Sequence record: CP121101.1 | Source: a plasmid | DNA length: 64,000 nt | Reading direction: 5' to 3' (one strand) | Part shown: piece after piece, positions 1 to 64,000 of the stretch | How the letters are laid out: every line of letters starts with the position of its first letter | Position numbering within the stretch: the stretch's first letter is position 1 | Program-made: the position numbers and the translations under genes | The notes under the pieces: generated by a model | Database searches by the model: none | Seen by the model: only the letters and a program-made list of their open reading frames with translations | Told to the model about the DNA's origin: nothing

Positions 1-9921: not shown

Positions 9922-11437
9922 AACAGCTCCTTAATTTGTTCAGCAGCAGAGTGAATATCGCATATCCCAGCCCTTACTTTTTTAAGTGCATAGTGCTTAA
10001 TATTTTTCCAGCCATTCTCCAACAAGTGGATCTTCCACGCCAACGCATCACCTTTAGCTATGAATTTACGGTCGTCATCTGTTAAGACGATGACCTCCAT
10101 TACCAAGGTTCTACCTTTTTCACCTTCAACACATTTGCTGCAACCATTACTATTCTTTACTCGAGCGAGGTGTAGATCTACACCCAGAGCTCTGCGCAAA
10201 ATAGCCTGCTGTTCTTCGGTTGCCTTTTCATGCGGAATTGAACAGTACGGGCAAAGAACCCTGATTAGCCTCTGATGAGCGAAGACTGAGAATACATCAG
10301 GGCTACTGGCGATTACTGACGGCACGCGTAAATGTTCTACCAGCTTGGTTGCAAGACCGGTTGCACTTGAAGTATGTGTGGTTCCGATTAACAAGTGCCC
10401 GGATTCTGAAAGGTGAGTAAATTCCGCGGCGCTTTTTTGGTCACGCACCTCACCAAAATAAATGACGTCAGGATCTTGCCTGAGCATTACTTTTCCGTAA
10501 TACGCAAGTCACGCTCTTTACCTTTCTTTGTCAGGCCATAATCAATTCGCGTTTGAGAAACCCCATCCAAACTCCATTCAGGTGGGTCTTCAAGCGTATT
10601 GATATTGCGGCCATCATCAATAGTTGATAGCCCCGCCATAGCTACTGTGGTTTTCCCTGAACCGGTGGGTCCAGAGAAAAAAACGGCCCCTTGAGGCTGC
10701 TTGAATGCATGCTCAATGATTTCAATGTGATCTTCGTCCATCCCCATATCTGCGAACGAAGGAATATCGTCCCTAATGGGTGTCAGTAATCGCAGTACGG
10801 TTTTGGTACAGTCTTTATCGTCGCTACTGCTACTAACAGGTAGCATTGACGTCCGCCAATCCCATGCTTTTTGAACATTATTTACAGAGATAATCTTACT
10901 AAAGCTTCCAGCATTTGGAATTAACGCTGAATAGCTTTCTTCTGAACCGCTGTGACCATTAAATACATAAGCTGTTAGTTCTGCCCCATATTCTTTTGTC
11001 TGAGGTGCAGAGATATCAATCAAACGACCATCAATACGACATTTTATTATTGTTTTCTTTCCTTTCACCAAAATGTGTATATCAGATCCCCCCATTCTAA
11101 TACACCTTGACAGCAATCCCATCAAGCGGTCTTCAACTTGTGTTGGTGCGACATCAGTGGCGTTCTTAGCACTTTGTTGGACTGTGTCGACACTTTGAGT
11201 TGAACCGACCTGCAAAGCATTCAGTACTACTTCGCTATCAGCAAGATTAATATTCGGCTCCTTACCATGCAGCTGAACCTTAACCTTAGAAATTATTGTA
11301 TTTAAGTTATCACTCTTTGGATCTGATGTGTAAACGACCCAGTTCTCATCAACGAAGCAGCTTTTGTCCTCCCGGCAAAGTGCTAAGATTTCATCATCAT
11401 CAATTAATGACACAGTGTTTTTAATTGCCATGTTCAT
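9918..11437 (-). pseudogene. pilQ: PilQ-like GspE-family pilus assembly ATPase, frameshifted at 10487
   Basis: Walker A FSGPTGSGKTT lies in ORF 10487..11437. The Asp-box/Walker B LRQDPDVIYFGEVRD, the His box GHLLIGTTHT and the Cys motif CPYCS...CSKC lie in ORF 9918..10487. A single ATPase domain is therefore split between two frames. Confidence 0.7.
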
Positions 11438-11453
11438 ATTAACATCCGGTTCC

Positions 11454-12182
11454 TCAATAGACCATATTTATGCAGCGAGATGACTTTCCATATCTTGCGC
11501 ACAATTGCCTATCATTCAGGGAGATAATCTTAATACCATCTATTGTCTTACCTACCAGAGCAGGAATCATTCTTCCAGACTCACCAATAGAAACATACGC
11601 GGTCAGCCTCCCATCTACACGGGCCGCATATCGAAGAATGAGTCTGTCAAGTTTGCTACCAGGCTGGTCCATCTCCTTAGGCTCATTAAATGCGATTCCA
11701 GTTCCTACCGGCATTGGATTGCTAGAGGACACGGTTGCGCCTACAGGCATTTCGTCCTGAAGCAAGAATGCCCCAGAAGGTGGGGTGCTTTCCGCTGGCT
11801 TCTCTGCTGCTACTTTTTTCTTTGCGGCATTAATCTCAATCAGCTCTTCCACCGTGTTTGTTGCCAGCAAGGCCTCTGCCTTAGCCCTTCTTTCTCCGAG
11901 GCTCATCAGCTCTTGTATGTTTTTTGGCAGCTTCGGCATCTTCACTGCAGCCGGGGGGTCAATCACACTTTGGCTTGCCATATCGCCCCCTCCAACTACA
12001 GCGGTTGATGCCGGCGCCCGCTGCTCTGACTGTGCGATAAGAGCATTGAGACGCTCATTCCGCTTTTCCTTTCTATTTTCTTGAGCCTGATATAAATAAA
12101 CCGCACTGGCACATGCTACTGACAGCAACCCTAAATATGTTACCAACTTTTTAGTGTTATATTTATTTTTGTTCTCATTCAT
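11454..12182 (-). CDS. pilP: PilP-like pilus biogenesis protein
   Basis: N-terminal TM anchor and coiled region, positioned between pilO and pilQ. Confidence 0.4.
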   Translation of the reverse strand: MNENKNKYNTKKLVTYLGLLSVACASAVYLYQAQENRKEKRNERLNALIAQSEQRAPASTAVVGGGDMASQSVIDPPAAVKMPKLPKNIQELMSLGERRAKAEALLATNTVEELIEINAAKKKVAAEKPAESTPPSGAFLLQDEMPVGATVSSSNPMPVGTGIAFNEPKEMDQPGSKLDRLILRYAARVDGRLTAYVSIGESGRMIPALVGKTIDGIKIISLNDRQLCARYGKSSRCINMVY

Positions 12183-13003
12183 TGTGAGCCACCTCCAAAC
12201 TGAATTACCGCATTATTGAGGGTGCAATCCCCTTCCTTGCTAATGCTGAACGTTGCTGATTCCAATTTTATTGGCATTCCTTTCATCGCATTACCAAGCT
12301 CGCTAATGAACCAAGGATTAGCCTTTGCGATGGTCAGGCTGGCCTTTCTACTTGCCCATACCCCATTAGCTTCTATGGGTTCATAGCTTGCTTTCAAACC
12401 TGATATCAACGAAAGCTTTGAAAACAAATCAAAGACTGTATCATCAAGAACCTTGAAATTGGCATGATGTGAACTCCAATAGGAACTCAGAGGGATAGCT
12501 ACTCGAATAAATGGTGATGACCCGCTGAATGACATAGATAGGTTATTTTTTTCAGTCCATGCATTTATCACTTGTCTATCGATCACAACTTCAGGCAACA
12601 CCATATTGATGCTGCCTATTTCGATGGTTCCCGCAGGCAAATCCGTGACAACGGGAATTGTTCCAAACTTTGCACACGTCACACCAAACTCACTGATCGC
12701 ATCACCCGCAAGTTGCACATCTGTCCATGCTGCGCGATAGGCATACCAGGGATCCGTTACTTCCGGTGGCGGCGGTGGTGGCGGTTCAGGCCATAGAAAC
12801 CAGGTAACAGCTGCAATAACAGATATACAAACAAGTGATGGTTTAACCATTCTTGCCAATGCAGAACCACGAAACTCAACGAGCTCGAAGTCATCAGGCC
12901 TTAAATTTAAAGCCTCAATTATCGTTGTTTCTATGCCATGAACAGATAATTCGGTTGTAGAAAAAATGCGGTCAGATGGGTGTACCTGCAACCACTCAGA
13001 CAC
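12179..13003 (-). CDS. pilO: PilO-like pilus biogenesis protein
   Basis: Operon position between the secretin and pilP. TM helix PSLVCISVIAAVTWFLW followed by a PPPPPPP linker. Confidence 0.4.
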   Translation of the reverse strand: MSEWLQVHPSDRIFSTTELSVHGIETTIIEALNLRPDDFELVEFRGSALARMVKPSLVCISVIAAVTWFLWPEPPPPPPPEVTDPWYAYRAAWTDVQLAGDAISEFGVTCAKFGTIPVVTDLPAGTIEIGSINMVLPEVVIDRQVINAWTEKNNLSMSFSGSSPFIRVAIPLSSYWSSHHANFKVLDDTVFDLFSKLSLISGLKASYEPIEANGVWASRKASLTIAKANPWFISELGNAMKGMPIKLESATFSISKEGDCTLNNAVIQFGGGSQ

Positions 13004-13305
13004 AATTCCGTAGCATCGACGACTTCATCACGACGAATATCTCCAGCGTCCCAGAGAACGCATCGATAGGCGCGGTCTGAAGCAATAATGCACACCCATT
13101 TCCTGGGGGTGTCTTTCACTTCGTGAATTAGTGCCTCAGCAATGCATTCGCCCCAAGCAATATCAGCCTCATCAGAGGCTACCCGCGTTAGCAGTTCTCC
13201 ATTCTCGAATATCCGCTCATACTTAGCCGGATACTCCACCCGCCACCGCTTCAGGACTTCTTTTTGCTTACCACCATGCGGCAGAGTAGTTCTGATAGTT
13301 CCCAT
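12931..13305 (-). CDS. small hypothetical protein between pilN and pilO (overlaps pilO start)
   Basis: ORF only; overlaps pilO by 73 nt. Confidence 0.2.
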   Translation of the reverse strand: MGTIRTTLPHGGKQKEVLKRWRVEYPAKYERIFENGELLTRVASDEADIAWGECIAEALIHEVKDTPRKWVCIIASDRAYRCVLWDAGDIRRDEVVDATELCLSGCRYTHLTAFFLQPNYLFMA

Positions 13306-13309
13306 GGCT

Positions 13310-14821
13310 CTATATCCGCTTAGGGGTGATCAGAACAATTGTTTCTGTCATGCTACTTTCACCTGAGTTCCCACCCAAGAATGAATTCTTAAATACAGAT
13401 GTCTCATCAGACTTATTTGACTTCTGTTTGTATCCATTAAGCACGAGGGTTTCGCCATATTTAAGGCCAATATCTTGATCAAACTTTATTTCTTGAACTT
13501 GCGGCGGCGCCCGAATTGTTACACCGCTCACTTCTGTATCATCCCATTTAATAACTTTTGATAGAACTCCAGAAATTTGGAGGTTTACCATATCATCTGA
13601 TATATTTGGCATCACGGACATTGTAAGGCCATCACTTACAACGGCATCTTCAACTTCAACGCTTGCATCGGCATTTTCATTTGGTGTAACTGTTACTCTG
13701 GCAATATATGTCAGTTTTTCCGAGTTATCTATTGAGGCCACTCTGTTATTTCTAGCAACAGTTCTTGGCTCATATTCTACACCAACATGCCCTTGAGTTT
13801 GCAGTGACTTCATCAGGATGGTTGTTCCATCCCATTTTGGATTTGTCGAGGTAAATGAAAATCCATAATTCCCTGAATCACCTAGGGTTGGCAGTGATGG
13901 ACCAGCAAACTGCAGCTTACCTTCTGAAAGATTTCGTATAACATTCCAATCAATGCCAAACGCAGAACCTTTGCCTCCTTTGAATTGGAGAACCTTTACT
14001 TCAATCATCATTACCTGGCGAGCTATTGCCTGTTTTCTTGATGAAATATAGCTCTCAACCAGGCTCATACGATGCGGGGTTGTTCTAACAAGAATAGAAG
14101 CAGTCGAGGAAGTTACGATTACATTCCCTTCTAATGGGTTCTTATCATCCTTACTTGCACCGTCACGCCTCAGAATCGACTCTATAGCAGCTAAATAGTC
14201 ATCAAACGGATTTATGTCGACCACTTCAGTGGTTGCGTAAGTATCCGAATTCCCAAGAGAGCTTGTAATTGTTCGGTTTGCTAATCCCTCACCGCTATTA
14301 TTTACTGAGTTAGCCTTGCGGCCAAAGAGGAATGAACTTTTTCCCAAGAGTGAATTTAACTCAAATACTTTTGTGACATATCGTTCAAAATTAATTTTGT
14401 TCCCAAGAACACTAACGGAAATGTCAGCTTTTGCTGCGATCTCATTTAGCGCCCCATTCACATCCCCCTGATAATCCACAGAAATAATTTTGTCTTGGAC
14501 CACATCAGGTCCATAGTTAACTGATATTTTCTGATCGGCCGATTGCAGCAAGTTCCTTACTGCAAAGCTAAGCGGTATATTTTGGCCTTGAATGGTGGCG
14601 GGCTTTCTGACCCACCAAGGGGCCCCCTCACCGATTGTCGGATTCAAGTCCAAAGGGGGCTTGTCGATATAGATACTTTTAGAGGATTCATGCTTACCCT
14701 CATACGCCTTAATTTGTCCAAGTGTATCGTTAGCAGCATTTTTCTGCTCCAAATGATCCGTGGCACCACACCCTGAAAGAGCTATGATAACTGCTGTTGC
14801 AATAGCACTGCGCGATTTCAT
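13310..14821 (-). CDS. pilN: PilN-like secretin lipoprotein
   Basis: Lipoprotein signal IALSGCGATD; 503 aa. The C-terminal secretin-like region ends ...SMTETIVLITPKRI. Confidence 0.6.
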   Translation of the reverse strand: MKSRSAIATAVIIALSGCGATDHLEQKNAANDTLGQIKAYEGKHESSKSIYIDKPPLDLNPTIGEGAPWWVRKPATIQGQNIPLSFAVRNLLQSADQKISVNYGPDVVQDKIISVDYQGDVNGALNEIAAKADISVSVLGNKINFERYVTKVFELNSLLGKSSFLFGRKANSVNNSGEGLANRTITSSLGNSDTYATTEVVDINPFDDYLAAIESILRRDGASKDDKNPLEGNVIVTSSTASILVRTTPHRMSLVESYISSRKQAIARQVMMIEVKVLQFKGGKGSAFGIDWNVIRNLSEGKLQFAGPSLPTLGDSGNYGFSFTSTNPKWDGTTILMKSLQTQGHVGVEYEPRTVARNNRVASIDNSEKLTYIARVTVTPNENADASVEVEDAVVSDGLTMSVMPNISDDMVNLQISGVLSKVIKWDDTEVSGVTIRAPPQVQEIKFDQDIGLKYGETLVLNGYKQKSNKSDETSVFKNSFLGGNSGESSMTETIVLITPKRI

Positions 14822-14823
14822 GA

Positions 14824-15726
14824 TCAGTTCCCCTGCACAAAATAAACGTGTTGTGTTGACTTCAGTAGCTGTGGTTGGACTGGGTATGATTCGATCAACG
14901 CATTAAGTGCTGATGCTATATCCCCTCTTTCCGTGACGATTGGCCAGCTTGACGATACGTAATAATCCTGAGGACGCCAATCTTGTATTGTCGTATTCCA
15001 CCCATAGGACTTGGTAAGACGAATTGCATTTTCTTTCAGGCTGCCGGCAGTGACATTAAATGTCTGTACCAACACCCCTGGAACGTGTATTACGGCACTT
15101 TTACTCATAGCGTCGTAGCTAACAATGAATTTTGAATTTGTTTCATTGCCAAATGCGCTTTGCGCGTCGGATATTACCCCTTGGAAGTCATACGCAGAAA
15201 AGTGCGTTTTCTTTGGTATAGATGAAAAGCCAGTAGGCACTCCCCCTGGGAAATAATAGAGAACTGTTTTATACCCGTTATCTCTAAACCATCTCGATAA
15301 AGCACGCTCCCAAGATTCACCAGCTCGAACAACCATAGACAACTTTTCTACTGTGATGGCAGGCGGCTTTGTTTCATTAATTGGAACGAACACCTTCCCA
15401 CTCGTCACAACAGGAGCCAGAGGTTTCATCAACTCTTGGGGCGTGCTTGCCATTGGATTCGATGCTGATGCAAGCATCGGCTTCTTGGTATTACTTGCCG
15501 TCGCAACAGGGGTCCATTGGTGCTTAGTTGTTACCTGCTCAACTTTTTGTTGAACAGCTGCAGCCAAGTCATTCTGCTCCGCTCCAACAGTGTTATATAC
15601 GCCGGTGTCGTTCTGGCTGCGCGTCGACACGATCTGCGGGGCGCTGTGGTCTTTTAGTACGTTGTTCGGGCTGCACCCTCCTACCAAGGCTGCAGCTACC
15701 GCCACCGACAGGAGCTTCAGTCGCAC
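14824..15726 (-). CDS. pilL: PilL-like lipoprotein
   Basis: Lipobox LVGGCSPNN; first gene of the pil cluster, as in R64/PAPI-1. Confidence 0.45.
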   Translation of the reverse strand: MRLKLLSVAVAAALVGGCSPNNVLKDHSAPQIVSTRSQNDTGVYNTVGAEQNDLAAAVQQKVEQVTTKHQWTPVATASNTKKPMLASASNPMASTPQELMKPLAPVVTSGKVFVPINETKPPAITVEKLSMVVRAGESWERALSRWFRDNGYKTVLYYFPGGVPTGFSSIPKKTHFSAYDFQGVISDAQSAFGNETNSKFIVSYDAMSKSAVIHVPGVLVQTFNVTAGSLKENAIRLTKSYGWNTTIQDWRPQDYYVSSSWPIVTERGDIASALNALIESYPVQPQLLKSTQHVYFVQGN

Positions 15727-16290
15727 TTGATGATCTCCGTCGCTGTGATTGTCGCGGATCGATCCCTTTCATGTATCTGCGGAAGAAGCGGCAATCCAGC
15801 CAGGAACGCTTCAAGAGCCTTTATCGGCTCTTTTTTATCGACCTCAAAACCGGCATCAAACTGCCAATCGCAGTGAGCCGGTACGGTCTTAGACCAACGG
15901 ATTGCCTGCAACCCCAACGCAAAGCGGAGGCTCTCCAGCTGTCCACGTAGTGATCCAGGATGCACGCTGAAGTAACGCTGTTCTCGGTCCCGACGAATGA
16001 AATTGATCGATCGCCTGCTGACGGTCATTGATGATGTGACGTAGGCGAGTAATCTGCCCGGTGATCCGCGCGTTATGCTTGGCATACTCATCACGCAAAA
16101 GGGCCAGGTCGTTCTGTAGCAGTTCGATTTCAGTGTTGAGCTCTATGAGCGTTTTGTCGCCATAAGTATCACGTGCCATCTCCGCCATTGGCGGAGTTCT
16201 CCTCTCAGGCCGTGTGTCGCCTGGTGAAGCCTGCACCTGCGATATCCCCAGCAGGGCAACGACACTGAATGCCAAAACACTTTTTCTCAT
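15717..16290 (-). CDS. secreted coiled-coil hypothetical protein; two overlapping ORFs suggest a frameshift
   Basis: Signal peptide MRKSVLAFSVVALLGISQVQA at about 16290. ORFs 15889..16413 and 15717..16094 overlap in different frames. Confidence 0.3.
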
Positions 16291-16434
16291 AGACGCCACC
16301 GTATAGAAAATCCTAGGGGGCGTTATACCGCACTCAAGCGGAAATAATTGCACAGCTAAAATGGGGGGGGTTTTCTGAACGGTCTCGAGATAGGAGGAAA
16401 AAAAACCCGCCAATTACTTAGGCGGGTTCTGGGT

Positions 16435-16755
16435 TTATGTGTTTTCCATCTGGCGTTGTCGCTGATGGATTCGGCTTGGCGTGAACTGACCAGACCATAC
16501 AAGCCCGGTGTCTATCGTGACCTCTTGCCGTATCCTGATCTTCATGCTCTCACCGCTCATGTCTTGGATCGTCTCAAGTAATCTACTCTCAACAGAGTGC
16601 AGGAACTCGAGATCCCTCATAGCAACTTTGAGTAAGGCTTTCTGTCGTTCTTCTCGCAATTTTGCCTTGCGATTTCGCATTTCAAATATGCATGGGATCG
16701 CGACAGCGATAACGGCGAAGAACCCAGAAATCAAGGCCACTGTGATAGTTTCCAT
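16435..16755 (-). CDS. small membrane protein
   Basis: N-terminal TM helix ITVALISGFFAVIAVAIPCIF. Confidence 0.3.
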   Translation of the reverse strand: METITVALISGFFAVIAVAIPCIFEMRNRKAKLREERQKALLKVAMRDLEFLHSVESRLLETIQDMSGESMKIRIRQEVTIDTGLVWSGQFTPSRIHQRQRQMENT

Positions 16756-16766
16756 AGTGCCCTTCC

Positions 16767-17012
16767 TTAGTATTCATCACTCATGATGATTGTTGTGGTG
16801 CTGCGGTCTGCCTCAGTGATAACCCATATCCTACCTTGGCCTTTATCAGCCGGCAGGCTGGATAGAACCCTCTCATCATTGCTGATAGCATCAAGGTTCT
16901 TAAGTCTCTGTGCATGGCTCCACAATAACCCCTCTCGATGAGCGTCAAGCAAAGCTGATGACGATATGCCCAGGCGTTCAAGTGTTTCCATAGCGACTGG
17001 AGTGGCCCGCAC
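16767..17012 (-). CDS. hypothetical protein
   Basis: ORF with a start overlapping the stop of the upstream ORF. Confidence 0.25.
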   Translation of the reverse strand: MRATPVAMETLERLGISSSALLDAHREGLLWSHAQRLKNLDAISNDERVLSSLPADKGQGRIWVITEADRSTTTIIMSDEY

Positions 17013-17067
17013 GTTCCTAAATTAAACATTTGTAGTTCCTGTTTCTGTGCCCTGGAGGCTTAAATTG

Positions 17068-17337
17068 TTAAGCCGCCTTCTCTGCAAGCGCGTTCGCAAG
17101 CAGCAAGGGCCACGCAGGATCGACACTGTTCAATGCCTGAATGACTTGATCAGCATCTAAAACGCAAGATGTGAATGTTGAATTAAGTTTGTCTATGTCT
17201 GCGGCCGGCGATCTCACAACTGTTCTTATGAAGTTGCATCCTTCGCCTGGGTTCACGCTTGCATAAACGTTGGATTCCCCCAGCCTTACAAGCTGGCCAG
17301 TAGAGATAAGTTCTCCAGTTTTGGTTACTTCGAACAT
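17068..17337 (-). CDS. hypothetical protein
   Basis: ORF only. Confidence 0.25.
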   Translation of the reverse strand: MFEVTKTGELISTGQLVRLGESNVYASVNPGEGCNFIRTVVRSPAADIDKLNSTFTSCVLDADQVIQALNSVDPAWPLLLANALAEKAA

Positions 17338-17656
17338 GATTATGCCTCGTTGAATTTGGTTTTAATCCCGGGTTGGTGTTGGTCACGAGTGACACATTGC
17401 GGACCGAGTGCCATAAGACAGCCTTGGGCTGTTTCTGCATGTACGCTGACGCCGGAGAATAACCGGTGAACGGACATGCAGAATCAGCCTACGAGGGCTT
17501 GGGTGATGGATCACAGGTGGAAGTACCTGCAGAGTGCAGGTAGAGTTGATGTTGGTGCCAGGCCGGGCGGCCTGTCCCCACGTAGGCACCGAGGACTTAT
17601 ACAGAATAACCTAGCGGACTAATATCTGGCAATCTGGTACAGATTTAAAAATTGAT

Positions 17657-17681
17657 GGCCATGCATAAATGGCATGGCCAT
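17657..17681 (-). terminator. rho-independent terminator of the H-NS-like gene
   Basis: The 9-bp perfect stem TGGCCATGC/GCATGGCCA is followed on the minus strand by TCAATTTTTAAAT. Confidence 0.55.
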
Positions 17682-17686
17682 CACAT

Positions 17687-18088
17687 TCAGATGAGGAAAT
17701 CGTCCAGCGAGCGCCCTTGTGCTATCTGCTCAGCCAAGTGCTTCGGGGTGCGCCCCTGACCTGTCCAAGTCTGTTCGTTTCCATCAACAACATAACGATA
17801 CTTGGGCGGTCTCGGAGCGCGTTTTTTCTTTTCACTAGAGTTTACGCCTGAAGCATCCCCGACAAGTTCTTTGGGGTCGATGCCGGCCTTGGCCAGCAAC
17901 TCCTGGAACTCTGCCAACTTACTCATTCGTTCTGATTGAGCAGCCTTTTCTTTGTCTACTTGAGTCTTACGTTCCAAGTACACCAACTCGAATTTTTCGT
18001 GGGCCTCTTGTACTTGTTCAAAGGGCAGATCTCGAAGTGCTGCCCGGAGGCTTCGAATATTCAACAGCATTTTCAAAAATTCTTGCAT
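17687..18088 (-). CDS. H-NS family nucleoid-associated protein
   Basis: N-terminal coiled coil plus the C-terminal DNA-binding motif TWTGQGRTPK. Confidence 0.8.
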   Translation of the reverse strand: MQEFLKMLLNIRSLRAALRDLPFEQVQEAHEKFELVYLERKTQVDKEKAAQSERMSKLAEFQELLAKAGIDPKELVGDASGVNSSEKKKRAPRPPKYRYVVDGNEQTWTGQGRTPKHLAEQIAQGRSLDDFLI

Positions 18089-18920
18089 GTGTGATCCCTA
18101 CTAAAAAATTCAACGGAAAGAAACTAACTATTAATGCTCAATAATTGTCACTCTCCGCTTACCCCATTCTGAGAGTTGTCTATAAACGACTGCGCATCAG
18201 CTTTAGATTATATTGATCTCATAAAAATGAAAATGATATTTTTCATGTTTCGGATACTCTGAGTATTTTTTCTACCCCCACATCACCCATCATGCCCCCA
18301 GATTGGTAACTTTGGCTATATGATCCGATTCCACCCCGGCAGTGGCCCGCGGCGACCAAGACGGAACAACCGATTGGCAATAGCACTGAAGACATACCGC
18401 ACTGGTTGGTAGCCTTAGAGCAAGCCACCAGAACATAACTGCGGTGTTCGAGCCCTACACTTGACGAATCACTGGTTGGCTGGGCCGCCGCAAACACTTG
18501 TGGACGGCTTAGTTCCACAGCAATGCTTTGCGGCACCCTTGAGCCACAATGGGCCGCGACTTGCAAGAGCTCCCCTACAACCCAAACTGAATAATCTGCT
18601 CTGGTGGCGGTTAATCTTCAAGAACATCATCAATCTACCCACCAAAGTGCCGACCAACCTAGTGCTGGGTCTCACCCTAATAACCATTCAACCGAATTAA
18701 TTTTTGTATAGATTGATTGGGCAACTATTTTGTAATTGAGGAACGTCTACCATTCTACGTATTGCCAATCTTGCAAGCGCAAGATTGAATCCGATATCTA
18801 TATCCTGCTCAGGGTATCGAGCGCCCCTCAACTTTATAACTACATTTAAATTACTACCGGTTGTGAACTCAGACCATACGAGTGTATCTTGCTTACAACC
18901 AAAATAGTCCAACAGGGCTA

Positions 18921-19481
18921 TTACATTCTTAGCATAAACACCCTTATAATTACTAATAGCAACTGCATCGGCGAAGTGTTTATATGCTTCAAAGTATTCC
19001 CCTTCTCAACTCCCAACCTTCCAATGTAGCTATATGATGCAGCTAACCCCTCATGAGATAAAGTTTTGTCACCAGAACTAAACTTAATAAATTCAACAAA
19101 CTGCTCCGACTGAGTTTTTGTCAGTTCAAACTCATCCAGATTAACCATGGCCGGCAAATTGACAATAATATTTGCGTCATTTTTTTCCATTCCTGAAAGA
19201 AATGCTTTTTTGGCTAACTTTACCCACTCCAAACGCTCTTCTGTTACATAACAAATCCGGGATGAAAAACGTTCACAGTTTGGTTCCATAACATCAAGCA
19301 TTCTTCGCTCATCAAGATGCTTTATTAAGGCATTTCCATAAACAGTTAAATTGATTGCATTATCCATGCTTTGATTGTGGTACTTATCAACAAGTCTCAC
19401 TCCCTCATAATCTGTGTCTTTGCACCCGCAGAGAACAGCACCCAGGACCACCATACAAAAAGTAATCTCAAATTTATTCAT
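18921..19481 (-). CDS. lipoprotein (possibly frameshifted, may continue into 18697..18912)
   Basis: Lipobox VLCGCKDTD. A C-run near 18960 and a downstream ORF in another frame suggest a split. Confidence 0.35.
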   Translation of the reverse strand: MNKFEITFCMVVLGAVLCGCKDTDYEGVRLVDKYHNQSMDNAINLTVYGNALIKHLDERRMLDVMEPNCERFSSRICYVTEERLEWVKLAKKAFLSGMEKNDANIIVNLPAMVNLDEFELTKTQSEQFVEFIKFSSGDKTLSHEGLAASYSYIGRLGVEKGNTLKHINTSPMQLLLVIIRVFMLRM

Positions 19482-19709
19482 ATTTCCCTACCATTCCTTC
19501 ATACATAAGTAATTACCGATAGCACTACGCTTTTATCGTCCATGCTCTCTTCGATATAATCTGCATGAAAATCCGAGCTATCTTACAAATAAAACTCCCG
19601 ATCCTCATGGGGACCTACGAGTATGCTTGGTGCAGAACTATCAGTGCTGATTCTCCCGCTATTTTGTCTAATGCAAGGCTGTCATCGACTCAACACCGAG
19701 TTATTCAGG

Positions 19710-21762
19710 GCACCGGCCTGTTAGTGCTCCAAGCATCCCACGGGGGCCTTGTTCCACTTGTAATACCGGCACCACCCAGCCGGTACTGGCCAACTTGAGC
19801 GCCGAGCTCGCAGCAGCCCGGGGCCACCTGATGCACAGACCCGCCGGACCCAGTACCGGCACAACCCCGCCGGCAGTGGCCAACCTTGGCGACGAGCTCG
19901 CAGCAGCCCGGGGCCACCTGCAGCACTGACCCACCGGACGCAGTACCGGATCCACAGCCAACCTAGACGCCGGGACCGCGGAGGCCCGCAGCCACCTACG
20001 GCACCGGCAACACCGGACACTGCGCCAGATCCCCCCGCCAGCTGTCGCCACCCTGGCACCGAGAGCTCGGCGGCCCAACTGGCGCAGCACCTGATCACCC
20101 TGCCGGCACTGGCCACCTTGGGCGTCGAGCTCGCAGCGACCCGGGACCACCTGCAGCACAGACCCAACAGACGCAGTAACGGATCCCCCGCCGGCAATGG
20201 CCAACCTGGGCGACGAGCTCGCAGCAGCCCAGGGCCACCTGCAGCACTAACCCACCGGACGCAGTACAGGATCCCCCGCTGGCAATGGCCAACCTGGGCA
20301 CCGAGACTTCGGCGGCCCGCAGGACGCTGCACCGGCCTCCCACCCGGTCGACGGCTACTTTGGGTGACGATCTCGCAGTAGCCCAGTACCACCTGTTACT
20401 CCTTCCCACCGGGCGAAACACCGAATCACACGCCGGCTGTGGTCACCCTGGTCGTCGGACTCCCAGCGGCCCAGGGCCACCTGCTACTCCTTCCCACTAG
20501 GCGAAGCGCGCCGGGTCACCCCGCCACCGCTGGGTAACCTCTGCCCGAAACCGCAGCGACCCGAGGCCACCGGCAGCACAGACCCGCCGGACCCAGTACC
20601 GGCACCACCCCACCGGCAGTGACCAACCTGAGCGCTGAGACCGCGGCGTCCAGGGGCCACTTGCTGCACCGGCAACACGGGGCGCACAGACCCGCCGGAT
20701 GCAGTTCCGGATCACCCGCCGGCTGTGGCCCCCTGGGTGCCGGCTCGCAACTGCCCGGGGCCACCGGCTACACCGACCCAACTGGCGCAGCACCTGATCA
20801 CCCAGCCGGCAGTGGCCACCCAGGGCGTTGAGCTCGCAGTGGCCTGAGGCCACCGGAAGCACAGACCCGCCGGATGCATTACCTGATACACCCCGCCGGC
20901 GGGACCGCGGAGGCCCGCAGCCACCTGGTGCACCGACCCCCACCCGGTCGATGGCCACCCTGGGCGCCGGCTCGCAACTGCCCGGGGCCACCGGCTACAC
21001 CGACGACCAACAACTGGTGCAGTACCTGATCACCCCGCCAGCAGTGGCCACCCAGGGCGCCGGCTCGCAGCTGTACGGAGCTACCTGCAGCACCGACCCA
21101 CCGGACGCAGTGCCGGATCCACCCCGCCGGCGTTGGCCACCCTCGGCGCCAGGACCGCGGAGGTCCGCAGCCACCTACGGCACCGGCAACACCGGACACT
21201 GTGCCAGATCCCACCGCCAGCAGTGGCCAACCAGGGCGACGAGCTTGCATCTGTACGGAGCTACCTGCAGCACCGACCCACCGGACGCAGTACCGGATCC
21301 ACCCTGCCAGCAGTGGCCACCCTCGGCGCCGGGACCGCGGTGGCCCGCAGCCACCTGCAGCACCGACCCACCGGACGCAGTACCGGATCCACCCTGCCAG
21401 CAGTGGCCACCCTCGGCGCCGGGACCGCGGTGGCCCGCAGCCACCTACGGCACCGGCAACACCGGACACAGCGCCAGATCCCACCGCCTGCAGTGGCCAA
21501 CCTGGGCGACGACAAGCTCGCAGCAGCCCGGGGCCACCTGCTGCACCGGCAACACCGGACACTGCGCCAGATCCCACCGCCAGCAGTGGCCACCCAGGGC
21601 GTGGAGCACGCAGCGGCCCGGGGCCACCTGCAGCACAGACCCACCGGACGCAGTACCGGATCCACCCCGCCAACAGTGGCTACCCTCGGCGCCGGGACCG
21701 CGGAGGCCCGCAGCCACCTATGGCACCGGCAGCACAGACCCGCCGGGCGCAGTAACGGATAA
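19710..21762 (+). repeat. high-GC (about 70%) degenerate tandem repeat array, period about 90 bp, about 22 copies
   Basis: The unit CCGCCGGCAGTGGCCAMCCTGGGCG..GCAGC(C)CGGGGCCACCTGCAGCACCGACCCACCGGACGCAGTACCGGATCCACC is repeated with two alternating half-variants. The youngest copies (21.2-21.5 kb) are near-identical. Confidence 0.85.
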
Positions 21763-21798
21763 TAAAAATCCGCCTCAAGGGGCGGATTAGGTTTTTCC
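21763..21798. terminator. bidirectional rho-independent terminator
   Basis: AATCCGCC-TCAAGG-GGCGGATT hairpin, flanked by AATAAAAA upstream and AGGTTTTT downstream. Confidence 0.7.
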
Positions 21799-22076
21799 AA
21801 TTTCAATAAGTGGTGATCAGCGCGGTGCCCGGCAGCATCTTGACGCAGTTGGTGACGATAGGGCGTTGAGGTTCAATGGCCTTACCTGCCTCCTGCATTG
21901 ACTCACCAGCCTGCTGCAAGGCCTACAACAGTCGTCGATAAGCCTACGTAAGGGCAAGGCAAATACTGTTATCCATTCGGTCGGCAAAGCGTTCTGCCGG
22001 GTTTCTGCACTCGGCCAAGACGCCAGTACAACGGAGCCAAGCGCCATTTGCTTGATCTTCATTGGTGTTTTTTCTC

Positions 22077-22400
22077 TTACTTACCAACTTCGACTTGGGT
22101 ATCCGAAATCAGCTGCTGCATTTCTTCGATATGGCGGCGATCAGAGTCGTCTAGTTCGGTGCTCTCGGCCAGATAATCCAGATCTTCGGCCAGCCTGAAA
22201 GTCAAATTCTGCAACGTGGTAATCCGGCCCAGCGCCACAACCTGAGCCATCGTCAGCCCCTCCCAATTTGACCAGGGACATTCTGCAACAGGGTGCGCCC
22301 ATGTCTCCCCACTCAGGGTATCCGGCCCATTCCGGGGCTCTAGCTTCGCCCCACAACAACCGCAGTTCTGTTCAGCCATGCCGTATTCCCTCTTACTCAA
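22077..22400 (-). CDS. Cys-rich hypothetical protein (possible zinc ribbon)
   Basis: N-terminal CGCCGAKLEPRNGPDTLSGETWAHPVAECPW. Confidence 0.3.
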   Translation of the reverse strand: MSKREYGMAEQNCGCCGAKLEPRNGPDTLSGETWAHPVAECPWSNWEGLTMAQVVALGRITTLQNLTFRLAEDLDYLAESTELDDSDRRHIEEMQQLISDTQVEVGK

Positions 22401-22770
22401 GCCGCAAACGTTCTTGCGCCATCATTAGCTCATATCCGCTGATCCGATCTACCCCTTGAACATCACGTTTGGGTGATCGAATTTCCTTACCGTTAACTGT
22501 GCCCGTCAGTATCCACTGTCGAAGCTGGCCAAGCGATAGGCCCAACTGCTTGGCTGCATCGTCCATGCGCCATGAATACTTGAGAAGTAGATCATCTGCT
22601 ACTTGGTCAAAATTCCCGGCCAGCATCCGTTCCAGCGCACGACGAGCCAAGCCCTCAGCAATGTCTCCATAGCGGGCAGTGTTGTAAGTAACCCGCAGCC
22701 CATTGTACTGCGCCTGCCACTGGCCTGTTGCGGCCTTAAAGGAGAGTCCTTTAGGGAGTCGGTCGCTCAC
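22393..22770 (-). CDS. hypothetical protein (possible DNA-binding)
   Basis: ORF overlapping its neighbours; helical with basic patches. Confidence 0.3.
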   Translation of the reverse strand: MSDRLPKGLSFKAATGQWQAQYNGLRVTYNTARYGDIAEGLARRALERMLAGNFDQVADDLLLKYSWRMDDAAKQLGLSLGQLRQWILTGTVNGKEIRSPKRDVQGVDRISGYELMMAQERLRLE

Positions 22771-22796
22771 GGTTCCTTTACCTCAATATGACGGGC

Positions 22797-23246
22797 TTAA
22801 TGAGCCCACGACTGCGCGTTATATGGAGTCTCCAGCAGCTCACCACGAAGAATGCAGTCCCCTAAGAACGCAGCCCTCGATTCAACCCACTTCACCTCCT
22901 CTGGTAGGCAAGCTGCGAGGTCAAACATGCAATAGAGATGGCGTTGCCGGTACGTATCTTTTTCAGATTTGAGCCCATCACGTAAGGCTCGGATGCTTTG
23001 AACAATGATCACTTCTTGCCCGCGGTGCAACACGGCTACTCCGCATTTTCGTCCCAACCGACCCAGCTCAAACTGGTCTATGGCACCATCGGCGTAATCC
23101 AGTTCAACGATGCGGGCGGCCTGACCTTCAATCAGCTTAAGTGCAACTTCTTTGCTACCCGCTTGCAGAATATTCATCGTTTTTCCCAAGTAATCATCAC
23201 TCAATGTCATTTGTGGGTTCTTTACACCAGGCTCTAGATGTTCCAA
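22797..23246 (-). CDS. hypothetical protein
   Basis: ORF only. Confidence 0.3.
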   Translation of the reverse strand: MEHLEPGVKNPQMTLSDDYLGKTMNILQAGSKEVALKLIEGQAARIVELDYADGAIDQFELGRLGRKCGVAVLHRGQEVIIVQSIRALRDGLKSEKDTYRQRHLYCMFDLAACLPEEVKWVESRAAFLGDCILRGELLETPYNAQSWAH

Positions 23247-23448
23247 TGGCCACCACCCCCATCACTACGCCTGCCAAAAACACGCATAGAAAGGTCAAGC
23301 ATAAACTCTCATATCTAATTGATATATCGACCAAAACAATCAAAGAAAATATCGCAATAAGAACTATCAATCCAGCTATCGGATGTAACCTTATGCCTAA
23401 ATTTCTAACCGATGTTGGTTTACCATATTGTTTAAAGTTCAACCCCAT
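23197..23448 (-). CDS. small membrane protein
   Basis: Two TM helices (IAGLIVLIAIFSLIVLV, LTFLCVFLAGVVMGVVAIG). Confidence 0.25.
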   Translation of the reverse strand: MGLNFKQYGKPTSVRNLGIRLHPIAGLIVLIAIFSLIVLVDISIRYESLCLTFLCVFLAGVVMGVVAIGTSRAWCKEPTNDIE

Positions 23449-23458
23449 TTTCCCTCGA

Positions 23459-23800
23459 TCAGTTGCTTGTTGCTGCGAGCATATCAGCCGCCATGACGTT
23501 AGCCAGCTCGGGAGCCAATACTGTAGTGGCGCTGATCAGCCTGTACTCGCTCGTCTCATACTCGCTCGGCCAGCCTACCAGTTCGGCATGAACCTTGATA
23601 AGGCCGGACTTCGACAAACCAGCGCCGAGAGCTTCAATAAACTGCTTGTCGCCATCCTCGGCTATATCATCAAGAACCATCTTCCGCACATCCGCGTCAT
23701 GTGATGACACCTCAAGAACGGCACCGGCCGACCAGCTCACACCAAGTGCTATCAATGCTGTAAATGTCATTTCCATGGTCTTTGATTCCTTGCTTTCCAA
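23459..23800 (-). CDS. small secreted hypothetical protein
   Basis: Signal peptide MEMTFTALIALGVSWSAGA. Confidence 0.3.
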   Translation of the reverse strand: MESKESKTMEMTFTALIALGVSWSAGAVLEVSSHDADVRKMVLDDIAEDGDKQFIEALGAGLSKSGLIKVHAELVGWPSEYETSEYRLISATTVLAPELANVMAADMLAATSN

Positions 23801-24179
23801 TCAGCTTGCTTTCGCGTAAGGAGCCGGTGGTCTCCCCTTTCACGTATCTTCGACATTGCCGGTTCTTTGTAAAGATGCACACTCTACTTGTGCCGGCATT
23901 GTGTGGTTTTCACACAATGGCCATCAGTTTCTCAGTGCTAATTCTCCCACTGGTTTTACCAATGCAAGGCGGCCGCCCCTTCAACACAGGTATTCAGGCC
24001 GCCGACTCGCCGGACGCTGTGGACTTGATCTCTCAACCAGCTCGGCACAGGTCCGGGGCGATCCAGCCCTACCACACCGGCAGCGTAAACGCTGAACATC
24101 GATTAGCTCGGTGGTCCATTGCCACCTGCAGCCACTGGATGCTAATCCATATCACTGGTTGAGGTCGTTCTTAGCTCCG

Positions 24180-25150
24180 TGCACCAGATCAATGACACCA
24201 GAGCTGGCCGCTCTGGAGGCGCAGTAAGCACCATCGGATAAAGGTTCCCGAACTCTACATTCACCCCGGCAAGGGCCCTCAGGTCACCAGCCGTGTCGAC
24301 CCCAAATATCAAGCCGGTCGGCAGCTCGCTTCCACCTACAGTGCTAGCAGCGCCGAACTATACACCTGACCTCCGGAACCAGCCCTAACCACTCTGAACC
24401 TACGTACCAGCTCAGTGGTACCGGCGTGCCCCCTTGGATGCTGAGCTCACAGCGGCCCAAGGCATGTCAGATCCCTCCCCTCCTCTCGGCCGAAGCGAGC
24501 TAAACCGAGCCCTGGGTCCCGAGATCGGCATGCACACCGACAAAAGCCCACAACCATCCCCAGGCCCCTCCGCTCACCGGCACCGGTGCAGGTCTCCCAG
24601 GACGCCGAATCCACTGTGGCCAGGGGTCCGTAACATCTGGTCCTTCAAGGGTACTGGGTCCAGAACTCGGCAAGCACACCAACTAGATCCCGCCACCACC
24701 ATTGCAGGCCCCACTAAACACCTGCACCGACCCAGGATCCGTTGAACACTTCGCACAAGCTCACTGGTGCCCCCTTCCCTGAAATCAACCAGTAGGCATC
24801 CCACACCAGGTCACCAGCCCCGACGCTAGCCGCTCAGGGGGTGCCTTGAAAGACGCCGTAGCACAGAGGCCCGAATTCAGCATGCACACAGACAAAAGCC
24901 TGGGCCTAGCACACGAGTGAGATCTTCCGGGCCACTTGCTGTACCGCGAGCACATTGATAGTGCAGGCCAACACCAATCAGAACTGGGGGCTAATCAGGC
25001 GTGTGTTCAGGAGGCTGTGACTGGCGGGCTCGCCAGTGAATACCTGCAACTTGCTGACGGAATGGATTTGCCCGTCAGTGCGCTCATGGCGCCAGTTGCA
25101 TTGCGAAGATCTGGGGGATGATCGAAGTAAGCAAAAAAATCGTCTACGGG
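24180..25150 (+). repeat. degenerate copies of the same high-GC repeat family (about 355-bp higher-order period)
   Basis: The landmark GCATGCACACCGACAAAAGCC occurs at about 24524 and 24879, with the surrounding text matching the 43.9-44.8 kb region. Confidence 0.6.
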
Positions 25151-25158
25151 TGCTATAA

Positions 25159-28100
25159 ATGTCCTTTTTGAACGCAACGGCTTTCCTTGATTACTTGTTC
25201 TGCCCTCCCCTTTCAGGGCACAAAACAACCGTCATCGCAAAAACGGTGTCCCAAAAAATCAGGTGCAATATTGAAGCGATCAAAATTGTAAAGCGCTGCT
25301 TGGCTGATGGCTCGCTGGCTGTATCTGACGTCGAGCGTGATGTCCTTACTCAGTATACCGGATGGGGTCAACTATCAGGACTCTTTGAGCCAGAACACCC
25401 CCAGCATGCCGAATTGAAATCGCTAGTCACTCAAGCAGAATTCGCTGCGTTGGAAGCATCTGTATTGACCTCCTATTACACCTCCGAATGGATTATTGAT
25501 GCCATGTATCGTGCCGTGGCACGCCTGGGTGTGCAGGAAGGTCTATTACTCGATTTCGCTACAGGCTCAGGTAAATTTTTGGCGGGGCGCCCAGCGACTC
25601 TTTCAGCGATGAAATCCTTTGCTGTTGAGTTGGATGGCCTGACAGGGACTATCGCCCGCCTGCTGAACCCTGCAGCCAAGATCTATGTCAATCAGCCGTT
25701 CGAGCAAGTAAAGCTCCCGAATAGTGGCGACTTTTCCCTAGTTATTGGAAACCCGCCATACTGCTCTGTTCCTGCCAGGGATAGAGCATTTGGCACTCTT
25801 CCACTACATGCCTACTTTCTGATTAGGGGGTTGAGCGAACTGCACCACGGCGGGCTAATGGCTGTTGTCGTATCAAGCTGGGTAATGGACTCGAAAGATA
25901 ACGATGCGCGGCTATCTCTCTCGGCCAGGGGAAATTTGGTTGCAGCCTGTCGTCTGCCGAATTCGGTGTTCAAGGGTGAAGGAGCCAACGTTGTTACCGA
26001 TATTCTGGTCTTTCAAGCCTGCCAGCACCCGGAAGAAAACCCTTCATGGATCGACACCGTAGAGGTCAACGACGAAGCAGGCTCGGCATATCGTGTGAAT
26101 CGCTTGTTTGTGGATCGTCCTGAACTCGTCGCCGGCAAAATCTCAGCTCCTAGCACCTTCAATGTGTCTTGCAACGTTGCAGACCCTGGCCGTGATCTTG
26201 CGAGTGTTGTAACTGAAATCCTCGATATCCAGACTTCCAACCCCTTATTTTACCGTAAGTCTACGGTTCCAGTTGCAAGGAAAGGCGTCATTTCTGCCCC
26301 CGCTGGTATGAGCGATGTTGGGCCATATGAGTTTTGCCAAACTCCGGCGGGCGAGTTGATGCGTCGAGTGGCAGATCATGTTGATGAAAACGGGGCTAAG
26401 GTGCCCACGTTCCAACAGTGCGAGTTTAAATCAGCCAAGGATAGGCTGCGTATATCGGCCATGCTGAGAGTTAAGAGGGTCTTGGCATCACTCATCAACG
26501 CAGAGCAAAGCAATGCGCCAGACACCAGCTTGCGAGCTATTAGGGCTGATCTTAATGCAACCTATGACCGCTTTACTGCCGACTTCGGTCCGTTCCACGC
26601 CTCAAAAAACAAATCTGTACTTGGGGAAGATCCGTGGTATTACCGCTTACGTGCTCTCGAGCTGGACTACATCGCACCGATCAGTACCACGGTTGCCGAA
26701 AAGGAGGGCATCGCAGAGCGTAAAGAGCAATGGAGTAAGGGGGATCTGTTCACCCGCCGCGCAATCACTCCGTTGATCACTCCCAGCTATGCCGCGAACC
26801 TTGCCGACGCCGTGCTAATTTCCGTGAGCTACAAGGGTGAGGTCGATCTTTCATACGTTCGGGATCTGGTCGGCTTTAAAGGGACAGACCAAGAACTTTT
26901 GCATCAGTTGGCCGAACAATCTCTGGCATTTGCCGAACCAGATAGTGGCAACCTGGTCATTGCTGCAAAGTACCTTTCAGGTTACATCCCCAGCAAGATT
27001 GAGGCTGCACAAGGAGCGGCCGAATCCGACCCTCTGTTTGCTATCAATGTTGCCAAACTGCAGCGAGTCATGCCCTCCCCCATCAAGGCGGTAGACATTT
27101 TTGCACCGATGAACTCCCGTTGGCTGCCTAACCATTTCCACGCCGATTTTATCCGCCATCTGGTCGATCAGCCCAAATTGAATGCACAAGTTACCCTTAT
27201 CGACAACGAGTATCATGTTTCGCATGGCTCTCTTCCTCAAACCGTCTTAACCTCTGAATGGGGTACGCAGCGCCGCGATATGACCACCTTGCTCATTGCG
27301 CTTTTGAACAATCGCGCGATTGAGGTACGCGATCCACATCCGAGCATATCTAATACGACTGTTCCGAACCCGGACGAAACAATGGCCGCCCAACACAAAG
27401 CAGAGGAAATTAAGGCGGCCTGGGAGTCGTGGGTGCTGGATGATTCCGAACGCCGCAACGAAATTGAGCTTGCTTATAACGCACATTTCAACGGCTTTGT
27501 TGCCCCAAATATAATGGCTCACGCCTGCCTTTAACTGGTAGTGCAGTAGACCTATATCACACACAGAGAAACGCCATTGCTCGGGTCATTCATGAGTCGT
27601 GCACTTTGATCGATCACGCTGTCGGCGCCGGAAAAACGTTCACAATGATTGGCGCGGCAAGCGAACTAAGACGCATTAATAAATATGAGCGTGTAGTGCT
27701 GGTCGCGCCTAATCATCTTGTTGCTCAGCATGCCACCGCTGCACAATTTATTTTCCCTGGCATGAACATCTTTGTGCTCGATAAAACGATGATGACCCCG
27801 GCCACACGCCGCACAGCCTTAGCCCGCCTTGCAATGACAGACTTCGATCTATGCATCATCCCGCTGAGTGTGTTCGGGCTAATCCCAGCCCCTCACGATC
27901 TCTTAGTCGAAATGTTGGAAGCAGAGATTGATGATCTTCACCGGTGTTTGTCGGAGCTGAAAAATGAGCGGTTATCTGTACGCCGGATGCAGACGCGGAT
28001 CCAGCGCAAAGAAGCAGAACTCGAAGAACTGGTGAACAAACGCACTGATGAAATGCTCGACTTTGCTGACCTAAGGATCACAACTCTAATCATTGATGAG

Positions 28101-30164
28101 AGCCAATTCGGTAAGAACCTAAGTTATTCTTCATCCCTGCAAAGCGTTGCCGGCATGGGCCAGGCATCAGGCAGTAAGCGTGCCTTTGATCTATTTATCA
28201 AAAGCCGTGCTGTTCTGCGTGCCGGTGGGCGATATGTTGAGGCTACCGGAACACCAATCCTCAACTCCGTTGTGGAAGCACATCGACATCTGCGAGTGAT
28301 GGCCGAAGATTTTACTCAGTCAGCAAAGCTGACCCACTTTGACGCATTCAGTGCAGTTTTCGCCCAGCCAGTGACAGATTATGAATTGGCGGCGTCCGGG
28401 CGCGGCTACAAGATGAGAACTCGAATTAGTACATTCACAAATTTGACAGAGCTTCAAGCTATCTACTCAAGCTTCGCTGATGTAGTTACTTCTGAGCAGT
28501 TGCCTAATGTCTTGCCAAAACTAGCTGATGGCCGCAGTGCTATACCTCCCCTCACAGGGGGCAAGATCATCGAGCTGGTGATTGAACCCAATGAGCACCA
28601 GGAAAACGGCTTCGCCGAAATCGTCAGTGCATATTCTCGAGTCGATAACCGGGAGAACAACCCCCTTAAACTGCTCAACCGGGGGCGAATGCTCTCTCTC
28701 GATGCTCGGCTTGTGTACCCAGACGCACCGGACTACCAGGACAGCAAAATTAATACCGTAGTGCGCTACCTGCTCGAAAAATATCAAACGACAACTAGCG
28801 TTCGCGGTACTCAGATGGTCTTCATGGATCGCAGCATTCCCGCTCGCCATCGTGCCGGAGCTTCGAAAGAGTGGGCGGCAATATTCAACCTTGCTAGGCA
28901 GGGCGATGAAGAAGCGTTAGAGCGTATTGAAGGCCTAGACGAACTCGAACTTACCGCCATGGTCTGCAGTTCATTCAGCCTCTACGATGAGCTGGTAGAA
29001 AAATTGGTTGAGGGTGGCGTCCCCCGCAACGAGATCGCAGTGATCCACGATTACCGGACGGACACCAGAAAGGAAGCGTTGCGTGACATGATGAATGAGG
29101 GGCAGATCCGAATTTTGCTTGGCTCTACTGAACTGGCAGGCTCTGGGCTCAATATCAACCGGCGTTTGGTTTCGTTGGTTCACTTCGATCTCCCATATCG
29201 GCCCGGTGATTTGGCGCAACGAGCTGGCCGCATTGAGCGCCAAGGCAATCTGTTATGGGCGAATGACCCCGAGTTCACCATTGATATTGTTGTGCCAATC
29301 ACCCGTCGCTGTCTTGATGCTTGGCAACTGGGTTTGCTCAACACCAAGCAGCGCTTTATCAGCCGTTTCCGTCAACTCGATAGCTCAGTCCGGCACTACA
29401 CAGAGCAAAATGAAGCGATTGATTATGCCGAGTTAAGCGCCATCGTAGCCGATGACCCGCGAATCCTGGCTCATGTCAAAGGCAAAGCAAAGCTGCGAAA
29501 GCTTGAGGCAGCCCGGAATAACTGGTTCCGGAATCGCGTCAGATTGGACGACCAGGCACAATCCCTTGAGCAAAGAAGCGCAACCTTGGCGACCAAAATA
29601 CAGATGATTCGAGCCGATGCAGCTAACATTGCGGCCACGGCGGATGAGTTGTTGATCACTGTGGATGGTGTGACATATGAAAAAATGGGGGTGGATTCGA
29701 CGGCTACAGATCGTCTAAACATAACCGCCGCCGCCCCGGCTGTCGGTTCAAAATATGGCAGACTGAACTACCGTGCAGATATTGGCAGTCAACACGACAT
29801 GGCTACTTACCGGGGGGCTACTCTGGTCTATGAAAAGCCGTATTTCGCCAAGTTGTGCTTCGCCACCGAGTTCACAGTTCGCGGCCCCTCTGGTCATCAC
29901 TACGAGCTGAGAAATTTAGAGCGCAATAGCATTAACGCTGTGATGGCCGCCTTTGTCGTGCTCGTCGATACCTTGCCGCGCTTACCAAACATAGCCACGG
30001 CCCAAATGGCTACTTGGACAAAGAACGCTACCGACTATCGCACTGAGGCAGCGAAGCCATTCAGCGCCCAAGCAGAGCTTGATGAACTGATCCCATTTTT
30101 GCGGCAACTTGAAAAGGAATTGGCAGATTCAGCCACACATTCAGTAAATCAAATGGCCGCTTGA
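25159..30164 (+). pseudogene. giant fused N6-adenine DNA methyltransferase / SNF2-like SF2 helicase (about 1660 aa) with an apparent frameshift near 27500
   Basis: MTase motif I DFATGSGKF and motif IV GNPPY lie in 25159..27534. Helicase motif I GAGKT, motif II DESQ and motif VI QRAGRIERQGN lie in 27606..30164. The helicase frame is open back to 27483 and encodes the Q-motif-like LYHTQRNAIARV, so the two ORFs were once contiguous. Confidence 0.75.
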
Positions 30165-30322
30165 GGAATGATGTACCCCCCCACCTGCTGACAGGGGGGT
30201 TGTTCATTGACGAAAGATATTCGTCTGCTATTTGATAGCCCCAACTAATGATTATTGGTTTGCCCTCCCTTGCATTGACCGATGCCGTGGGATCATAACC
30301 CCATTGAAACCAGAATGGGGTT

Positions 30323-32083
30323 ATGAACATGAACGCATTGAAACAAGGCGCCTCCAACCACACGGATGATTCTTTGGTGATGCTCACTGTTGATCAGGTA
30401 GTCGCAGCCCCCTGGGGCAACGTCCGTCGCGGCAGCCGCAACAATACCAAGTGGACGGATTTTCTCGCTGATGTAAGGCTGCGCGGGATCATCCAATCGG
30501 TGACGGTTCGCCCCCATCCAGAAGTGGCAGGTGTTTTCGAGCTGTTAGCAGGATATGGCCGTTGGGATGCCGCCAAAATTGTGGGTTGCCCGCTCCCCGC
30601 CCTTGTCGTCAATTGCAGTGACTCAGAAGGCGTTGCTATTGGCATGATGGAGAACCTGCAGCGGGAAGACATGGGGCCGGTTGATGAAGCCCACGCAGCA
30701 CAAACGGCACTAGCTCTATGCAATGGTGATTACGAAGAAGCCCGTAAGCAACTCGGTTGGTCGCTGGGTCGCCTCAAACAGCGCCTGCATCTTACTCGCT
30801 GCACTCCGGCAGTGCTTGATGCAATCTCAGCCAAATTGGTTTCACTTCGCCATGCCGATTTGCTCGCAGGTATCAGTGCTGAGGCGCAGAACGCTCTGTT
30901 GCCCTCAATTACTGAGAAAAGCCTTAGCGTGGATGCGCTCAAAGCCTTGCTTGGTAAAGCCTCGGCACCGATTTCCTCTGCGCGTTTTGATGTAGGAGAT
31001 TGCGCCTCCTGCATTCACAACAGCCAGCAACAATCCAGCCTGTTTAATGAGTTCGCTGTTGTTGACGGGGCTGTTTGCCGGAATCTTGTGTGCTTTAAAC
31101 AAAAAACTGCAGCTATGGTTGCGGCCCGCAAGGGCGAACTCGCCGAGCGTTACGGCACCATCATTGTTCTATCCGAAGTGTCCCAAGGTTCGATTAACCA
31201 TGTAAGCCATGACACCGTTGGCGCAGAGCAGATGTTTGATGGCTGTTTACCTTGCTCGAAGCGTGTTGCATTGCTCGATGACCGCATTGATACCGCAGGT
31301 GATGTGCTCGAAGATCGTTGTACCGACCCAGATTGCTTCAAAACGTGTGTTGCGAAGCACTGTGATGCAGTGGCGGAAGCTGCAGAAATCACTGAACAGG
31401 CGAACTGGGCGGCGGGGATTGATCCCGCTCTCACCAATACAGCCCAACCCTTGCAATTGGATGACGGGAATAAGCAGGCTCCCAATGTGCCCAAAAGAAA
31501 GGCTGCCGATAGTGATCCCGCTACCTCTTTGAGTAGTTCGGTGGTTGCAGACCACAAGATAATGCTAAGACGCGCAGCCGTTGAGGCGTGGGGAAGCGAC
31601 GCAGAGGCTTCACAGCGTTTCCAACTATCAGTTGTTTTGTCGAGCCTTTTGTCCGTTGCTGGCAAAGCAACCTTTGGACGCGCCCTGCCGGATACCATTG
31701 CTGATAGCAGCAAAAGTATTGAGGCGTTGCGAAGCGAGATCGCCAGTACCATGAGCTTTATCGTCGAGCGTTTGGACGGCACCGGCTACTGCCCGATGGT
31801 GGACGTTATGATGGCCACTCTCCCCCACGCTCCTAACGCTAAGGAGAAGGCTATAGCCCAATGGGTTCCCACACCCGAGCGACTGAAAAGTTACACGACA
31901 GATACAATCACCTTCATCTTGAAGGAGTCCGGCTTCTTGACTGCCTATGAGGCTGCCCACGATGCCAAGGCACTGAAAAAGCTTATCGGTATGAACAAAG
32001 GCGATCTTATCAAGACAGTTGGCTCCTTTGAGTTCAGTTGGTCAGGCTACGCCCCCAGTTTTTACTTTAAGGGGTTTGAATAG
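30323..32083 (+). CDS. ParB-like nuclease-domain protein (ICE/PRTRC-associated ParB)
   Basis: ParB/Srx N-terminal domain with LLAGYGRWDAA; large 586-aa ICE-type ParB. Confidence 0.65.
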   Translation: MNMNALKQGASNHTDDSLVMLTVDQVVAAPWGNVRRGSRNNTKWTDFLADVRLRGIIQSVTVRPHPEVAGVFELLAGYGRWDAAKIVGCPLPALVVNCSDSEGVAIGMMENLQREDMGPVDEAHAAQTALALCNGDYEEARKQLGWSLGRLKQRLHLTRCTPAVLDAISAKLVSLRHADLLAGISAEAQNALLPSITEKSLSVDALKALLGKASAPISSARFDVGDCASCIHNSQQQSSLFNEFAVVDGAVCRNLVCFKQKTAAMVAARKGELAERYGTIIVLSEVSQGSINHVSHDTVGAEQMFDGCLPCSKRVALLDDRIDTAGDVLEDRCTDPDCFKTCVAKHCDAVAEAAEITEQANWAAGIDPALTNTAQPLQLDDGNKQAPNVPKRKAADSDPATSLSSSVVADHKIMLRRAAVEAWGSDAEASQRFQLSVVLSSLLSVAGKATFGRALPDTIADSSKSIEALRSEIASTMSFIVERLDGTGYCPMVDVMMATLPHAPNAKEKAIAQWVPTPERLKSYTTDTITFILKESGFLTAYEAAHDAKALKKLIGMNKGDLIKTVGSFEFSWSGYAPSFYFKGFE

Positions 32084-32342
32084 TCCCTCTCCCCTCCCCC
32101 GCTTAGTAGGCGGGGGAACACCCCTTTATGATCCCCTATGCTTATTCCACTATATGTCCTGTTCCTGGTAGCCCTCTAGCGGGGTTGTAATCTGCTAGGA
32201 TTCGCAAGGGTGACAATATGCTCAGTTCATCCGGTCCGGTACAATTGTAGGTTTTGTTTTCTTCCCTTACTCCAATCCATCAGAGTATTTCTGCAAGGTG
32301 ACCTACCTGATGGGCACTTGCATTATCAAGTAACAGCGTAAG

Positions 32343-33527
32343 TTGACTCCACGCACCAAGGAGACAACCGTTATGATGGAATTTACCTTTAAATCCAGTT
32401 CATCTTTTACCGACGCAATCACCTTCGTTGCAGCTCATGCAAAAGGGAGCATTGCACCGATTCATAAATACCTTCTACTGCAAATAGCAGAGAACGGCGT
32501 TCTGTCAGTTCAAGCCACGAATGGTGGTTTCTTTGCTACCCGCATGACGAAAATGGATTCGTTCAGCGGCACGGGCTCTATCTGCGTTGATGCGGCAAAA
32601 TTCAATGCCATCGTTCACTCGATGCCCGTTGATGCAACCGCAACTGTCAAGTTTTCCTCTGACGGCAATAAATTATCAGGCGTTGTTCAAGCAGGGCGTA
32701 GCCGATTCCAGTTAGTGTGCTTATCAGCAGACGAGTTCCCTCAGCCAGAGATTTGTAATAACACCTCTCGCTTTTCCATCCAAAGTAGCGATCTGCTTCC
32801 CACCCTGACCCGTCTAAACCGTATGGCTCCGGCTAATGATTGCCGCCCAACGCTCAATTCCATTTGCGTTGAGCTGGACGATACGAGGGCCGTAGTTGTG
32901 GCATCTGATGGATTGCGGCTGGCTAAAGGGGAGTTCCCTATCAGCAGTATTAGCGGTGATGTGCGGGGGCATCAGTTGTTGATCCCTAAACAACAAGTGC
33001 AGCAAAAATTTTCAATGACAAAGATGGGGTGTGAGCTGGTAGTTCTCTTTGATGCTTCACGCCTTGCCATCATCTGTCCGGTACATGGTTGGAAACTACA
33101 ATTCAGCCTGCTGGAAGGAAAGTACCCCAACTGGCAGCGTGTTATCCCGAATCCCTCTGGTCATGGCTGGGCTGACCTAGGGGTAGATCGGGAATATTTC
33201 ATTTCATGCCTTGAGAGAGCCAAGATTTTGGCTGATGGTCGCAAACAAACTGTGCGTTTCCAAGTCCAAGCTGGGGAGATCACTATCAGCTCGAAGAACG
33301 AAGGGAGCGACGAGGGGGCGACCGAGATCGTCCCCTGTAAGATGCCGTTAGGCTTAGAGAGGGTATCGGCCATCTTCAATGTTGGTTATCTCGTCGATGC
33401 TCTGCGCGGATTGTCCGGCGCAATAGTCAATCTGACCATCGATACCTCGGAGCAGAATAGTGCGGTTCTCATGCGTTCTGAAACTGACATTACTGCATTG
33501 CAGGTGTTGGCCCAAGTTAAGGCTTGA
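32343..33527 (+). CDS. DNA polymerase III beta sliding-clamp (DnaN) homolog; likely start MEFTFK at about 32376
   Basis: Clamp-like N-terminal region, and GRSRFQLVCLSADEFPQ, VVASDGLRLA (cf. DGHRLA); three-domain length. Confidence 0.7.
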   Translation: MTPRTKETTVMMEFTFKSSSSFTDAITFVAAHAKGSIAPIHKYLLLQIAENGVLSVQATNGGFFATRMTKMDSFSGTGSICVDAAKFNAIVHSMPVDATATVKFSSDGNKLSGVVQAGRSRFQLVCLSADEFPQPEICNNTSRFSIQSSDLLPTLTRLNRMAPANDCRPTLNSICVELDDTRAVVVASDGLRLAKGEFPISSISGDVRGHQLLIPKQQVQQKFSMTKMGCELVVLFDASRLAIICPVHGWKLQFSLLEGKYPNWQRVIPNPSGHGWADLGVDREYFISCLERAKILADGRKQTVRFQVQAGEITISSKNEGSDEGATEIVPCKMPLGLERVSAIFNVGYLVDALRGLSGAIVNLTIDTSEQNSAVLMRSETDITALQVLAQVKA

Positions 33528-33652
33528 TGTTATCTGACAGCTTGCTTTTGTCGTTCTATTGGGGGGCAAACTAATCGCTATGCCCCCTTGCATCATCCGG
33601 TATCGGGTTAACCTAAGTCCACTGAATAAAGAAACAGACCGGAGAAATTTCC

Positions 33653-34000
33653 ATGTTCCAGCCCCTGATTGAATGCCTTTCCACTCGCCTCGGGGTGAGT
33701 CAATTCAACCTTCAAGTGTCCGGCTCGGCAGAGTTAACACAGGTGATCATCATCCCCGTCCTCTCGGCTCCTGCGGCCAATGTTGCGGGGGCAGGCTATC
33801 AGGAGAGGGGGCAAGCCTACCGTGCTGCCCTGACAACTCCGGTTGTCGTTTCCGCACCTCTAGGTGACATTGATACTCGCTTAGCTGAGATCCTTGACGA
33901 GTACGCTCAAGGTCTCTCTGATACATTACGCCAGCCCAGCATCACTGAGCAATTGCAGAAGGCTGTATCTCAAGCGGCGGTCAAGGGTGTTGAGTGTTGA
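33653..34000 (+). CDS. hypothetical protein (PRTRC neighbourhood)
   Basis: ORF only. Confidence 0.35.
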   Translation: MFQPLIECLSTRLGVSQFNLQVSGSAELTQVIIIPVLSAPAANVAGAGYQERGQAYRAALTTPVVVSAPLGDIDTRLAEILDEYAQGLSDTLRQPSITEQLQKAVSQAAVKGVEC

Positions 34001-34054
34001 GCCGAGAAGAAAAAGGGGGAAGCCACACATCCAGTGACTGATGGAGCTATTCCA

Positions 34055-34105
34055 ACAGGGGCAGGGGCAGGGGCAGGGGCAGGGGCAGGGGCAGGGGCAG
34101 GGGCA
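34055..34105 (+). repeat. (CAGGGG)8 hexanucleotide microsatellite
   Basis: Eight perfect CAGGGG units, 85 nt upstream of the PRTRC ubiquitin-like gene. Confidence 0.9.
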
Positions 34106-34188
34106 GGGGCAGTTCAGGAGAAAGTTGATGCCCAAGCACTTTTTGACCAAGACATTTTGTCCTCTTTGGGAATCTAAGGGGAGTCCAT

Positions 34189-34404
34189 ATGCAAACCATC
34201 AACTTACTGCGTCGAACCTTTAAAATTGGCTCTGCTATCGTAGATGACCCTGTTCCTGGCCTGCCACTCGAAACGGCACAACAAATCCTATCAGCCACCT
34301 ACCCACAGGTACGTTGGACAACCTTGTACGAGACCGATGGCCTTCTGGTAGGGAATACCTTGCAATACGAATTTCTAATACCCCCAGTCAAAACCAACGG
34401 TTAG
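34189..34404 (+). CDS. PRTRC system protein C (ubiquitin-like beta-grasp)
   Basis: 71 aa ending ...KTNG. Located beside ParB and the ThiF/E1-like gene. Confidence 0.5.
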   Translation: MQTINLLRRTFKIGSAIVDDPVPGLPLETAQQILSATYPQVRWTTLYETDGLLVGNTLQYEFLIPPVKTNG

Positions 34405-34807
34405 ATGTTGGGAGGGGAGGGGATCGAAAACCGCCGCAAGGCGGTTTTATCTTTTGTGTGTGTGGATTCAGCCGCCAGCTATCAGTCCTAGGGGAGGTTT
34501 GAGACCCAGTACTGCTGATGGGGTGATGTTGTCGGTGAACAGGCAGCAGAAAAATACAGTGTATTTGTGTTTCCAACTTGTTATCGGCAGCGCAAGGGAG
34601 CAACAAAAATACACTGTATTTTTGGGAGTTTGAGCTGATCTTGCGTCTGAGCAATCTAAGGGATACTGGCTGCATAGGAGGTGCTTACATGCCGACTCAT
34701 GATGAATTAGCCGCATGGCTGGATGTAATTGAGGCTGAGCCAGAACAGCCAACAGAGCAAGTTTCAGATCAAAACTACCTAGAAGAATTTGCCAAGGAGA
34801 AAGTGAA

Positions 34808-35512
34808 ATGGATGCAGTTTGCTCAGAGAGTAGCGCGAGCACCAACCGAGCGGGATTTGCAATCCGGTTGGGCGAGCCGGCCTCGCTGAAAGGGCAGGCT
34901 AGCGCGCGTTTGCAAGTACCCCCCTCCTTGCGTCTGCGCGGGGCTGTAATACCAAGACCGGGGTTTGCGGCTACAGATGGTTTCCATTCATCAATTCATT
35001 CTCTGGGGGAAATTGCACCACTGTTGAAGCCTGTCGTCACGCTGGCTCACAAGAACGGCTGGGGGGCCACAGAACTGACCAATTTGATGGCAGCGCAGAC
35101 TCTAGCTGAGCGCCTGAGTCGCTTTGAGGATCTTGCGCATGTTGTATGCCAAGAGCTGTCTGAGCGGGCTGAAAGGGCAGGGGAGGTATGTGCCTGCGAA
35201 CTGCGGGAGATCCTAAAAAATGTGGGTGGGGAAGCGTTGGCCACAGAGTTTGACAATAACTACGCAACTTGTAGGCAGATACTTGATTTTAGTTTTGGCC
35301 TTGTTAACGACCGAAATGGTAATGAGTTCGGTCAGGCCAGCGAGCAGTTCAGATTTAGGCTGTTCTCTGACCTCGAATTCATGGTTTTTCCATCGTCAGT
35401 GTCCAGCGACTACCTCGCAGCATTTCAAAACCTCATGTTCTCACAACTCCCACTTGTTGGGTTCATCCCAAGTAATGCCTTCTTTGAATACACCCTCGAG
35501 GATGATGACTGA
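34808..35512 (+). CDS. PRTRC-associated hypothetical protein (start uncertain, possibly ATG at 35087)
   Basis: Its stop overlaps the next start as ATGACTGA. Confidence 0.35.
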   Translation: MDAVCSESSASTNRAGFAIRLGEPASLKGQASARLQVPPSLRLRGAVIPRPGFAATDGFHSSIHSLGEIAPLLKPVVTLAHKNGWGATELTNLMAAQTLAERLSRFEDLAHVVCQELSERAERAGEVCACELREILKNVGGEALATEFDNNYATCRQILDFSFGLVNDRNGNEFGQASEQFRFRLFSDLEFMVFPSSVSSDYLAAFQNLMFSQLPLVGFIPSNAFFEYTLEDDD

Positions 35513-36242
35513 GTGTTACGATCTTGAGTTACCAGAGACTTTGGAGGCCAGCCAAATTGACGAGTTCATCGGCGTTTTGGAGCAGGCCGAAAGTGAATTA
35601 TCCAAGATAGACTCTGCTCCCAGCATCGAATCAGAAGCCCCCGACTTTTTCGATAAACTCGTGCTGCTAGTCGGTGGCAAAGCAGAGGCAACTGCTGTTC
35701 TTATGAAGGTCAAAGATGCCAGTGATGAACTCGGTGGTGATGGATACTCAGCCATGTGGAGCTGTTTTGATTATTGCCATCAGAAAGCTGGCTGGACTGA
35801 AATCGCTCAGTCAGTGAAGGAGATCACAGCTGAAGGGGGGCTTGCGGCTGTATTTGGCCGCCTGAGTGAGGTGGATGATAACACCTCTCTGAGTGCCTTC
35901 CTGTTGGGGGCTCAGACGATCATTGAAAGGGAAATGGCGACCAATAGGGTAGCGAAAGAGGTTTTCGACTATCAAGACGAGTCTGACATATCCATTGACT
36001 TTAAAATCCCCTTTGAAACAAAGGTGCTGTCGCGCAGGGAGCTTGCTGATGATGCCTACAACACTCACAACGAATTTGCCATGAACGGGGATCTTTGTAC
36101 CTCTAGCGTTTGCGTCCACATCAATGATGATACTTTGATGGCCATGGAATCGTGGCAGCGAAGCATTGCAATTATGGCCGCTGTGTACGTCGCAGGAAAC
36201 AACATGAAAGAGGAAACAGGTCATGCAAGTGGTCAGAAATAA
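35502..36242 (+). CDS. PRTRC-associated hypothetical protein
   Basis: The ATG at 35502/35505 is translationally coupled to the previous gene. Confidence 0.4.
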   Translation: MMTECYDLELPETLEASQIDEFIGVLEQAESELSKIDSAPSIESEAPDFFDKLVLLVGGKAEATAVLMKVKDASDELGGDGYSAMWSCFDYCHQKAGWTEIAQSVKEITAEGGLAAVFGRLSEVDDNTSLSAFLLGAQTIIEREMATNRVAKEVFDYQDESDISIDFKIPFETKVLSRRELADDAYNTHNEFAMNGDLCTSSVCVHINDDTLMAMESWQRSIAIMAAVYVAGNNMKEETGHASGQK

Positions 36243-36969
36243 CGCCTGTCAGAATAAACAGAGTCTACCCCGCCTTGCGCTCGTATTTTCCAGCTCTAGT
36301 GAGCAGATGGCAGACCTGACCGGCATTACACGACACGCCATCGTTGACGACAAACTTGGGCTAGGTGAACCCCTTTCAATGCAGACGATTCAGGATCTGT
36401 TGGCAGACCTCACAGGGTCGCTGGATCGCTCCCAGGGTAACACGAAGGGCAACTACCAATTCATCCCCTCAAACGTGCTGCTCAGTAGCCCAAGCGCCAT
36501 TACATGGTATCAGCCCTCGCGGGAAGGAATGTTATGGTTACAGGTAGGTGGTGAGAGGTGCGGTTTCCAGATCCGTTGGCCAGCACTTGTGTTCAATATC
36601 CAGAAAGGGTCGGCACGGCTATCTGTAGCCGCTCTGGAAACCGATGAGCGCCCTACACCCGAGAACCATGTCTACGATGTTCCGATGCCCAACTGCTACC
36701 ACGGGGGAGGGTTTTGCCTTGGGAGTGCAACGTTGCCCCGAGAAATTAATTTCTCGACCTTGCCGGAGATTGAGGCTTGCATGTACGAGGCGCTGAAAAC
36801 ACACAGTAACAACTCCCAAGCGTTAGCCGACGGCTCTACGCCAACCGCGTTTTGGGTCGGAATGGACGTAGAGCGGAGAAAGACCGGCGTAATCCCGACA
36901 ATAACAGCCTCCCAAATGACGAGAATTGGCTATCTCGGAGATTGGATTGAGCAGGTTGCATCACGATAA
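36223..36969 (+). CDS. PRTRC-associated hypothetical protein
   Basis: Overlaps the upstream gene by 20 nt. Confidence 0.4.
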   Translation: MQVVRNNACQNKQSLPRLALVFSSSSEQMADLTGITRHAIVDDKLGLGEPLSMQTIQDLLADLTGSLDRSQGNTKGNYQFIPSNVLLSSPSAITWYQPSREGMLWLQVGGERCGFQIRWPALVFNIQKGSARLSVAALETDERPTPENHVYDVPMPNCYHGGGFCLGSATLPREINFSTLPEIEACMYEALKTHSNNSQALADGSTPTAFWVGMDVERRKTGVIPTITASQMTRIGYLGDWIEQVASR

Positions 36970-37015
36970 AGAAGGGGATAATTGCGAACGTTGAGTTGAG
37001 TAAAGGAGCAGGGCG

Positions 37016-37764
37016 ATGAAGTGGAAAACCCCCATTGAGTATTTGTCTCAGGAAGTGGATGTTGTGCTTATTGGGTGTGGAGGGACTGGCAGTTTTGTCA
37101 TGGGCGAACTGTCAATGTTACATGATCTCTTGGCCCGTCTTGGTCATCCCGGCATCAGTGTGACCGCCTATGATGGCTCTCCGGTTCGTGAAGCTAATTT
37201 AGGTCGCCAGAGGTTCCATGCGGCAGACCTGGGGCTCCCCAAAGCACAAGCCTTGGTCGATGCGGAGCGTTGCTATAACGGATTCGCTTGGGAAGCTAAG
37301 GCAGACTATGATGTGGGCCAAGGACACTTTAATCGCCGCCGTCCAACCGTATATATCACCGCTGTGGACAAGCCCAGTTTTCGTGCGCAATTCGGGTCGA
37401 AGTTTGCAACGTTGAGCAAAGGAAACGGCCTCTGGATTGACGCAGGCAACGATAACAAGACGGGGCAGGTAGTCTTAGGGGGGGCGGGATTGCCGCAGCC
37501 TATGACCTGTTTGCGGGGCAGTATGAGGTGATGGTGGATGACCTATCCAAGAGCTGTTCATCAGCGGAGGCCGTCGCCAAGCAAGATTTCGGGGTTAACT
37601 CTACGGCAGCCAGGATTGTTGGCCAACTCATGTGGAATATGTTCCGGCATGGCGGCCTTGATTCCCACGGTGCGTTTTTCGACGTACACCGGTTATCAGT
37701 TGACCCCATACCCATTGACGAAAAAGTGTGGTCATCGTTCGGTTACTCTCCGAAGACTCAGTGA
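37016..37764 (+). pseudogene. ThiF/E1-like PRTRC system protein B, frameshifted near 37480-37530 (G7 run)
   Basis: Rossmann fold VVLIGCGGTGSFV and E1 motif NLGRQRF lie in 37016..37531. The C-terminal part continues in 37528..37764. Confidence 0.65.
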
Positions 37765-37880
37765 GTGCCATGAACGCAACCCTAAATAAAAACCGCCCGA
37801 TGGCGGTTTTTATTTACTGGCAGGTTGGTGGAATCCTATTGATGCTGTTGCTCCCATGCCCAGCCCTCCCTGCTTGATCC

Positions 37881-38880
37881 TCACTTTTTGAGCATAGCAA
37901 GGAGATCGAACAGTTGCTGACTGGAAATCTCGTCTGGTAGGGTCAACTCGAAAGTATTGCCCTTTTTTTGCTTCACCTCGATTCCGGCAATCACATTCAC
38001 ATTGGTGCGCTTTTTCGGCTTTTCACCCGCAAGTTCTGTTGCTTGTGCGGCAATGTCGGCCAGTGCTTTCGGTGCTGAGGGGTATGGCTCTTTACCTTGG
38101 GCCCATAATATCAGGGCTTCAACTTGTCCCTTCGTGAGTAGCTTTAGGGTTCTTCGCAGATTTAGTATTGTTGGGCGCCCAGTACCAGTTCCATCCGGTA
38201 GCAGTTCATAGAGTGGCAGCGGGATCTCAAGTGCCCACTGTGAGGCGCGGACTTCTGACTCATGCACCCCGAAAAGTGCTGCGGCCTGGAGTACATCTAA
38301 CCCTTCATCCTTCATCACCCGGGCATAATGCAGCCCTTTATCATAAAGCGAGTTGGGTCGAGTGAGGTTGGCAAGTCGACTGAGCTCGCGTAGCTCTGCC
38401 ATGCTCAGATCCTCTGTTTCGTCGGTGTAAGCTATGGGTAAGCCTTTATCCGCCAACAGTGCACAGTATCGGCGACGCTGACCGTCAAATATCCATATAC
38501 CTGGTATCTGCTCCTCGTACTGCCAACACCTCCATCACGACGCCACCAGACCGAACTGAGCCGATCAGGTCATCTACAGTTTCTTCAGTCACTCCCGACT
38601 TGGAGCGAATATTCGCTTCGTGGATATAGGTTAGCTCCTCAACATGTGCGGAGGGGATATAGACTGACGTCAGCCGCACGAGGCGCCCATTTTTAAGGCG
38701 TATAACCCGGAAAGCACCAGTCGATCGAATCTTGCTGGCCAATGCTTCTTCCGCGTCCAGAAATCCCCCAGCCACATCCTCAGGTATGCTGAACACACCG
38801 CTTGAAATGGACGGCTCGGCTGCTGATGCAGCCATGTGGGCCACTAGGCCTGTGCTCATTGGCGTGCGCTTTTTGCTCAT
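37881..38880 (-). pseudogene. parB: ParB partition protein, frameshifted near 38500
   Basis: The N-terminal ORF is 38485..38880. The C-terminal ORF 37881..38456 is preceded in-frame by the ParB box FDGQRRRYCALLA. Confidence 0.65.
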
Positions 38881-38913
38881 CAGTTCGATACCTCAAGAAT
38901 GTTAGAGAAAAAC

Positions 38914-39964
38914 TCAGCCACAACGTTCTCCGCAACGTTCTGGGCACGTCGGAGTGACCGGGTATCTCCTGCATAATGCTTCGGTTGGATGGATGGTGAA
39001 TACGGTTCGGCCATCTTCAGTGACAGAAGAGAATGGCCTCAGTTGCTCCATCCTGTTGACAAACAACTTCGCTGGTTCAAGGTTCTTGAGCATCATGTAG
39101 TTATCCAGATGCTGTGGATTGGTGCCGTCAAATTTACTGCCCAGAAGCCAGACTGATGCGGGATCCAGGTTTGGGGAGGGGATATTCGCCAACAACCCAT
39201 GAATGGACTCGAGGAATTTCAAGCTCGAGTCAAACTCCAGCGGGTCGAGGCCAATAGCAACAAACAAGCTGTCACTCGCTTGCAAAGTGTTAATCAAGGC
39301 CGCGTCAAGATGAGGACCCGCATCAAGCAAGATGAGATCGAAGTGATCACGAATCGGATCAATGACATATTTTGTCAGCAATTCGGTCATGTTGATGCCG
39401 GTATCTGCAGCGTGTTGGTATGCCTGCAGTGAAAAGAAACCATCAGCTGTACCCGCCGGCATGACGAATAGCCCATCGCTAGAAAGTAGGCAGCATCCAT
39501 GACCTTACCGTTTCAGGTGTGGCTCTGCTGGCAATGGCTTCGATTGCAGAATGCTGTGGCACTTTTCCAAGCCCGGCGAACCCAAAAGCAACGGAAGTTG
39601 ACCCCTGGGGATCCATGTCAATAACCGCTACCCGCAATTGATGACGGATCAGGTTGCGATGATGAACCAAACCGGTCGCGATGGTAACGGTCGATGTGGT
39701 CTTGCCAACCCCCCCCTTTAGGTTCTGGCAAGCTACCACCTTAGCGCGAGTATCGGAGCCAAGAGTGGACTTGATCTCGGCAAACGAACGCTGGCCTGCG
39801 GCCTTGTAAATGGCCCGCACATCGGCATGAGAAAATGTGTGTGGTTGGAGCGCGTTTTTCTCTGCTGGTAGCCGGCTAAACTCTCGGCCACCATCACGCA
39901 ACACCTTGATGGCCCCTTCAACTCTGGCCCGGGTCATTTCCGGTAAACGCTGCACCTGGTACAT
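38914..39964 (-). pseudogene. parA: ParA/Soj partition ATPase, frameshifted near 39470
   Basis: Deviant Walker A KGGVGKTTSTV and DMDPQGS lie in 39479..39964. The C-terminal half lies in 38914..39462 in another frame. Confidence 0.7.
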
Positions 39965-40391
39965 CGTGTAAACCGCACTTTGATAGCCGTCCTCAATGAG
40001 GAGTCCCGGCGGTCTTGCTTAACATCGGCTATGTACCCCAACACCATTCTTGCTTGGTTGCGGAGTTTCTCGAAGCCCACCAAGCGTTGCTGTCTTTCCA
40101 ATACACTGATCATTCGACTTCCACCGTCAATTCCATGTTTTTAGGTCTTGGGATGATAATTCAGGAATTATGGGTTTGTCTATTTTTTGGCAATAGGCGC
40201 AGCTGGAGGCACAAGCTCTGCCCTCAGCTAAATGCGGCCAACTAAACCAAAAGCACATCAGATGACCGATCACATTCATTCGTCACCAGCCCCAGCCTGA
40301 TTGGAAGAAGTAACTGCATACTGATTCTTCCCCGCAAATCATCACCGTCACCAATGGATTTGACCCCATAGATCCAGACACTTTTTCCCGC

Positions 40392-41270
40392 TTAGGGTTG
40401 TGATACCCGACTGCGCAGAAATTCCCGTGGTGAACGGTATCCCAAGGCGCTGTGCGGGTGGTGCTCGTTATAATGCTCAAACGCGATAGCCAAATTGCCT
40501 ACCGCTGTTCGGCTATCCGGTTTTGGCATCATCTCGATATAGTCTCGCTTCATCGTCTTCACGAAGCTCTCCGCTATACCGTTACTCTGTGGGCTTCTCA
40601 CTGCTGTCGTTCTGGGCTCCAACCCGATTTCTCGTGCAAACGCGCGGGTCTCATGGGCGCGATACGCCGAGCCATTATCAGTCAGCCACTCCACCGGTGA
40701 TGCCGGCAACGAATCCCCAAAGCGACGTTCGACAGACCTCAGCATGACATCTTGCACCGTGTCACTATCGTAACCCCCAGTACTGGCCGCCCAGTCCAAC
40801 GCTTCCCTATCGCAGCAATCCATGGCGAACGTGACACGTAGCTTTTCACCGTTATCGCAGCGAAACTCGAAGCCATCTGAGCACCACCGTCGATTGCTCT
40901 CCTTGACGGCAACACACCCCTTATGTGCCTGCTGGGCCAATGGTGCAGCTGGTTTTCTTTCCAGCAGCAAGCCATGCTCGCGCATGACGCGATATACCCG
41001 CTTAGCGTTTACCACAGGTTGTTCTGTTGCCTCAGACTGACGCCGTAACAGCGCCCAGACCCGGCGATAGCCATAGGAGGGAAGCTCTGCCATCGCCTCC
41101 ATGATACGGCCAAGTAAGGCTGCATCATCACGCTGGCGATGATGACGACCATCTTGCCAACCCGGTTTTCGATGAACACGAACGGATAGCTGCGCACGCG
41201 ATACATTAAGAGCCTGGCTCACAGCACTTAATCGTCGTCCCCCGGCAACAAGGGCGCATGCGCAATCCAT
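40392..41270 (-). CDS. IS2-like transposase OrfB (DDE integrase core), expressed by -1 frameshift with OrfA
   Basis: [20 protein letters not shown] and [14 protein letters not shown] are IS3-family catalytic-core motifs. Confidence 0.85.
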
Positions 41271-41623
41271 TTTTTTGCTCGACCATACTCCACGGCTTCT
41301 TTGAGGATCTCGTTCTCCATGGTCTTCTTCCCGAGCAGACGCTGAAGCTCTCGGATCTGCTTGATGGCAGCAGCCAACTCGGAAGCAGGAACAACATCCT
41401 CACCGGCGGTGATCGCCGTGAGAGACCCTTCTTGGAATTGCTTACGCCATTTGAAAAGCTGGTTTGCGTTGACGTCGTGCAAGCGAGCAACATGAGAGAC
41501 GGTCATCCCGGGCTCAAAGGTCTGCTGCACGATGGCGATCTTTTCTTGTGGAGTCCGGCGTCGACGGCGCTCGGCCCCTGTTAACACTTCGACCATCTTC
41601 TCGTTGTGACTAGTACTGAACAT
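41228..41623 (-). CDS. IS2-like transposase OrfA (InsC-like)
   Basis: [47 protein letters not shown] is near-identical to the IS2 InsC pattern. Confidence 0.85.
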
Positions 41624-41716
41624 AGCTCCAAGACTACCTCTTAAGTTAAGAGGGGCGAAGTGTCTGGATCTTCAAGGGGCCAATCTAACCAACACGGTCG
41701 TTAACCCGCCGAGAAG

Positions 41717-41815
41717 TGATACAAGGCAACTACGACAGTAGTTCAACAGTGATACAAGGCGACTACGTTGGTAGCTCAATGGTGATACGACTTGCATCAA
41801 ATGTGATTCGTTTAT
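41717..41815 (+). repeat. three direct repeats (about 33 bp, iteron-like), possible centromere or operator
   Basis: AGTGATACAAGGCAACTACGACAGTAGTTCAAC and AGTGATACAAGGCGACTACGTTGGTAGCTCAAT, followed by a partial third copy GGTGATACGACTTGCATC. Confidence 0.55.
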
Positions 41816-41905
41816 GATGCAAAGCGTTGACAAGGGTAAGGGCGAAAATGAGCACAACAATCACCAATCCTTGGCACCTAGACAGCATCTCTTAGCGAGG
41901 ACCTT

Positions 41906-42250
41906 ATGTTACCAAGCAGAAAAGGCGCATCGAAACTCGAGCCCTATACAGATGAACTCCTGGAGCTGAGGGGTAAACATTCGCTTGAGGTGATCCGTGA
42001 GTACCTAGAGGAGAAGTACAACATTGAGATAACAAGGTCCGCAATAAATGCGTTCGTAAAACGAAGACAGAAAATATTGGCAAGCCATAGTTCGACCCAA
42101 CCAACTCCTCTCGTCCCCAGCGAGGAACCCAAAATGGCGCCAGCCGCCGTGCAGCGTAGTCATGTGGCCGAACGACTTCCTTCTGCCACATCCAATAAGG
42201 TGGAAACGCCTGTAGTTGTTGACGTGTGGGCAGGCAAGGTAAAACTCTGA
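41906..42250 (+). CDS. hypothetical protein
   Basis: ORF downstream of the iteron-like repeats. Confidence 0.3.
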   Translation: MLPSRKGASKLEPYTDELLELRGKHSLEVIREYLEEKYNIEITRSAINAFVKRRQKILASHSSTQPTPLVPSEEPKMAPAAVQRSHVAERLPSATSNKVETPVVVDVWAGKVKL

Positions 42251-42268
42251 ATATTAGGGAATTAATAG

Positions 42269-43024
42269 ATGAAGATTGTTGTTGTATCTAAAACAGGATT
42301 TGTAGGAAAAACCGTTCTGTCTGCCCACTGGTTGAAAACCATGATGCCCGCAGCCCAGCTCTTCTCGATTGAGGACATGAACCAGGCCGCTGATGCACTT
42401 GGTGTTGACGTAACCACAATGAACGGGGGTCAATTCTCAAATCTGATGAATTCAATCATGGTAGAAGATGAGGCCATCATCGATGTGGGTATGAGCAACG
42501 TCCGGTTCTTCATCGACGGACTTCGCAAGTTCAGTAACTCTTGCCAAGAGTTCGACTACTACTTTATCCCCCTCACACCAGAGAAGCGTTGCCAGGCAGA
42601 GGCGGCAGAAACCATCAACACGCTGTTGGAAATTGGCGTTGACCCTGCTCGGATTCGCCCGATTTTCAACAAAATTCCAGCCACATTCTTCTCCTTCGAC
42701 CAGTTTGCAAGCTTCGTGTCATACATGAAAAAGCATACAAAAGTGGAGACCGACTTCCGGTGGGCAGTAGAAGAAAACCCGGCGTTTGAAATGCTGTCGC
42801 GGCAGGAGCTGAGCCTTGCTAGCGTGGTAGCTGATACTCGAGACTACAAAAGTGAGGCAAAGGCTATCGTTATGAAATCTCGTACAGAAGGGTTGGAGCT
42901 CGATGCCAGGAAGGTAGAAGAACTGACGTCCATGCACACTCTACGCATGTGCTGTGTTCCGCTCCTTGAGAAGCTCACTACAGTCTGGGGGGATTTACGT
43001 CTTACTACTAAGCAGGTCGCCTAA
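42269..43024 (+). CDS. hypothetical protein with degenerate P-loop-like N-terminus
   Basis: MKIVVVSKTGFVGKT... Confidence 0.35.
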   Translation: MKIVVVSKTGFVGKTVLSAHWLKTMMPAAQLFSIEDMNQAADALGVDVTTMNGGQFSNLMNSIMVEDEAIIDVGMSNVRFFIDGLRKFSNSCQEFDYYFIPLTPEKRCQAEAAETINTLLEIGVDPARIRPIFNKIPATFFSFDQFASFVSYMKKHTKVETDFRWAVEENPAFEMLSRQELSLASVVADTRDYKSEAKAIVMKSRTEGLELDARKVEELTSMHTLRMCCVPLLEKLTTVWGDLRLTTKQVA

Positions 43025-43461
43025 TGGCCCCGGAAAACCTATCGTTGAAGGGGGGCTTGTTACCGGCAGAACATTACCAGGCGATCTTTGCATCCATGCT
43101 TGGTGATGTGTACGAAGCCATTCAGGCAGCCAGCCGCCTACAACGAGAGGTGGAGCGTACCCACGAACTGTTTAGCAAGATTGAGTCGCTTTTAAAATGG
43201 CTATCCCGTGAGCGGCAAGAGATACATGATGCAGCAACACGCTTTGGTGTCATGCTAGAGCGGCTTGATGAAGAAAACGAGCGATTTATTCGTGTGCATC
43301 GTTCAACTCTCGATGCGATGAGGAGTGAGTTAGACTTCATAGCCCGCTCCGAAATGAAGGAGAGGGGAAGCAAGCTGAATGTTGTTACAAATGTTCCCTG
43401 GTTGGTAGCCATTATCTGTTCAGGCATTACAGGTTACTTACTTGGTATGATGGCGAAATGA
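43024..43461 (+). CDS. C-terminally membrane-anchored hypothetical protein
   Basis: Its start overlaps the previous stop. C-terminal TM helix WLVAIICSGITGYLLGMM. The hairpin GGCCG...CGGCC plus T7 at 43468..43496 looks like a terminator. Confidence 0.35.
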   Translation: MAPENLSLKGGLLPAEHYQAIFASMLGDVYEAIQAASRLQREVERTHELFSKIESLLKWLSRERQEIHDAATRFGVMLERLDEENERFIRVHRSTLDAMRSELDFIARSEMKERGSKLNVVTNVPWLVAIICSGITGYLLGMMAK

Positions 43462-43559
43462 ATTGAAGGCCGTACAGCGATTGTGCGGCCTTTTTTTGCT
43501 TATTCACTTCAGGTCGACTCGGCGATGCACCGTTCGAGAGATCGCTAGGTAGGCACATC

Positions 43560-45053
43560 AGCAAGCTGCAGCTAGATTCTGTATGGGCAGGGGGCCAACT
43601 AAGGCGAAGGCCGGGGGGGGGGCATCGGCTCTCGCCGGCCCGAGGCCCCGCCAGTACCGGCCGGGTGGAGTTATCCAAGGTACTGGCCTAGCATGCCTGG
43701 AGCCGGCGCCAGATCCTGCAGGGGCGGGGCCAACCAAGGTGCCGGCCGAAGAAACACCGGCTCCCGCACACCTGCAGGCCTGACCGTGGCAGCCCTAAGG
43801 CTGAGTTCTACGGCCTTAAAGCGTCAGAACAAACGCCCTCATAATCTCCTCCTTCCTCACATCCATGACTTGGCAAGCAAACAAATGCCTGCCGCCATCT
43901 CGAGCCTAACCGCATGACGCGAACCGGATATCCAGCCCGGGACGCACCGAGCATCCCAAACCGGTCCTCTGAACACCGAACCGAAACCGATAATGGGGCG
44001 GGCTACCTGGGACGTTGAGCTCGGGCCTTGCCAGCCCCAGCACACCTGACGGCCCCGCCGACTGCCATGAACCGGAACACTCGTCCAGCAGGGTACCGAG
44101 CCTGCGACGGCCCTGGCTCGACTTAACCAGCCCCGGCCCAGGGCCCGCCATGCACCGGCTCCCCCTGAACACCGAACCGACCGGCAGCCCGGGGCCACCT
44201 GCTGTACCGGCCCGCCGGACAGAGTACCGGATCCACCCCGCCGGCGGTGGCCAACTCGGGCTCCGAGACCGCGGCGGCCCGGGGCCACCGGCAGCACCAC
44301 CACACCGAATACAACTCCGGATCGGTCCACACTGGCCAAAGAGTCCGCGGCGGCACGATCCGTCAACCACACTCCACAAAGGCCAGCGCGAGCGCTACCA
44401 AAGCCCAGGATCTTGAGATCGGCATGCACACCGAGTAAATCCCGCCGCCACCTGGTCCAGCACACTTGCCGGCACCGCCGGACGTAGCACCCGATCCCCC
44501 GCCGGCGGTGGCCGCCCTCTGCCCGATCCCACGGTGACCCGGGCCATCCTGCTGCACCGCCCCGCCAGACGTTGTACCTCAGTGGCCCCCCATGCGCCGA
44601 GCACGCAGCAGCCCGAGACGTACCAGGTATTGCGCATCGGCTTACTCGACCCAGGGCACCAATGGGGATAGCGGTACCCGCTCGGCGGCCAGCATCTGCA
44701 GAATCAGCCCTGATCATTTAGTCCGGGCCCCTTAGACTCAGCACACCAGTGTGTGGAGCTCGAATACCGCCGGAGCCTTGGCTTGCTACTCTGCATGCAC
44801 ACCGACAAAAACCAGCCACCACAACTCCCGGCCCCACCGGCAACAGCACCGATCCGGGAGCTGCAGCGCCACCGGCAAGCACCGGAACACCCGCAGGCAG
44901 TGGCCACCCTCTAACCGAACCCGCCGGCCGCTACAACCGATCACCCCGCCGCTGCTGGGCACCCTGGATGCCGAACTCGCTGCCGCCCGGGGCCACCTGC
45001 AACACAGACCCATCGGAGGCCGCGCCGAATCCCCGCCCGGTCGCCGGCTACCC
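43560..45053 (+). repeat. third locus of the high-GC degenerate repeat family, abutting the Tn5393 IR
   Basis: About 370-bp higher-order units marked by GCATGCACACCGA(C/G)(A/T)AAA at 44424 and 44795. 90-bp subunits with ...CCGGATCCACCCCGCCGGCGGTGGCCAAC.... G11 homopolymer at 43611. Confidence 0.6.
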
Positions 45054-45134
45054 GGGGTCGTTTGCGGGAGAGGGCGAAATCCTACGCTAAGGCTTTGGCC
45101 AACGATATTCTCCGGTAAGATTGATGTGTTCCCA
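45054..45134 (+). repeat. Tn5393 81-bp terminal inverted repeat (strB-proximal end)
   Basis: GGGGTCGTTTGCGGGAGAGGGCGAAATCCTACGCTAAGGCTTTGGCCAACGATATTCTCCGG... Confidence 0.75.
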
Positions 45135-45159
45135 GGGGATAGGAGAAGTCGCTTGATAT

Positions 45160-45998
45160 CTAGTATGACGTCTGTCGCACCTGCTTGATCGCGGCCGCGA
45201 TAGCTAGATCGCGTTGCTCCTCTTCTCCATCCGCGTTCCAAGCTGCGGAAAGGCACCCATAAGCGTACGCCTGGTCGAGCAGGCGACGCGGATCGACGTC
45301 CAGCGCACGAGAGAATGCGTCCGCCATCTGTGCAATGCGTCTAGGATCGAGACAAAGGTCGTCTCTGTCAGCCGGATCGTAGAACATATTGGCGGCGCCA
45401 AAGCCCACTTCACCGACCAGACCGACGGGATCTATCACCAGCCAGCCGCGACTGGAGAACATGATGTTTTCATGATGCAGATCGCCATGTAGCCCACCAG
45501 TTCCGAGGCATTGCTCATCATTTGATCGGCTATAATCGCCGCGTGGACGTAGTCAGTTTGACAACCTGCGTTTTGATCATCGCGCGCCCGCTGAAACAAA
45601 GCTGCAAAGCGATCCCGGATCGGGAGAAGGGCAGAAGGCAGGGGTTCCTCAGATGCGGCATACAGCTTCGCCATTAGTTCCGCTGCAATTTCGGTCGCCT
45701 GGTAGTCGCCGTGCTCGGCAACGATGTGAGAGAGCATTCGCTCCCCGGCATATTCGAGCAACATCAGATTGTTCTCACGACCGAGCAACCGGACTGCTCC
45801 CCTCCCATTGCGCCATACCAGATAGTCGGCCCCGCGCAGTTCATCAGCAATGTCTTCTATAGGTTTCAATCCCTTGACGATTGCAGGAGTCCCGTCTGGC
45901 AATGAAACTTTCCAAACGAGGCTGGAAAAGGTGTCCGCAATGAGAACAGGTTGCGAAACGTGCCAATGAGCAGGAAAAACAGGCGGCATGAACATCAA
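45160..45998 (-). pseudogene. strB: strB / aph(6)-Id streptomycin phosphotransferase with a 1-bp deletion frameshift
   Basis: The N-terminal and C-terminal parts match StrB almost exactly. The frames switch at ...SNASEL, where GAACTG-GTGGGC replaces the canonical GAACTGCGTGGGC as I recall it. Confidence 0.85.
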
Positions 45999-46491
45999 AA
46001 CCCCAAGTCAGAGGGTCCAATCGCAGATAGAAGGCAAGGCGTTCGCGGTCGGGGGCTTCGATCCCCAATACATTGAATAGGACAGCGAAGGCGCGCTCTG
46101 CTTCATCTGGCGCTGCCCAGTTCTCTTCGGCGTTAGCAATCATGAGTGCCAAATCGGCATAGCGATCTGCTGTTCCGAGCCGCCCAAGGTCGATCAGACC
46201 CGTGCATTGAGTTTTAGGGTCCACCATGAAGTTTTAGGGCCCACCATGAAGTTCGGCATGCAGGGATCAGCTGCCATGGCAAAAGAAGTCCATATCGGCA
46301 TTGCGCTCTTGCGTCGAGCCGCTCAAACGGTAGCTCTCGTTCGACACGAGCCAAAAGCAAATCGAGCTGCGCGTACTCTTGAAGAAGGCATGCCCGTCAC
46401 CACGTCGAAAAACAAAATCACCAGATTCTCCGCCTCTGACAGGCAACCAGTCAGAATGCGATTCACCAAAAAAAATATTAGTTCGATTCAA
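45995..46491 (-). pseudogene. strA: strA / aph(3'')-Ib remnant with a ~156-bp internal deletion, extra substitutions, a 20-bp tandem duplication and frameshifts
   Basis: N-terminus MNRTNIFFGESHSDWLPVRGGESGDFVFRRGDGHAF. C-terminus VDPKTQCTGLIDLGRLGTADRYADLALMIANAEENW...LTWG. The middle of the gene is missing, and the sequence gttttagggtccaccatgaa is duplicated at 46211..46250. Confidence 0.8.
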
Positions 46492-46556
46492 TGGAGGTTC
46501 CTTCAGTTTTCTGATGAAGCGCGGAGGTGGCTCAACCTGCGAAAAGAAACGAGTTG

Positions 46557-47171
46557 CTACGTAAGTCCGAGAACATGCTTTCCATGGTCTCTGAGCTCGC
46601 CTTTGGGACCGACATATCGGTAGAGAGTGACGCGCTCGATGCCGAGTTCCTTGCAGAGATCGGAAACTGAAGTATCGCGCTGGGCCATGGCGGCTTGCGC
46701 GAGACGCACCTGAGCTTTGGTGAGCGCGAATTTTCGTCCGCCCTTGCGACCGCGCGCTCTCGCGGAGGCGAGACCCGCCATGGTGCGCTCTCGGATCAGA
46801 TCCCGCTCGAACTCGGCCAAGGTGGCGAAGATTCCGAACACCATGCGACCGGACGCAGTCGTGGTGTCGATCTGAGCGCCCTTTCCAGTCAGAACCCGCA
46901 GGCCGATCTTGCGGTCTGACAGCTCCTTCACCGTGTTGACCAGATGGGCAAGCGATCGTCCGAGGCGATCGAGCTTCCAGACCACCAGCACATCGCCGTC
47001 ACGCAATGACTTGAGGCAGGCAGTCAAGCCAGGGCGATCATCACGACCGCCGGAAGCAAGATCATCATAGATATTGTCCCGTTCGACACCTGCGGCGCGC
47101 AAGGCGTCGTGCTGCAGGTCGAGAGACTGCGAGCCATCGGCTTTGGAGACGCGGGCATATCCGATCAGCAT
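46557..47171 (-). CDS. tnpR: Tn5393 TnpR serine resolvase
   Basis: Resolvase N-terminal catalytic domain (YARVSKADGSQ) and C-terminal HTH. Divergent from tnpA, with the res region at 47172..47296. Confidence 0.8.
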   Translation of the reverse strand: MLIGYARVSKADGSQSLDLQHDALRAAGVERDNIYDDLASGGRDDRPGLTACLKSLRDGDVLVVWKLDRLGRSLAHLVNTVKELSDRKIGLRVLTGKGAQIDTTTASGRMVFGIFATLAEFERDLIRERTMAGLASARARGRKGGRKFALTKAQVRLAQAAMAQRDTSVSDLCKELGIERVTLYRYVGPKGELRDHGKHVLGLT

Positions 47172-47296
47172 GTATCACAAACGTTGGTTTGAGGCGGCGC
47201 TTCGGCCACGATTGCATTGACCTCTGGAAATGTATCTCAACCAGCTTCATAAACAAAGCGTCTTGAACGCTATCAGATTTTGAAAAAGGAACATGT

Positions 47297-49924
47297 ATGC
47301 CGCGTCGCGTCACTCTAACCGATCGGCAGAAAGACGCGCTGTTGCGCTTGCCGACTTCACAGACGGATTTGCTCAAGCACTATACGCTGAGTGATGAAGA
47401 CCTTGGGCATATCAGGCTGCGTCGGCGCGCTCACAACAGGTTCGGCTTCGCCCTGCAATTGTGTGTCCTGCGCTATCCCGGCCGGGTGCTGGCTCCAGGC
47501 GAACTGATCCCTGCAGAGGTCATCGAATTTATCGGAGCGCAGCTTGGCCTGGGTGCCGACGATCTCGTAGACTATGCTGCCCGCGAGGAAACACGGCACG
47601 AGCATCTTGCCGAGTTACGGGGGCTCTACGGCTTCCGCACCTTCTCCGGACGTGGTGCGAGCGAGCTGAAGGAATGGTTGTTCCGAGAAGCCGAGATGGC
47701 GGTGTCGAACGAGGATATCGCCCGTCGCTTCGTAGCCGAGTGCCGACGCACCCGCACTGTCCTTCCCGCGACATCCACGATCGAGCGGCTTTGTGCCGCG
47801 GCTCTCGTCGATGCCGAGCGACGCATCGAGACGAGGATCGCCAGTCGGCTGCCTATGTCGATCCGAGAACAGTTGCTGGCATTGCTCGAGGAGACGGCTG
47901 ATGATCGGGTGACCCGTTTTGTGTGGCTGCGCCAGTTCGAGCCTGGCTCGAACTCTTCGTCGGCCAACCGGCTGCTCGACCGGCTCGAATATCTGCAACG
48001 CATCGATCTCCCCGAGGATCTGCTTGCCGGCGTTCCTGCCCATCGGGTGACTCGTCTGCGCAGGCAGGGTGAACGGTATTATGCCGACGGCATGCGCGAT
48101 CTCCCGGAGGACAGGCGGCTTGCGATCTTGGCTGTTTGCGTCTCGGAATGGCAGGCGATGTTGGCCGACGCAGTGGTCGAAACCCACGACCGGATCGTCG
48201 GCCGTCTCTACCGTGCTTCGGAGCGTATTTGCCATGCAAAGGTCGCAGACGAAGCGGGGGTGGTGCGTGACACCCTGAAATCCTTCGCCGAGATCGGGGG
48301 CGCCCTGGTCGATGCACAGGATGATGGCCAGCCGCTGGGCGATGTCATCGCGAGTGGGTCAGGGTGGGACGGCTTAAAAACCCTTGTTGCAATGGCAACC
48401 AGGCTGACCGCCACCATGGCCGACGATCCGCTCAATCATGTGCTCGACGGTTATCACCGCTTCCGCCGATACGCTCCACGCATGTTGCGCCTGCTCGATC
48501 TGCGAGCTGCGCCCGTTGCACTGCCGCTTCTGGAAGCGGTGACGGCCCTTCGTACCGGTTTGAACGATGCCGCGATGACCAGCTTCTTGCGGCCCAGCTC
48601 GAAATGGCATCGCCACCTTCGGGCCCAGAGGGCTGGCGACGCTCGCCTATGGGAGATCGCGGTGCTGTTCCATCTGCGCGATGCGTTCCGCTCCGGAGAT
48701 GTCTGGCTTACTAGGTCCCGGCGCTATGGCGATCTGAAACACGCACTCGTTCCGGCACAATCCATCGCGGAAGGCGGTCGTCTCGCTGTGCCATTGCGGC
48801 CGGAGGAATGGCTGGCAGACCGGCAAGCTCGCCTCGACATGCGGTTGCGCGAGCTTGGCCGTGCCGCTCGCGCAGGCACGATCCCGGGCGGGTCGATTGA
48901 AAACGGCGTTCTGCATATCGAGAAACTCGAAGCCGCCGCGCCGACAGGCGCCGAAGATCTGGTGCTCGATCTCTACAAGCAGATCCCGCCCACGCGCATC
49001 ACCGATCTCCTGCTGGAGGTGGATGCGGCGACCGGCTTCACCGAAGCGTTCACCCATCTGCGCACAGGAGCACCCTGCGCTGACCGGATCGGGCTAATGA
49101 ACGTTATCTTGGCGGAAGGGATCAACCTCGGCTTGCGCAAAATGGCGGATGCGACAAACACCCACACCTTCTGGGAATTGATCCGCATTGGACGGTGGCA
49201 TGTCGAGGGCGAAGCCTATGACCGGGCGCTGGCCATGGTGGTCGAGGCACAGGCAGCGTTACCCATGGCCCGGTTCTGGGGCATGGGCACGTCGGCTTCG
49301 AGCGACGGACAGTTCTTCGTCGCTACAGAGCAAGGTGAGGCCATGAACCTGGTCAACGCGAAATATGGCAATACCCCGGGCCTGAAAGCCTATAGCCACG
49401 TCTCCGACCAATATGCGCCGTTCGCAACCCAGGTGATTCCTGCAACGGCAAGCGAAGCGCCTTACATCCTCGATGGCCTGCTGATGAACGATGCTGGACG
49501 CCATATCCGCGAGCAGTTCACCGACACGGGCGGCTTCACCGATCACGTCTTTGCCGCATGTGCCATTCTCGGCTACCGGTTCGCTCCGCGCATCCGCGAC
49601 CTGCCATCCAAACGGCTCTACGCGTTCAATCCGTCGGCCGCCCCGGCGCACCTGCGAGCGTTGATCGGCGGAAAGGTCAACCAAGCCATGATCGAGCGCA
49701 ATTGGCCCGACATCCTGCGCATCGCCGCCACCATTGCTGCCGGGACCGTCGCGCCAAGCCAGATTCTGCGGAAACTCGCCTCCTATCCGCGGCAGAACGA
49801 GCTCGCGACAGCCCTGCGGGAAGTCGGTCGCGTCGAGCGCACCCTGTTCATGATCGACTGGATTCTGGATGCCGAACTCCAACGGGGAACCGCAGAATTC
49901 GGAAAAAATCGTACGCTAAGCTAA
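47297..49924 (+). CDS. tnpA: Tn3-family transposase TnpA (Tn5393-like), 3'-truncated; its reading frame runs into a foreign IR
   Basis: 875 aa of typical Tn3-family TnpA. The usual C-terminus (Tn3-family TnpA proteins run to about 960-1000 aa) is missing and the ORF ends inside the IR at 49884..49920. Confidence 0.75.
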   Translation: MPRRVTLTDRQKDALLRLPTSQTDLLKHYTLSDEDLGHIRLRRRAHNRFGFALQLCVLRYPGRVLAPGELIPAEVIEFIGAQLGLGADDLVDYAAREETRHEHLAELRGLYGFRTFSGRGASELKEWLFREAEMAVSNEDIARRFVAECRRTRTVLPATSTIERLCAAALVDAERRIETRIASRLPMSIREQLLALLEETADDRVTRFVWLRQFEPGSNSSSANRLLDRLEYLQRIDLPEDLLAGVPAHRVTRLRRQGERYYADGMRDLPEDRRLAILAVCVSEWQAMLADAVVETHDRIVGRLYRASERICHAKVADEAGVVRDTLKSFAEIGGALVDAQDDGQPLGDVIASGSGWDGLKTLVAMATRLTATMADDPLNHVLDGYHRFRRYAPRMLRLLDLRAAPVALPLLEAVTALRTGLNDAAMTSFLRPSSKWHRHLRAQRAGDARLWEIAVLFHLRDAFRSGDVWLTRSRRYGDLKHALVPAQSIAEGGRLAVPLRPEEWLADRQARLDMRLRELGRAARAGTIPGGSIENGVLHIEKLEAAAPTGAEDLVLDLYKQIPPTRITDLLLEVDAATGFTEAFTHLRTGAPCADRIGLMNVILAEGINLGLRKMADATNTHTFWELIRIGRWHVEGEAYDRALAMVVEAQAALPMARFWGMGTSASSDGQFFVATEQGEAMNLVNAKYGNTPGLKAYSHVSDQYAPFATQVIPATASEAPYILDGLLMNDAGRHIREQFTDTGGFTDHVFAACAILGYRFAPRIRDLPSKRLYAFNPSAAPAHLRALIGGKVNQAMIERNWPDILRIAATIAAGTVAPSQILRKLASYPRQNELATALREVGRVERTLFMIDWILDAELQRGTAEFGKNRTLS
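49884..49920 (+). repeat. Tn3-family 37-bp terminal inverted repeat with the outer GGGG on the left (wrong orientation for the tnpA end)
   Basis: GGGGAACCGCAGAATTCGGAAAAAATCGTACGCTAAG, compare the Tn3 IR GGGG...CGAAAACTCACGTTAAG. Confidence 0.5.
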
Positions 49925-50071
49925 CGGTGTTCTCGTGACAGCTCTTTGACTAGGCTTTCTAAGGCCATTCTGATAGCCCTGACTTCCTGAAAAGCCATGG
50001 CTAAAATTTGTGCGGCTAAAAGGGATAACCGATGGTAAAGTAAGTTATCCCTGTCGAGATACTGAAAAGCG

Positions 50072-50947
50072 TTATCCTCGTTTTTCCCAAAACTGTTTTG
50101 CCAGTTCGCTCAGAGCGCTAGTTAACTGAGCGACAGATTTCGCACTTTGCAAATTATTCTGCCCGGTCTGTACATTGGTATCAGCAGCATCGCGTATATT
50201 GATAATACTGCGGTTTATGTCTTCACTTACTGCTCCCTGCTGCTCGACCGCAGTCGCTATTTGCGCGTTCATGTCGGTAATTTCGTTAACGCGTTGGCCA
50301 ATTCCATCAAGAGCTGTAGCTGCTTCCTCTGCGTGAGCTACACTCGTGTGCGCTTGCCGACTACTTTGCTCCATGACTGTAACAGCGGATTGCGCTCGCT
50401 CTTGTAGAGCGCTGATCATGCTTTGAATATCCGTTGTCGATTGCTGTGTGCGAGCAGCAAGACTGCGAACCTCATCGGCGACAACAGCAAAACCACGCCC
50501 CTGCTCACCAGCACGCGCGGCCTCAATTGCTGCGTTGAGTGCCAACAAATTCGTTTGCTCGGCGATCCCTCGTATAACGTCAAGAACTTTTGATATCTCG
50601 TTACTTTGACCTTCAAGCTCATGAATAACCTGAGTGGCTTGCCTAATTTCACCTTCAAGGGCAGTGATTGACTGGCTTGTGTGGGCTACCAGACGCTGGC
50701 CAGATGCCGTCTCAGTGTCTGCTCTTCCGGCCGCATCTGCAGCATGCTGTGCATTGCTCGCAACCTCTTGAATGCTTGCCACCATTTGGTTTACTGCCGT
50801 TGCTATTTGATCTGTCTCTGCCTGCTGCTCAACTGTAAGTACATTGCTTGACTCAATATCCTTTAGTAGGCCTCGGGTGTGTTCGCTAAGCCGATTTGAT
50901 GCATCACCTATGCGACCTACTATGGCGCCTGTTTCAGCTTGCATCAT
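50072..50947 (-). pseudogene. methyl-accepting chemotaxis protein fragment (signalling domain only)
   Basis: MCP signalling motifs ...[35 protein letters not shown]... The frame upstream shows the HAMP end ([11 protein letters not shown]) and then a stop near 51085. The N-terminal sensor region is absent. Confidence 0.6.
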
Positions 50948-51518
50948 TCGTAAAGCAAACTCTATTTGGCCAAACTCATCGGTGCGCCCAGTGTAGAGGG
51001 ATTGACTTAATGGGTTATTGGAAATATTCCGGCTCTTTCAACCAGTCTTCCAAGAGGAGAGAGAATAGCCAAAACACTAACAGAGCTTAAGCTTCCTGAC
51101 ATTAAAGTGGCTAACAATAAGCTGCTTATTGATGTATCAGTAAGCTGCTTATTGATGTATCAGTAAGCATGCCGGCAGCCATTGCGCTTGATATAATACT
51201 ACCCCATATGAGCAAGAGTATTTTCACGGAAAAGCTAGCAGCCAATTTCGGCCTCGCGGCCTTCCCGCTTCTCAATTGAGCATATAATTTTTCCGCAGCC
51301 AAAACCTGCTCAGGTTCAGGCTTGGTCCTTACAGACTGGTATTCAACAATCGGCTAACTGATGTCAGGCAGGGCCGCTGTCATTTTCAGAAGACGACTGC
51401 ACCAGTTGATTGGGCGTAATGGCTGTTGTGCAGCCAGCTCCTGACAGTTCAATATCAGAAGTGATCTGCACCAATCTCGACTATGCTCAATACTCGTGTG
51501 CACCAAAGCGAGGTGAGC

Positions 51519-53202
51519 ATGGCGACGGACACCCCACGGATTCCAGAACAAGGCGTGGCCACTCTGCCTGATGAGGCTTGGGAGCGTGCGCGCCGTCGTG
51601 CGGAGATCATCAGTCCGTTGGCGCAGTCGGAGACGGTCGGGCACGAAGCGGCCGATATGGCGGCTCAGGCGCTGGGCTTGTCTCGGCGCCAGGTATACGT
51701 TCTGATCCGGCGTGCCCGGCAAGGCAGCGGCCTCGTGACGGATCTGGTGCCCGGCCAGTCCGGTGGAGGTAAAGGTAAGGGGCGCTTGCCGGAACCGGTC
51801 GAGCGCGTCATCCACGAGCTACTGCAAAAGCGGTTCCTGACCAAGCAGAAACGCAGCCTAGCGGCCTTTCACCGCGAAGTCACTCAGGTGTGCAAGGCTC
51901 AAAAACTGCGAGTGCCGGCGCGCAATACCGTGGCCTTACGGATCGCTAGCCTTGACCCGCGCAAGGTCATCCGCCGGCGGGAAGGCCAGGATGCCGCTCG
52001 TGACCTACAAGGTGTGGGCGGCGAGCCTCCTGCCGTGACCGCGCCGCTGGAGCAGGTGCAGATAGACCATACGGTCATCGACCTGATCGTGGTCGATGAC
52101 CGCGACCGGCAACCTATTGGCCGCCCGTACCTGACCCTCGCCATCGACGTGTTCACCCGCTGCGTGCTCGGCATGGTCGTCACGCTGGAAGCGCCGTCTG
52201 CCGTTTCGGTTGGCCTGTGCCTCGTGCATGTCGCCTGCGACAAGCGCCCTTGGCTGGAAGGACTGAACGTGGAAATGGATTGGCAGATGAGCGGCAAGCC
52301 CTTGCTGCTCTACCTAGACAACGCGGCCGAGTTCAAGAGCGAGGCCCTGCGCCGGGGTTTGCGAGCAGCATGGCATCCGGCTGGACTATCGCCCGCTGGG
52401 ACAGCCGCACTATGGCGGCATCGTGGAACGGATCATCGGCACGGCGATGCAGATGATTCACGACGAACTGCCGGGAACGACCTTCTCCAACCCTGACCAG
52501 CGCGGCGACTACGATTCCGAAAACAAGGCCGCCCTGACGCTGCGCGAGCTAGAGCGCTGGCTCACATTGGCGGTCGGCACCTACCACGGTTCGGTGCACA
52601 ACGGCCTGCTCCAACCGCCGGCCGCGCGCTGGGCCGAGGCCGTGGCGCGTGTCGGCGTACCGGCCGTCGTCACACGCGCTACTTCGTTCCTGGTCGATTT
52701 TCTGCCGATCCTCCGGCGCACGCTGACCCGCACCGGCTTTGTCATCGACCACATCCACTACTACGCCGATGCGCTCAAGCCGTGGATTGCGCGGCGTGAA
52801 CGCTGGCCGTCCTTTCTGATCCGGCGCGATCCGCGCGACATCAGCCGTATCTGGGTCCTGGAACCGGAGGGACAGCACTACCTGGAAATTCCCTACCGTA
52901 CCTTGTCGCACCCGGCTGTCACCCTCTGGGAACAACGGCAGGCGCTGATGAAATTGCGGCAGCAAGGGCGCGAACAGGTGGATGAGTCGGCGTTGTTCCG
53001 CATGATCGACCAGATGCGCAAAATCGTGACCACCGCGCAGAAGACCACGCGCAAGGCGCGGCGCGACGCAGATCGACGCCAGCATCTCAAGGCAACGGCA
53101 CCGCCTGTCAAAGCCACGCCACCACCGGACGCTGACATGGATGACCAGCAGGCGGACAACCAGCCGCCCGCCAAACCGTTCGACCAGATTGAGGAGTGGT
53201 AG
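51519..53202 (+). pseudogene. tniA: TniA (Tn402 DDE transposase) with a 1-bp insertion frameshift near 52370
   Basis: MATDTPRIPEQGVATLPDEAWERARRRAEIISPL... matches the Tn402 TniA protein as I recall it. It is split into 51483..52496 and 52423..53202, with an extra T in ggtttgcg where I expect GGTTGCG. Confidence 0.85.
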
Positions 53203-54113
53203 CCGTGGAAGAATATCCCATCATCGAGCTGTCCCACCTGCTGCCGGCGGCGCAGGGATTGGCCCGGCTGCCGGCGGACGAGCGCATCCAACGCCTTCGC
53301 GCCGACCGCTGGATCGGCTACCCCCGCGCGGTCGAGGCGCTGAACCGGCTGGAAACCCTGTATGCGTGGCCAAACAAGCAACGCATGCCCAACCTGCTGC
53401 TGGTCGGCCCGACCAACAACGGCAAGTCGATGATCGTCGAGAAGTTCCGGCGCACGCATCTGGCCAGCGCCGATGCCGACCAGGAGCACATCCCGGTGCT
53501 GGTCGTGCAGATGCCGTCCGAGCCGTCTGTGATCCGCTTCTACGTCGCGCTGCTCGCGGCGATGGGTGCGCCATTGCGACCGCGCCCACGACTGCCGGAA
53601 ATGGAGCAACTGGCGCTGGCACTGCTGCGCAAGGTCGGCGTGCGCATTTTGGTGATCGACGAGTTGCACAACGTCCTGGCTGGTAACAGCGTCAACCGCC
53701 GGGAATTCCTCAATCTGCTGCGCTTCCTCGGCAACGAACTGCGCATCCCACTGGTCGGGGTTGGCACGCGCGACGCCTATCTGGCCATCCGCTCGGATGA
53801 CCAGTTGGAAAACCGCTTCGAGCCGATGATGCTGCCGCTGTGGGAGGCCAACGACGATTGCTGCTCACTGCTGGCCAGCTTCGCCGCTTCGCTTCCTCTG
53901 CGGCGACCCTCGTCGATTGCCACGCTGGACATGGCCCGCTACCTGCTCACACGCAGCGAGGGCACCATAGGCGAACTGGCGCACTTGCTGATGGCAGCGG
54001 CCATCGTCGCCGTGGAGAGCTGCGAGGAAGCGATCAACCATCGCACGCTCAGCATGGCCGATTACACCGGTCCCAGCGAGCGGCGGCGGCAATTCGAGCG
54101 GGAACTGATGTGA
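53196..54113 (+). CDS. tniB: TniB transposition ATPase
   Basis: Walker A GPTNNGKS, in the Tn402 context. Confidence 0.85.
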   Translation: MVAVEEYPIIELSHLLPAAQGLARLPADERIQRLRADRWIGYPRAVEALNRLETLYAWPNKQRMPNLLLVGPTNNGKSMIVEKFRRTHLASADADQEHIPVLVVQMPSEPSVIRFYVALLAAMGAPLRPRPRLPEMEQLALALLRKVGVRILVIDELHNVLAGNSVNRREFLNLLRFLGNELRIPLVGVGTRDAYLAIRSDDQLENRFEPMMLPLWEANDDCCSLLASFAASLPLRRPSSIATLDMARYLLTRSEGTIGELAHLLMAAAIVAVESCEEAINHRTLSMADYTGPSERRRQFERELM

Positions 54114-55333
54114 AGCCAGCGCCACGCTGGCCACTGCATCCGGCTCCCAGGGAAGGCGAAGCCGAAGCCTTGTCTTCGTGGCTCAACCGCGTGGCCCTTT
54201 GCTATCACATGGAGGTGTCCGAGCTGCTGGAGCACGATCTTGGTCACGGTCAGGTTGATGACCTGGACACCGCGCCACCACTGGCGCTGCTGGAGATGCT
54301 CTCCCTGCGGAGCGGCATCGAGCCGGATCGGCTGCGTTGCATGAGTTTCGCCGGCTGGGTGCCTTGGCTACTGGACAGTCTTGATGATCAGATTCCAGAT
54401 GCATTGGAAACCTATGCGTTCCAGCTCTCGGTGCTGCTGCCGAAACTCCGCCGTAGGACGCGATCCATCACGAGCTGGCGTGCCTGGCTGCCCAGCCAGC
54501 CGATACATCGCGCCTGTCCGCTCTGTCTGAACGACCCGGCAAACCAAGCCGTACTGCTTGCATGGAAGCTGCCCCTGATGCTGAGCTGCCCGCTGCATGG
54601 CTGCTGGCTGGAATCCTATTGGGGCGTGCCAGGGCGGTTTCTCGGCTGGGAGAACGCCGACGCCGAACCGCGCACCGCCAGCGACGCGATTGCGGCGATG
54701 GACCAGCGTACCTGGCAGGCACTGACAACCGGTCACGTGGAGCTGCCGCGCCGACGCATCCACGCTGGATTGTGGTTTCGGCTGCTACGCACGCTGCTCG
54801 ATGAGCTGAACACCCCGCTTTCGGCGTGCGGAACCTACGCGGGGTATCTCCGCCAAGTCTGGCAAGGCTGCGGGCATCCGCTGCGTGCTGGGCAAAGTCT
54901 GTGGCGACCGTATGAAACCCTGAACCCGGCAGTACGGTTGCAGATGCTGGAGGCAGCGGCAGCGGCAATCAGCTTGATTGAGGTGAGGGATATAAGCCCG
55001 CCAGGCGAGCATGCAAAGCTGTTCTGGTCCGAGCCCCAAACCGGGTTCACCAGTGGTCTGCCGGCGAAAGCGCCGAAGCCCGAACCCGTCAATCACTGGC
55101 AACGGGCGGTCCAAGCTATCAGTGAGGCGATCATTGAAGCGCGGCACAACCCCGAGACGGCGCGCTCGCTGTTCGCCTTGGCTTCCTATGGTCGGCGCGA
55201 CCCAGCTTCCCTGGAACAGTTGCGAGCCACCTTTGCAAAGGAAGGCATCCCCCCGGAATTTCTGTCACATTACGAGCCTGATGGACCCTTTGCATGTCTT
55301 AGACAGAATGACGGGTTAAGTGACAAATTTTGA
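54110..55333 (+). CDS. tniQ: TniQ
   Basis: GTG start overlapping the tniB stop (ATGTGA). The product VKPAPRWPLHPAPREGEAEALSSW... matches the Tn402 TniQ as I recall it. Confidence 0.8.
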   Translation: MKPAPRWPLHPAPREGEAEALSSWLNRVALCYHMEVSELLEHDLGHGQVDDLDTAPPLALLEMLSLRSGIEPDRLRCMSFAGWVPWLLDSLDDQIPDALETYAFQLSVLLPKLRRRTRSITSWRAWLPSQPIHRACPLCLNDPANQAVLLAWKLPLMLSCPLHGCWLESYWGVPGRFLGWENADAEPRTASDAIAAMDQRTWQALTTGHVELPRRRIHAGLWFRLLRTLLDELNTPLSACGTYAGYLRQVWQGCGHPLRAGQSLWRPYETLNPAVRLQMLEAAAAAISLIEVRDISPPGEHAKLFWSEPQTGFTSGLPAKAPKPEPVNHWQRAVQAISEAIIEARHNPETARSLFALASYGRRDPASLEQLRATFAKEGIPPEFLSHYEPDGPFACLRQNDGLSDKF

Positions 55334-55379
55334 CGGCCAGAATTTTCCGGCGCACACTGTCACATAATCGAACGTATAC

Positions 55380-56018
55380 GTGACGGGTGAAAAGGTGCTG
55401 ATCGGCTACATGCGGGTATCGAAGGCGGACGGATCCCAGTCCACCAATTTGCAACGCGATGCGCTCATCGCCGCTGGTGTGAGCCTTGCGCACCTTTACG
55501 AGGATCTGGCCTCGGGCAGGCGCGATGATCGCCCAGGGTTGGCTGCTTGCCTGAAGGCGCTTCGTGAAGGGGACACGCTGATCGTGTGGAAGCTCGATCG
55601 GCTTGGCCGTGATCTGCGCCACCTGATCAACACCGTGCACGACCTAACTGCGCGTAGCGTGGGCCTGAAGGTCCTGACCGGTCACGGTGCGGCGGTCGAC
55701 ACGACGACTGCCGCCGGCAAGCTTGTGTTCGGTATTTTTGCCGCGCTGGCCGAGTTCGAGCGTGAGTTGATTTCCGAGCGAACAGTCGCTGGACTTATCT
55801 CGGCGCGCGCTCGCGGCAGGAAAGGGGGGCGCCCCTTCAAGATGACCGCCGCCAAGCTACGCCTGGCGATGGCCAGCATGGGGCAACCGGAAACCAAGGT
55901 GGGCGATCTCTGCGAAGAACTCGGGATTACCCGGCAGACGCTCTACCGGCACGTGTCGCCCAAGGGCGAACTGCGGCCAGACGGCGTAAAGCTGCTCTCC
56001 CTCGGTTCAGCCGCATAA
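55380..56018 (+). CDS. tniR: TniR (TniC) serine resolvase
   Basis: Resolvase domain and HTH, last gene of the tni module. Confidence 0.8.
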   Translation: MTGEKVLIGYMRVSKADGSQSTNLQRDALIAAGVSLAHLYEDLASGRRDDRPGLAACLKALREGDTLIVWKLDRLGRDLRHLINTVHDLTARSVGLKVLTGHGAAVDTTTAAGKLVFGIFAALAEFERELISERTVAGLISARARGRKGGRPFKMTAAKLRLAMASMGQPETKVGDLCEELGITRQTLYRHVSPKGELRPDGVKLLSLGSAA

Positions 56019-56180
56019 ATGGAGGCGACCTGGAACGGGGCGCTGTTCAGTGCGGCAACGATCCGATTACCGGTGTCGACCCAGAGCAGCCGTAGAGCTT
56101 TTGGGAAAGCTGTCGTTCAACGTTTGACATGAGGGGCGGCCAAGGGCGCCAGCCCTTGGACGTCCCCCTCGATGGAAGGG

Positions 56181-56735
56181 TTAGGCATCACTGCGTGTTC
56201 GCTCGAATGCCTGGCGTGTTTGAACCATGTACACGGCTGGACCATCTGGGGTGGTTACGGTACCTTGCCTCTCAAACCCCGCTTTCTCGTAGCATCGGAT
56301 CGCTCGCAAGTTGCTCGGCGACGGGTCCGTTTGGATCTTGGTGACCTCGGGATCATTGAACAGCAACTCAACCAGTGCTCGAACCAGCTTGGTTCCCAAG
56401 CCTTTGCCCAGTTGTGATGCATTCGCCAGTGACTGGTCTATTCCGCGTACTCCTGGATCGGTTTCTTCTTCCCACCATCCGTCCCCGCTTCCAAGAGCAA
56501 CGTACGACTGGGCATACCCAATCGGCTCTCCATTCAGCATTGCAATGTATGGAGTGACGGACTCTTGCGCTAAAACGCTTGGCAAGTACTGTTCCTGTAC
56601 GTCAGCAAGTGTCGGGCGTGCTTCTTCTCCGCCCCACCACTCGACGATATGAGATCGATTTAGCCACTCATAGAGCATCGCAAGGTCATGCTCAGTCATG
56701 AGGCGCAGTGTGACGGAATCGTTGCTGTTGGTCAC
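56181..56735 (-). CDS. aac(6')-Ib: aminoglycoside 6'-N-acetyltransferase AAC(6')-Ib gene cassette (not the -cr variant: W102 and D179 are present)
   Basis: [36 protein letters not shown]... spans the full protein, with GDGWWEEE and [10 protein letters not shown]. Confidence 0.85.
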
Positions 56736-56832
56736 GATGCTGTACTTTGTGATGCCTAACGCCCGAAATAACCGGCGTGCGCTAGCACGTCCGGCGCCGC
56801 AGGCGCGTAGTTAATTGACTTGTTATGTTTGC

Positions 56833-57228
56833 TTATAGCCATACTAACCCTTGAGGTTTAGACTTCAACGATTCCAAACGACTTTGTAGGCTACCGCTAT
56901 GGATTTCCAATTTATGGCCGTCAGGATCGAGCAAGTATAAAGAAAGTCCTTCGCTTCTATTTTGTTTCCATTCAACGACATGTGCTTCGCGAAGCTTTTT
57001 AGTAACTGGTTCGAAATTCTCTTCGGAAACATCAAACGCGATGTGACAGTAATCTTGGCTCGGATGCACTTCGTCACAAGACAAGCAAATCCAAGTAGCC
57101 TCCAAGCTCAGATATGCCCCACTATCCCAGCGGACATGTGCCTTCATTCCTAATAGACGCGTATAGAACTCCACGGAACGTTCAAGGTCACTTACTGCAA
57201 TAGTAATATGATTCAATCCTCGTAACAC
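56833..57228 (-). CDS. FosA-family fosfomycin glutathione transferase gene cassette (FosC2-like)
   Basis: MLRGLNHITIAVSDLERSVEFY...LDPDGHKLEIHSGSL is the VOC/FosA fold. It is the first cassette next to attI1. Confidence 0.7.
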   Translation of the reverse strand: MLRGLNHITIAVSDLERSVEFYTRLLGMKAHVRWDSGAYLSLEATWICLSCDEVHPSQDYCHIAFDVSEENFEPVTKKLREAHVVEWKQNRSEGLSLYLLDPDGHKLEIHSGSLQSRLESLKSKPQGLVWL

Positions 57229-57320
57229 TGACTCTCCTCAGCGAACATAACTTTGTTTTAGGGCGACTGCCCTGCTGCGTAACATCGTTGCTGCTCCATA
57301 ACATCAAACATCGACCCACG
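57229..57320 (-). promoter_or_regulatory. attI1 recombination site region (crossover GTT at the first cassette boundary)
   Basis: The reverse complement reads ...GCCCTAAAACAAAGTTATGTTCGC..., the typical attI1 3' end. Confidence 0.5.
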
Positions 57321-57386
57321 GCGTAACGCGCTTGCTGCTTGGATGCCCGAGGCATAGACTGTACAAAAAAACAGTCATAACAAGCC

Positions 57387-58400
57387 ATGAAAACCGCCAC
57401 TGCGCCGTTACCACCGCTGCGTTCGGTCAAGGTTCTGGACCAGTTGCGTGAGCGCATACGCTACTTGCATTACAGTTTACGAACCGAACAGGCTTATGTC
57501 CACTGGGTTCGTGCCTTCATCCGTTTCCACGGTGTGCGTCACCCGGCAACCTTGGGCAGCAGCGAAGTCGAGGCATTTCTGTCCTGGCTGGCGAACGAGC
57601 GCAAGGTTTCGGTCTCCACGCATCGTCAGGCATTGGCGGCCTTGCTGTTCTTCTACGGCAAGGTGCTGTGCACGGATCTGCCCTGGCTTCAGGAGATCGG
57701 AAGACCTCGGCCGTCGCGGCGCTTGCCGGTGGTGCTGACCCCGGATGAAGTGGTTCGCATCCTCGGTTTTCTGGAAGGCGAGCATCGTTTGTTCGCCCAG
57801 CTTCTGTATGGAACGGGCATGCGGATCAGTGAGGGTTTGCAACTGCGGGTCAAGGATCTGGATTTCGATCACGGCACGATCATCGTGCGGGAGGGCAAGG
57901 GCTCCAAGGATCGGGCCTTGATGTTACCCGAGAGCTTGGCACCCAGCCTGCGCGAGCAGCTGTCGCGTGCACGGGCATGGTGGCTGAAGGACCAGGCCGA
58001 GGGCCGCAGCGGCGTTGCGCTTCCCGACGCCCTTGAGCGGAAGTATCCGCGCGCCGGGCATTCCTGGCCGTGGTTCTGGGTTTTTGCGCAGCACACGCAT
58101 TCGACCGATCCACGGAGCGGTGTCGTGCGTCGCCATCACATGTATGACCAGACCTTTCAGCGCGCCTTCAAACGTGCCGTAGAACAAGCAGGCATCACGA
58201 AGCCCGCCACACCGCACACCCTCCGCCACTCGTTCGCGACGGCCTTGCTCCGCAGCGGTTACGACATTCGAACCGTGCAGGATCTGCTCGGCCATTCCGA
58301 CGTCTCTACGACGATGATTTACACGCATGTGCTGAAAGTTGGCGGTGCCGGAGTGCGCTCACCGCTTGATGCGCTGCCGCCCCTCACTAGTGAGAGGTAG
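57387..58400 (+). CDS. intI1: class 1 integron integrase IntI1
   Basis: [30 protein letters not shown]...; 337 aa. Confidence 0.9.
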
Positions 58401-58711
58401 GGCAGCGCAAGTCAATCCTGGCGGATTCACTACCCCTGCGCGAAGGCCATCGGTGCCGCATCGAACGGCCGGTTGCGGAAAGTCCTCCCTGCGTCCGCTG
58501 ATGGCCGGCAGCAGCCCGTCGTTGCCTGATGGATCCAACCCCTCCGCTGCTATAGTGCAGTCGGCTTCTGACGTTCAGTGCAGCCGTCTTCTGAAAACGA
58601 CAGCAACCCTGAAAAAAATTCTCAAAAAACCGTTCAGTTAACTGGTTGATGAAATCAGCGTTCAGAACCATACTCTTTCATTCAATTAAATGAACGATTC
58701 AGGGTTATCTG

Positions 58712-59302
58712 ATGATTTTTGGGTACTGCCGGATCAGCACCAAAGGGCAAAGTTTTGACCTGCAGGAAGACGCGCTCAAAAACGCCGGTTGTGAACGTGT
58801 TTTTAGAGATATCGCTTCCGGCGCAAAAACCAAAAGACCTGGCCTTGATGATTTACTTGGTCAGCTCAGAGCTGGCGACATCATCGTGGTATATAAACTG
58901 GACCGGCTCGGACGGTCGTTACAGCATTTGGTGCATTTGATGAACCAATTGACCGAACAGCAGATTGGCCTTCGCAGTCTTAACGACCCAGTGGATACCA
59001 CCACGCCACAAGGGCGTCTCATCACGAATGTGTTTGCCTCCATCGCTGAATTTGAACGGGATTTGATTAGGGAGCGCACAAAAGCAGGATTGGCTTCGGC
59101 TCGGGCACGCGGACGCAACGGAGGGCGACCAGCAGGACTTAGCAAAGACGCCCAAAATGTGGCAATAGCGGCAGAAGCATTATACAAGCAAGGCAGTCTC
59201 AGTGCGCAGCAAATTGCCGCACAGCTCAATATCTCCAAGACCACTCTTTATAAATACCTACGACTTCAGGGAGTTGGTATTGGCAGTGTTGGGCTCAGGT
59301 GA
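58712..59302 (+). CDS. serine recombinase (resolvase), likely the res site targeted by the Tn402-like element
   Basis: Resolvase N-terminal domain (CRISTKGQ) and HTH. Lies immediately outside IRi. Confidence 0.7.
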   Translation: MIFGYCRISTKGQSFDLQEDALKNAGCERVFRDIASGAKTKRPGLDDLLGQLRAGDIIVVYKLDRLGRSLQHLVHLMNQLTEQQIGLRSLNDPVDTTTPQGRLITNVFASIAEFERDLIRERTKAGLASARARGRNGGRPAGLSKDAQNVAIAAEALYKQGSLSAQQIAAQLNISKTTLYKYLRLQGVGIGSVGLR

Positions 59303-59306
59303 TGCC

Positions 59307-60640
59307 ATGAACTCAGCGAAGCGCGGCATTGCACAGGAAGTTTTGATTGATCTCTACCATCGATTGGAAGGCTTACCGCCGCGCTGTGCTCAGCGACGTG
59401 ACATCATTGCACAGGCCACAGCCCTCTACGGCATTTCAGAAAGTTCCTTGTACCGACACTTACGCAATTTGTACCAGCCAAAATCCATCCGCCGCAGCGA
59501 TGCGGGTAAACCCAGAGCCATTCCGCAGGCTGAACTGGAACAGTATTGCGAAATCATTGCGGCGCTGAAGATCCGTACGATGAATAAAAATGGCCGTCAT
59601 CTTTCAACAGCCAATGCGATTGCACTGCTGGAGCGCACAGGTGTTGGCTCGGATTATGGGTTCATCAAAGTGCCGGTTGGACGATTGAACAAAGCAACCG
59701 TCAATCGTTACCTGCAGCAATGGGGTTTTAATCCGAAACAAGTACTCAGAGATACGCCTGCGGTCCGGTTCCAAGCCACATATAGCAATGAATGCTGGCA
59801 ATTCGATCTAAGCCCATCTGATTTGAAGCATGTGCAGGAACCGCTCTGGTTTGATCCACAAAAAGGCAGGCCGCTGCTGATGCTCTACAGCGTGGTCGAT
59901 GACCGCAGCGGGGTTTGCTATCAGGAATATCGGAACGTCTATGGCGAGGATACGCCAGCGGCCTTACTGTTTTTGTTCAATGCCATGAGTGCGAAGTCTG
60001 ACAGCGAGTTTCCATTCCGTGGTATCCCGAAAACCATCTATCTGGATAATGGTCCCATCGCTAAAAGCCGTGTATTTCGCAATGTCATGGTATTTTTGGG
60101 CGTTGAGCTGAAAGTCCATGAACCTGCAAGCGCCACTGACAGGCGCAAAACTGCCCGTTCAAAAGGCAAAGTCGAGCGAGCCTTTCGGACAGTCAAAGAA
60201 TGCCATGAAGTGCTCTATCACCTGCGGGAACCCAAAAATGAGGTCGAAGCCAATGACATGCTGCGGGAATACCTAAAGCAATATAACGACCACTCGCACC
60301 GTTTAGAGACTCATTCCCGCATGGAGGACTGGCAACTCAATATTCCGCCTCTTCTGGTATTCAAAGCATGTGCAGCTGGGAGCGATTTTGTGCATTTGCC
60401 AGAGAACCGGAGCAACGTACTGTCGGCATTGATGCCAGGATCAGCGTCGATGGCACCGTTTATGAAATCAGTCCGGAACTTGCCGGTGAACGGGTTGTAC
60501 TCTGGTGGGGGCTGTTTGACGACGAACTATTTGTTGAACATGAAGGCAAGCGGTACGGAGCATATCTTCCAGTCAGCGGTCCTATTCCTCTCTACCGGTA
60601 CCGGAAATTTAAAAAGACTCAGGCTGAGAAAAAAAATTAG
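59307..60640 (+). pseudogene. Mu/TnsB/TniA-type DDE transposase (Tn552/Tn5053 superfamily), frameshifted near 60380
   Basis: rve core ...ECWQFDLSPSD...LDNGPIAKSR... The C-terminus continues in 60368..60640 (VDGTVYEI...VVLWW). Confidence 0.55.
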
Positions 60641-60654
60641 ATAAATTAGAAACT

Positions 60655-60891
60655 TTGGCAAAGTCGCTGAGCTTGCGGGATATTGGGGACGAGCAAAATG
60701 TGGCCATCCTCAAAACGATGCTTAAAACCGTGAATGTTATTGCGGATAAACCGTTTGCAGACCCTGATCCTTATAACGACCTGAGCTACTCAAGTGTACT
60801 CAAAGCAAAGCTCGCCATCGCAGACTATCTCGGTAAGCCACTGGCGCTGTTGCCAAACAGATCGGGACTTTATAGAAGCCATTTTGGATGA
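60655..60891 (+). CDS. hypothetical protein
   Basis: ORF only. Confidence 0.2.
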   Translation: MAKSLSLRDIGDEQNVAILKTMLKTVNVIADKPFADPDPYNDLSYSSVLKAKLAIADYLGKPLALLPNRSGLYRSHFG

Positions 60892-60959
60892 AACATTGGA
60901 AAAATCCGTTGTCATGGCACGACTGAAATCGTACTTCCATCCAAAAGGAGATAGCACTC

Positions 60960-61865
60960 ATGCAACTTGAAGTCATGGAGCACTACGGCATTATTAAGTA
61001 TTTTCGGGACGCGGACTATTTCGAAACTGAGCACCAGCGGCGGATCTTTAATCAGCTCAAAAAGGTGATCCCTGAGGGGCAGCTGATTGCATTATCCGGT
61101 GTAGTCGGCAGCGGTAAAACCACGACATTATCACGACTGCAAGACTTACTGGCGAAAGAGAAAAAAGTCATTGTTGCAAAATCGTTGTCTGTCGAGAAGA
61201 CAAAGACCAATCTTGGAACGCTGATCACCGCTCTGTTTTATGATGTCAGCGGAGATAAAGACTATCGGGTACCCAAACTCGGCGAGAAGCGGGAACGTGA
61301 ATTACGCGACTTAATTCAGGATGTCAAAAAGCCAGTGGTGCTGTTAGTGGCGAAGCCCATGATTTGCATCATCGTACGCTGACGGGATTAAAACGGTTGA
61401 TGGAAGTGATCAGAGACGGTGGTGGCAAACTGTCAATTTTATTAGCCGGTCATCCAAAGCTAAAAAATGACTTAAAAGGCCCAACGATGGAAGAAGTAGG
61501 TTATCGGACCATTGTCGTGTCATTAGATGCTATGCAGGGCAACTTGCGCGAGTACGTGTACTGGCTGCTGGACAATTGCACAGATGATAAAACCAAACCC
61601 ACAGATGTCATCGAGGAACAGGCCATCGACTACCTGGTAGAGCGATTGACGACACCATTGCAAATTGAGCAACACTTATCGCTGGCATTGGAAGAAGGTT
61701 TTAATGTGGGTGTGAAACCTATCACGGTTGACGTGTTGGATTTAACCCTGTCCAGACGGATCAATGATATAGAGCCACGTCTTATCCGGCATGGCTACAG
61801 CGAAAAAGTACTGGTGGATCAGTTTCATTACAAACCGGCTGAGCTTCGCTTAAATTTTTTTTTAA
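60960..61865 (+). pseudogene. TniB/TnsC-like AAA+ transposition ATPase, frameshifted near 61370; ends near a T10 run
   Basis: Walker A LSGVVGSGKTT. Reading continues in 61364.. (HHRTLTGLKRLMEV...). T10 homopolymer at 61852. Confidence 0.5.
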
Positions 61866-61944
61866 AGGTGAGTTGGATGCTAATCGGGTCAAAGAAATTA
61901 CGCAGGACTTGCGGGAAGCTGGGCTGCCCATTTAAAGGAACTTT

Positions 61945-62286
61945 ATGTCTGAAAAGATACAGTGGCAGCCGATTAGCATGCTGCCTTTACTTGTTCAAAT
62001 GGTTGAGGAAGTGCACAGCAGTACCCAACAGCAGACCCTCAACCTGGAGAAAGCAAAGGGTAATCCATTTTTGTTTTCGGCCTGTGAGCTAATCAGAACG
62101 GAAAGAGCTTACCAGGAACAGCTGGGTTCGCTGAGTTTATTTCAGCAGCAATGTGAGCGGTGGCTTGCAGAAGACATTCAACCTGAAAACGAAGTGATGG
62201 TCATGGATACGCTGGAGAGACTGTTAGAAATGGACATTATGACGAAAACCGTACTTACGCAACTCAAGTCATTTGTTGGTACCTAA
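61945..62286 (+). CDS. hypothetical protein of the transposition module
   Basis: ORF only. Confidence 0.3.
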   Translation: MSEKIQWQPISMLPLLVQMVEEVHSSTQQQTLNLEKAKGNPFLFSACELIRTERAYQEQLGSLSLFQQQCERWLAEDIQPENEVMVMDTLERLLEMDIMTKTVLTQLKSFVGT

Positions 62287-62436
62287 TGTGAGCCTAGCTA
62301 GATGAATTCAAGCCCGATGGCACAGCGGCAAATCTCATTGGCACTGATTGTGAGCCGAGCACTTGGCTTATTATCAATTAATCTGAGTCGGGAAAACCGG
62401 ATGTAATCAAGCTTGCGGGATTATGTTTGCGAGCCA

Positions 62437-63257
62437 CTACAGGTAGCTATTCATTCGTTCAAGAAAATTCAGCAAGCGCAGCAGCAAGGGGGTCAGGAAG
62501 GAAGCGGACATGCTCACCCCGGCCATCGCCATCATCAGCCGGGTGTACTGCTCGGGAGACAGGCCGAACGTGGTCATCAGGACGAGGGGCGAGACGCTCA
62601 CATAGACCAGGATGGCGGTCACGCTGGCGCTGGTCAGCAAGGCGCGCTGCATGAAGGGGGCCATGCCCAGCAGGGCCAGCGGCGATGCTCCCGCAGGCTG
62701 GCGGGCGGGGCGGGTCTCCTTGAGCAGTCGCAGGTTGACCAGGGCACTGATGGCGGCCACCAGCGCCATGCCCACGAAGATGCCGCGCCACTCGAAGTGC
62801 GACAGGATGAGATAACCGAGTACGGGAGCCAGCACCGAATGATGACGCAGATCACGCCATTGATGAGGGAGAGGGCCATCGCGAGGCGCGCCTGGCTCAG
62901 CACATCCCGCAGCACGGTGAAGGTCATGATGTAGAGCGCTCCAGCGCCCACCCCTTGCCAGAAACGCCCCAGATAAAACTGGGCGATGCCGGTTGCCTCC
63001 GCCGCCACCAGGGAGGCGACCACGAAGATGAGGGCGCCCCCCAGCACCACGGGGCGCCTGCCATGGCGATCCGCCAGCATGCCCCCCGGCAGCACGGTAG
63101 CCGCCATGCCCAGCAGATAGATGGAAAAAGCGGTGTGGATCTGCGCCTCGCTCCCCTGCAGGGTTTGCGCAATGCGGGGGACGGCCACCAGATAGAGATC
63201 GATCCCGAGGGGATAGAGGATGATCATCAGAAAAGTACACAGCAGAAACATACCCAT
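62437..63257 (-). pseudogene. MFS-type efflux transporter, frameshifted and probably truncated (about 270 aa)
   Basis: MFS N-terminal motifs GMLADRHGRRPVVLGG. Two overlapping minus-strand ORFs in different frames. Confidence 0.5.
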
Positions 63258-63549
63258 GAAGGCTCCATAGCAGCAGGTTTCACCATCACAGGTGCGCTGT
63301 CAGCGAGATTGACAACTCAATCCTGCAAAAGCAGAGGAAGATGCCGGGCACTATAGAGCGGGCGGCCTGCCGGGGCCTAGTGACGAGATGGCACTCGGTG
63401 GATGCCAATCCGGACATCTCCCGCAGGAGAGGTCCGGATTGGCATGCTCATCGACCCGCCCCCTGCCAGGTCGCCCTTGAGGGGTCGGGTCCGAGGTAAC
63501 GGGCACGCCGCGATGCGACGTGCCCTCAAGGCTCAGCGACGGCGCACCA

Positions 63550-64000
<451 letters not shown>

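Follow-up and report, generated by a model that had tools for sequence, protein, structure and literature searches.

On the plasmid of sequence record CP121101.1, two GC-rich stretches bracket about 18 kb of genes, and an initial annotation had taken them for direct repeats of one family that could mediate deletion or amplification of everything in between. This raises the question of whether the two loci are copies of the same repeat, whether they could recombine, and what such a repeat is doing on a plasmid at all. It may be a satellite that the plasmid lineage simply tolerates. Alternatively, the repeats may be DNA elements with a role of their own, or they may be transcribed. We compared the loci with each other within the window (the whole 64,000-nucleotide stretch that was analyzed, with position 1 as its first letter) and with their counterparts on related plasmids. 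Our best reading is that the two loci, one decayed and the other heterogeneous and cut by a transposon, are copies of a minisatellite that is non-coding, GC-rich, and strand-polar and is specific to large MOBH plasmids of Aeromonas.

Three GC-rich loci with the same strand asymmetry

The window holds three gene-free GC-rich loci on the same strand, L1 at 19.65-21.8 kb, L2 at 23.94-24.96 kb, and L3 at 43.56-45.05 kb, and the satellite makes up ~7% of it. GC content is 0.71/0.67 at L1, 0.60 at L2, and 0.69 at L3, against ~0.45-0.53 in the surroundings, and at all three loci the plus strand has more C than G and more A than T. The GC skews at 24-25 kb and 44-45 kb are -0.19 and -0.20 and the AT skews +0.18 and +0.25, the same asymmetry as at the 19.7-21.8 kb locus. 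The limits of 24180-25150 first drawn around L2 have to be moved: the locus really spans ~23,940-24,960, and the remainder, 24,960-25,158, is conserved DNA upstream of the methylase-helicase gene and lies outside it. The features to which we refer below are as follows.

19650..19776, plus strand: L1 leader, including a ~57-80 bp block TCAGTGCTGATTCTCCC...AATGCAAGGC...TATTCAGG common to the L2 leader
19777..21761, plus strand: array L1, ~23 head-to-tail 90-bp GC-rich units (TRF, nhmmer)
21767..21800, both strands: predicted bidirectional intrinsic terminator closing L1 (A-tract, hairpin, T-tract)
23798..23998, plus strand: L2 leader, equivalent to the array leader 5' of the pS121-1b methylase-helicase gene (77% over 204 bp)
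24000..24960, plus strand: array L2, decayed, with a GC content of 0.60 and the strand skew kept, and without a significant 90-bp unit
24528..24548, plus strand: punctuation (tail) motif GCATGCACACCGACAAAAGCC, first L2 copy, with a degenerate copy at 24670
24880..24900, plus strand: punctuation motif, terminal L2 copy, closing the array on its 3' side, an arrangement shared with pK522-MOX and pAER-f909 L4
43465..43503, plus strand: predicted intrinsic terminator of the upstream plus-strand operon, immediately before L3
43560..45053, plus strand: array L3, heterogeneous and cut on its 3' side, with units at 44183-44323, 44499-44650, and 44950-45032
44422..44442, plus strand: punctuation motif, first L3 copy (3 mismatches)
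44793..44813, plus strand: punctuation motif, second L3 copy (1 mismatch), 371 bp past the first
45054..45093, plus strand: terminal inverted repeat, unique in the window, of the Tn5393-type (Tn3-family) transposon that cuts L3

L3 belongs to the L1 family and L2 is a degenerate relative

L1 is the best-preserved copy in the window and serves as the family reference. Tandem Repeats Finder reported periods of 90, 180, and 363 bp at this locus only. With an nhmmer profile that represents the 90-bp unit and was derived from 13 copies in L1, we found 23 units at L1 (E down to 3e-24) and 5-6 at L3 (E from 1.9e-13 to 0.019), on the plus strand only at both loci. Nothing significant appeared at L2, where the best matches had E=0.13 and 0.84, and one iteration of the profile yielded 2 weak matches there and no more.

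Pairwise comparisons gave a similar ranking. Sensitive blastn returned 40 alignments between L1 and L3 at 59-77% identity, four short alignments between L2 and L3 (the best covering 100 bp around the punctuation motif at 71%), and no alignment within the arrays between L1 and L2, which have a leader of ~80 bp in common. Scored against 60 dinucleotide shuffles, local alignments reached z=42 for L3-L1 and 12 for L2-L3, and the similarity initially proposed among all three loci goes well beyond dinucleotide composition for these two pairs, with only z=2.3 for L2-L1.

The landmark sequences on which the proposed family rested also behave differently from each other. Allowing up to 3 mismatches, GCATGCACACCGACAAAAGCC occurs at 24528, 24880, 44422, and 44793, always on the plus strand, and matches were found in 0 of 100 shuffles; its spacing of 352 bp in L2 and 371 bp in L3 bears out the period of 355-370 bp that had been noticed. 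The second landmark, CCGGATCCACCCCGCCGGCGGTGGCC, is found at 44227 in L3 and in three copies in L1 but is absent from L2, and so joins L3 to L1 rather than to the locus with which it had been paired. By these likenesses, L3 truly belongs with L1, and L2 is best described as a relative so degenerate that composition, punctuation motif, and leader are all it retains. It is correct that the two loci are related, direct in orientation, and placed on either side of the module; that both carry the GC-rich repeat family, however, holds for L3 and not clearly for L2.

A unit of modules with a punctuation motif

The basic unit is ~90 bp long and can be written CCGCCGGCAGTGGCCACCCTGGGCGCCGAGCTCG.CGGCGGCCCGGGGCCACCTGCAGCACCG.CCCGCCGGACGCAGTACCGGATCCACC. 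In relatives, its modules are reshuffled into units of 42, 63, 69, 77, 78, 90, 95-99, and 104 bp. Units are 60-90% alike, with conservation spread over ~70 nt, and a ~70-nt consensus with a well-kept core, GTGGCCACCCTGGGCNCCGAGCTC, is common to two plasmid backbones. The conservation of this consensus across both backbones is one hint of selection or of a directional process. The higher-order period of ~360 bp arises because the 21-bp punctuation motif ends blocks, each consisting of about four units plus the motif.

The punctuation motif closes L2 here, its counterpart in pK522-MOX, and the L4 array of pAER-f909, where it is followed by a strong predicted bidirectional terminator. Predicted bidirectional terminators lie within ~250 bp after 7 of the 12 arrays listed, and these could also mean that there are transcription units.

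The module between L2 and L3

The closest relative of the window region is pAER-f909, a 171-kb MOBH plasmid of Aeromonas sp. ASNIH4, at 97-99.7% identity, and the window backbone is ~92% identical to those of a dozen other Aeromonas plasmids of 160-245 kb. The relatives carry ICE-type transfer genes and a type IV pilus cluster. Since the close relatives are all circular plasmid records, we regard the element as a plasmid, and the ICE label that had been attached to the intervening genes is not demonstrated. The genes themselves are those originally listed: the annotation of pAER-f909 places genes for the methylase-helicase, PRTRC ParB, a DnaN-like protein, PRTRC ThiF, and ParAB between L2 and L3.

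If L2 and L3 acted as long direct repeats, homologous recombination between them could make this 18-kb module excisable or amplifiable. They have the orientation for it, they bracket the module in several plasmids, and their similarity is significant. RecA-dependent recombination in E. coli, however, needs ~25-30 bp of perfect homology, and its efficiency drops steeply with divergence. The longest exact matches among the three loci (13 bp for L1-L2, 21 bp for L1-L3, and 20 bp for L2-L3) are at or below that need, and identities of 59-77% are far below those of efficient substrates. Moreover, only ~100 bp of L2 and L3 align, and the two arrays are built differently and have decayed to different extents. 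The module adjoins the left flank in each of the 13 PLSDB plasmids in which that flank occurs, with no deletion or duplication derivative among them. The copies are far too diverged to recombine with each other, so that they almost certainly do not turn the 18-kb module into a deletable or amplifiable unit; we consider recombination between L2 and L3 very improbable. With no usable recombination substrates at the flanks of this maintenance module, the repeats give no reason to predict any special instability.

Distribution of the satellite among Aeromonas plasmids

Four co-oriented arrays are present in pAER-f909, the fourth of which, L4, consists of ~21 nearly identical units (~1.9 kb) and is flanked by a Toprim (primase-like) gene on one side and, beyond two small genes, by a KfrA_N gene on the other. 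On pK522-MOX, L2 and L3 occupy the same positions and are 1.5 and 2.7 kb long. The L2 position is kept on pS121-1b as a single array 5' of the methylase-helicase gene, and the L3 position there is a 650-bp remnant without units. L1 is found in the window and in pAER-f909 and is absent from pS121-1b and pK522-MOX; the L1 segment differs from the corresponding DNA of those two plasmids and brings its own copy of the leader (79% identity between 19662-19718 and pS121-1b 4511-4565). That arrays sit at the same positions on plasmids that are ~8-12% diverged is a further hint of selection or a directional process.

We found the satellite family in 16 PLSDB plasmids, all from Aeromonas and confined to two backbones of large MOBH plasmids, with 3-12 loci per plasmid and 5-15% of the DNA of some plasmids. 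The backbone of pAeme3 is the different one, MOBH with an F-type transfer system, and it carries 12 arrays with 288 units, amounting to 28.4 kb or 14.9% of the plasmid; these arrays fill large gene-free gaps and reach 56 units and 4.9 kb each. Bacterial replicons normally shed non-functional DNA, and a share of 14.9% in the face of this deletion bias hints at selection or a directional process as well. A ~55-bp motif starts five of the pAeme3 arrays and closes three others, with no conservation upstream of the shared start motif. Three integrase genes adjoin arrays on this plasmid, an association that is weak because two of the three are paralogous duplicates carrying the same upstream segment.

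A metagenome search returned four contigs with arrays, each pAER-like or pAeme3-like, and two of them stop inside an array. A degenerate pattern of the core, searched against 185,579 species-representative genomes, returned chance single matches only. One such match, in Zobellella and Oceanisphaera, falls in an apparently conserved coding region (acyl-CoA dehydrogenase by translation). The arrays are not described in the literature on these plasmids or on GC-rich plasmid repeats, as far as it could be searched. The family is, to that extent, a previously undescribed GC-rich satellite, and its scale is unusual among bacterial replicons.

Array orientation and gene context

In 11 arrays from the first six plasmids, all 173 units are co-oriented relative to the window. 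All four arrays of pAER-f909 lie in the long arm, whose record plus strand is G-rich, and Chi (GCTGGTGG) favors that G-rich strand by 20:6, the opposite six being confined to 32-49 kb. From GC skew and Chi orientation, we infer that the G/T-rich strand of the arrays is the leading strand in pAER-f909; skew and Chi would place the replication origin of that plasmid near 45-49 kb. On pAeme3, 10 of the 12 arrays share one orientation, and the remaining two, which are inverted, are grouped at 17-39 kb, a region in which the orientation of Chi tends to flip as well. The uniform orientation of the 173 units, with the G/T-rich strand leading in pAER-f909, can be read as a hint of selection or of a directional process.

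The arrays are intergenic, often in the interval that separates a terminator from the next promoter. The flanking genes are divergent at L2, convergent at L3, and co-directional at L1 and L4. Counted from annotation tables, 11 of 15 arrays are followed by a gene that converges on them, which again hints at selection or a directional process.

Turnover, decay, and interruption by a transposon

Identity between L1 in the window and in pAER-f909 is 95.3%, compared with 99.56% in the flank, and the alignment offsets within the array shift by ~+90 bp and ~-95 bp, which fits one unit gained and about one lost. L4 is ~0.25 kb long in one metagenome contig versus ~1.9 kb in pAER-f909, a difference that could reflect assembly collapse. 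The family thus has, as minisatellites and VNTR loci do, head-to-tail units in non-coding DNA and a unit number that is polymorphic between close relatives. Live arrays have a GC content of 70-79%, and the decayed L2 has 60%.

Gain and loss of units are themselves visible; their source within an array would be unequal exchange or slippage during replication. Homogenization, perhaps with GC-biased conversion, would keep the live arrays at 70-79% GC, and copies that are no longer homogenized may drift into unrecognizable GC-rich remnants, of which L2 would be an example.

L3 records a different kind of event. Its homology to pAER-f909 stops at 45057, and a unique sequence, GGGGTCGTTTGCGGGAG..., begins at 45054 as the inverted repeat of a Tn3-family element with APH(6)/strB, resolvase, and Tn3-family transposase genes as neighbors. 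The initial annotation had L3 cut by a Tn5393 inverted repeat at 45054 and older than the insertion, and we agree on both counts: pAER-f909 has the same array uninterrupted and ~770 bp longer, and L3 therefore predates the transposon.

Coding, RNA, and other identities

A gene for a tandem-repeat protein, in the frame ...ATLGAELAAARGHLQH..., seemed plausible at first but is rejected on phase entropy, unit lengths, and annotation. Mean column entropies of 0.615, 0.632, and 0.651 bits in the three phases reveal no codon periodicity among units. Periods that are not multiples of 3 occur in relatives (77, 98, 104, 68, 95, 97, and 223 bp), L1 and L4 contain spacings of 88, 89, and 93 bp, and L4 mixes 89- and 90-bp units. 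No CDS is annotated beneath any family match in the 16 plasmids. All six frames are open in the arrays because of their GC-rich composition.

We also rejected a structured RNA, for which Rfam, a consensus fold, and single-strand folds were all negative: Rfam gave no match at the gathering score or at E<=1, the consensus fold had 9 pairs with a double change in 1 (essentially no covariation), and four units folded no better than shuffles on the two strands (z of -1.0 and -0.15). A CsrA-type sponge does not fit, in that type-B units and those of pK522 (CCAGATC) do not keep the GGA of CCGGAUCC. Nor are these arrays of Chi sites. Each unit contains GCAGGTGG, one mismatch away from Chi, and exact Chi is rare, with 0 copies in the arrays of the window and no more than 4 per array elsewhere; variability within the module peaks at the very position on which Chi identity depends. 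A CRISPR array is excluded by units that are contiguous, homologous over their full length, and without spacers. An origin of replication is likewise rejected, with no DnaA-box clusters (3 in 166 kb), no AT-rich windows, and no Rep domain in the array neighbors that were scanned. Finally, the boundary motifs were considered as terminators and fold no better than shuffles.

These results bear on the hypothesis that the arrays are transcribed, either into a long C-rich non-coding RNA made up of leader, array, tail, and terminator or as C-rich untranslated zones of Rho-dependent termination that insulate operons. Rho prefers sequences with more C than G, which is the composition of the array plus strand. 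The strong bidirectional terminators predicted at the ends of L1 and L4 and after other listed arrays are consistent with transcription, as are the conserved leaders (200 bp at L2) and the start motif shared by five pAeme3 arrays. However, we found no promoter-like site leading into L2 or L3, overall counts of such sites were at or below shuffle expectation, and the pAeme3 start motif lacks conserved sequence upstream. The missing RNA structure signal and Rfam matches, the boundary motifs that do not fold as terminators, and a flanking gene arrangement that varies among L1, L2, L3, and L4 all weigh against it too, and we consider transcription of the arrays doubtful.

What the satellite may be

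We think it reasonably probable that the family is a satellite of the plasmid lineage that is intergenic, turns over by unequal exchange, is tolerated, and is individually dispensable. Single arrays are best read as dispensable in view of L2, which has no recognizable units, the L3 remnant of pS121-1b, and the transposon tolerated in L3. The function of the satellite may be nil, and the statement that it has 'no essential sequence-specific function' is, to our mind, slightly more probable than its opposite. The consensus, the positions, the polarity, and the amount of DNA involved leave some room for a real role at the DNA level, which we regard as unlikely without dismissing it.

In one form of such a role, the arrays would be functional cis-acting DNA, serving as multi-site platforms for a plasmid protein such as a ParB-, KfrA-, or H-NS-like one or as polar boundaries of modules. 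By analogy with sopC, iteron arrays, and RA3 DR1, roles in partition, pairing, copy control, or domain organization can be imagined. The consensus and its core GTGGCCACCCTGGGCNCCGAGCTC are conserved across backbones, the conserved positions bracket the ParB/PRTRC/ParAB module, L4 lies close to a KfrA_N gene, orientation is strict within a replichore, 5-15% of plasmid DNA is spent on arrays, and one RA3 DR1 motif acts as an incompatibility determinant (PMC9455977). On the other hand, the units have no single dyad-symmetric or short invariant core and, at lengths of 42-104 bp, no helical phasing. Plasmids persist with single arrays decayed or disrupted, upstream of parA lies a parS-like palindrome repeat of more conventional form, CTACnnnnGTAG, and the surroundings of the arrays lack DnaA-box clusters and AT-rich unwinding regions. 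We hold a cis-acting function to be a minority possibility, if one to be taken seriously, and continue to favor the tolerated satellite.

A bolder version would have the arrays form a polar cis-element system, in which co-oriented GC-rich arrays in terminator-promoter gaps divide the large, AT-richer Aeromonas plasmids into domains, with orientation set by the replichore. Such a system could work through protein platforms, through insulators against the spreading of H-NS or ParB, or through signals of replication direction. We consider it rather unlikely; if true, it would be a new element of plasmid architecture, taking up 5-15% of a replicon. The satellite raises the question of whether the arrays are selfish and GC-rich by biased conversion or are structural elements of megaplasmids. 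It also has practical consequences, as the arrays break short-read assemblies and metagenome contigs end inside them; used as VNTR markers, they could help to track these resistance plasmids.

Comparison with known systems

The IncU Aeromonas plasmid RA3 carries DR1 and DR2, which its authors call 'long repetitive sequences ... of unknown function' (PMC9455977). These are nearly perfect arrays of 339 and 557 bp built from the motifs r1 (38 bp), r2 (42 bp), and r3 (60 bp), of which r3 behaves like an iteron (PMC9455977). Both systems are non-coding mosaic tandem arrays made from a few motifs with common ends, and both flank a functional module of an Aeromonas plasmid in direct orientation. DR1/DR2 is the closest analogue of the satellite in build and setting and not a homologue. 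The short k-mers GTGGCCAAC and GCAGCAGC occur in both, but the similarity is not significant: nhmmer gave E>=0.5 and no match at DR1 or DR2, and Smith-Waterman scores gave z<=1.5 against shuffles. The satellite arrays differ in that they are heterogeneous and 1-5 kb long, have a GC content of 70-79%, and occur at 3-12 loci per plasmid, and, whereas r3 is iteron-like in RA3, no Rep gene adjoins the satellite arrays that we examined.

The satellite also resembles sopC of F (12 x 43 bp) and plasmid iterons, which are likewise direct repeats arranged in tandem in non-coding DNA of plasmids, keep their orientation, and have a copy number above functional need. The units of sopC and of iterons are short and nearly identical, have a defined protein-binding core, and lie beside par or rep genes. 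Satellite units, by contrast, are long, 60-90% alike, without a single core, scattered over the plasmid, and individually decaying.

Minisatellites and VNTR loci of the mycobacterial MIRU type share with the satellite their head-to-tail units of tens of base pairs, their intergenic location, a unit number that differs between near-identical replicons, and units that evolve in concert within an array. The satellite differs from them in its far larger scale (up to 56 units and 4.9 kb per array, and 14.9% of pAeme3), in a GC content that is extreme relative to the host replicon, in its consistent strand polarity, and in its restriction to two plasmid backbones.

Broken genes and short repeats of the module

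The methylase-helicase gene of the module between arrays L2 and L3 is split in the window into shorter open reading frames (25159-27534 and 27606-30164), and the parB/parA-homologous stretch at 37881-39964 consists of four open reading frames of 131-191 amino acids, whereas the counterparts of both are unbroken single genes in the more distant backbone relatives pS121-1b and pK522-MOX. The breaks are frameshifts or stops, and they therefore reflect either pseudogenes or assembly indel errors. The same part of the window carries the following features:

34056-34112, perfect hexanucleotide repeat CAGGGG, 9.5 copies, within a hypothetical PRTRC-region gene
40353-41700, IS3-family element inserted upstream of parA, with 25-bp terminal inverted repeats at 40370-40394 and 41647-41671
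41715-41788, short tandem repeats with the palindrome CTACnnnnGTAG, found upstream of parA both here and in pK522-MOX (piece L003, 25378-25424)

Hundreds of plasmids of enterobacteria and Aeromonas carry the same IS3-family element at 99% identity. The CTACnnnnGTAG repeats are a more conventional candidate for a parA operator or centromere. The pK522-MOX counterpart of the hexanucleotide repeat has 14.7 copies (L003, 19044-19131, there written GCAGGG), and in-frame variation in CAGGGG copy number would alter the length of a Gly/Gln-rich stretch.

A divergent segment between L1 and L2

Four small minus-strand genes lie between L1 and L2 (21817-23800) and are missing from pS121-1b and pK522-MOX. 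One of them (about 22383-22770) shares 88-89% identity with an "AP2 domain-containing protein" gene of many IncA/C-type plasmids. Because identity to the closest relative, pAER-f909, falls to 97.7% across 21-25.3 kb of the window, compared with 99.6% in the flank, this comparison suggests that the region is a recombination patch. To the right of the Tn5393-type element, the resistance region contains an Rfam match to AAC_AAD_leader / attI (71 bits, 57219-57297, minus strand) that marks a class 1 integron.

Chi sites and GC skew in pAER-f909

We scanned the pAER-f909 record, assembled from pieces L001, L004, L078, and L079, for Chi sites and skew. One strand has 20 copies of the E. coli-type Chi sequence (GCTGGTGG) and the other has 6, and all six minority-strand sites fall within 32-49 kb, the region of the cumulative GC skew minimum. 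This strand bias, with the opposite sites gathered at the skew minimum, suggests both that the origin lies near 45-49 kb, just past L3, and that Aeromonas uses the E. coli-type Chi. A Tus-like gene is located near the skew maximum.

Satellite arrays in other plasmids

The pAER-f909 plasmid carries a fourth array:

132.4-134.3 kb of the record (piece L078, 32380-34330), array L4, about 21 nearly homogeneous units of 89-90 bp

L4 has a Toprim/DUF7146 gene on one side; on the other, two small genes separate it from a KfrA_N gene, after which comes a gene for a tyrosine recombinase. The array ends in the punctuation motif and then a strong bidirectional terminator. In a metagenome contig that is 99% identical to pAER-f909 (RRZU010519277.1, 12634-12869), L4 spans only about 250 bp versus about 1.9 kb, reflecting either a real contraction or the collapse of a short-read assembly.

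On the different MOBH backbone of pAeme3 (NZ_CP038446.1), we found 12 arrays across the whole plasmid, comprising 288 units of the window's satellite family, with single arrays of up to 4.9 kb. Together they total 28.4 kb and take up 14.9% of the 190.8-kb plasmid, occupying its large gene-free gaps. Ten of the arrays share one orientation, and two neighboring ones (17.3-18.2 kb and 35.3-39.3 kb) have the opposite orientation.

Follow-up and report, generated by a model that had tools for sequence, protein, structure and literature searches.

A divergent DnaN-family sliding clamp inside the PRTRC ubiquitin-like cassette of Aeromonas plasmids

The clamp gene at 32373..33527 (+) of the 64,000-nucleotide plasmid stretch analysed here (sequence record CP121101.1; the window) encodes a divergent beta sliding-clamp paralogue of the DnaN family, and lies inside a cassette of the PRTRC type. 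Such cassettes, which combine an E1, an E2, a ubiquitin-like protein (Ubl) and a ParB, have been catalogued since 2006-2008 and are widespread on plasmids and integrating conjugative elements (ICEs). The gene is plasmid-borne and under purifying selection, its product has the three-domain architecture and the fold of a beta clamp, and it occupies an operon slot that is strictly conserved down to 32-38% identity. The reading that we tentatively favour, at somewhat short of an even chance, is that this is a genuine, highly diverged DnaN-family clamp that forms a built-in part of a gamma-proteobacterial plasmid variant of PRTRC, for which it would act as a dedicated platform loaded on DNA.

The program-made open reading frame, 32343..33527 (+), opens with a TTG codon and contains both motifs quoted in the preliminary description (GRSRFQLVCLSADEFPQ and ASDGLRLA). 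The likely true start is the ATG at 32373, which has an AAGGAG ribosome-binding site 8 nt upstream and yields a protein of 384 aa, equal to the RefSeq CDS of the circular Aeromonas plasmid pAER-f909. A scan of the spacer between ParB and the clamp for promoters and terminators returned nothing beyond shuffled expectation. The three clamp domains all score above their Pfam gathering cut-offs (PF00712, 48.3 bits; PF02767, 34.2 bits; PF02768, 44.2 bits), and the NCBIfam dnaN equivalog model TIGR00663 matches end to end (E 1.8e-36). Because the score of 125.9 bits falls short of the cut-off of 137.65 bits, the protein is assigned to the DnaN family as a paralogue and not as an equivalog of the replicative clamp. 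When compared with the 93%-identical copy on pK524-KPC, the clamp gene gives a dN/dS of 0.15, similar to the values for ParB (0.14) and E2 (0.10). The intact reading frame, the clamp domains and fold, and this ratio thus identify a real gene under purifying selection, and not a chance ORF. A chromosomal dnaN fragment, against which the preliminary description had cautioned, is ruled out by the full length of the protein, its 24% identity to E. coli DnaN and the plasmid operon context; the dnaA-dnaN-recF arrangement is absent, and the flanking genes are those for PRTRC ParB and PRTRC_E. A chromosomal-type dnaN context was seen, for comparison, in loci L013 and L014.

The block that contains the clamp matches pAER-f909 at 99.7% identity, and 12 further closed MOBH plasmids of Aeromonas at about 93%. 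The clamp had been described as ICE-encoded, a designation that is unsupported as it stands, given that the nearest relatives are these 13 closed circular plasmids and that no integrase or attachment site adjoins the cassette in the 64-kb window. A tyrosine recombinase is encoded elsewhere on pAER-f909. The MOBH plasmids with the clamp block do bear ICE-type transfer genes. 'Integrating conjugative element' proteins of families TIGR03746 and TIGR03749 are encoded at 372-1959 of the window, together with a type IVB pilus cluster, and pAER-f909 carries further ICE-type (MPF_G) genes as well as a MOBH TraI and a TraD. It was probably the membership of these MPF_G transfer genes in 'integrating conjugative element' families that prompted the ICE label.

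An AlphaFold2 model of the clamp has a mean pLDDT of 90.5 and a pTM of 0.84. When this model was compared with the PDB by Foldseek, the top matches were bacterial beta clamps only (E 1e-33, TM 0.89-0.93, 24% identity), with superposition at an rmsd of about 2 A on the clamps of E. coli, Pseudomonas and Stenotrophomonas. The structure-prediction check that had been suggested is therefore positive, and the earlier claim of a full-length, three-domain clamp homologue with a ring fold on a mobile element is borne out by Pfam, AlphaFold2 and Foldseek alike. All nine of the E. coli residues F106, L108, I272, L273, R103, R105, E300, E304 and K74, which we take to be dimer-interface positions, are retained in the alignment with the clamp; because of this retention, the protein would be expected to build a head-to-tail homodimeric ring still.

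For the cleft that binds partner proteins, alignment suggests that the scaffold is retained and that the residues conferring specificity are altered. The scaffold residues R152, L155, G174, R176, L177, P242, V247, N320, Y323 and V360 (E. coli numbering) are kept. By comparison with E. coli, in the clamp clade H175 is replaced by L, M, K or I, Y153 and Y154 are lost, M362 is replaced by A, S, G or T, P363 by Q and L366 by A, and the C-terminal MPMRL of E. coli beta reads AQVKA in the clamp. The hydrophobic cleft that had been proposed as a further check is thus present in its scaffold but not at H175, Y153/Y154 and M362-L366, and in the alignment the clamp lacks a canonical cleft for QL[SD]LF-type motifs, the C-terminal MPMRL included. 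These C-terminal positions matter, since an E. coli beta that lacks its last five residues can no longer be loaded or support replication by Pol III (PMC3022782).

The remodelled cleft weakens the idea, raised in the preliminary description, that the clamp titrates host clamp-binding proteins. It also bears on a broader possibility, one we regard as quite improbable, in which the clamp is a decoy or a spare that shields host and plasmid against toxins or antibiotics that target the clamp, or against competing elements, in the manner of GriR/MypR, or that sequesters host clamp-binding proteins. A precedent exists in mypR/griR, where a second DnaN is a resistance determinant (PMC10817943), and an altered cleft is what would be expected of an inhibitor-insensitive variant; in addition, the conserved interface residues could in principle permit heterodimers with host beta. 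However, a decoy for host partners should retain the canonical cleft, which this clamp does not, and a spare replicative clamp would have to engage the loader and polymerase of the host, a capacity that the substitutions put in doubt. There is no adjoining biosynthetic cluster or toxin gene, no PADLOC defence model is matched, and the strict membership of the clamp in an operon with E1, E2 and Ubl would be left unexplained.

An exhaustive phmmer search with the clamp over 1.84e9 representatives shows how rare and divergent its clade is. At a threshold of E<=1e-30 the clamp clade consists of four clusters only, and all other matches have an identity of about 30% or less. In every clade member with a readable context, even at 32-38% identity, the clamp is flanked by PRTRC ParB on one side and by PRTRC_E-Ubl on the other. 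The order ParB-clamp-E-Ubl is found in the Aeromonas plasmids (loci L006 and L007), and in P0003 (57% identity; L003-L005), P0006 (42%; L001/L002) and P0050 (38%; L015), and in the case of P0051 (32%; L016) a PRTRC_E-like N-terminus is next downstream of the clamp. The conservation of DnaN beside PRTRC in other elements, which had been suggested as a check, was thus found in all lineages of the clade. The preliminary description had placed the clamp between ParB and the PRTRC cassette; the clamp does lie between ParB and the E1, E2 and Ubl genes, but this ParB is itself the PRTRC ParB, and the clamp is inside the cassette.

The cassette runs in the order methyltransferase-helicase, ParB, clamp, PRTRC_E, Ubl, F-position protein, E2 and E1. 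The first gene, 25159..30164 (+), encodes a fusion of an N6-adenine methyltransferase and an SF2 helicase (Pfam N6_Mtase/Eco57I and ResIII/Helicase_C), which is a single protein of 1668-1681 aa in relatives. The gene is unbroken in L001, L003 and L006, and PRTRC ParB invariably follows it directly. The PRTRC-type ParB of 586 aa, 30323..32083 (+), has Pfam ParB_N and HTH_ParB domains and passes the 278.6-bit cut-off of TIGR03734 (PRTRC_parB) with 299.4 bits. Downstream of the clamp, a PRTRC_E-like protein at 33653..34177 (+) is matched weakly by TIGR03741 (E 7.7e-6 and 2.3e-6; 27.5 bits against the NCBIfam cut-off of 38), and is followed at 34189..34404 (+) by a 71-aa ubiquitin-like protein (PRTRC_C/Prok_Ub-like). 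Matches of the latter to TIGR03738 and PF14454 are also weak (19.9 bits, with an NCBIfam cut-off of 46); it ends in KTNG, and the C-terminal Gly is present in every orthologue.

The protein of 457-481 aa at 34808..36242 (+) takes the place that PRTRC_F has in Burkholderia. It has no family match, and BLASTP finds no similarity to the Burkholderia PRTRC_F or to the IncP-2 equivalent, so that homology to PRTRC_F is unsupported and the match is one of position. The E2-like protein (Prok-E2_D/PRTRC_B), intact at 36223..36969 (+), scores 74.7 bits with PF14460 (cut-off 25) and 89 bits with TIGR03737, short of the cut-off of 131, and carries an invariant Cys followed downstream by Thr-His, as reported for type 6d operons (PMC1779556). 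The ThiF-family E1 (PRTRC_ThiF), 37016..37764 (+), reaches only 122.4 bits with TIGR03736 because of a frameshift at 37496; the intact ThiF of pK524-KPC scores 171.3 bits (cut-off 144.75). In the E1, GxGxxG, R64, Q65, D118 and C181 are invariant. Judging from these motifs, namely the E1 Cys and ATP-binding motifs, the E2 Cys/His and the terminal Gly of the Ubl, the three proteins look catalytically competent. PRTRC proteins B, C and E thus score below their NCBIfam cut-offs here, but their gene order and sizes, the catalytic Cys/His and the C-terminal Gly agree with those families. At E<0.1, no match to PRTRC proteins A (a JAB peptidase), D or F was obtained in the cassette, and the place that A takes in Burkholderia, between E2 and ThiF, is empty. 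Directly downstream, convergent with the cassette and outside it, lie the plasmid partition genes parB (for a protein with a ParB N-terminal domain) and parA, 37881..39964 (-), annotated as such in L006 and L007.

None of the PADLOC defence models matches the clamp, ParB, PRTRC_E, Ubl, the F-position protein or E2, and the matches of E1 and of the helicase, in the latter case to the DrmD and BrxH models, are weak and generic. A known anti-phage defence system was rejected on the lack of specific PADLOC matches among the cassette proteins.

Several genes of the window are interrupted by frameshifting indels relative to pAER-f909. A 1-bp deletion at 27507 breaks the methyltransferase-helicase into two ORFs, 25159-27534 and 27606-30164; PRTRC_E is cut off at 34000 by a 7-bp duplication (33995-34001) and a 1-bp deletion at 34005; the F-position protein is divided by a frameshift at 35501 into ORFs 34808-35512 and 35220-36242; and ThiF and both partition genes are affected too, with an indel at 38496 and with the AAA_31/CbiA/ParA matches falling on two half-ORFs. 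This damage could be taken to mean that the clamp is a decaying, non-functional hitchhiker on a plasmid with an already disrupted PRTRC cassette, a reading that we hold to be highly improbable. The clamp ORF is unbroken in the window and in 13 of 13 plasmids, and neither its dN/dS nor its conservation to 32-38% identity is that of a decaying gene. Moreover, the indels are probably sequencing or assembly errors and not decay, because they also affect the partition genes, which are essential, in a sequence that shares 99.7% of its nucleotides with an intact relative.

Clamp genes are also found in or near PRTRC loci of other plasmids. In Vibrio penaeicida pIFO15640, a DnaN-like ORF lies immediately 3' of ThiF (hmmsearch 9e-30), in IncP-2-type Pseudomonas plasmids dnaN is 3.8 kb downstream of ThiF, and in Shewanella pKC-Na-R1 it is 3.4 kb upstream of PRTRC ParB and adjoined by RecT. 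Large plasmids cluster replication and maintenance genes, and the proximity in the IncP-2 and Shewanella plasmids could be a matter of backbone organisation. A profile search of genome contigs with ThiF gave 13 loci, too few for an enrichment statistic. No clamp lies within 10 kb in roughly half of the examined PRTRC loci, the canonical Burkholderia one among them, and PRTRC therefore does not need a dedicated clamp. In PLSDB, clamp matches occur in 265 of 72,556 records and PRTRC_B matches in 333, with both concentrated in plasmids of Pseudomonas, Aeromonas, Vibrio and Shewanella. Identity between the window clamp and those of Vibrio, Shewanella and IncP-2 is only 15-25%, as it is among these three. 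A neighbour-joining tree recovers the in-cassette clade and places these three on long branches of unsettled position; it gives no support to a common origin of all PRTRC-linked clamps. The Vibrio clamp, which is within the operon, has the same H175 to L and P363 to Q changes as the window clade; the IncP-2 and Shewanella clamps, which are merely near PRTRC, retain H175, M362 and P363.

These plasmid clamps bring forward the main rival reading, which we regard as possible with chances well short of even. Here, the clamp would be a generic auxiliary replication clamp that boosts or host-proofs plasmid DNA synthesis, whether vegetative, in replacement of the donor strand or on the complementary strand after entry, and its adjacency to PRTRC would reflect the clustering of DNA-metabolism genes. 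Plasmid-borne dnaN does occur in several large plasmid families (the 265 PLSDB records), often amid genes for DNA metabolism (RecT in Shewanella; Tus, SSB, a toprim protein, lambda exonuclease and umuDC on pAER-f909), and the canonical cleft of the near-PRTRC clamps in IncP-2 and Shewanella, together with the conserved interface residues and cleft scaffold of the window clamp, is in keeping with a replicative role. What such a role does not readily accommodate is the identical intra-operon slot down to 32-38% identity, even though the flanking cargo varies. The replacement of the residues that bind loader and polymerase in E. coli (H175 and the C-terminal MPMRL) also argues against smooth use by the host Pol III and clamp loader, and pAER-f909 itself has no gene for a clamp loader or a replicative polymerase. 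The umuC of pAER-f909 has a QGDLF motif, but most sister plasmids have either a shortened umuC or none, so that it is no conserved clamp client; a function of the clamp as helper of a plasmid-borne Pol V was accordingly rejected as a conserved role.

The preliminary description put forward three functions, namely possible support of rolling-circle replication, titration of host clamp-binding proteins and co-operation with the neighbouring E1/Ub-like proteins. The last of these is the best fit to the synteny, which is also the only evidence from which a physical or functional link between clamp and PRTRC would be drawn. In the platform reading that we favour, the clamp ring would be placed around plasmid DNA at primed junctions, presumably through the clamp loader of the host, and would then serve as a dedicated DNA-bound docking platform, or possibly as the substrate, for the PRTRC ParB, E1, E2 and Ubl, and not as a replisome clamp for general use. 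The C-terminal tip of PRTRC_E would be the best candidate for a ligand, because a tip on a disordered linker is an architecture typical of tethered interaction peptides of the clamp or SSB type. The PRTRC_E-like protein consists of a globular N-terminal domain, a low-complexity linker and the conserved tip, DD[IV]LxSLG[LI]-COOH, which is kept in four of four cassette lineages; residues 106-156, which precede the tip, are predicted by AlphaFold2 to be disordered. With six homologues retrievable, the model is poor (pLDDT 53.3) and usable for this architecture only, and a Foldseek search with it gave no match below E 0.2.

A simple co-variation of tip and cleft does not hold. In the case of Vibrio, the PRTRC_E tip QQVQMF resembles a canonical clamp-binding motif and is paired with a non-canonical cleft, which is inconsistent with such co-variation. 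No strict clamp-binding motif is conserved over the orthologues of ParB, the F-position protein, E2 or E1, and the sole conserved match of the motif expression among the neighbours is an internal QLGLL of the helicase, the meaning of which is doubtful.

A more specific form of the proposal, rather unlikely in our judgement, is that the clamp is the DNA-bound hub, and possibly a lysine-modified substrate, of a bacterial E1/E2/Ubl cascade. The arrangement would in this case be a bacterial and plasmid-borne counterpart of PCNA ubiquitylation or SUMOylation, with PRTRC marking or remodelling proteins on replicating or newly transferred plasmid DNA, with the PRTRC_E tip docking in the remodelled cleft, or in that of the host DnaN where PRTRC has no clamp.

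The presence of a clamp inside the operon of a Ubl cassette suggests that the PRTRC system works on DNA. An experimental function of PRTRC was not found in the literature, including PMC1779556, and neither was a link of PRTRC or Prok-E2_D operons with a sliding clamp, in a search that covered the work of the Aravind laboratory in part. The fixed clamp of this operon, together with those that three further plasmid families have within or close to PRTRC, may thus be the first concrete pointer found to the site of PRTRC action, namely DNA where clamps are loaded. The clamp-bearing plasmids are large multidrug-resistance and carbapenemase plasmids of Aeromonas (e.g., pK524-KPC), with a looser association in the IncP-2 megaplasmids of Pseudomonas, and a role in maintenance or establishment, if true, would be of practical interest because resistance plasmids are concerned. 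If the clamp is only a replication accessory, it would still be a clear case of a DnaN paralogue that has become specialised and whose partner cleft is rewired.

In eukaryotes, PCNA is modified with ubiquitin and SUMO via Rad6-Rad18 and Ubc9. The likeness to this pathway is one of analogy only: a sliding clamp is coupled to an E1/E2/Ubl cascade, in the present case as judged from gene order only, and modification of the clamp would be part of the same analogy. The clamp here is of the DnaN type, and the cascade has no identified E3.

GriR and MypR, which are second DnaN copies that serve as self-resistance determinants in actinobacterial antibiotic clusters (PMC10817943), resemble the window clamp as second, diverged DnaN proteins with a specialised purpose. 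Theirs, however, are found in NRPS clusters that make clamp inhibitors, whereas the window clamp belongs to a Ubl-conjugation operon on a plasmid and has no NRPS or other biosynthetic genes in its neighbourhood. The dnaN genes of the IncP-2 Pseudomonas plasmids, Shewanella pKC-Na-R1 and Vibrio pIFO15640 are likewise extra clamps on large gamma-proteobacterial plasmids, 0-4 kb from PRTRC, but differ in sequence (15-25% identity), in position relative to PRTRC and, for IncP-2 and Shewanella, in their canonical cleft.

When compared with bacterial DnaN (E. coli 2POL/1MMI), the clamp is alike in its three-domain fold, length class, interface residues and cleft scaffold. It differs in its low identity (24%), its score below the equivalog cut-off, its location away from dnaA-dnaN-recF, and the replacement of the cleft specificity residues. 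In addition, R24 and Q149, which contact DNA in E. coli beta, are not retained, a point that counts against the platform reading. There is also an insertion of 4 residues ahead of the GRSRF motif, and Trp and Cys residues specific to the clade are present.

The closest known system is PRTRC itself (ParB-related, ThiF-related cassette; TIGR03734-03742), which is operon type 6d of Iyer, Burroughs & Aravind 2006 (PMC1779556). In common with the canonical form, the window cassette lies on a plasmid or mobile element and keeps the gene order. Its ParB scores above cut-off, as does ThiF in the intact pK524-KPC copy, and it also has an E2 of the Prok-E2_D type with the Cys and the downstream His, a Gly-terminated Ubl and a PRTRC_E-like protein. 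The canonical cassette, in the order ParB-E-C-F-B-A-ThiF in Burkholderia, has a JAB peptidase (PRTRC_A), a recognisable PRTRC_F and no clamp, and the clamp is no member of the NCBIfam PRTRC set, so that the earlier view of it as lying outside the canonical complement holds for PRTRC. In the variant described here, by contrast, A is absent, the F-position protein is unrecognisable, and a sliding clamp stands between ParB and PRTRC_E.

The mechanical ORF at 32343..33527 (+) begins at a TTG codon and contains the motifs quoted in the preliminary description; the likely start is the ATG at 32373, which is preceded by AAGGAG and gives a protein of 384 aa, the same length as the RefSeq CDS in the closest relative. 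All three clamp domains score above their Pfam gathering thresholds, and a phmmer search of PDB sequences returned 54 clamp matches, the top one being Stenotrophomonas DnaN (7RZM, E 8.5e-28). An AlphaFold2 model built from an alignment of 34 sequences (mean pLDDT 90.5, pTM 0.84) shows six helices and beta sheets arranged as expected, and in Foldseek its top PDB matches are all bacterial beta clamps (TM 0.89-0.93, rmsd ~2 Å, 24% identity). The three-domain clamp homolog proposed in the preliminary description is thus borne out, as is the clamp fold for which a structure prediction had been suggested as a check. By fold and domain content the protein belongs to the DnaN family. The gene call itself is not new, as the gene is already listed in RefSeq under 'DNA polymerase III subunit beta'.

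Relative to the 93%-identical copy in the Aeromonas plasmid pK524-KPC, dN/dS is 0.15 for the clamp, 0.14 for the PRTRC ParB and 0.10 for the E2 protein. Given the intact ORF, the three domains, the fold and these ratios, the gene is genuine, encodes a clamp fold and is kept by purifying selection; that it is a non-functional hitchhiker is most improbable. In contrast to a replicative DnaN, however, the protein falls short of the NCBIfam dnaN equivalog cut-off (125.9 bits against 137.65, in an end-to-end alignment with E 1.8e-36), and has neither the canonical cleft nor a chromosomal context; it is therefore a specialised paralogue rather than a replicative clamp. Its pI is 7.0, versus 5.25 for E. 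coli beta.

Close relatives are rare. Nine turned up, at 41-94% identity, when 5.8 billion proteins were searched with a word index; after them came a gap and then ordinary DnaNs at 30% identity or less. Run exhaustively over 1.84 billion cluster representatives, phmmer gave 14,729 DnaN-family matches, with only four clusters reaching E<=1e-30: P0001, P0006 (42%), P0050 (38%) and P0051 (32%). The order ParB, small variable ORF, clamp, PRTRC_E, ubiquitin-like protein (Ubl) is found in relative loci L001/L002, L003-L005 and L015, and on a 1.7-kb contig (L016) the clamp is directly followed by the N-terminus of a PRTRC_E-like protein. The arrangement is identical in each of these lineages with available flanking DNA, down to P0050 and P0051, which answers the earlier question of whether DnaN is kept beside PRTRC and indicates that the slot has been retained across wide divergence, comparable to that of DnaN between distant bacterial classes.

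In intact relatives, the cassette reads methyltransferase-helicase fusion (1668-1681 aa), PRTRC ParB, clamp, PRTRC_E-like protein, Ubl (~71 aa, ending in KTNG), a 457-481 aa protein, a Prok-E2_D E2 and the ThiF E1, after which come convergent parB/parA partition genes. The canonical PRTRC of Burkholderia pBcp895-1 has an SNF2 helicase and, further along, ParB-E-C-F-B-A-ThiF, an arrangement that Iyer et al. (PMC1779556) classed as operon type 6d. Both the ParB and the ThiF by which PRTRC is recognised are present in the Aeromonas cassette, with A, D and F missing: unlike the canonical system it has no JAB protein A, its F-position protein is unrecognisable as PRTRC_F, and it has gained a clamp that the Burkholderia system lacks. 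The invariant Cys and downstream His described for the type 6d E2 (PMC1779556) are both kept in the cassette E2, as are the nucleotide-binding and Cys motifs of the E1; judged from these motifs, both enzymes look competent.

The small variable ORFs between ParB and clamp encode 136-181 aa (L001 9452-9970, L003 7994-8404, L015 2701-3138); one weakly matches a calcium-activated nuclease, and another has a signal-peptide-like N-terminus. The Aeromonas ParB-clamp gap is a 290-bp non-coding spacer, and a GC-rich hairpin lies just past the ParB stop (~32098-32117). Genes of the PAPS-reductase family turn up repeatedly within a few kb of PRTRC cassettes on plasmids that are unrelated (Alteromonas, Pseudomonas, a metagenomic contig and pAER-f909; L009 15407-16420, L010 15194-16312, L001 17242-18354, L032 45746-48316), sometimes accompanied by a Ref nuclease, RecT, a 3'-5' exonuclease and a Tus-like protein, which suggests a shared DNA-metabolism neighbourhood.

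The source element appears to be a plasmid of conjugative type whose transfer apparatus belongs to the ICE family. Window positions 25000-38000 are 99.7% identical over their full length to pAER-f909 of Aeromonas sp. ASNIH4, and ~93% identical to 12 other closed circular Aeromonas plasmids (161-244 kb, MOBH relaxase, rep_cluster_1332); the left part of the window is ~89% identical to the same family. The clamp had been described as ICE-encoded, a label that is not supported, as the closest relatives are closed circular plasmids and no sign of integration was seen within the 64-kb window. The label is likely explained by the MPF_G 'integrating conjugative element' genes TIGR03746 and TIGR03749, which lie at 372-16413 with a type IVB pilus cluster comprising a PilN-type secretin (13310-14821), a split T2SSE ATPase (9918-10487 and 10487-11437), prepilins and a trypsin-like protease (4084-5103). 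pAER-f909 itself encodes TraI, TraD and further MPF_G genes, together with SSB, a toprim protein, a Tus-like protein, a lambda-type exonuclease, umuDC, a large PAPS-reductase protein and a tyrosine recombinase. The right part of the window is a mosaic common to thousands of resistance plasmids and typical of resistance transposons: a truncated, strB-like aminoglycoside 6-phosphotransferase (45435-45998, 187 aa), an adjoining resolvase and Tn3-family (Tn3/TnAs1) transposase (46557-49924), an MCP gene (50072-50947) and TniQ (53840-55333). A sharp GC-rich island at 20001-22000 (GC 0.69 against ~0.47-0.52 around it) carries long overlapping ORFs on both strands, the largest of which (20828-21790) has no Pfam match.

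Against pAER-f909, the window shows a single 7-bp duplication and, dispersed along the sequence, indels of 1-2 bp (between 24007 and 39500, at 24007, 24507, 27507, 33995-34005, 34503, 35501, 37496 and 38496). These break the helicase (27507), PRTRC_E (33995-34005), the F-position protein (35501), ThiF (37496) and the partition ParB (38496), and ParA is split into two ORFs; the clamp ORF differs by two substitutions only. Because essential partition genes are also hit, at 99.7% nucleotide identity, we think that the indels are probably sequencing or unpolished-assembly errors rather than decay.

Association of a clamp with PRTRC recurs elsewhere, as seen in a DnaN HMM scan of PRTRC loci, some drawn from PLSDB and others from genomes, one for each species, scanned with a ThiF profile. 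In the case of Vibrio penaeicida pIFO15640 (NZ_AP025146.1; L012 11478-12602), the ORF next after ThiF, labelled 'hypothetical protein', is a very divergent DnaN-like clamp (hmmsearch E 9e-30) with ~17% identity to the others. In IncP-2-type Pseudomonas plasmids (L008, L027, L028), a clamp encoded on the same strand as ThiF follows 3.6-4 kb after it, and Shewanella pKC-Na-R1 has one 3.4 kb ahead of its PRTRC ParB. None was detected by this HMM within 10 kb of PRTRC in Alteromonas, Salinimonas, several Pseudomonas, Lamprocystis, Vreelandella, Azomonas or Burkholderia loci. Among 72,556 PLSDB records, clamp-like sequences occur in 265 and PRTRC_B in 333, both being concentrated in four genera (Pseudomonas 126/141, Aeromonas 14/13, Vibrio 11/19, Shewanella 8/8), these being record counts that are not lineage-corrected. 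The association is thus real in at least four plasmid lineages, and not obligatory. A generic clamp for plasmid replication or establishment, to be weighed against the strict synteny of the in-cassette clade, is possible but on the unlikely side. A neighbour-joining tree recovered the in-cassette clade and gave no resolution as to a common origin with the other PRTRC-linked clamps. Our literature search found no paper on a clamp within or linked to PRTRC, some relevant papers lying outside its coverage.

When residues are mapped onto E. coli numbering, all nine positions that we take to form the dimer interface (F106, L108, I272, L273, R103, R105, E300, E304 and K74) are retained. The cleft scaffold is also largely kept (R152, L155, G174, R176, L177, P242, R246, V247, N320, Y323 and V360). 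The cleft is nevertheless remodelled across the whole clade, with replacement of H175 (by L/M/K/I), Y153/Y154, M362 (by A/S/G/T), M364, L366 and P363 (by Q in the Aeromonas branch), and R24 and Q149, which contact DNA in the E. coli clamp, are replaced as well. In the Vibrio in-operon clamp, H175 is replaced by L and P363 by Q, independently of the Aeromonas clade; the IncP-2 and Shewanella clamps keep H175, M362 and P363. The C-terminal region is functionally critical, since E. coli beta that lacks its last five residues can neither be loaded nor support replication by Pol III (PMC3022782). The plasmid clamp also has a 4-residue insertion ahead of GRSRF, and clade-specific Trp and Cys residues. 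A decoy or spare clamp is quite improbable.

A candidate partner is the neighbouring PRTRC_E, which consists of an N-terminal domain of ~90 aa, a linker that is acidic or of low complexity and, at the C-terminus, a short hydrophobic tip. The tip, DD[IV]LxSLG[LI]-COOH, is conserved in 4/4 in-cassette lineages (for instance, SMFDDDVLKSLGL), and its likeness, as we see it, to the acidic SSB tail and to C-terminal clamp-binding hexapeptides such as QLVLGL makes it a lead for a clamp contact. In an AlphaFold2 model that is poor overall (pLDDT 53.3), the linker is predicted to be disordered, with a short helix at the terminus; Foldseek with this model gave no significant match. Tips elsewhere read ...NLDLAASF, ...FANLAERF and ...QQVQMF. 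Simple co-variation of tip and cleft was rejected, because the Vibrio tip (QQVQMF) resembles the canonical motif yet is paired with a non-canonical cleft. The SSB of pAER-f909 (L032 39582-40166) lacks the usual acidic tip, ending in ...GSRRP, and PRTRC_E (33653-34177) of the same plasmid family has the SSB-tip-like end FD(Q/D)D(I/V)LxSLG(I/L). The pAER-f909 umuDC (L033 30613-32312) encodes a Pol V in which QGDLF, at residue 360, is a clamp-binding motif of canonical form; at least five sister plasmids have umuC cut down to residues 105-426, and the gene is thus accessory.

Our preferred reading, held tentatively, makes the clamp a component dedicated to this variant of PRTRC. Here, it would form a homodimeric ring that is loaded onto plasmid DNA, and the loaded ring would either tether the ParB/E1/E2/Ubl machinery or be acted on by it. 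Such a system would recall PCNA and its Ub/SUMO modification, where a DNA clamp is coupled with a ubiquitin-like pathway; that the plasmid clamp is a bacterial counterpart of this coupling, a comparison drawn here from the genes, is doubtful.
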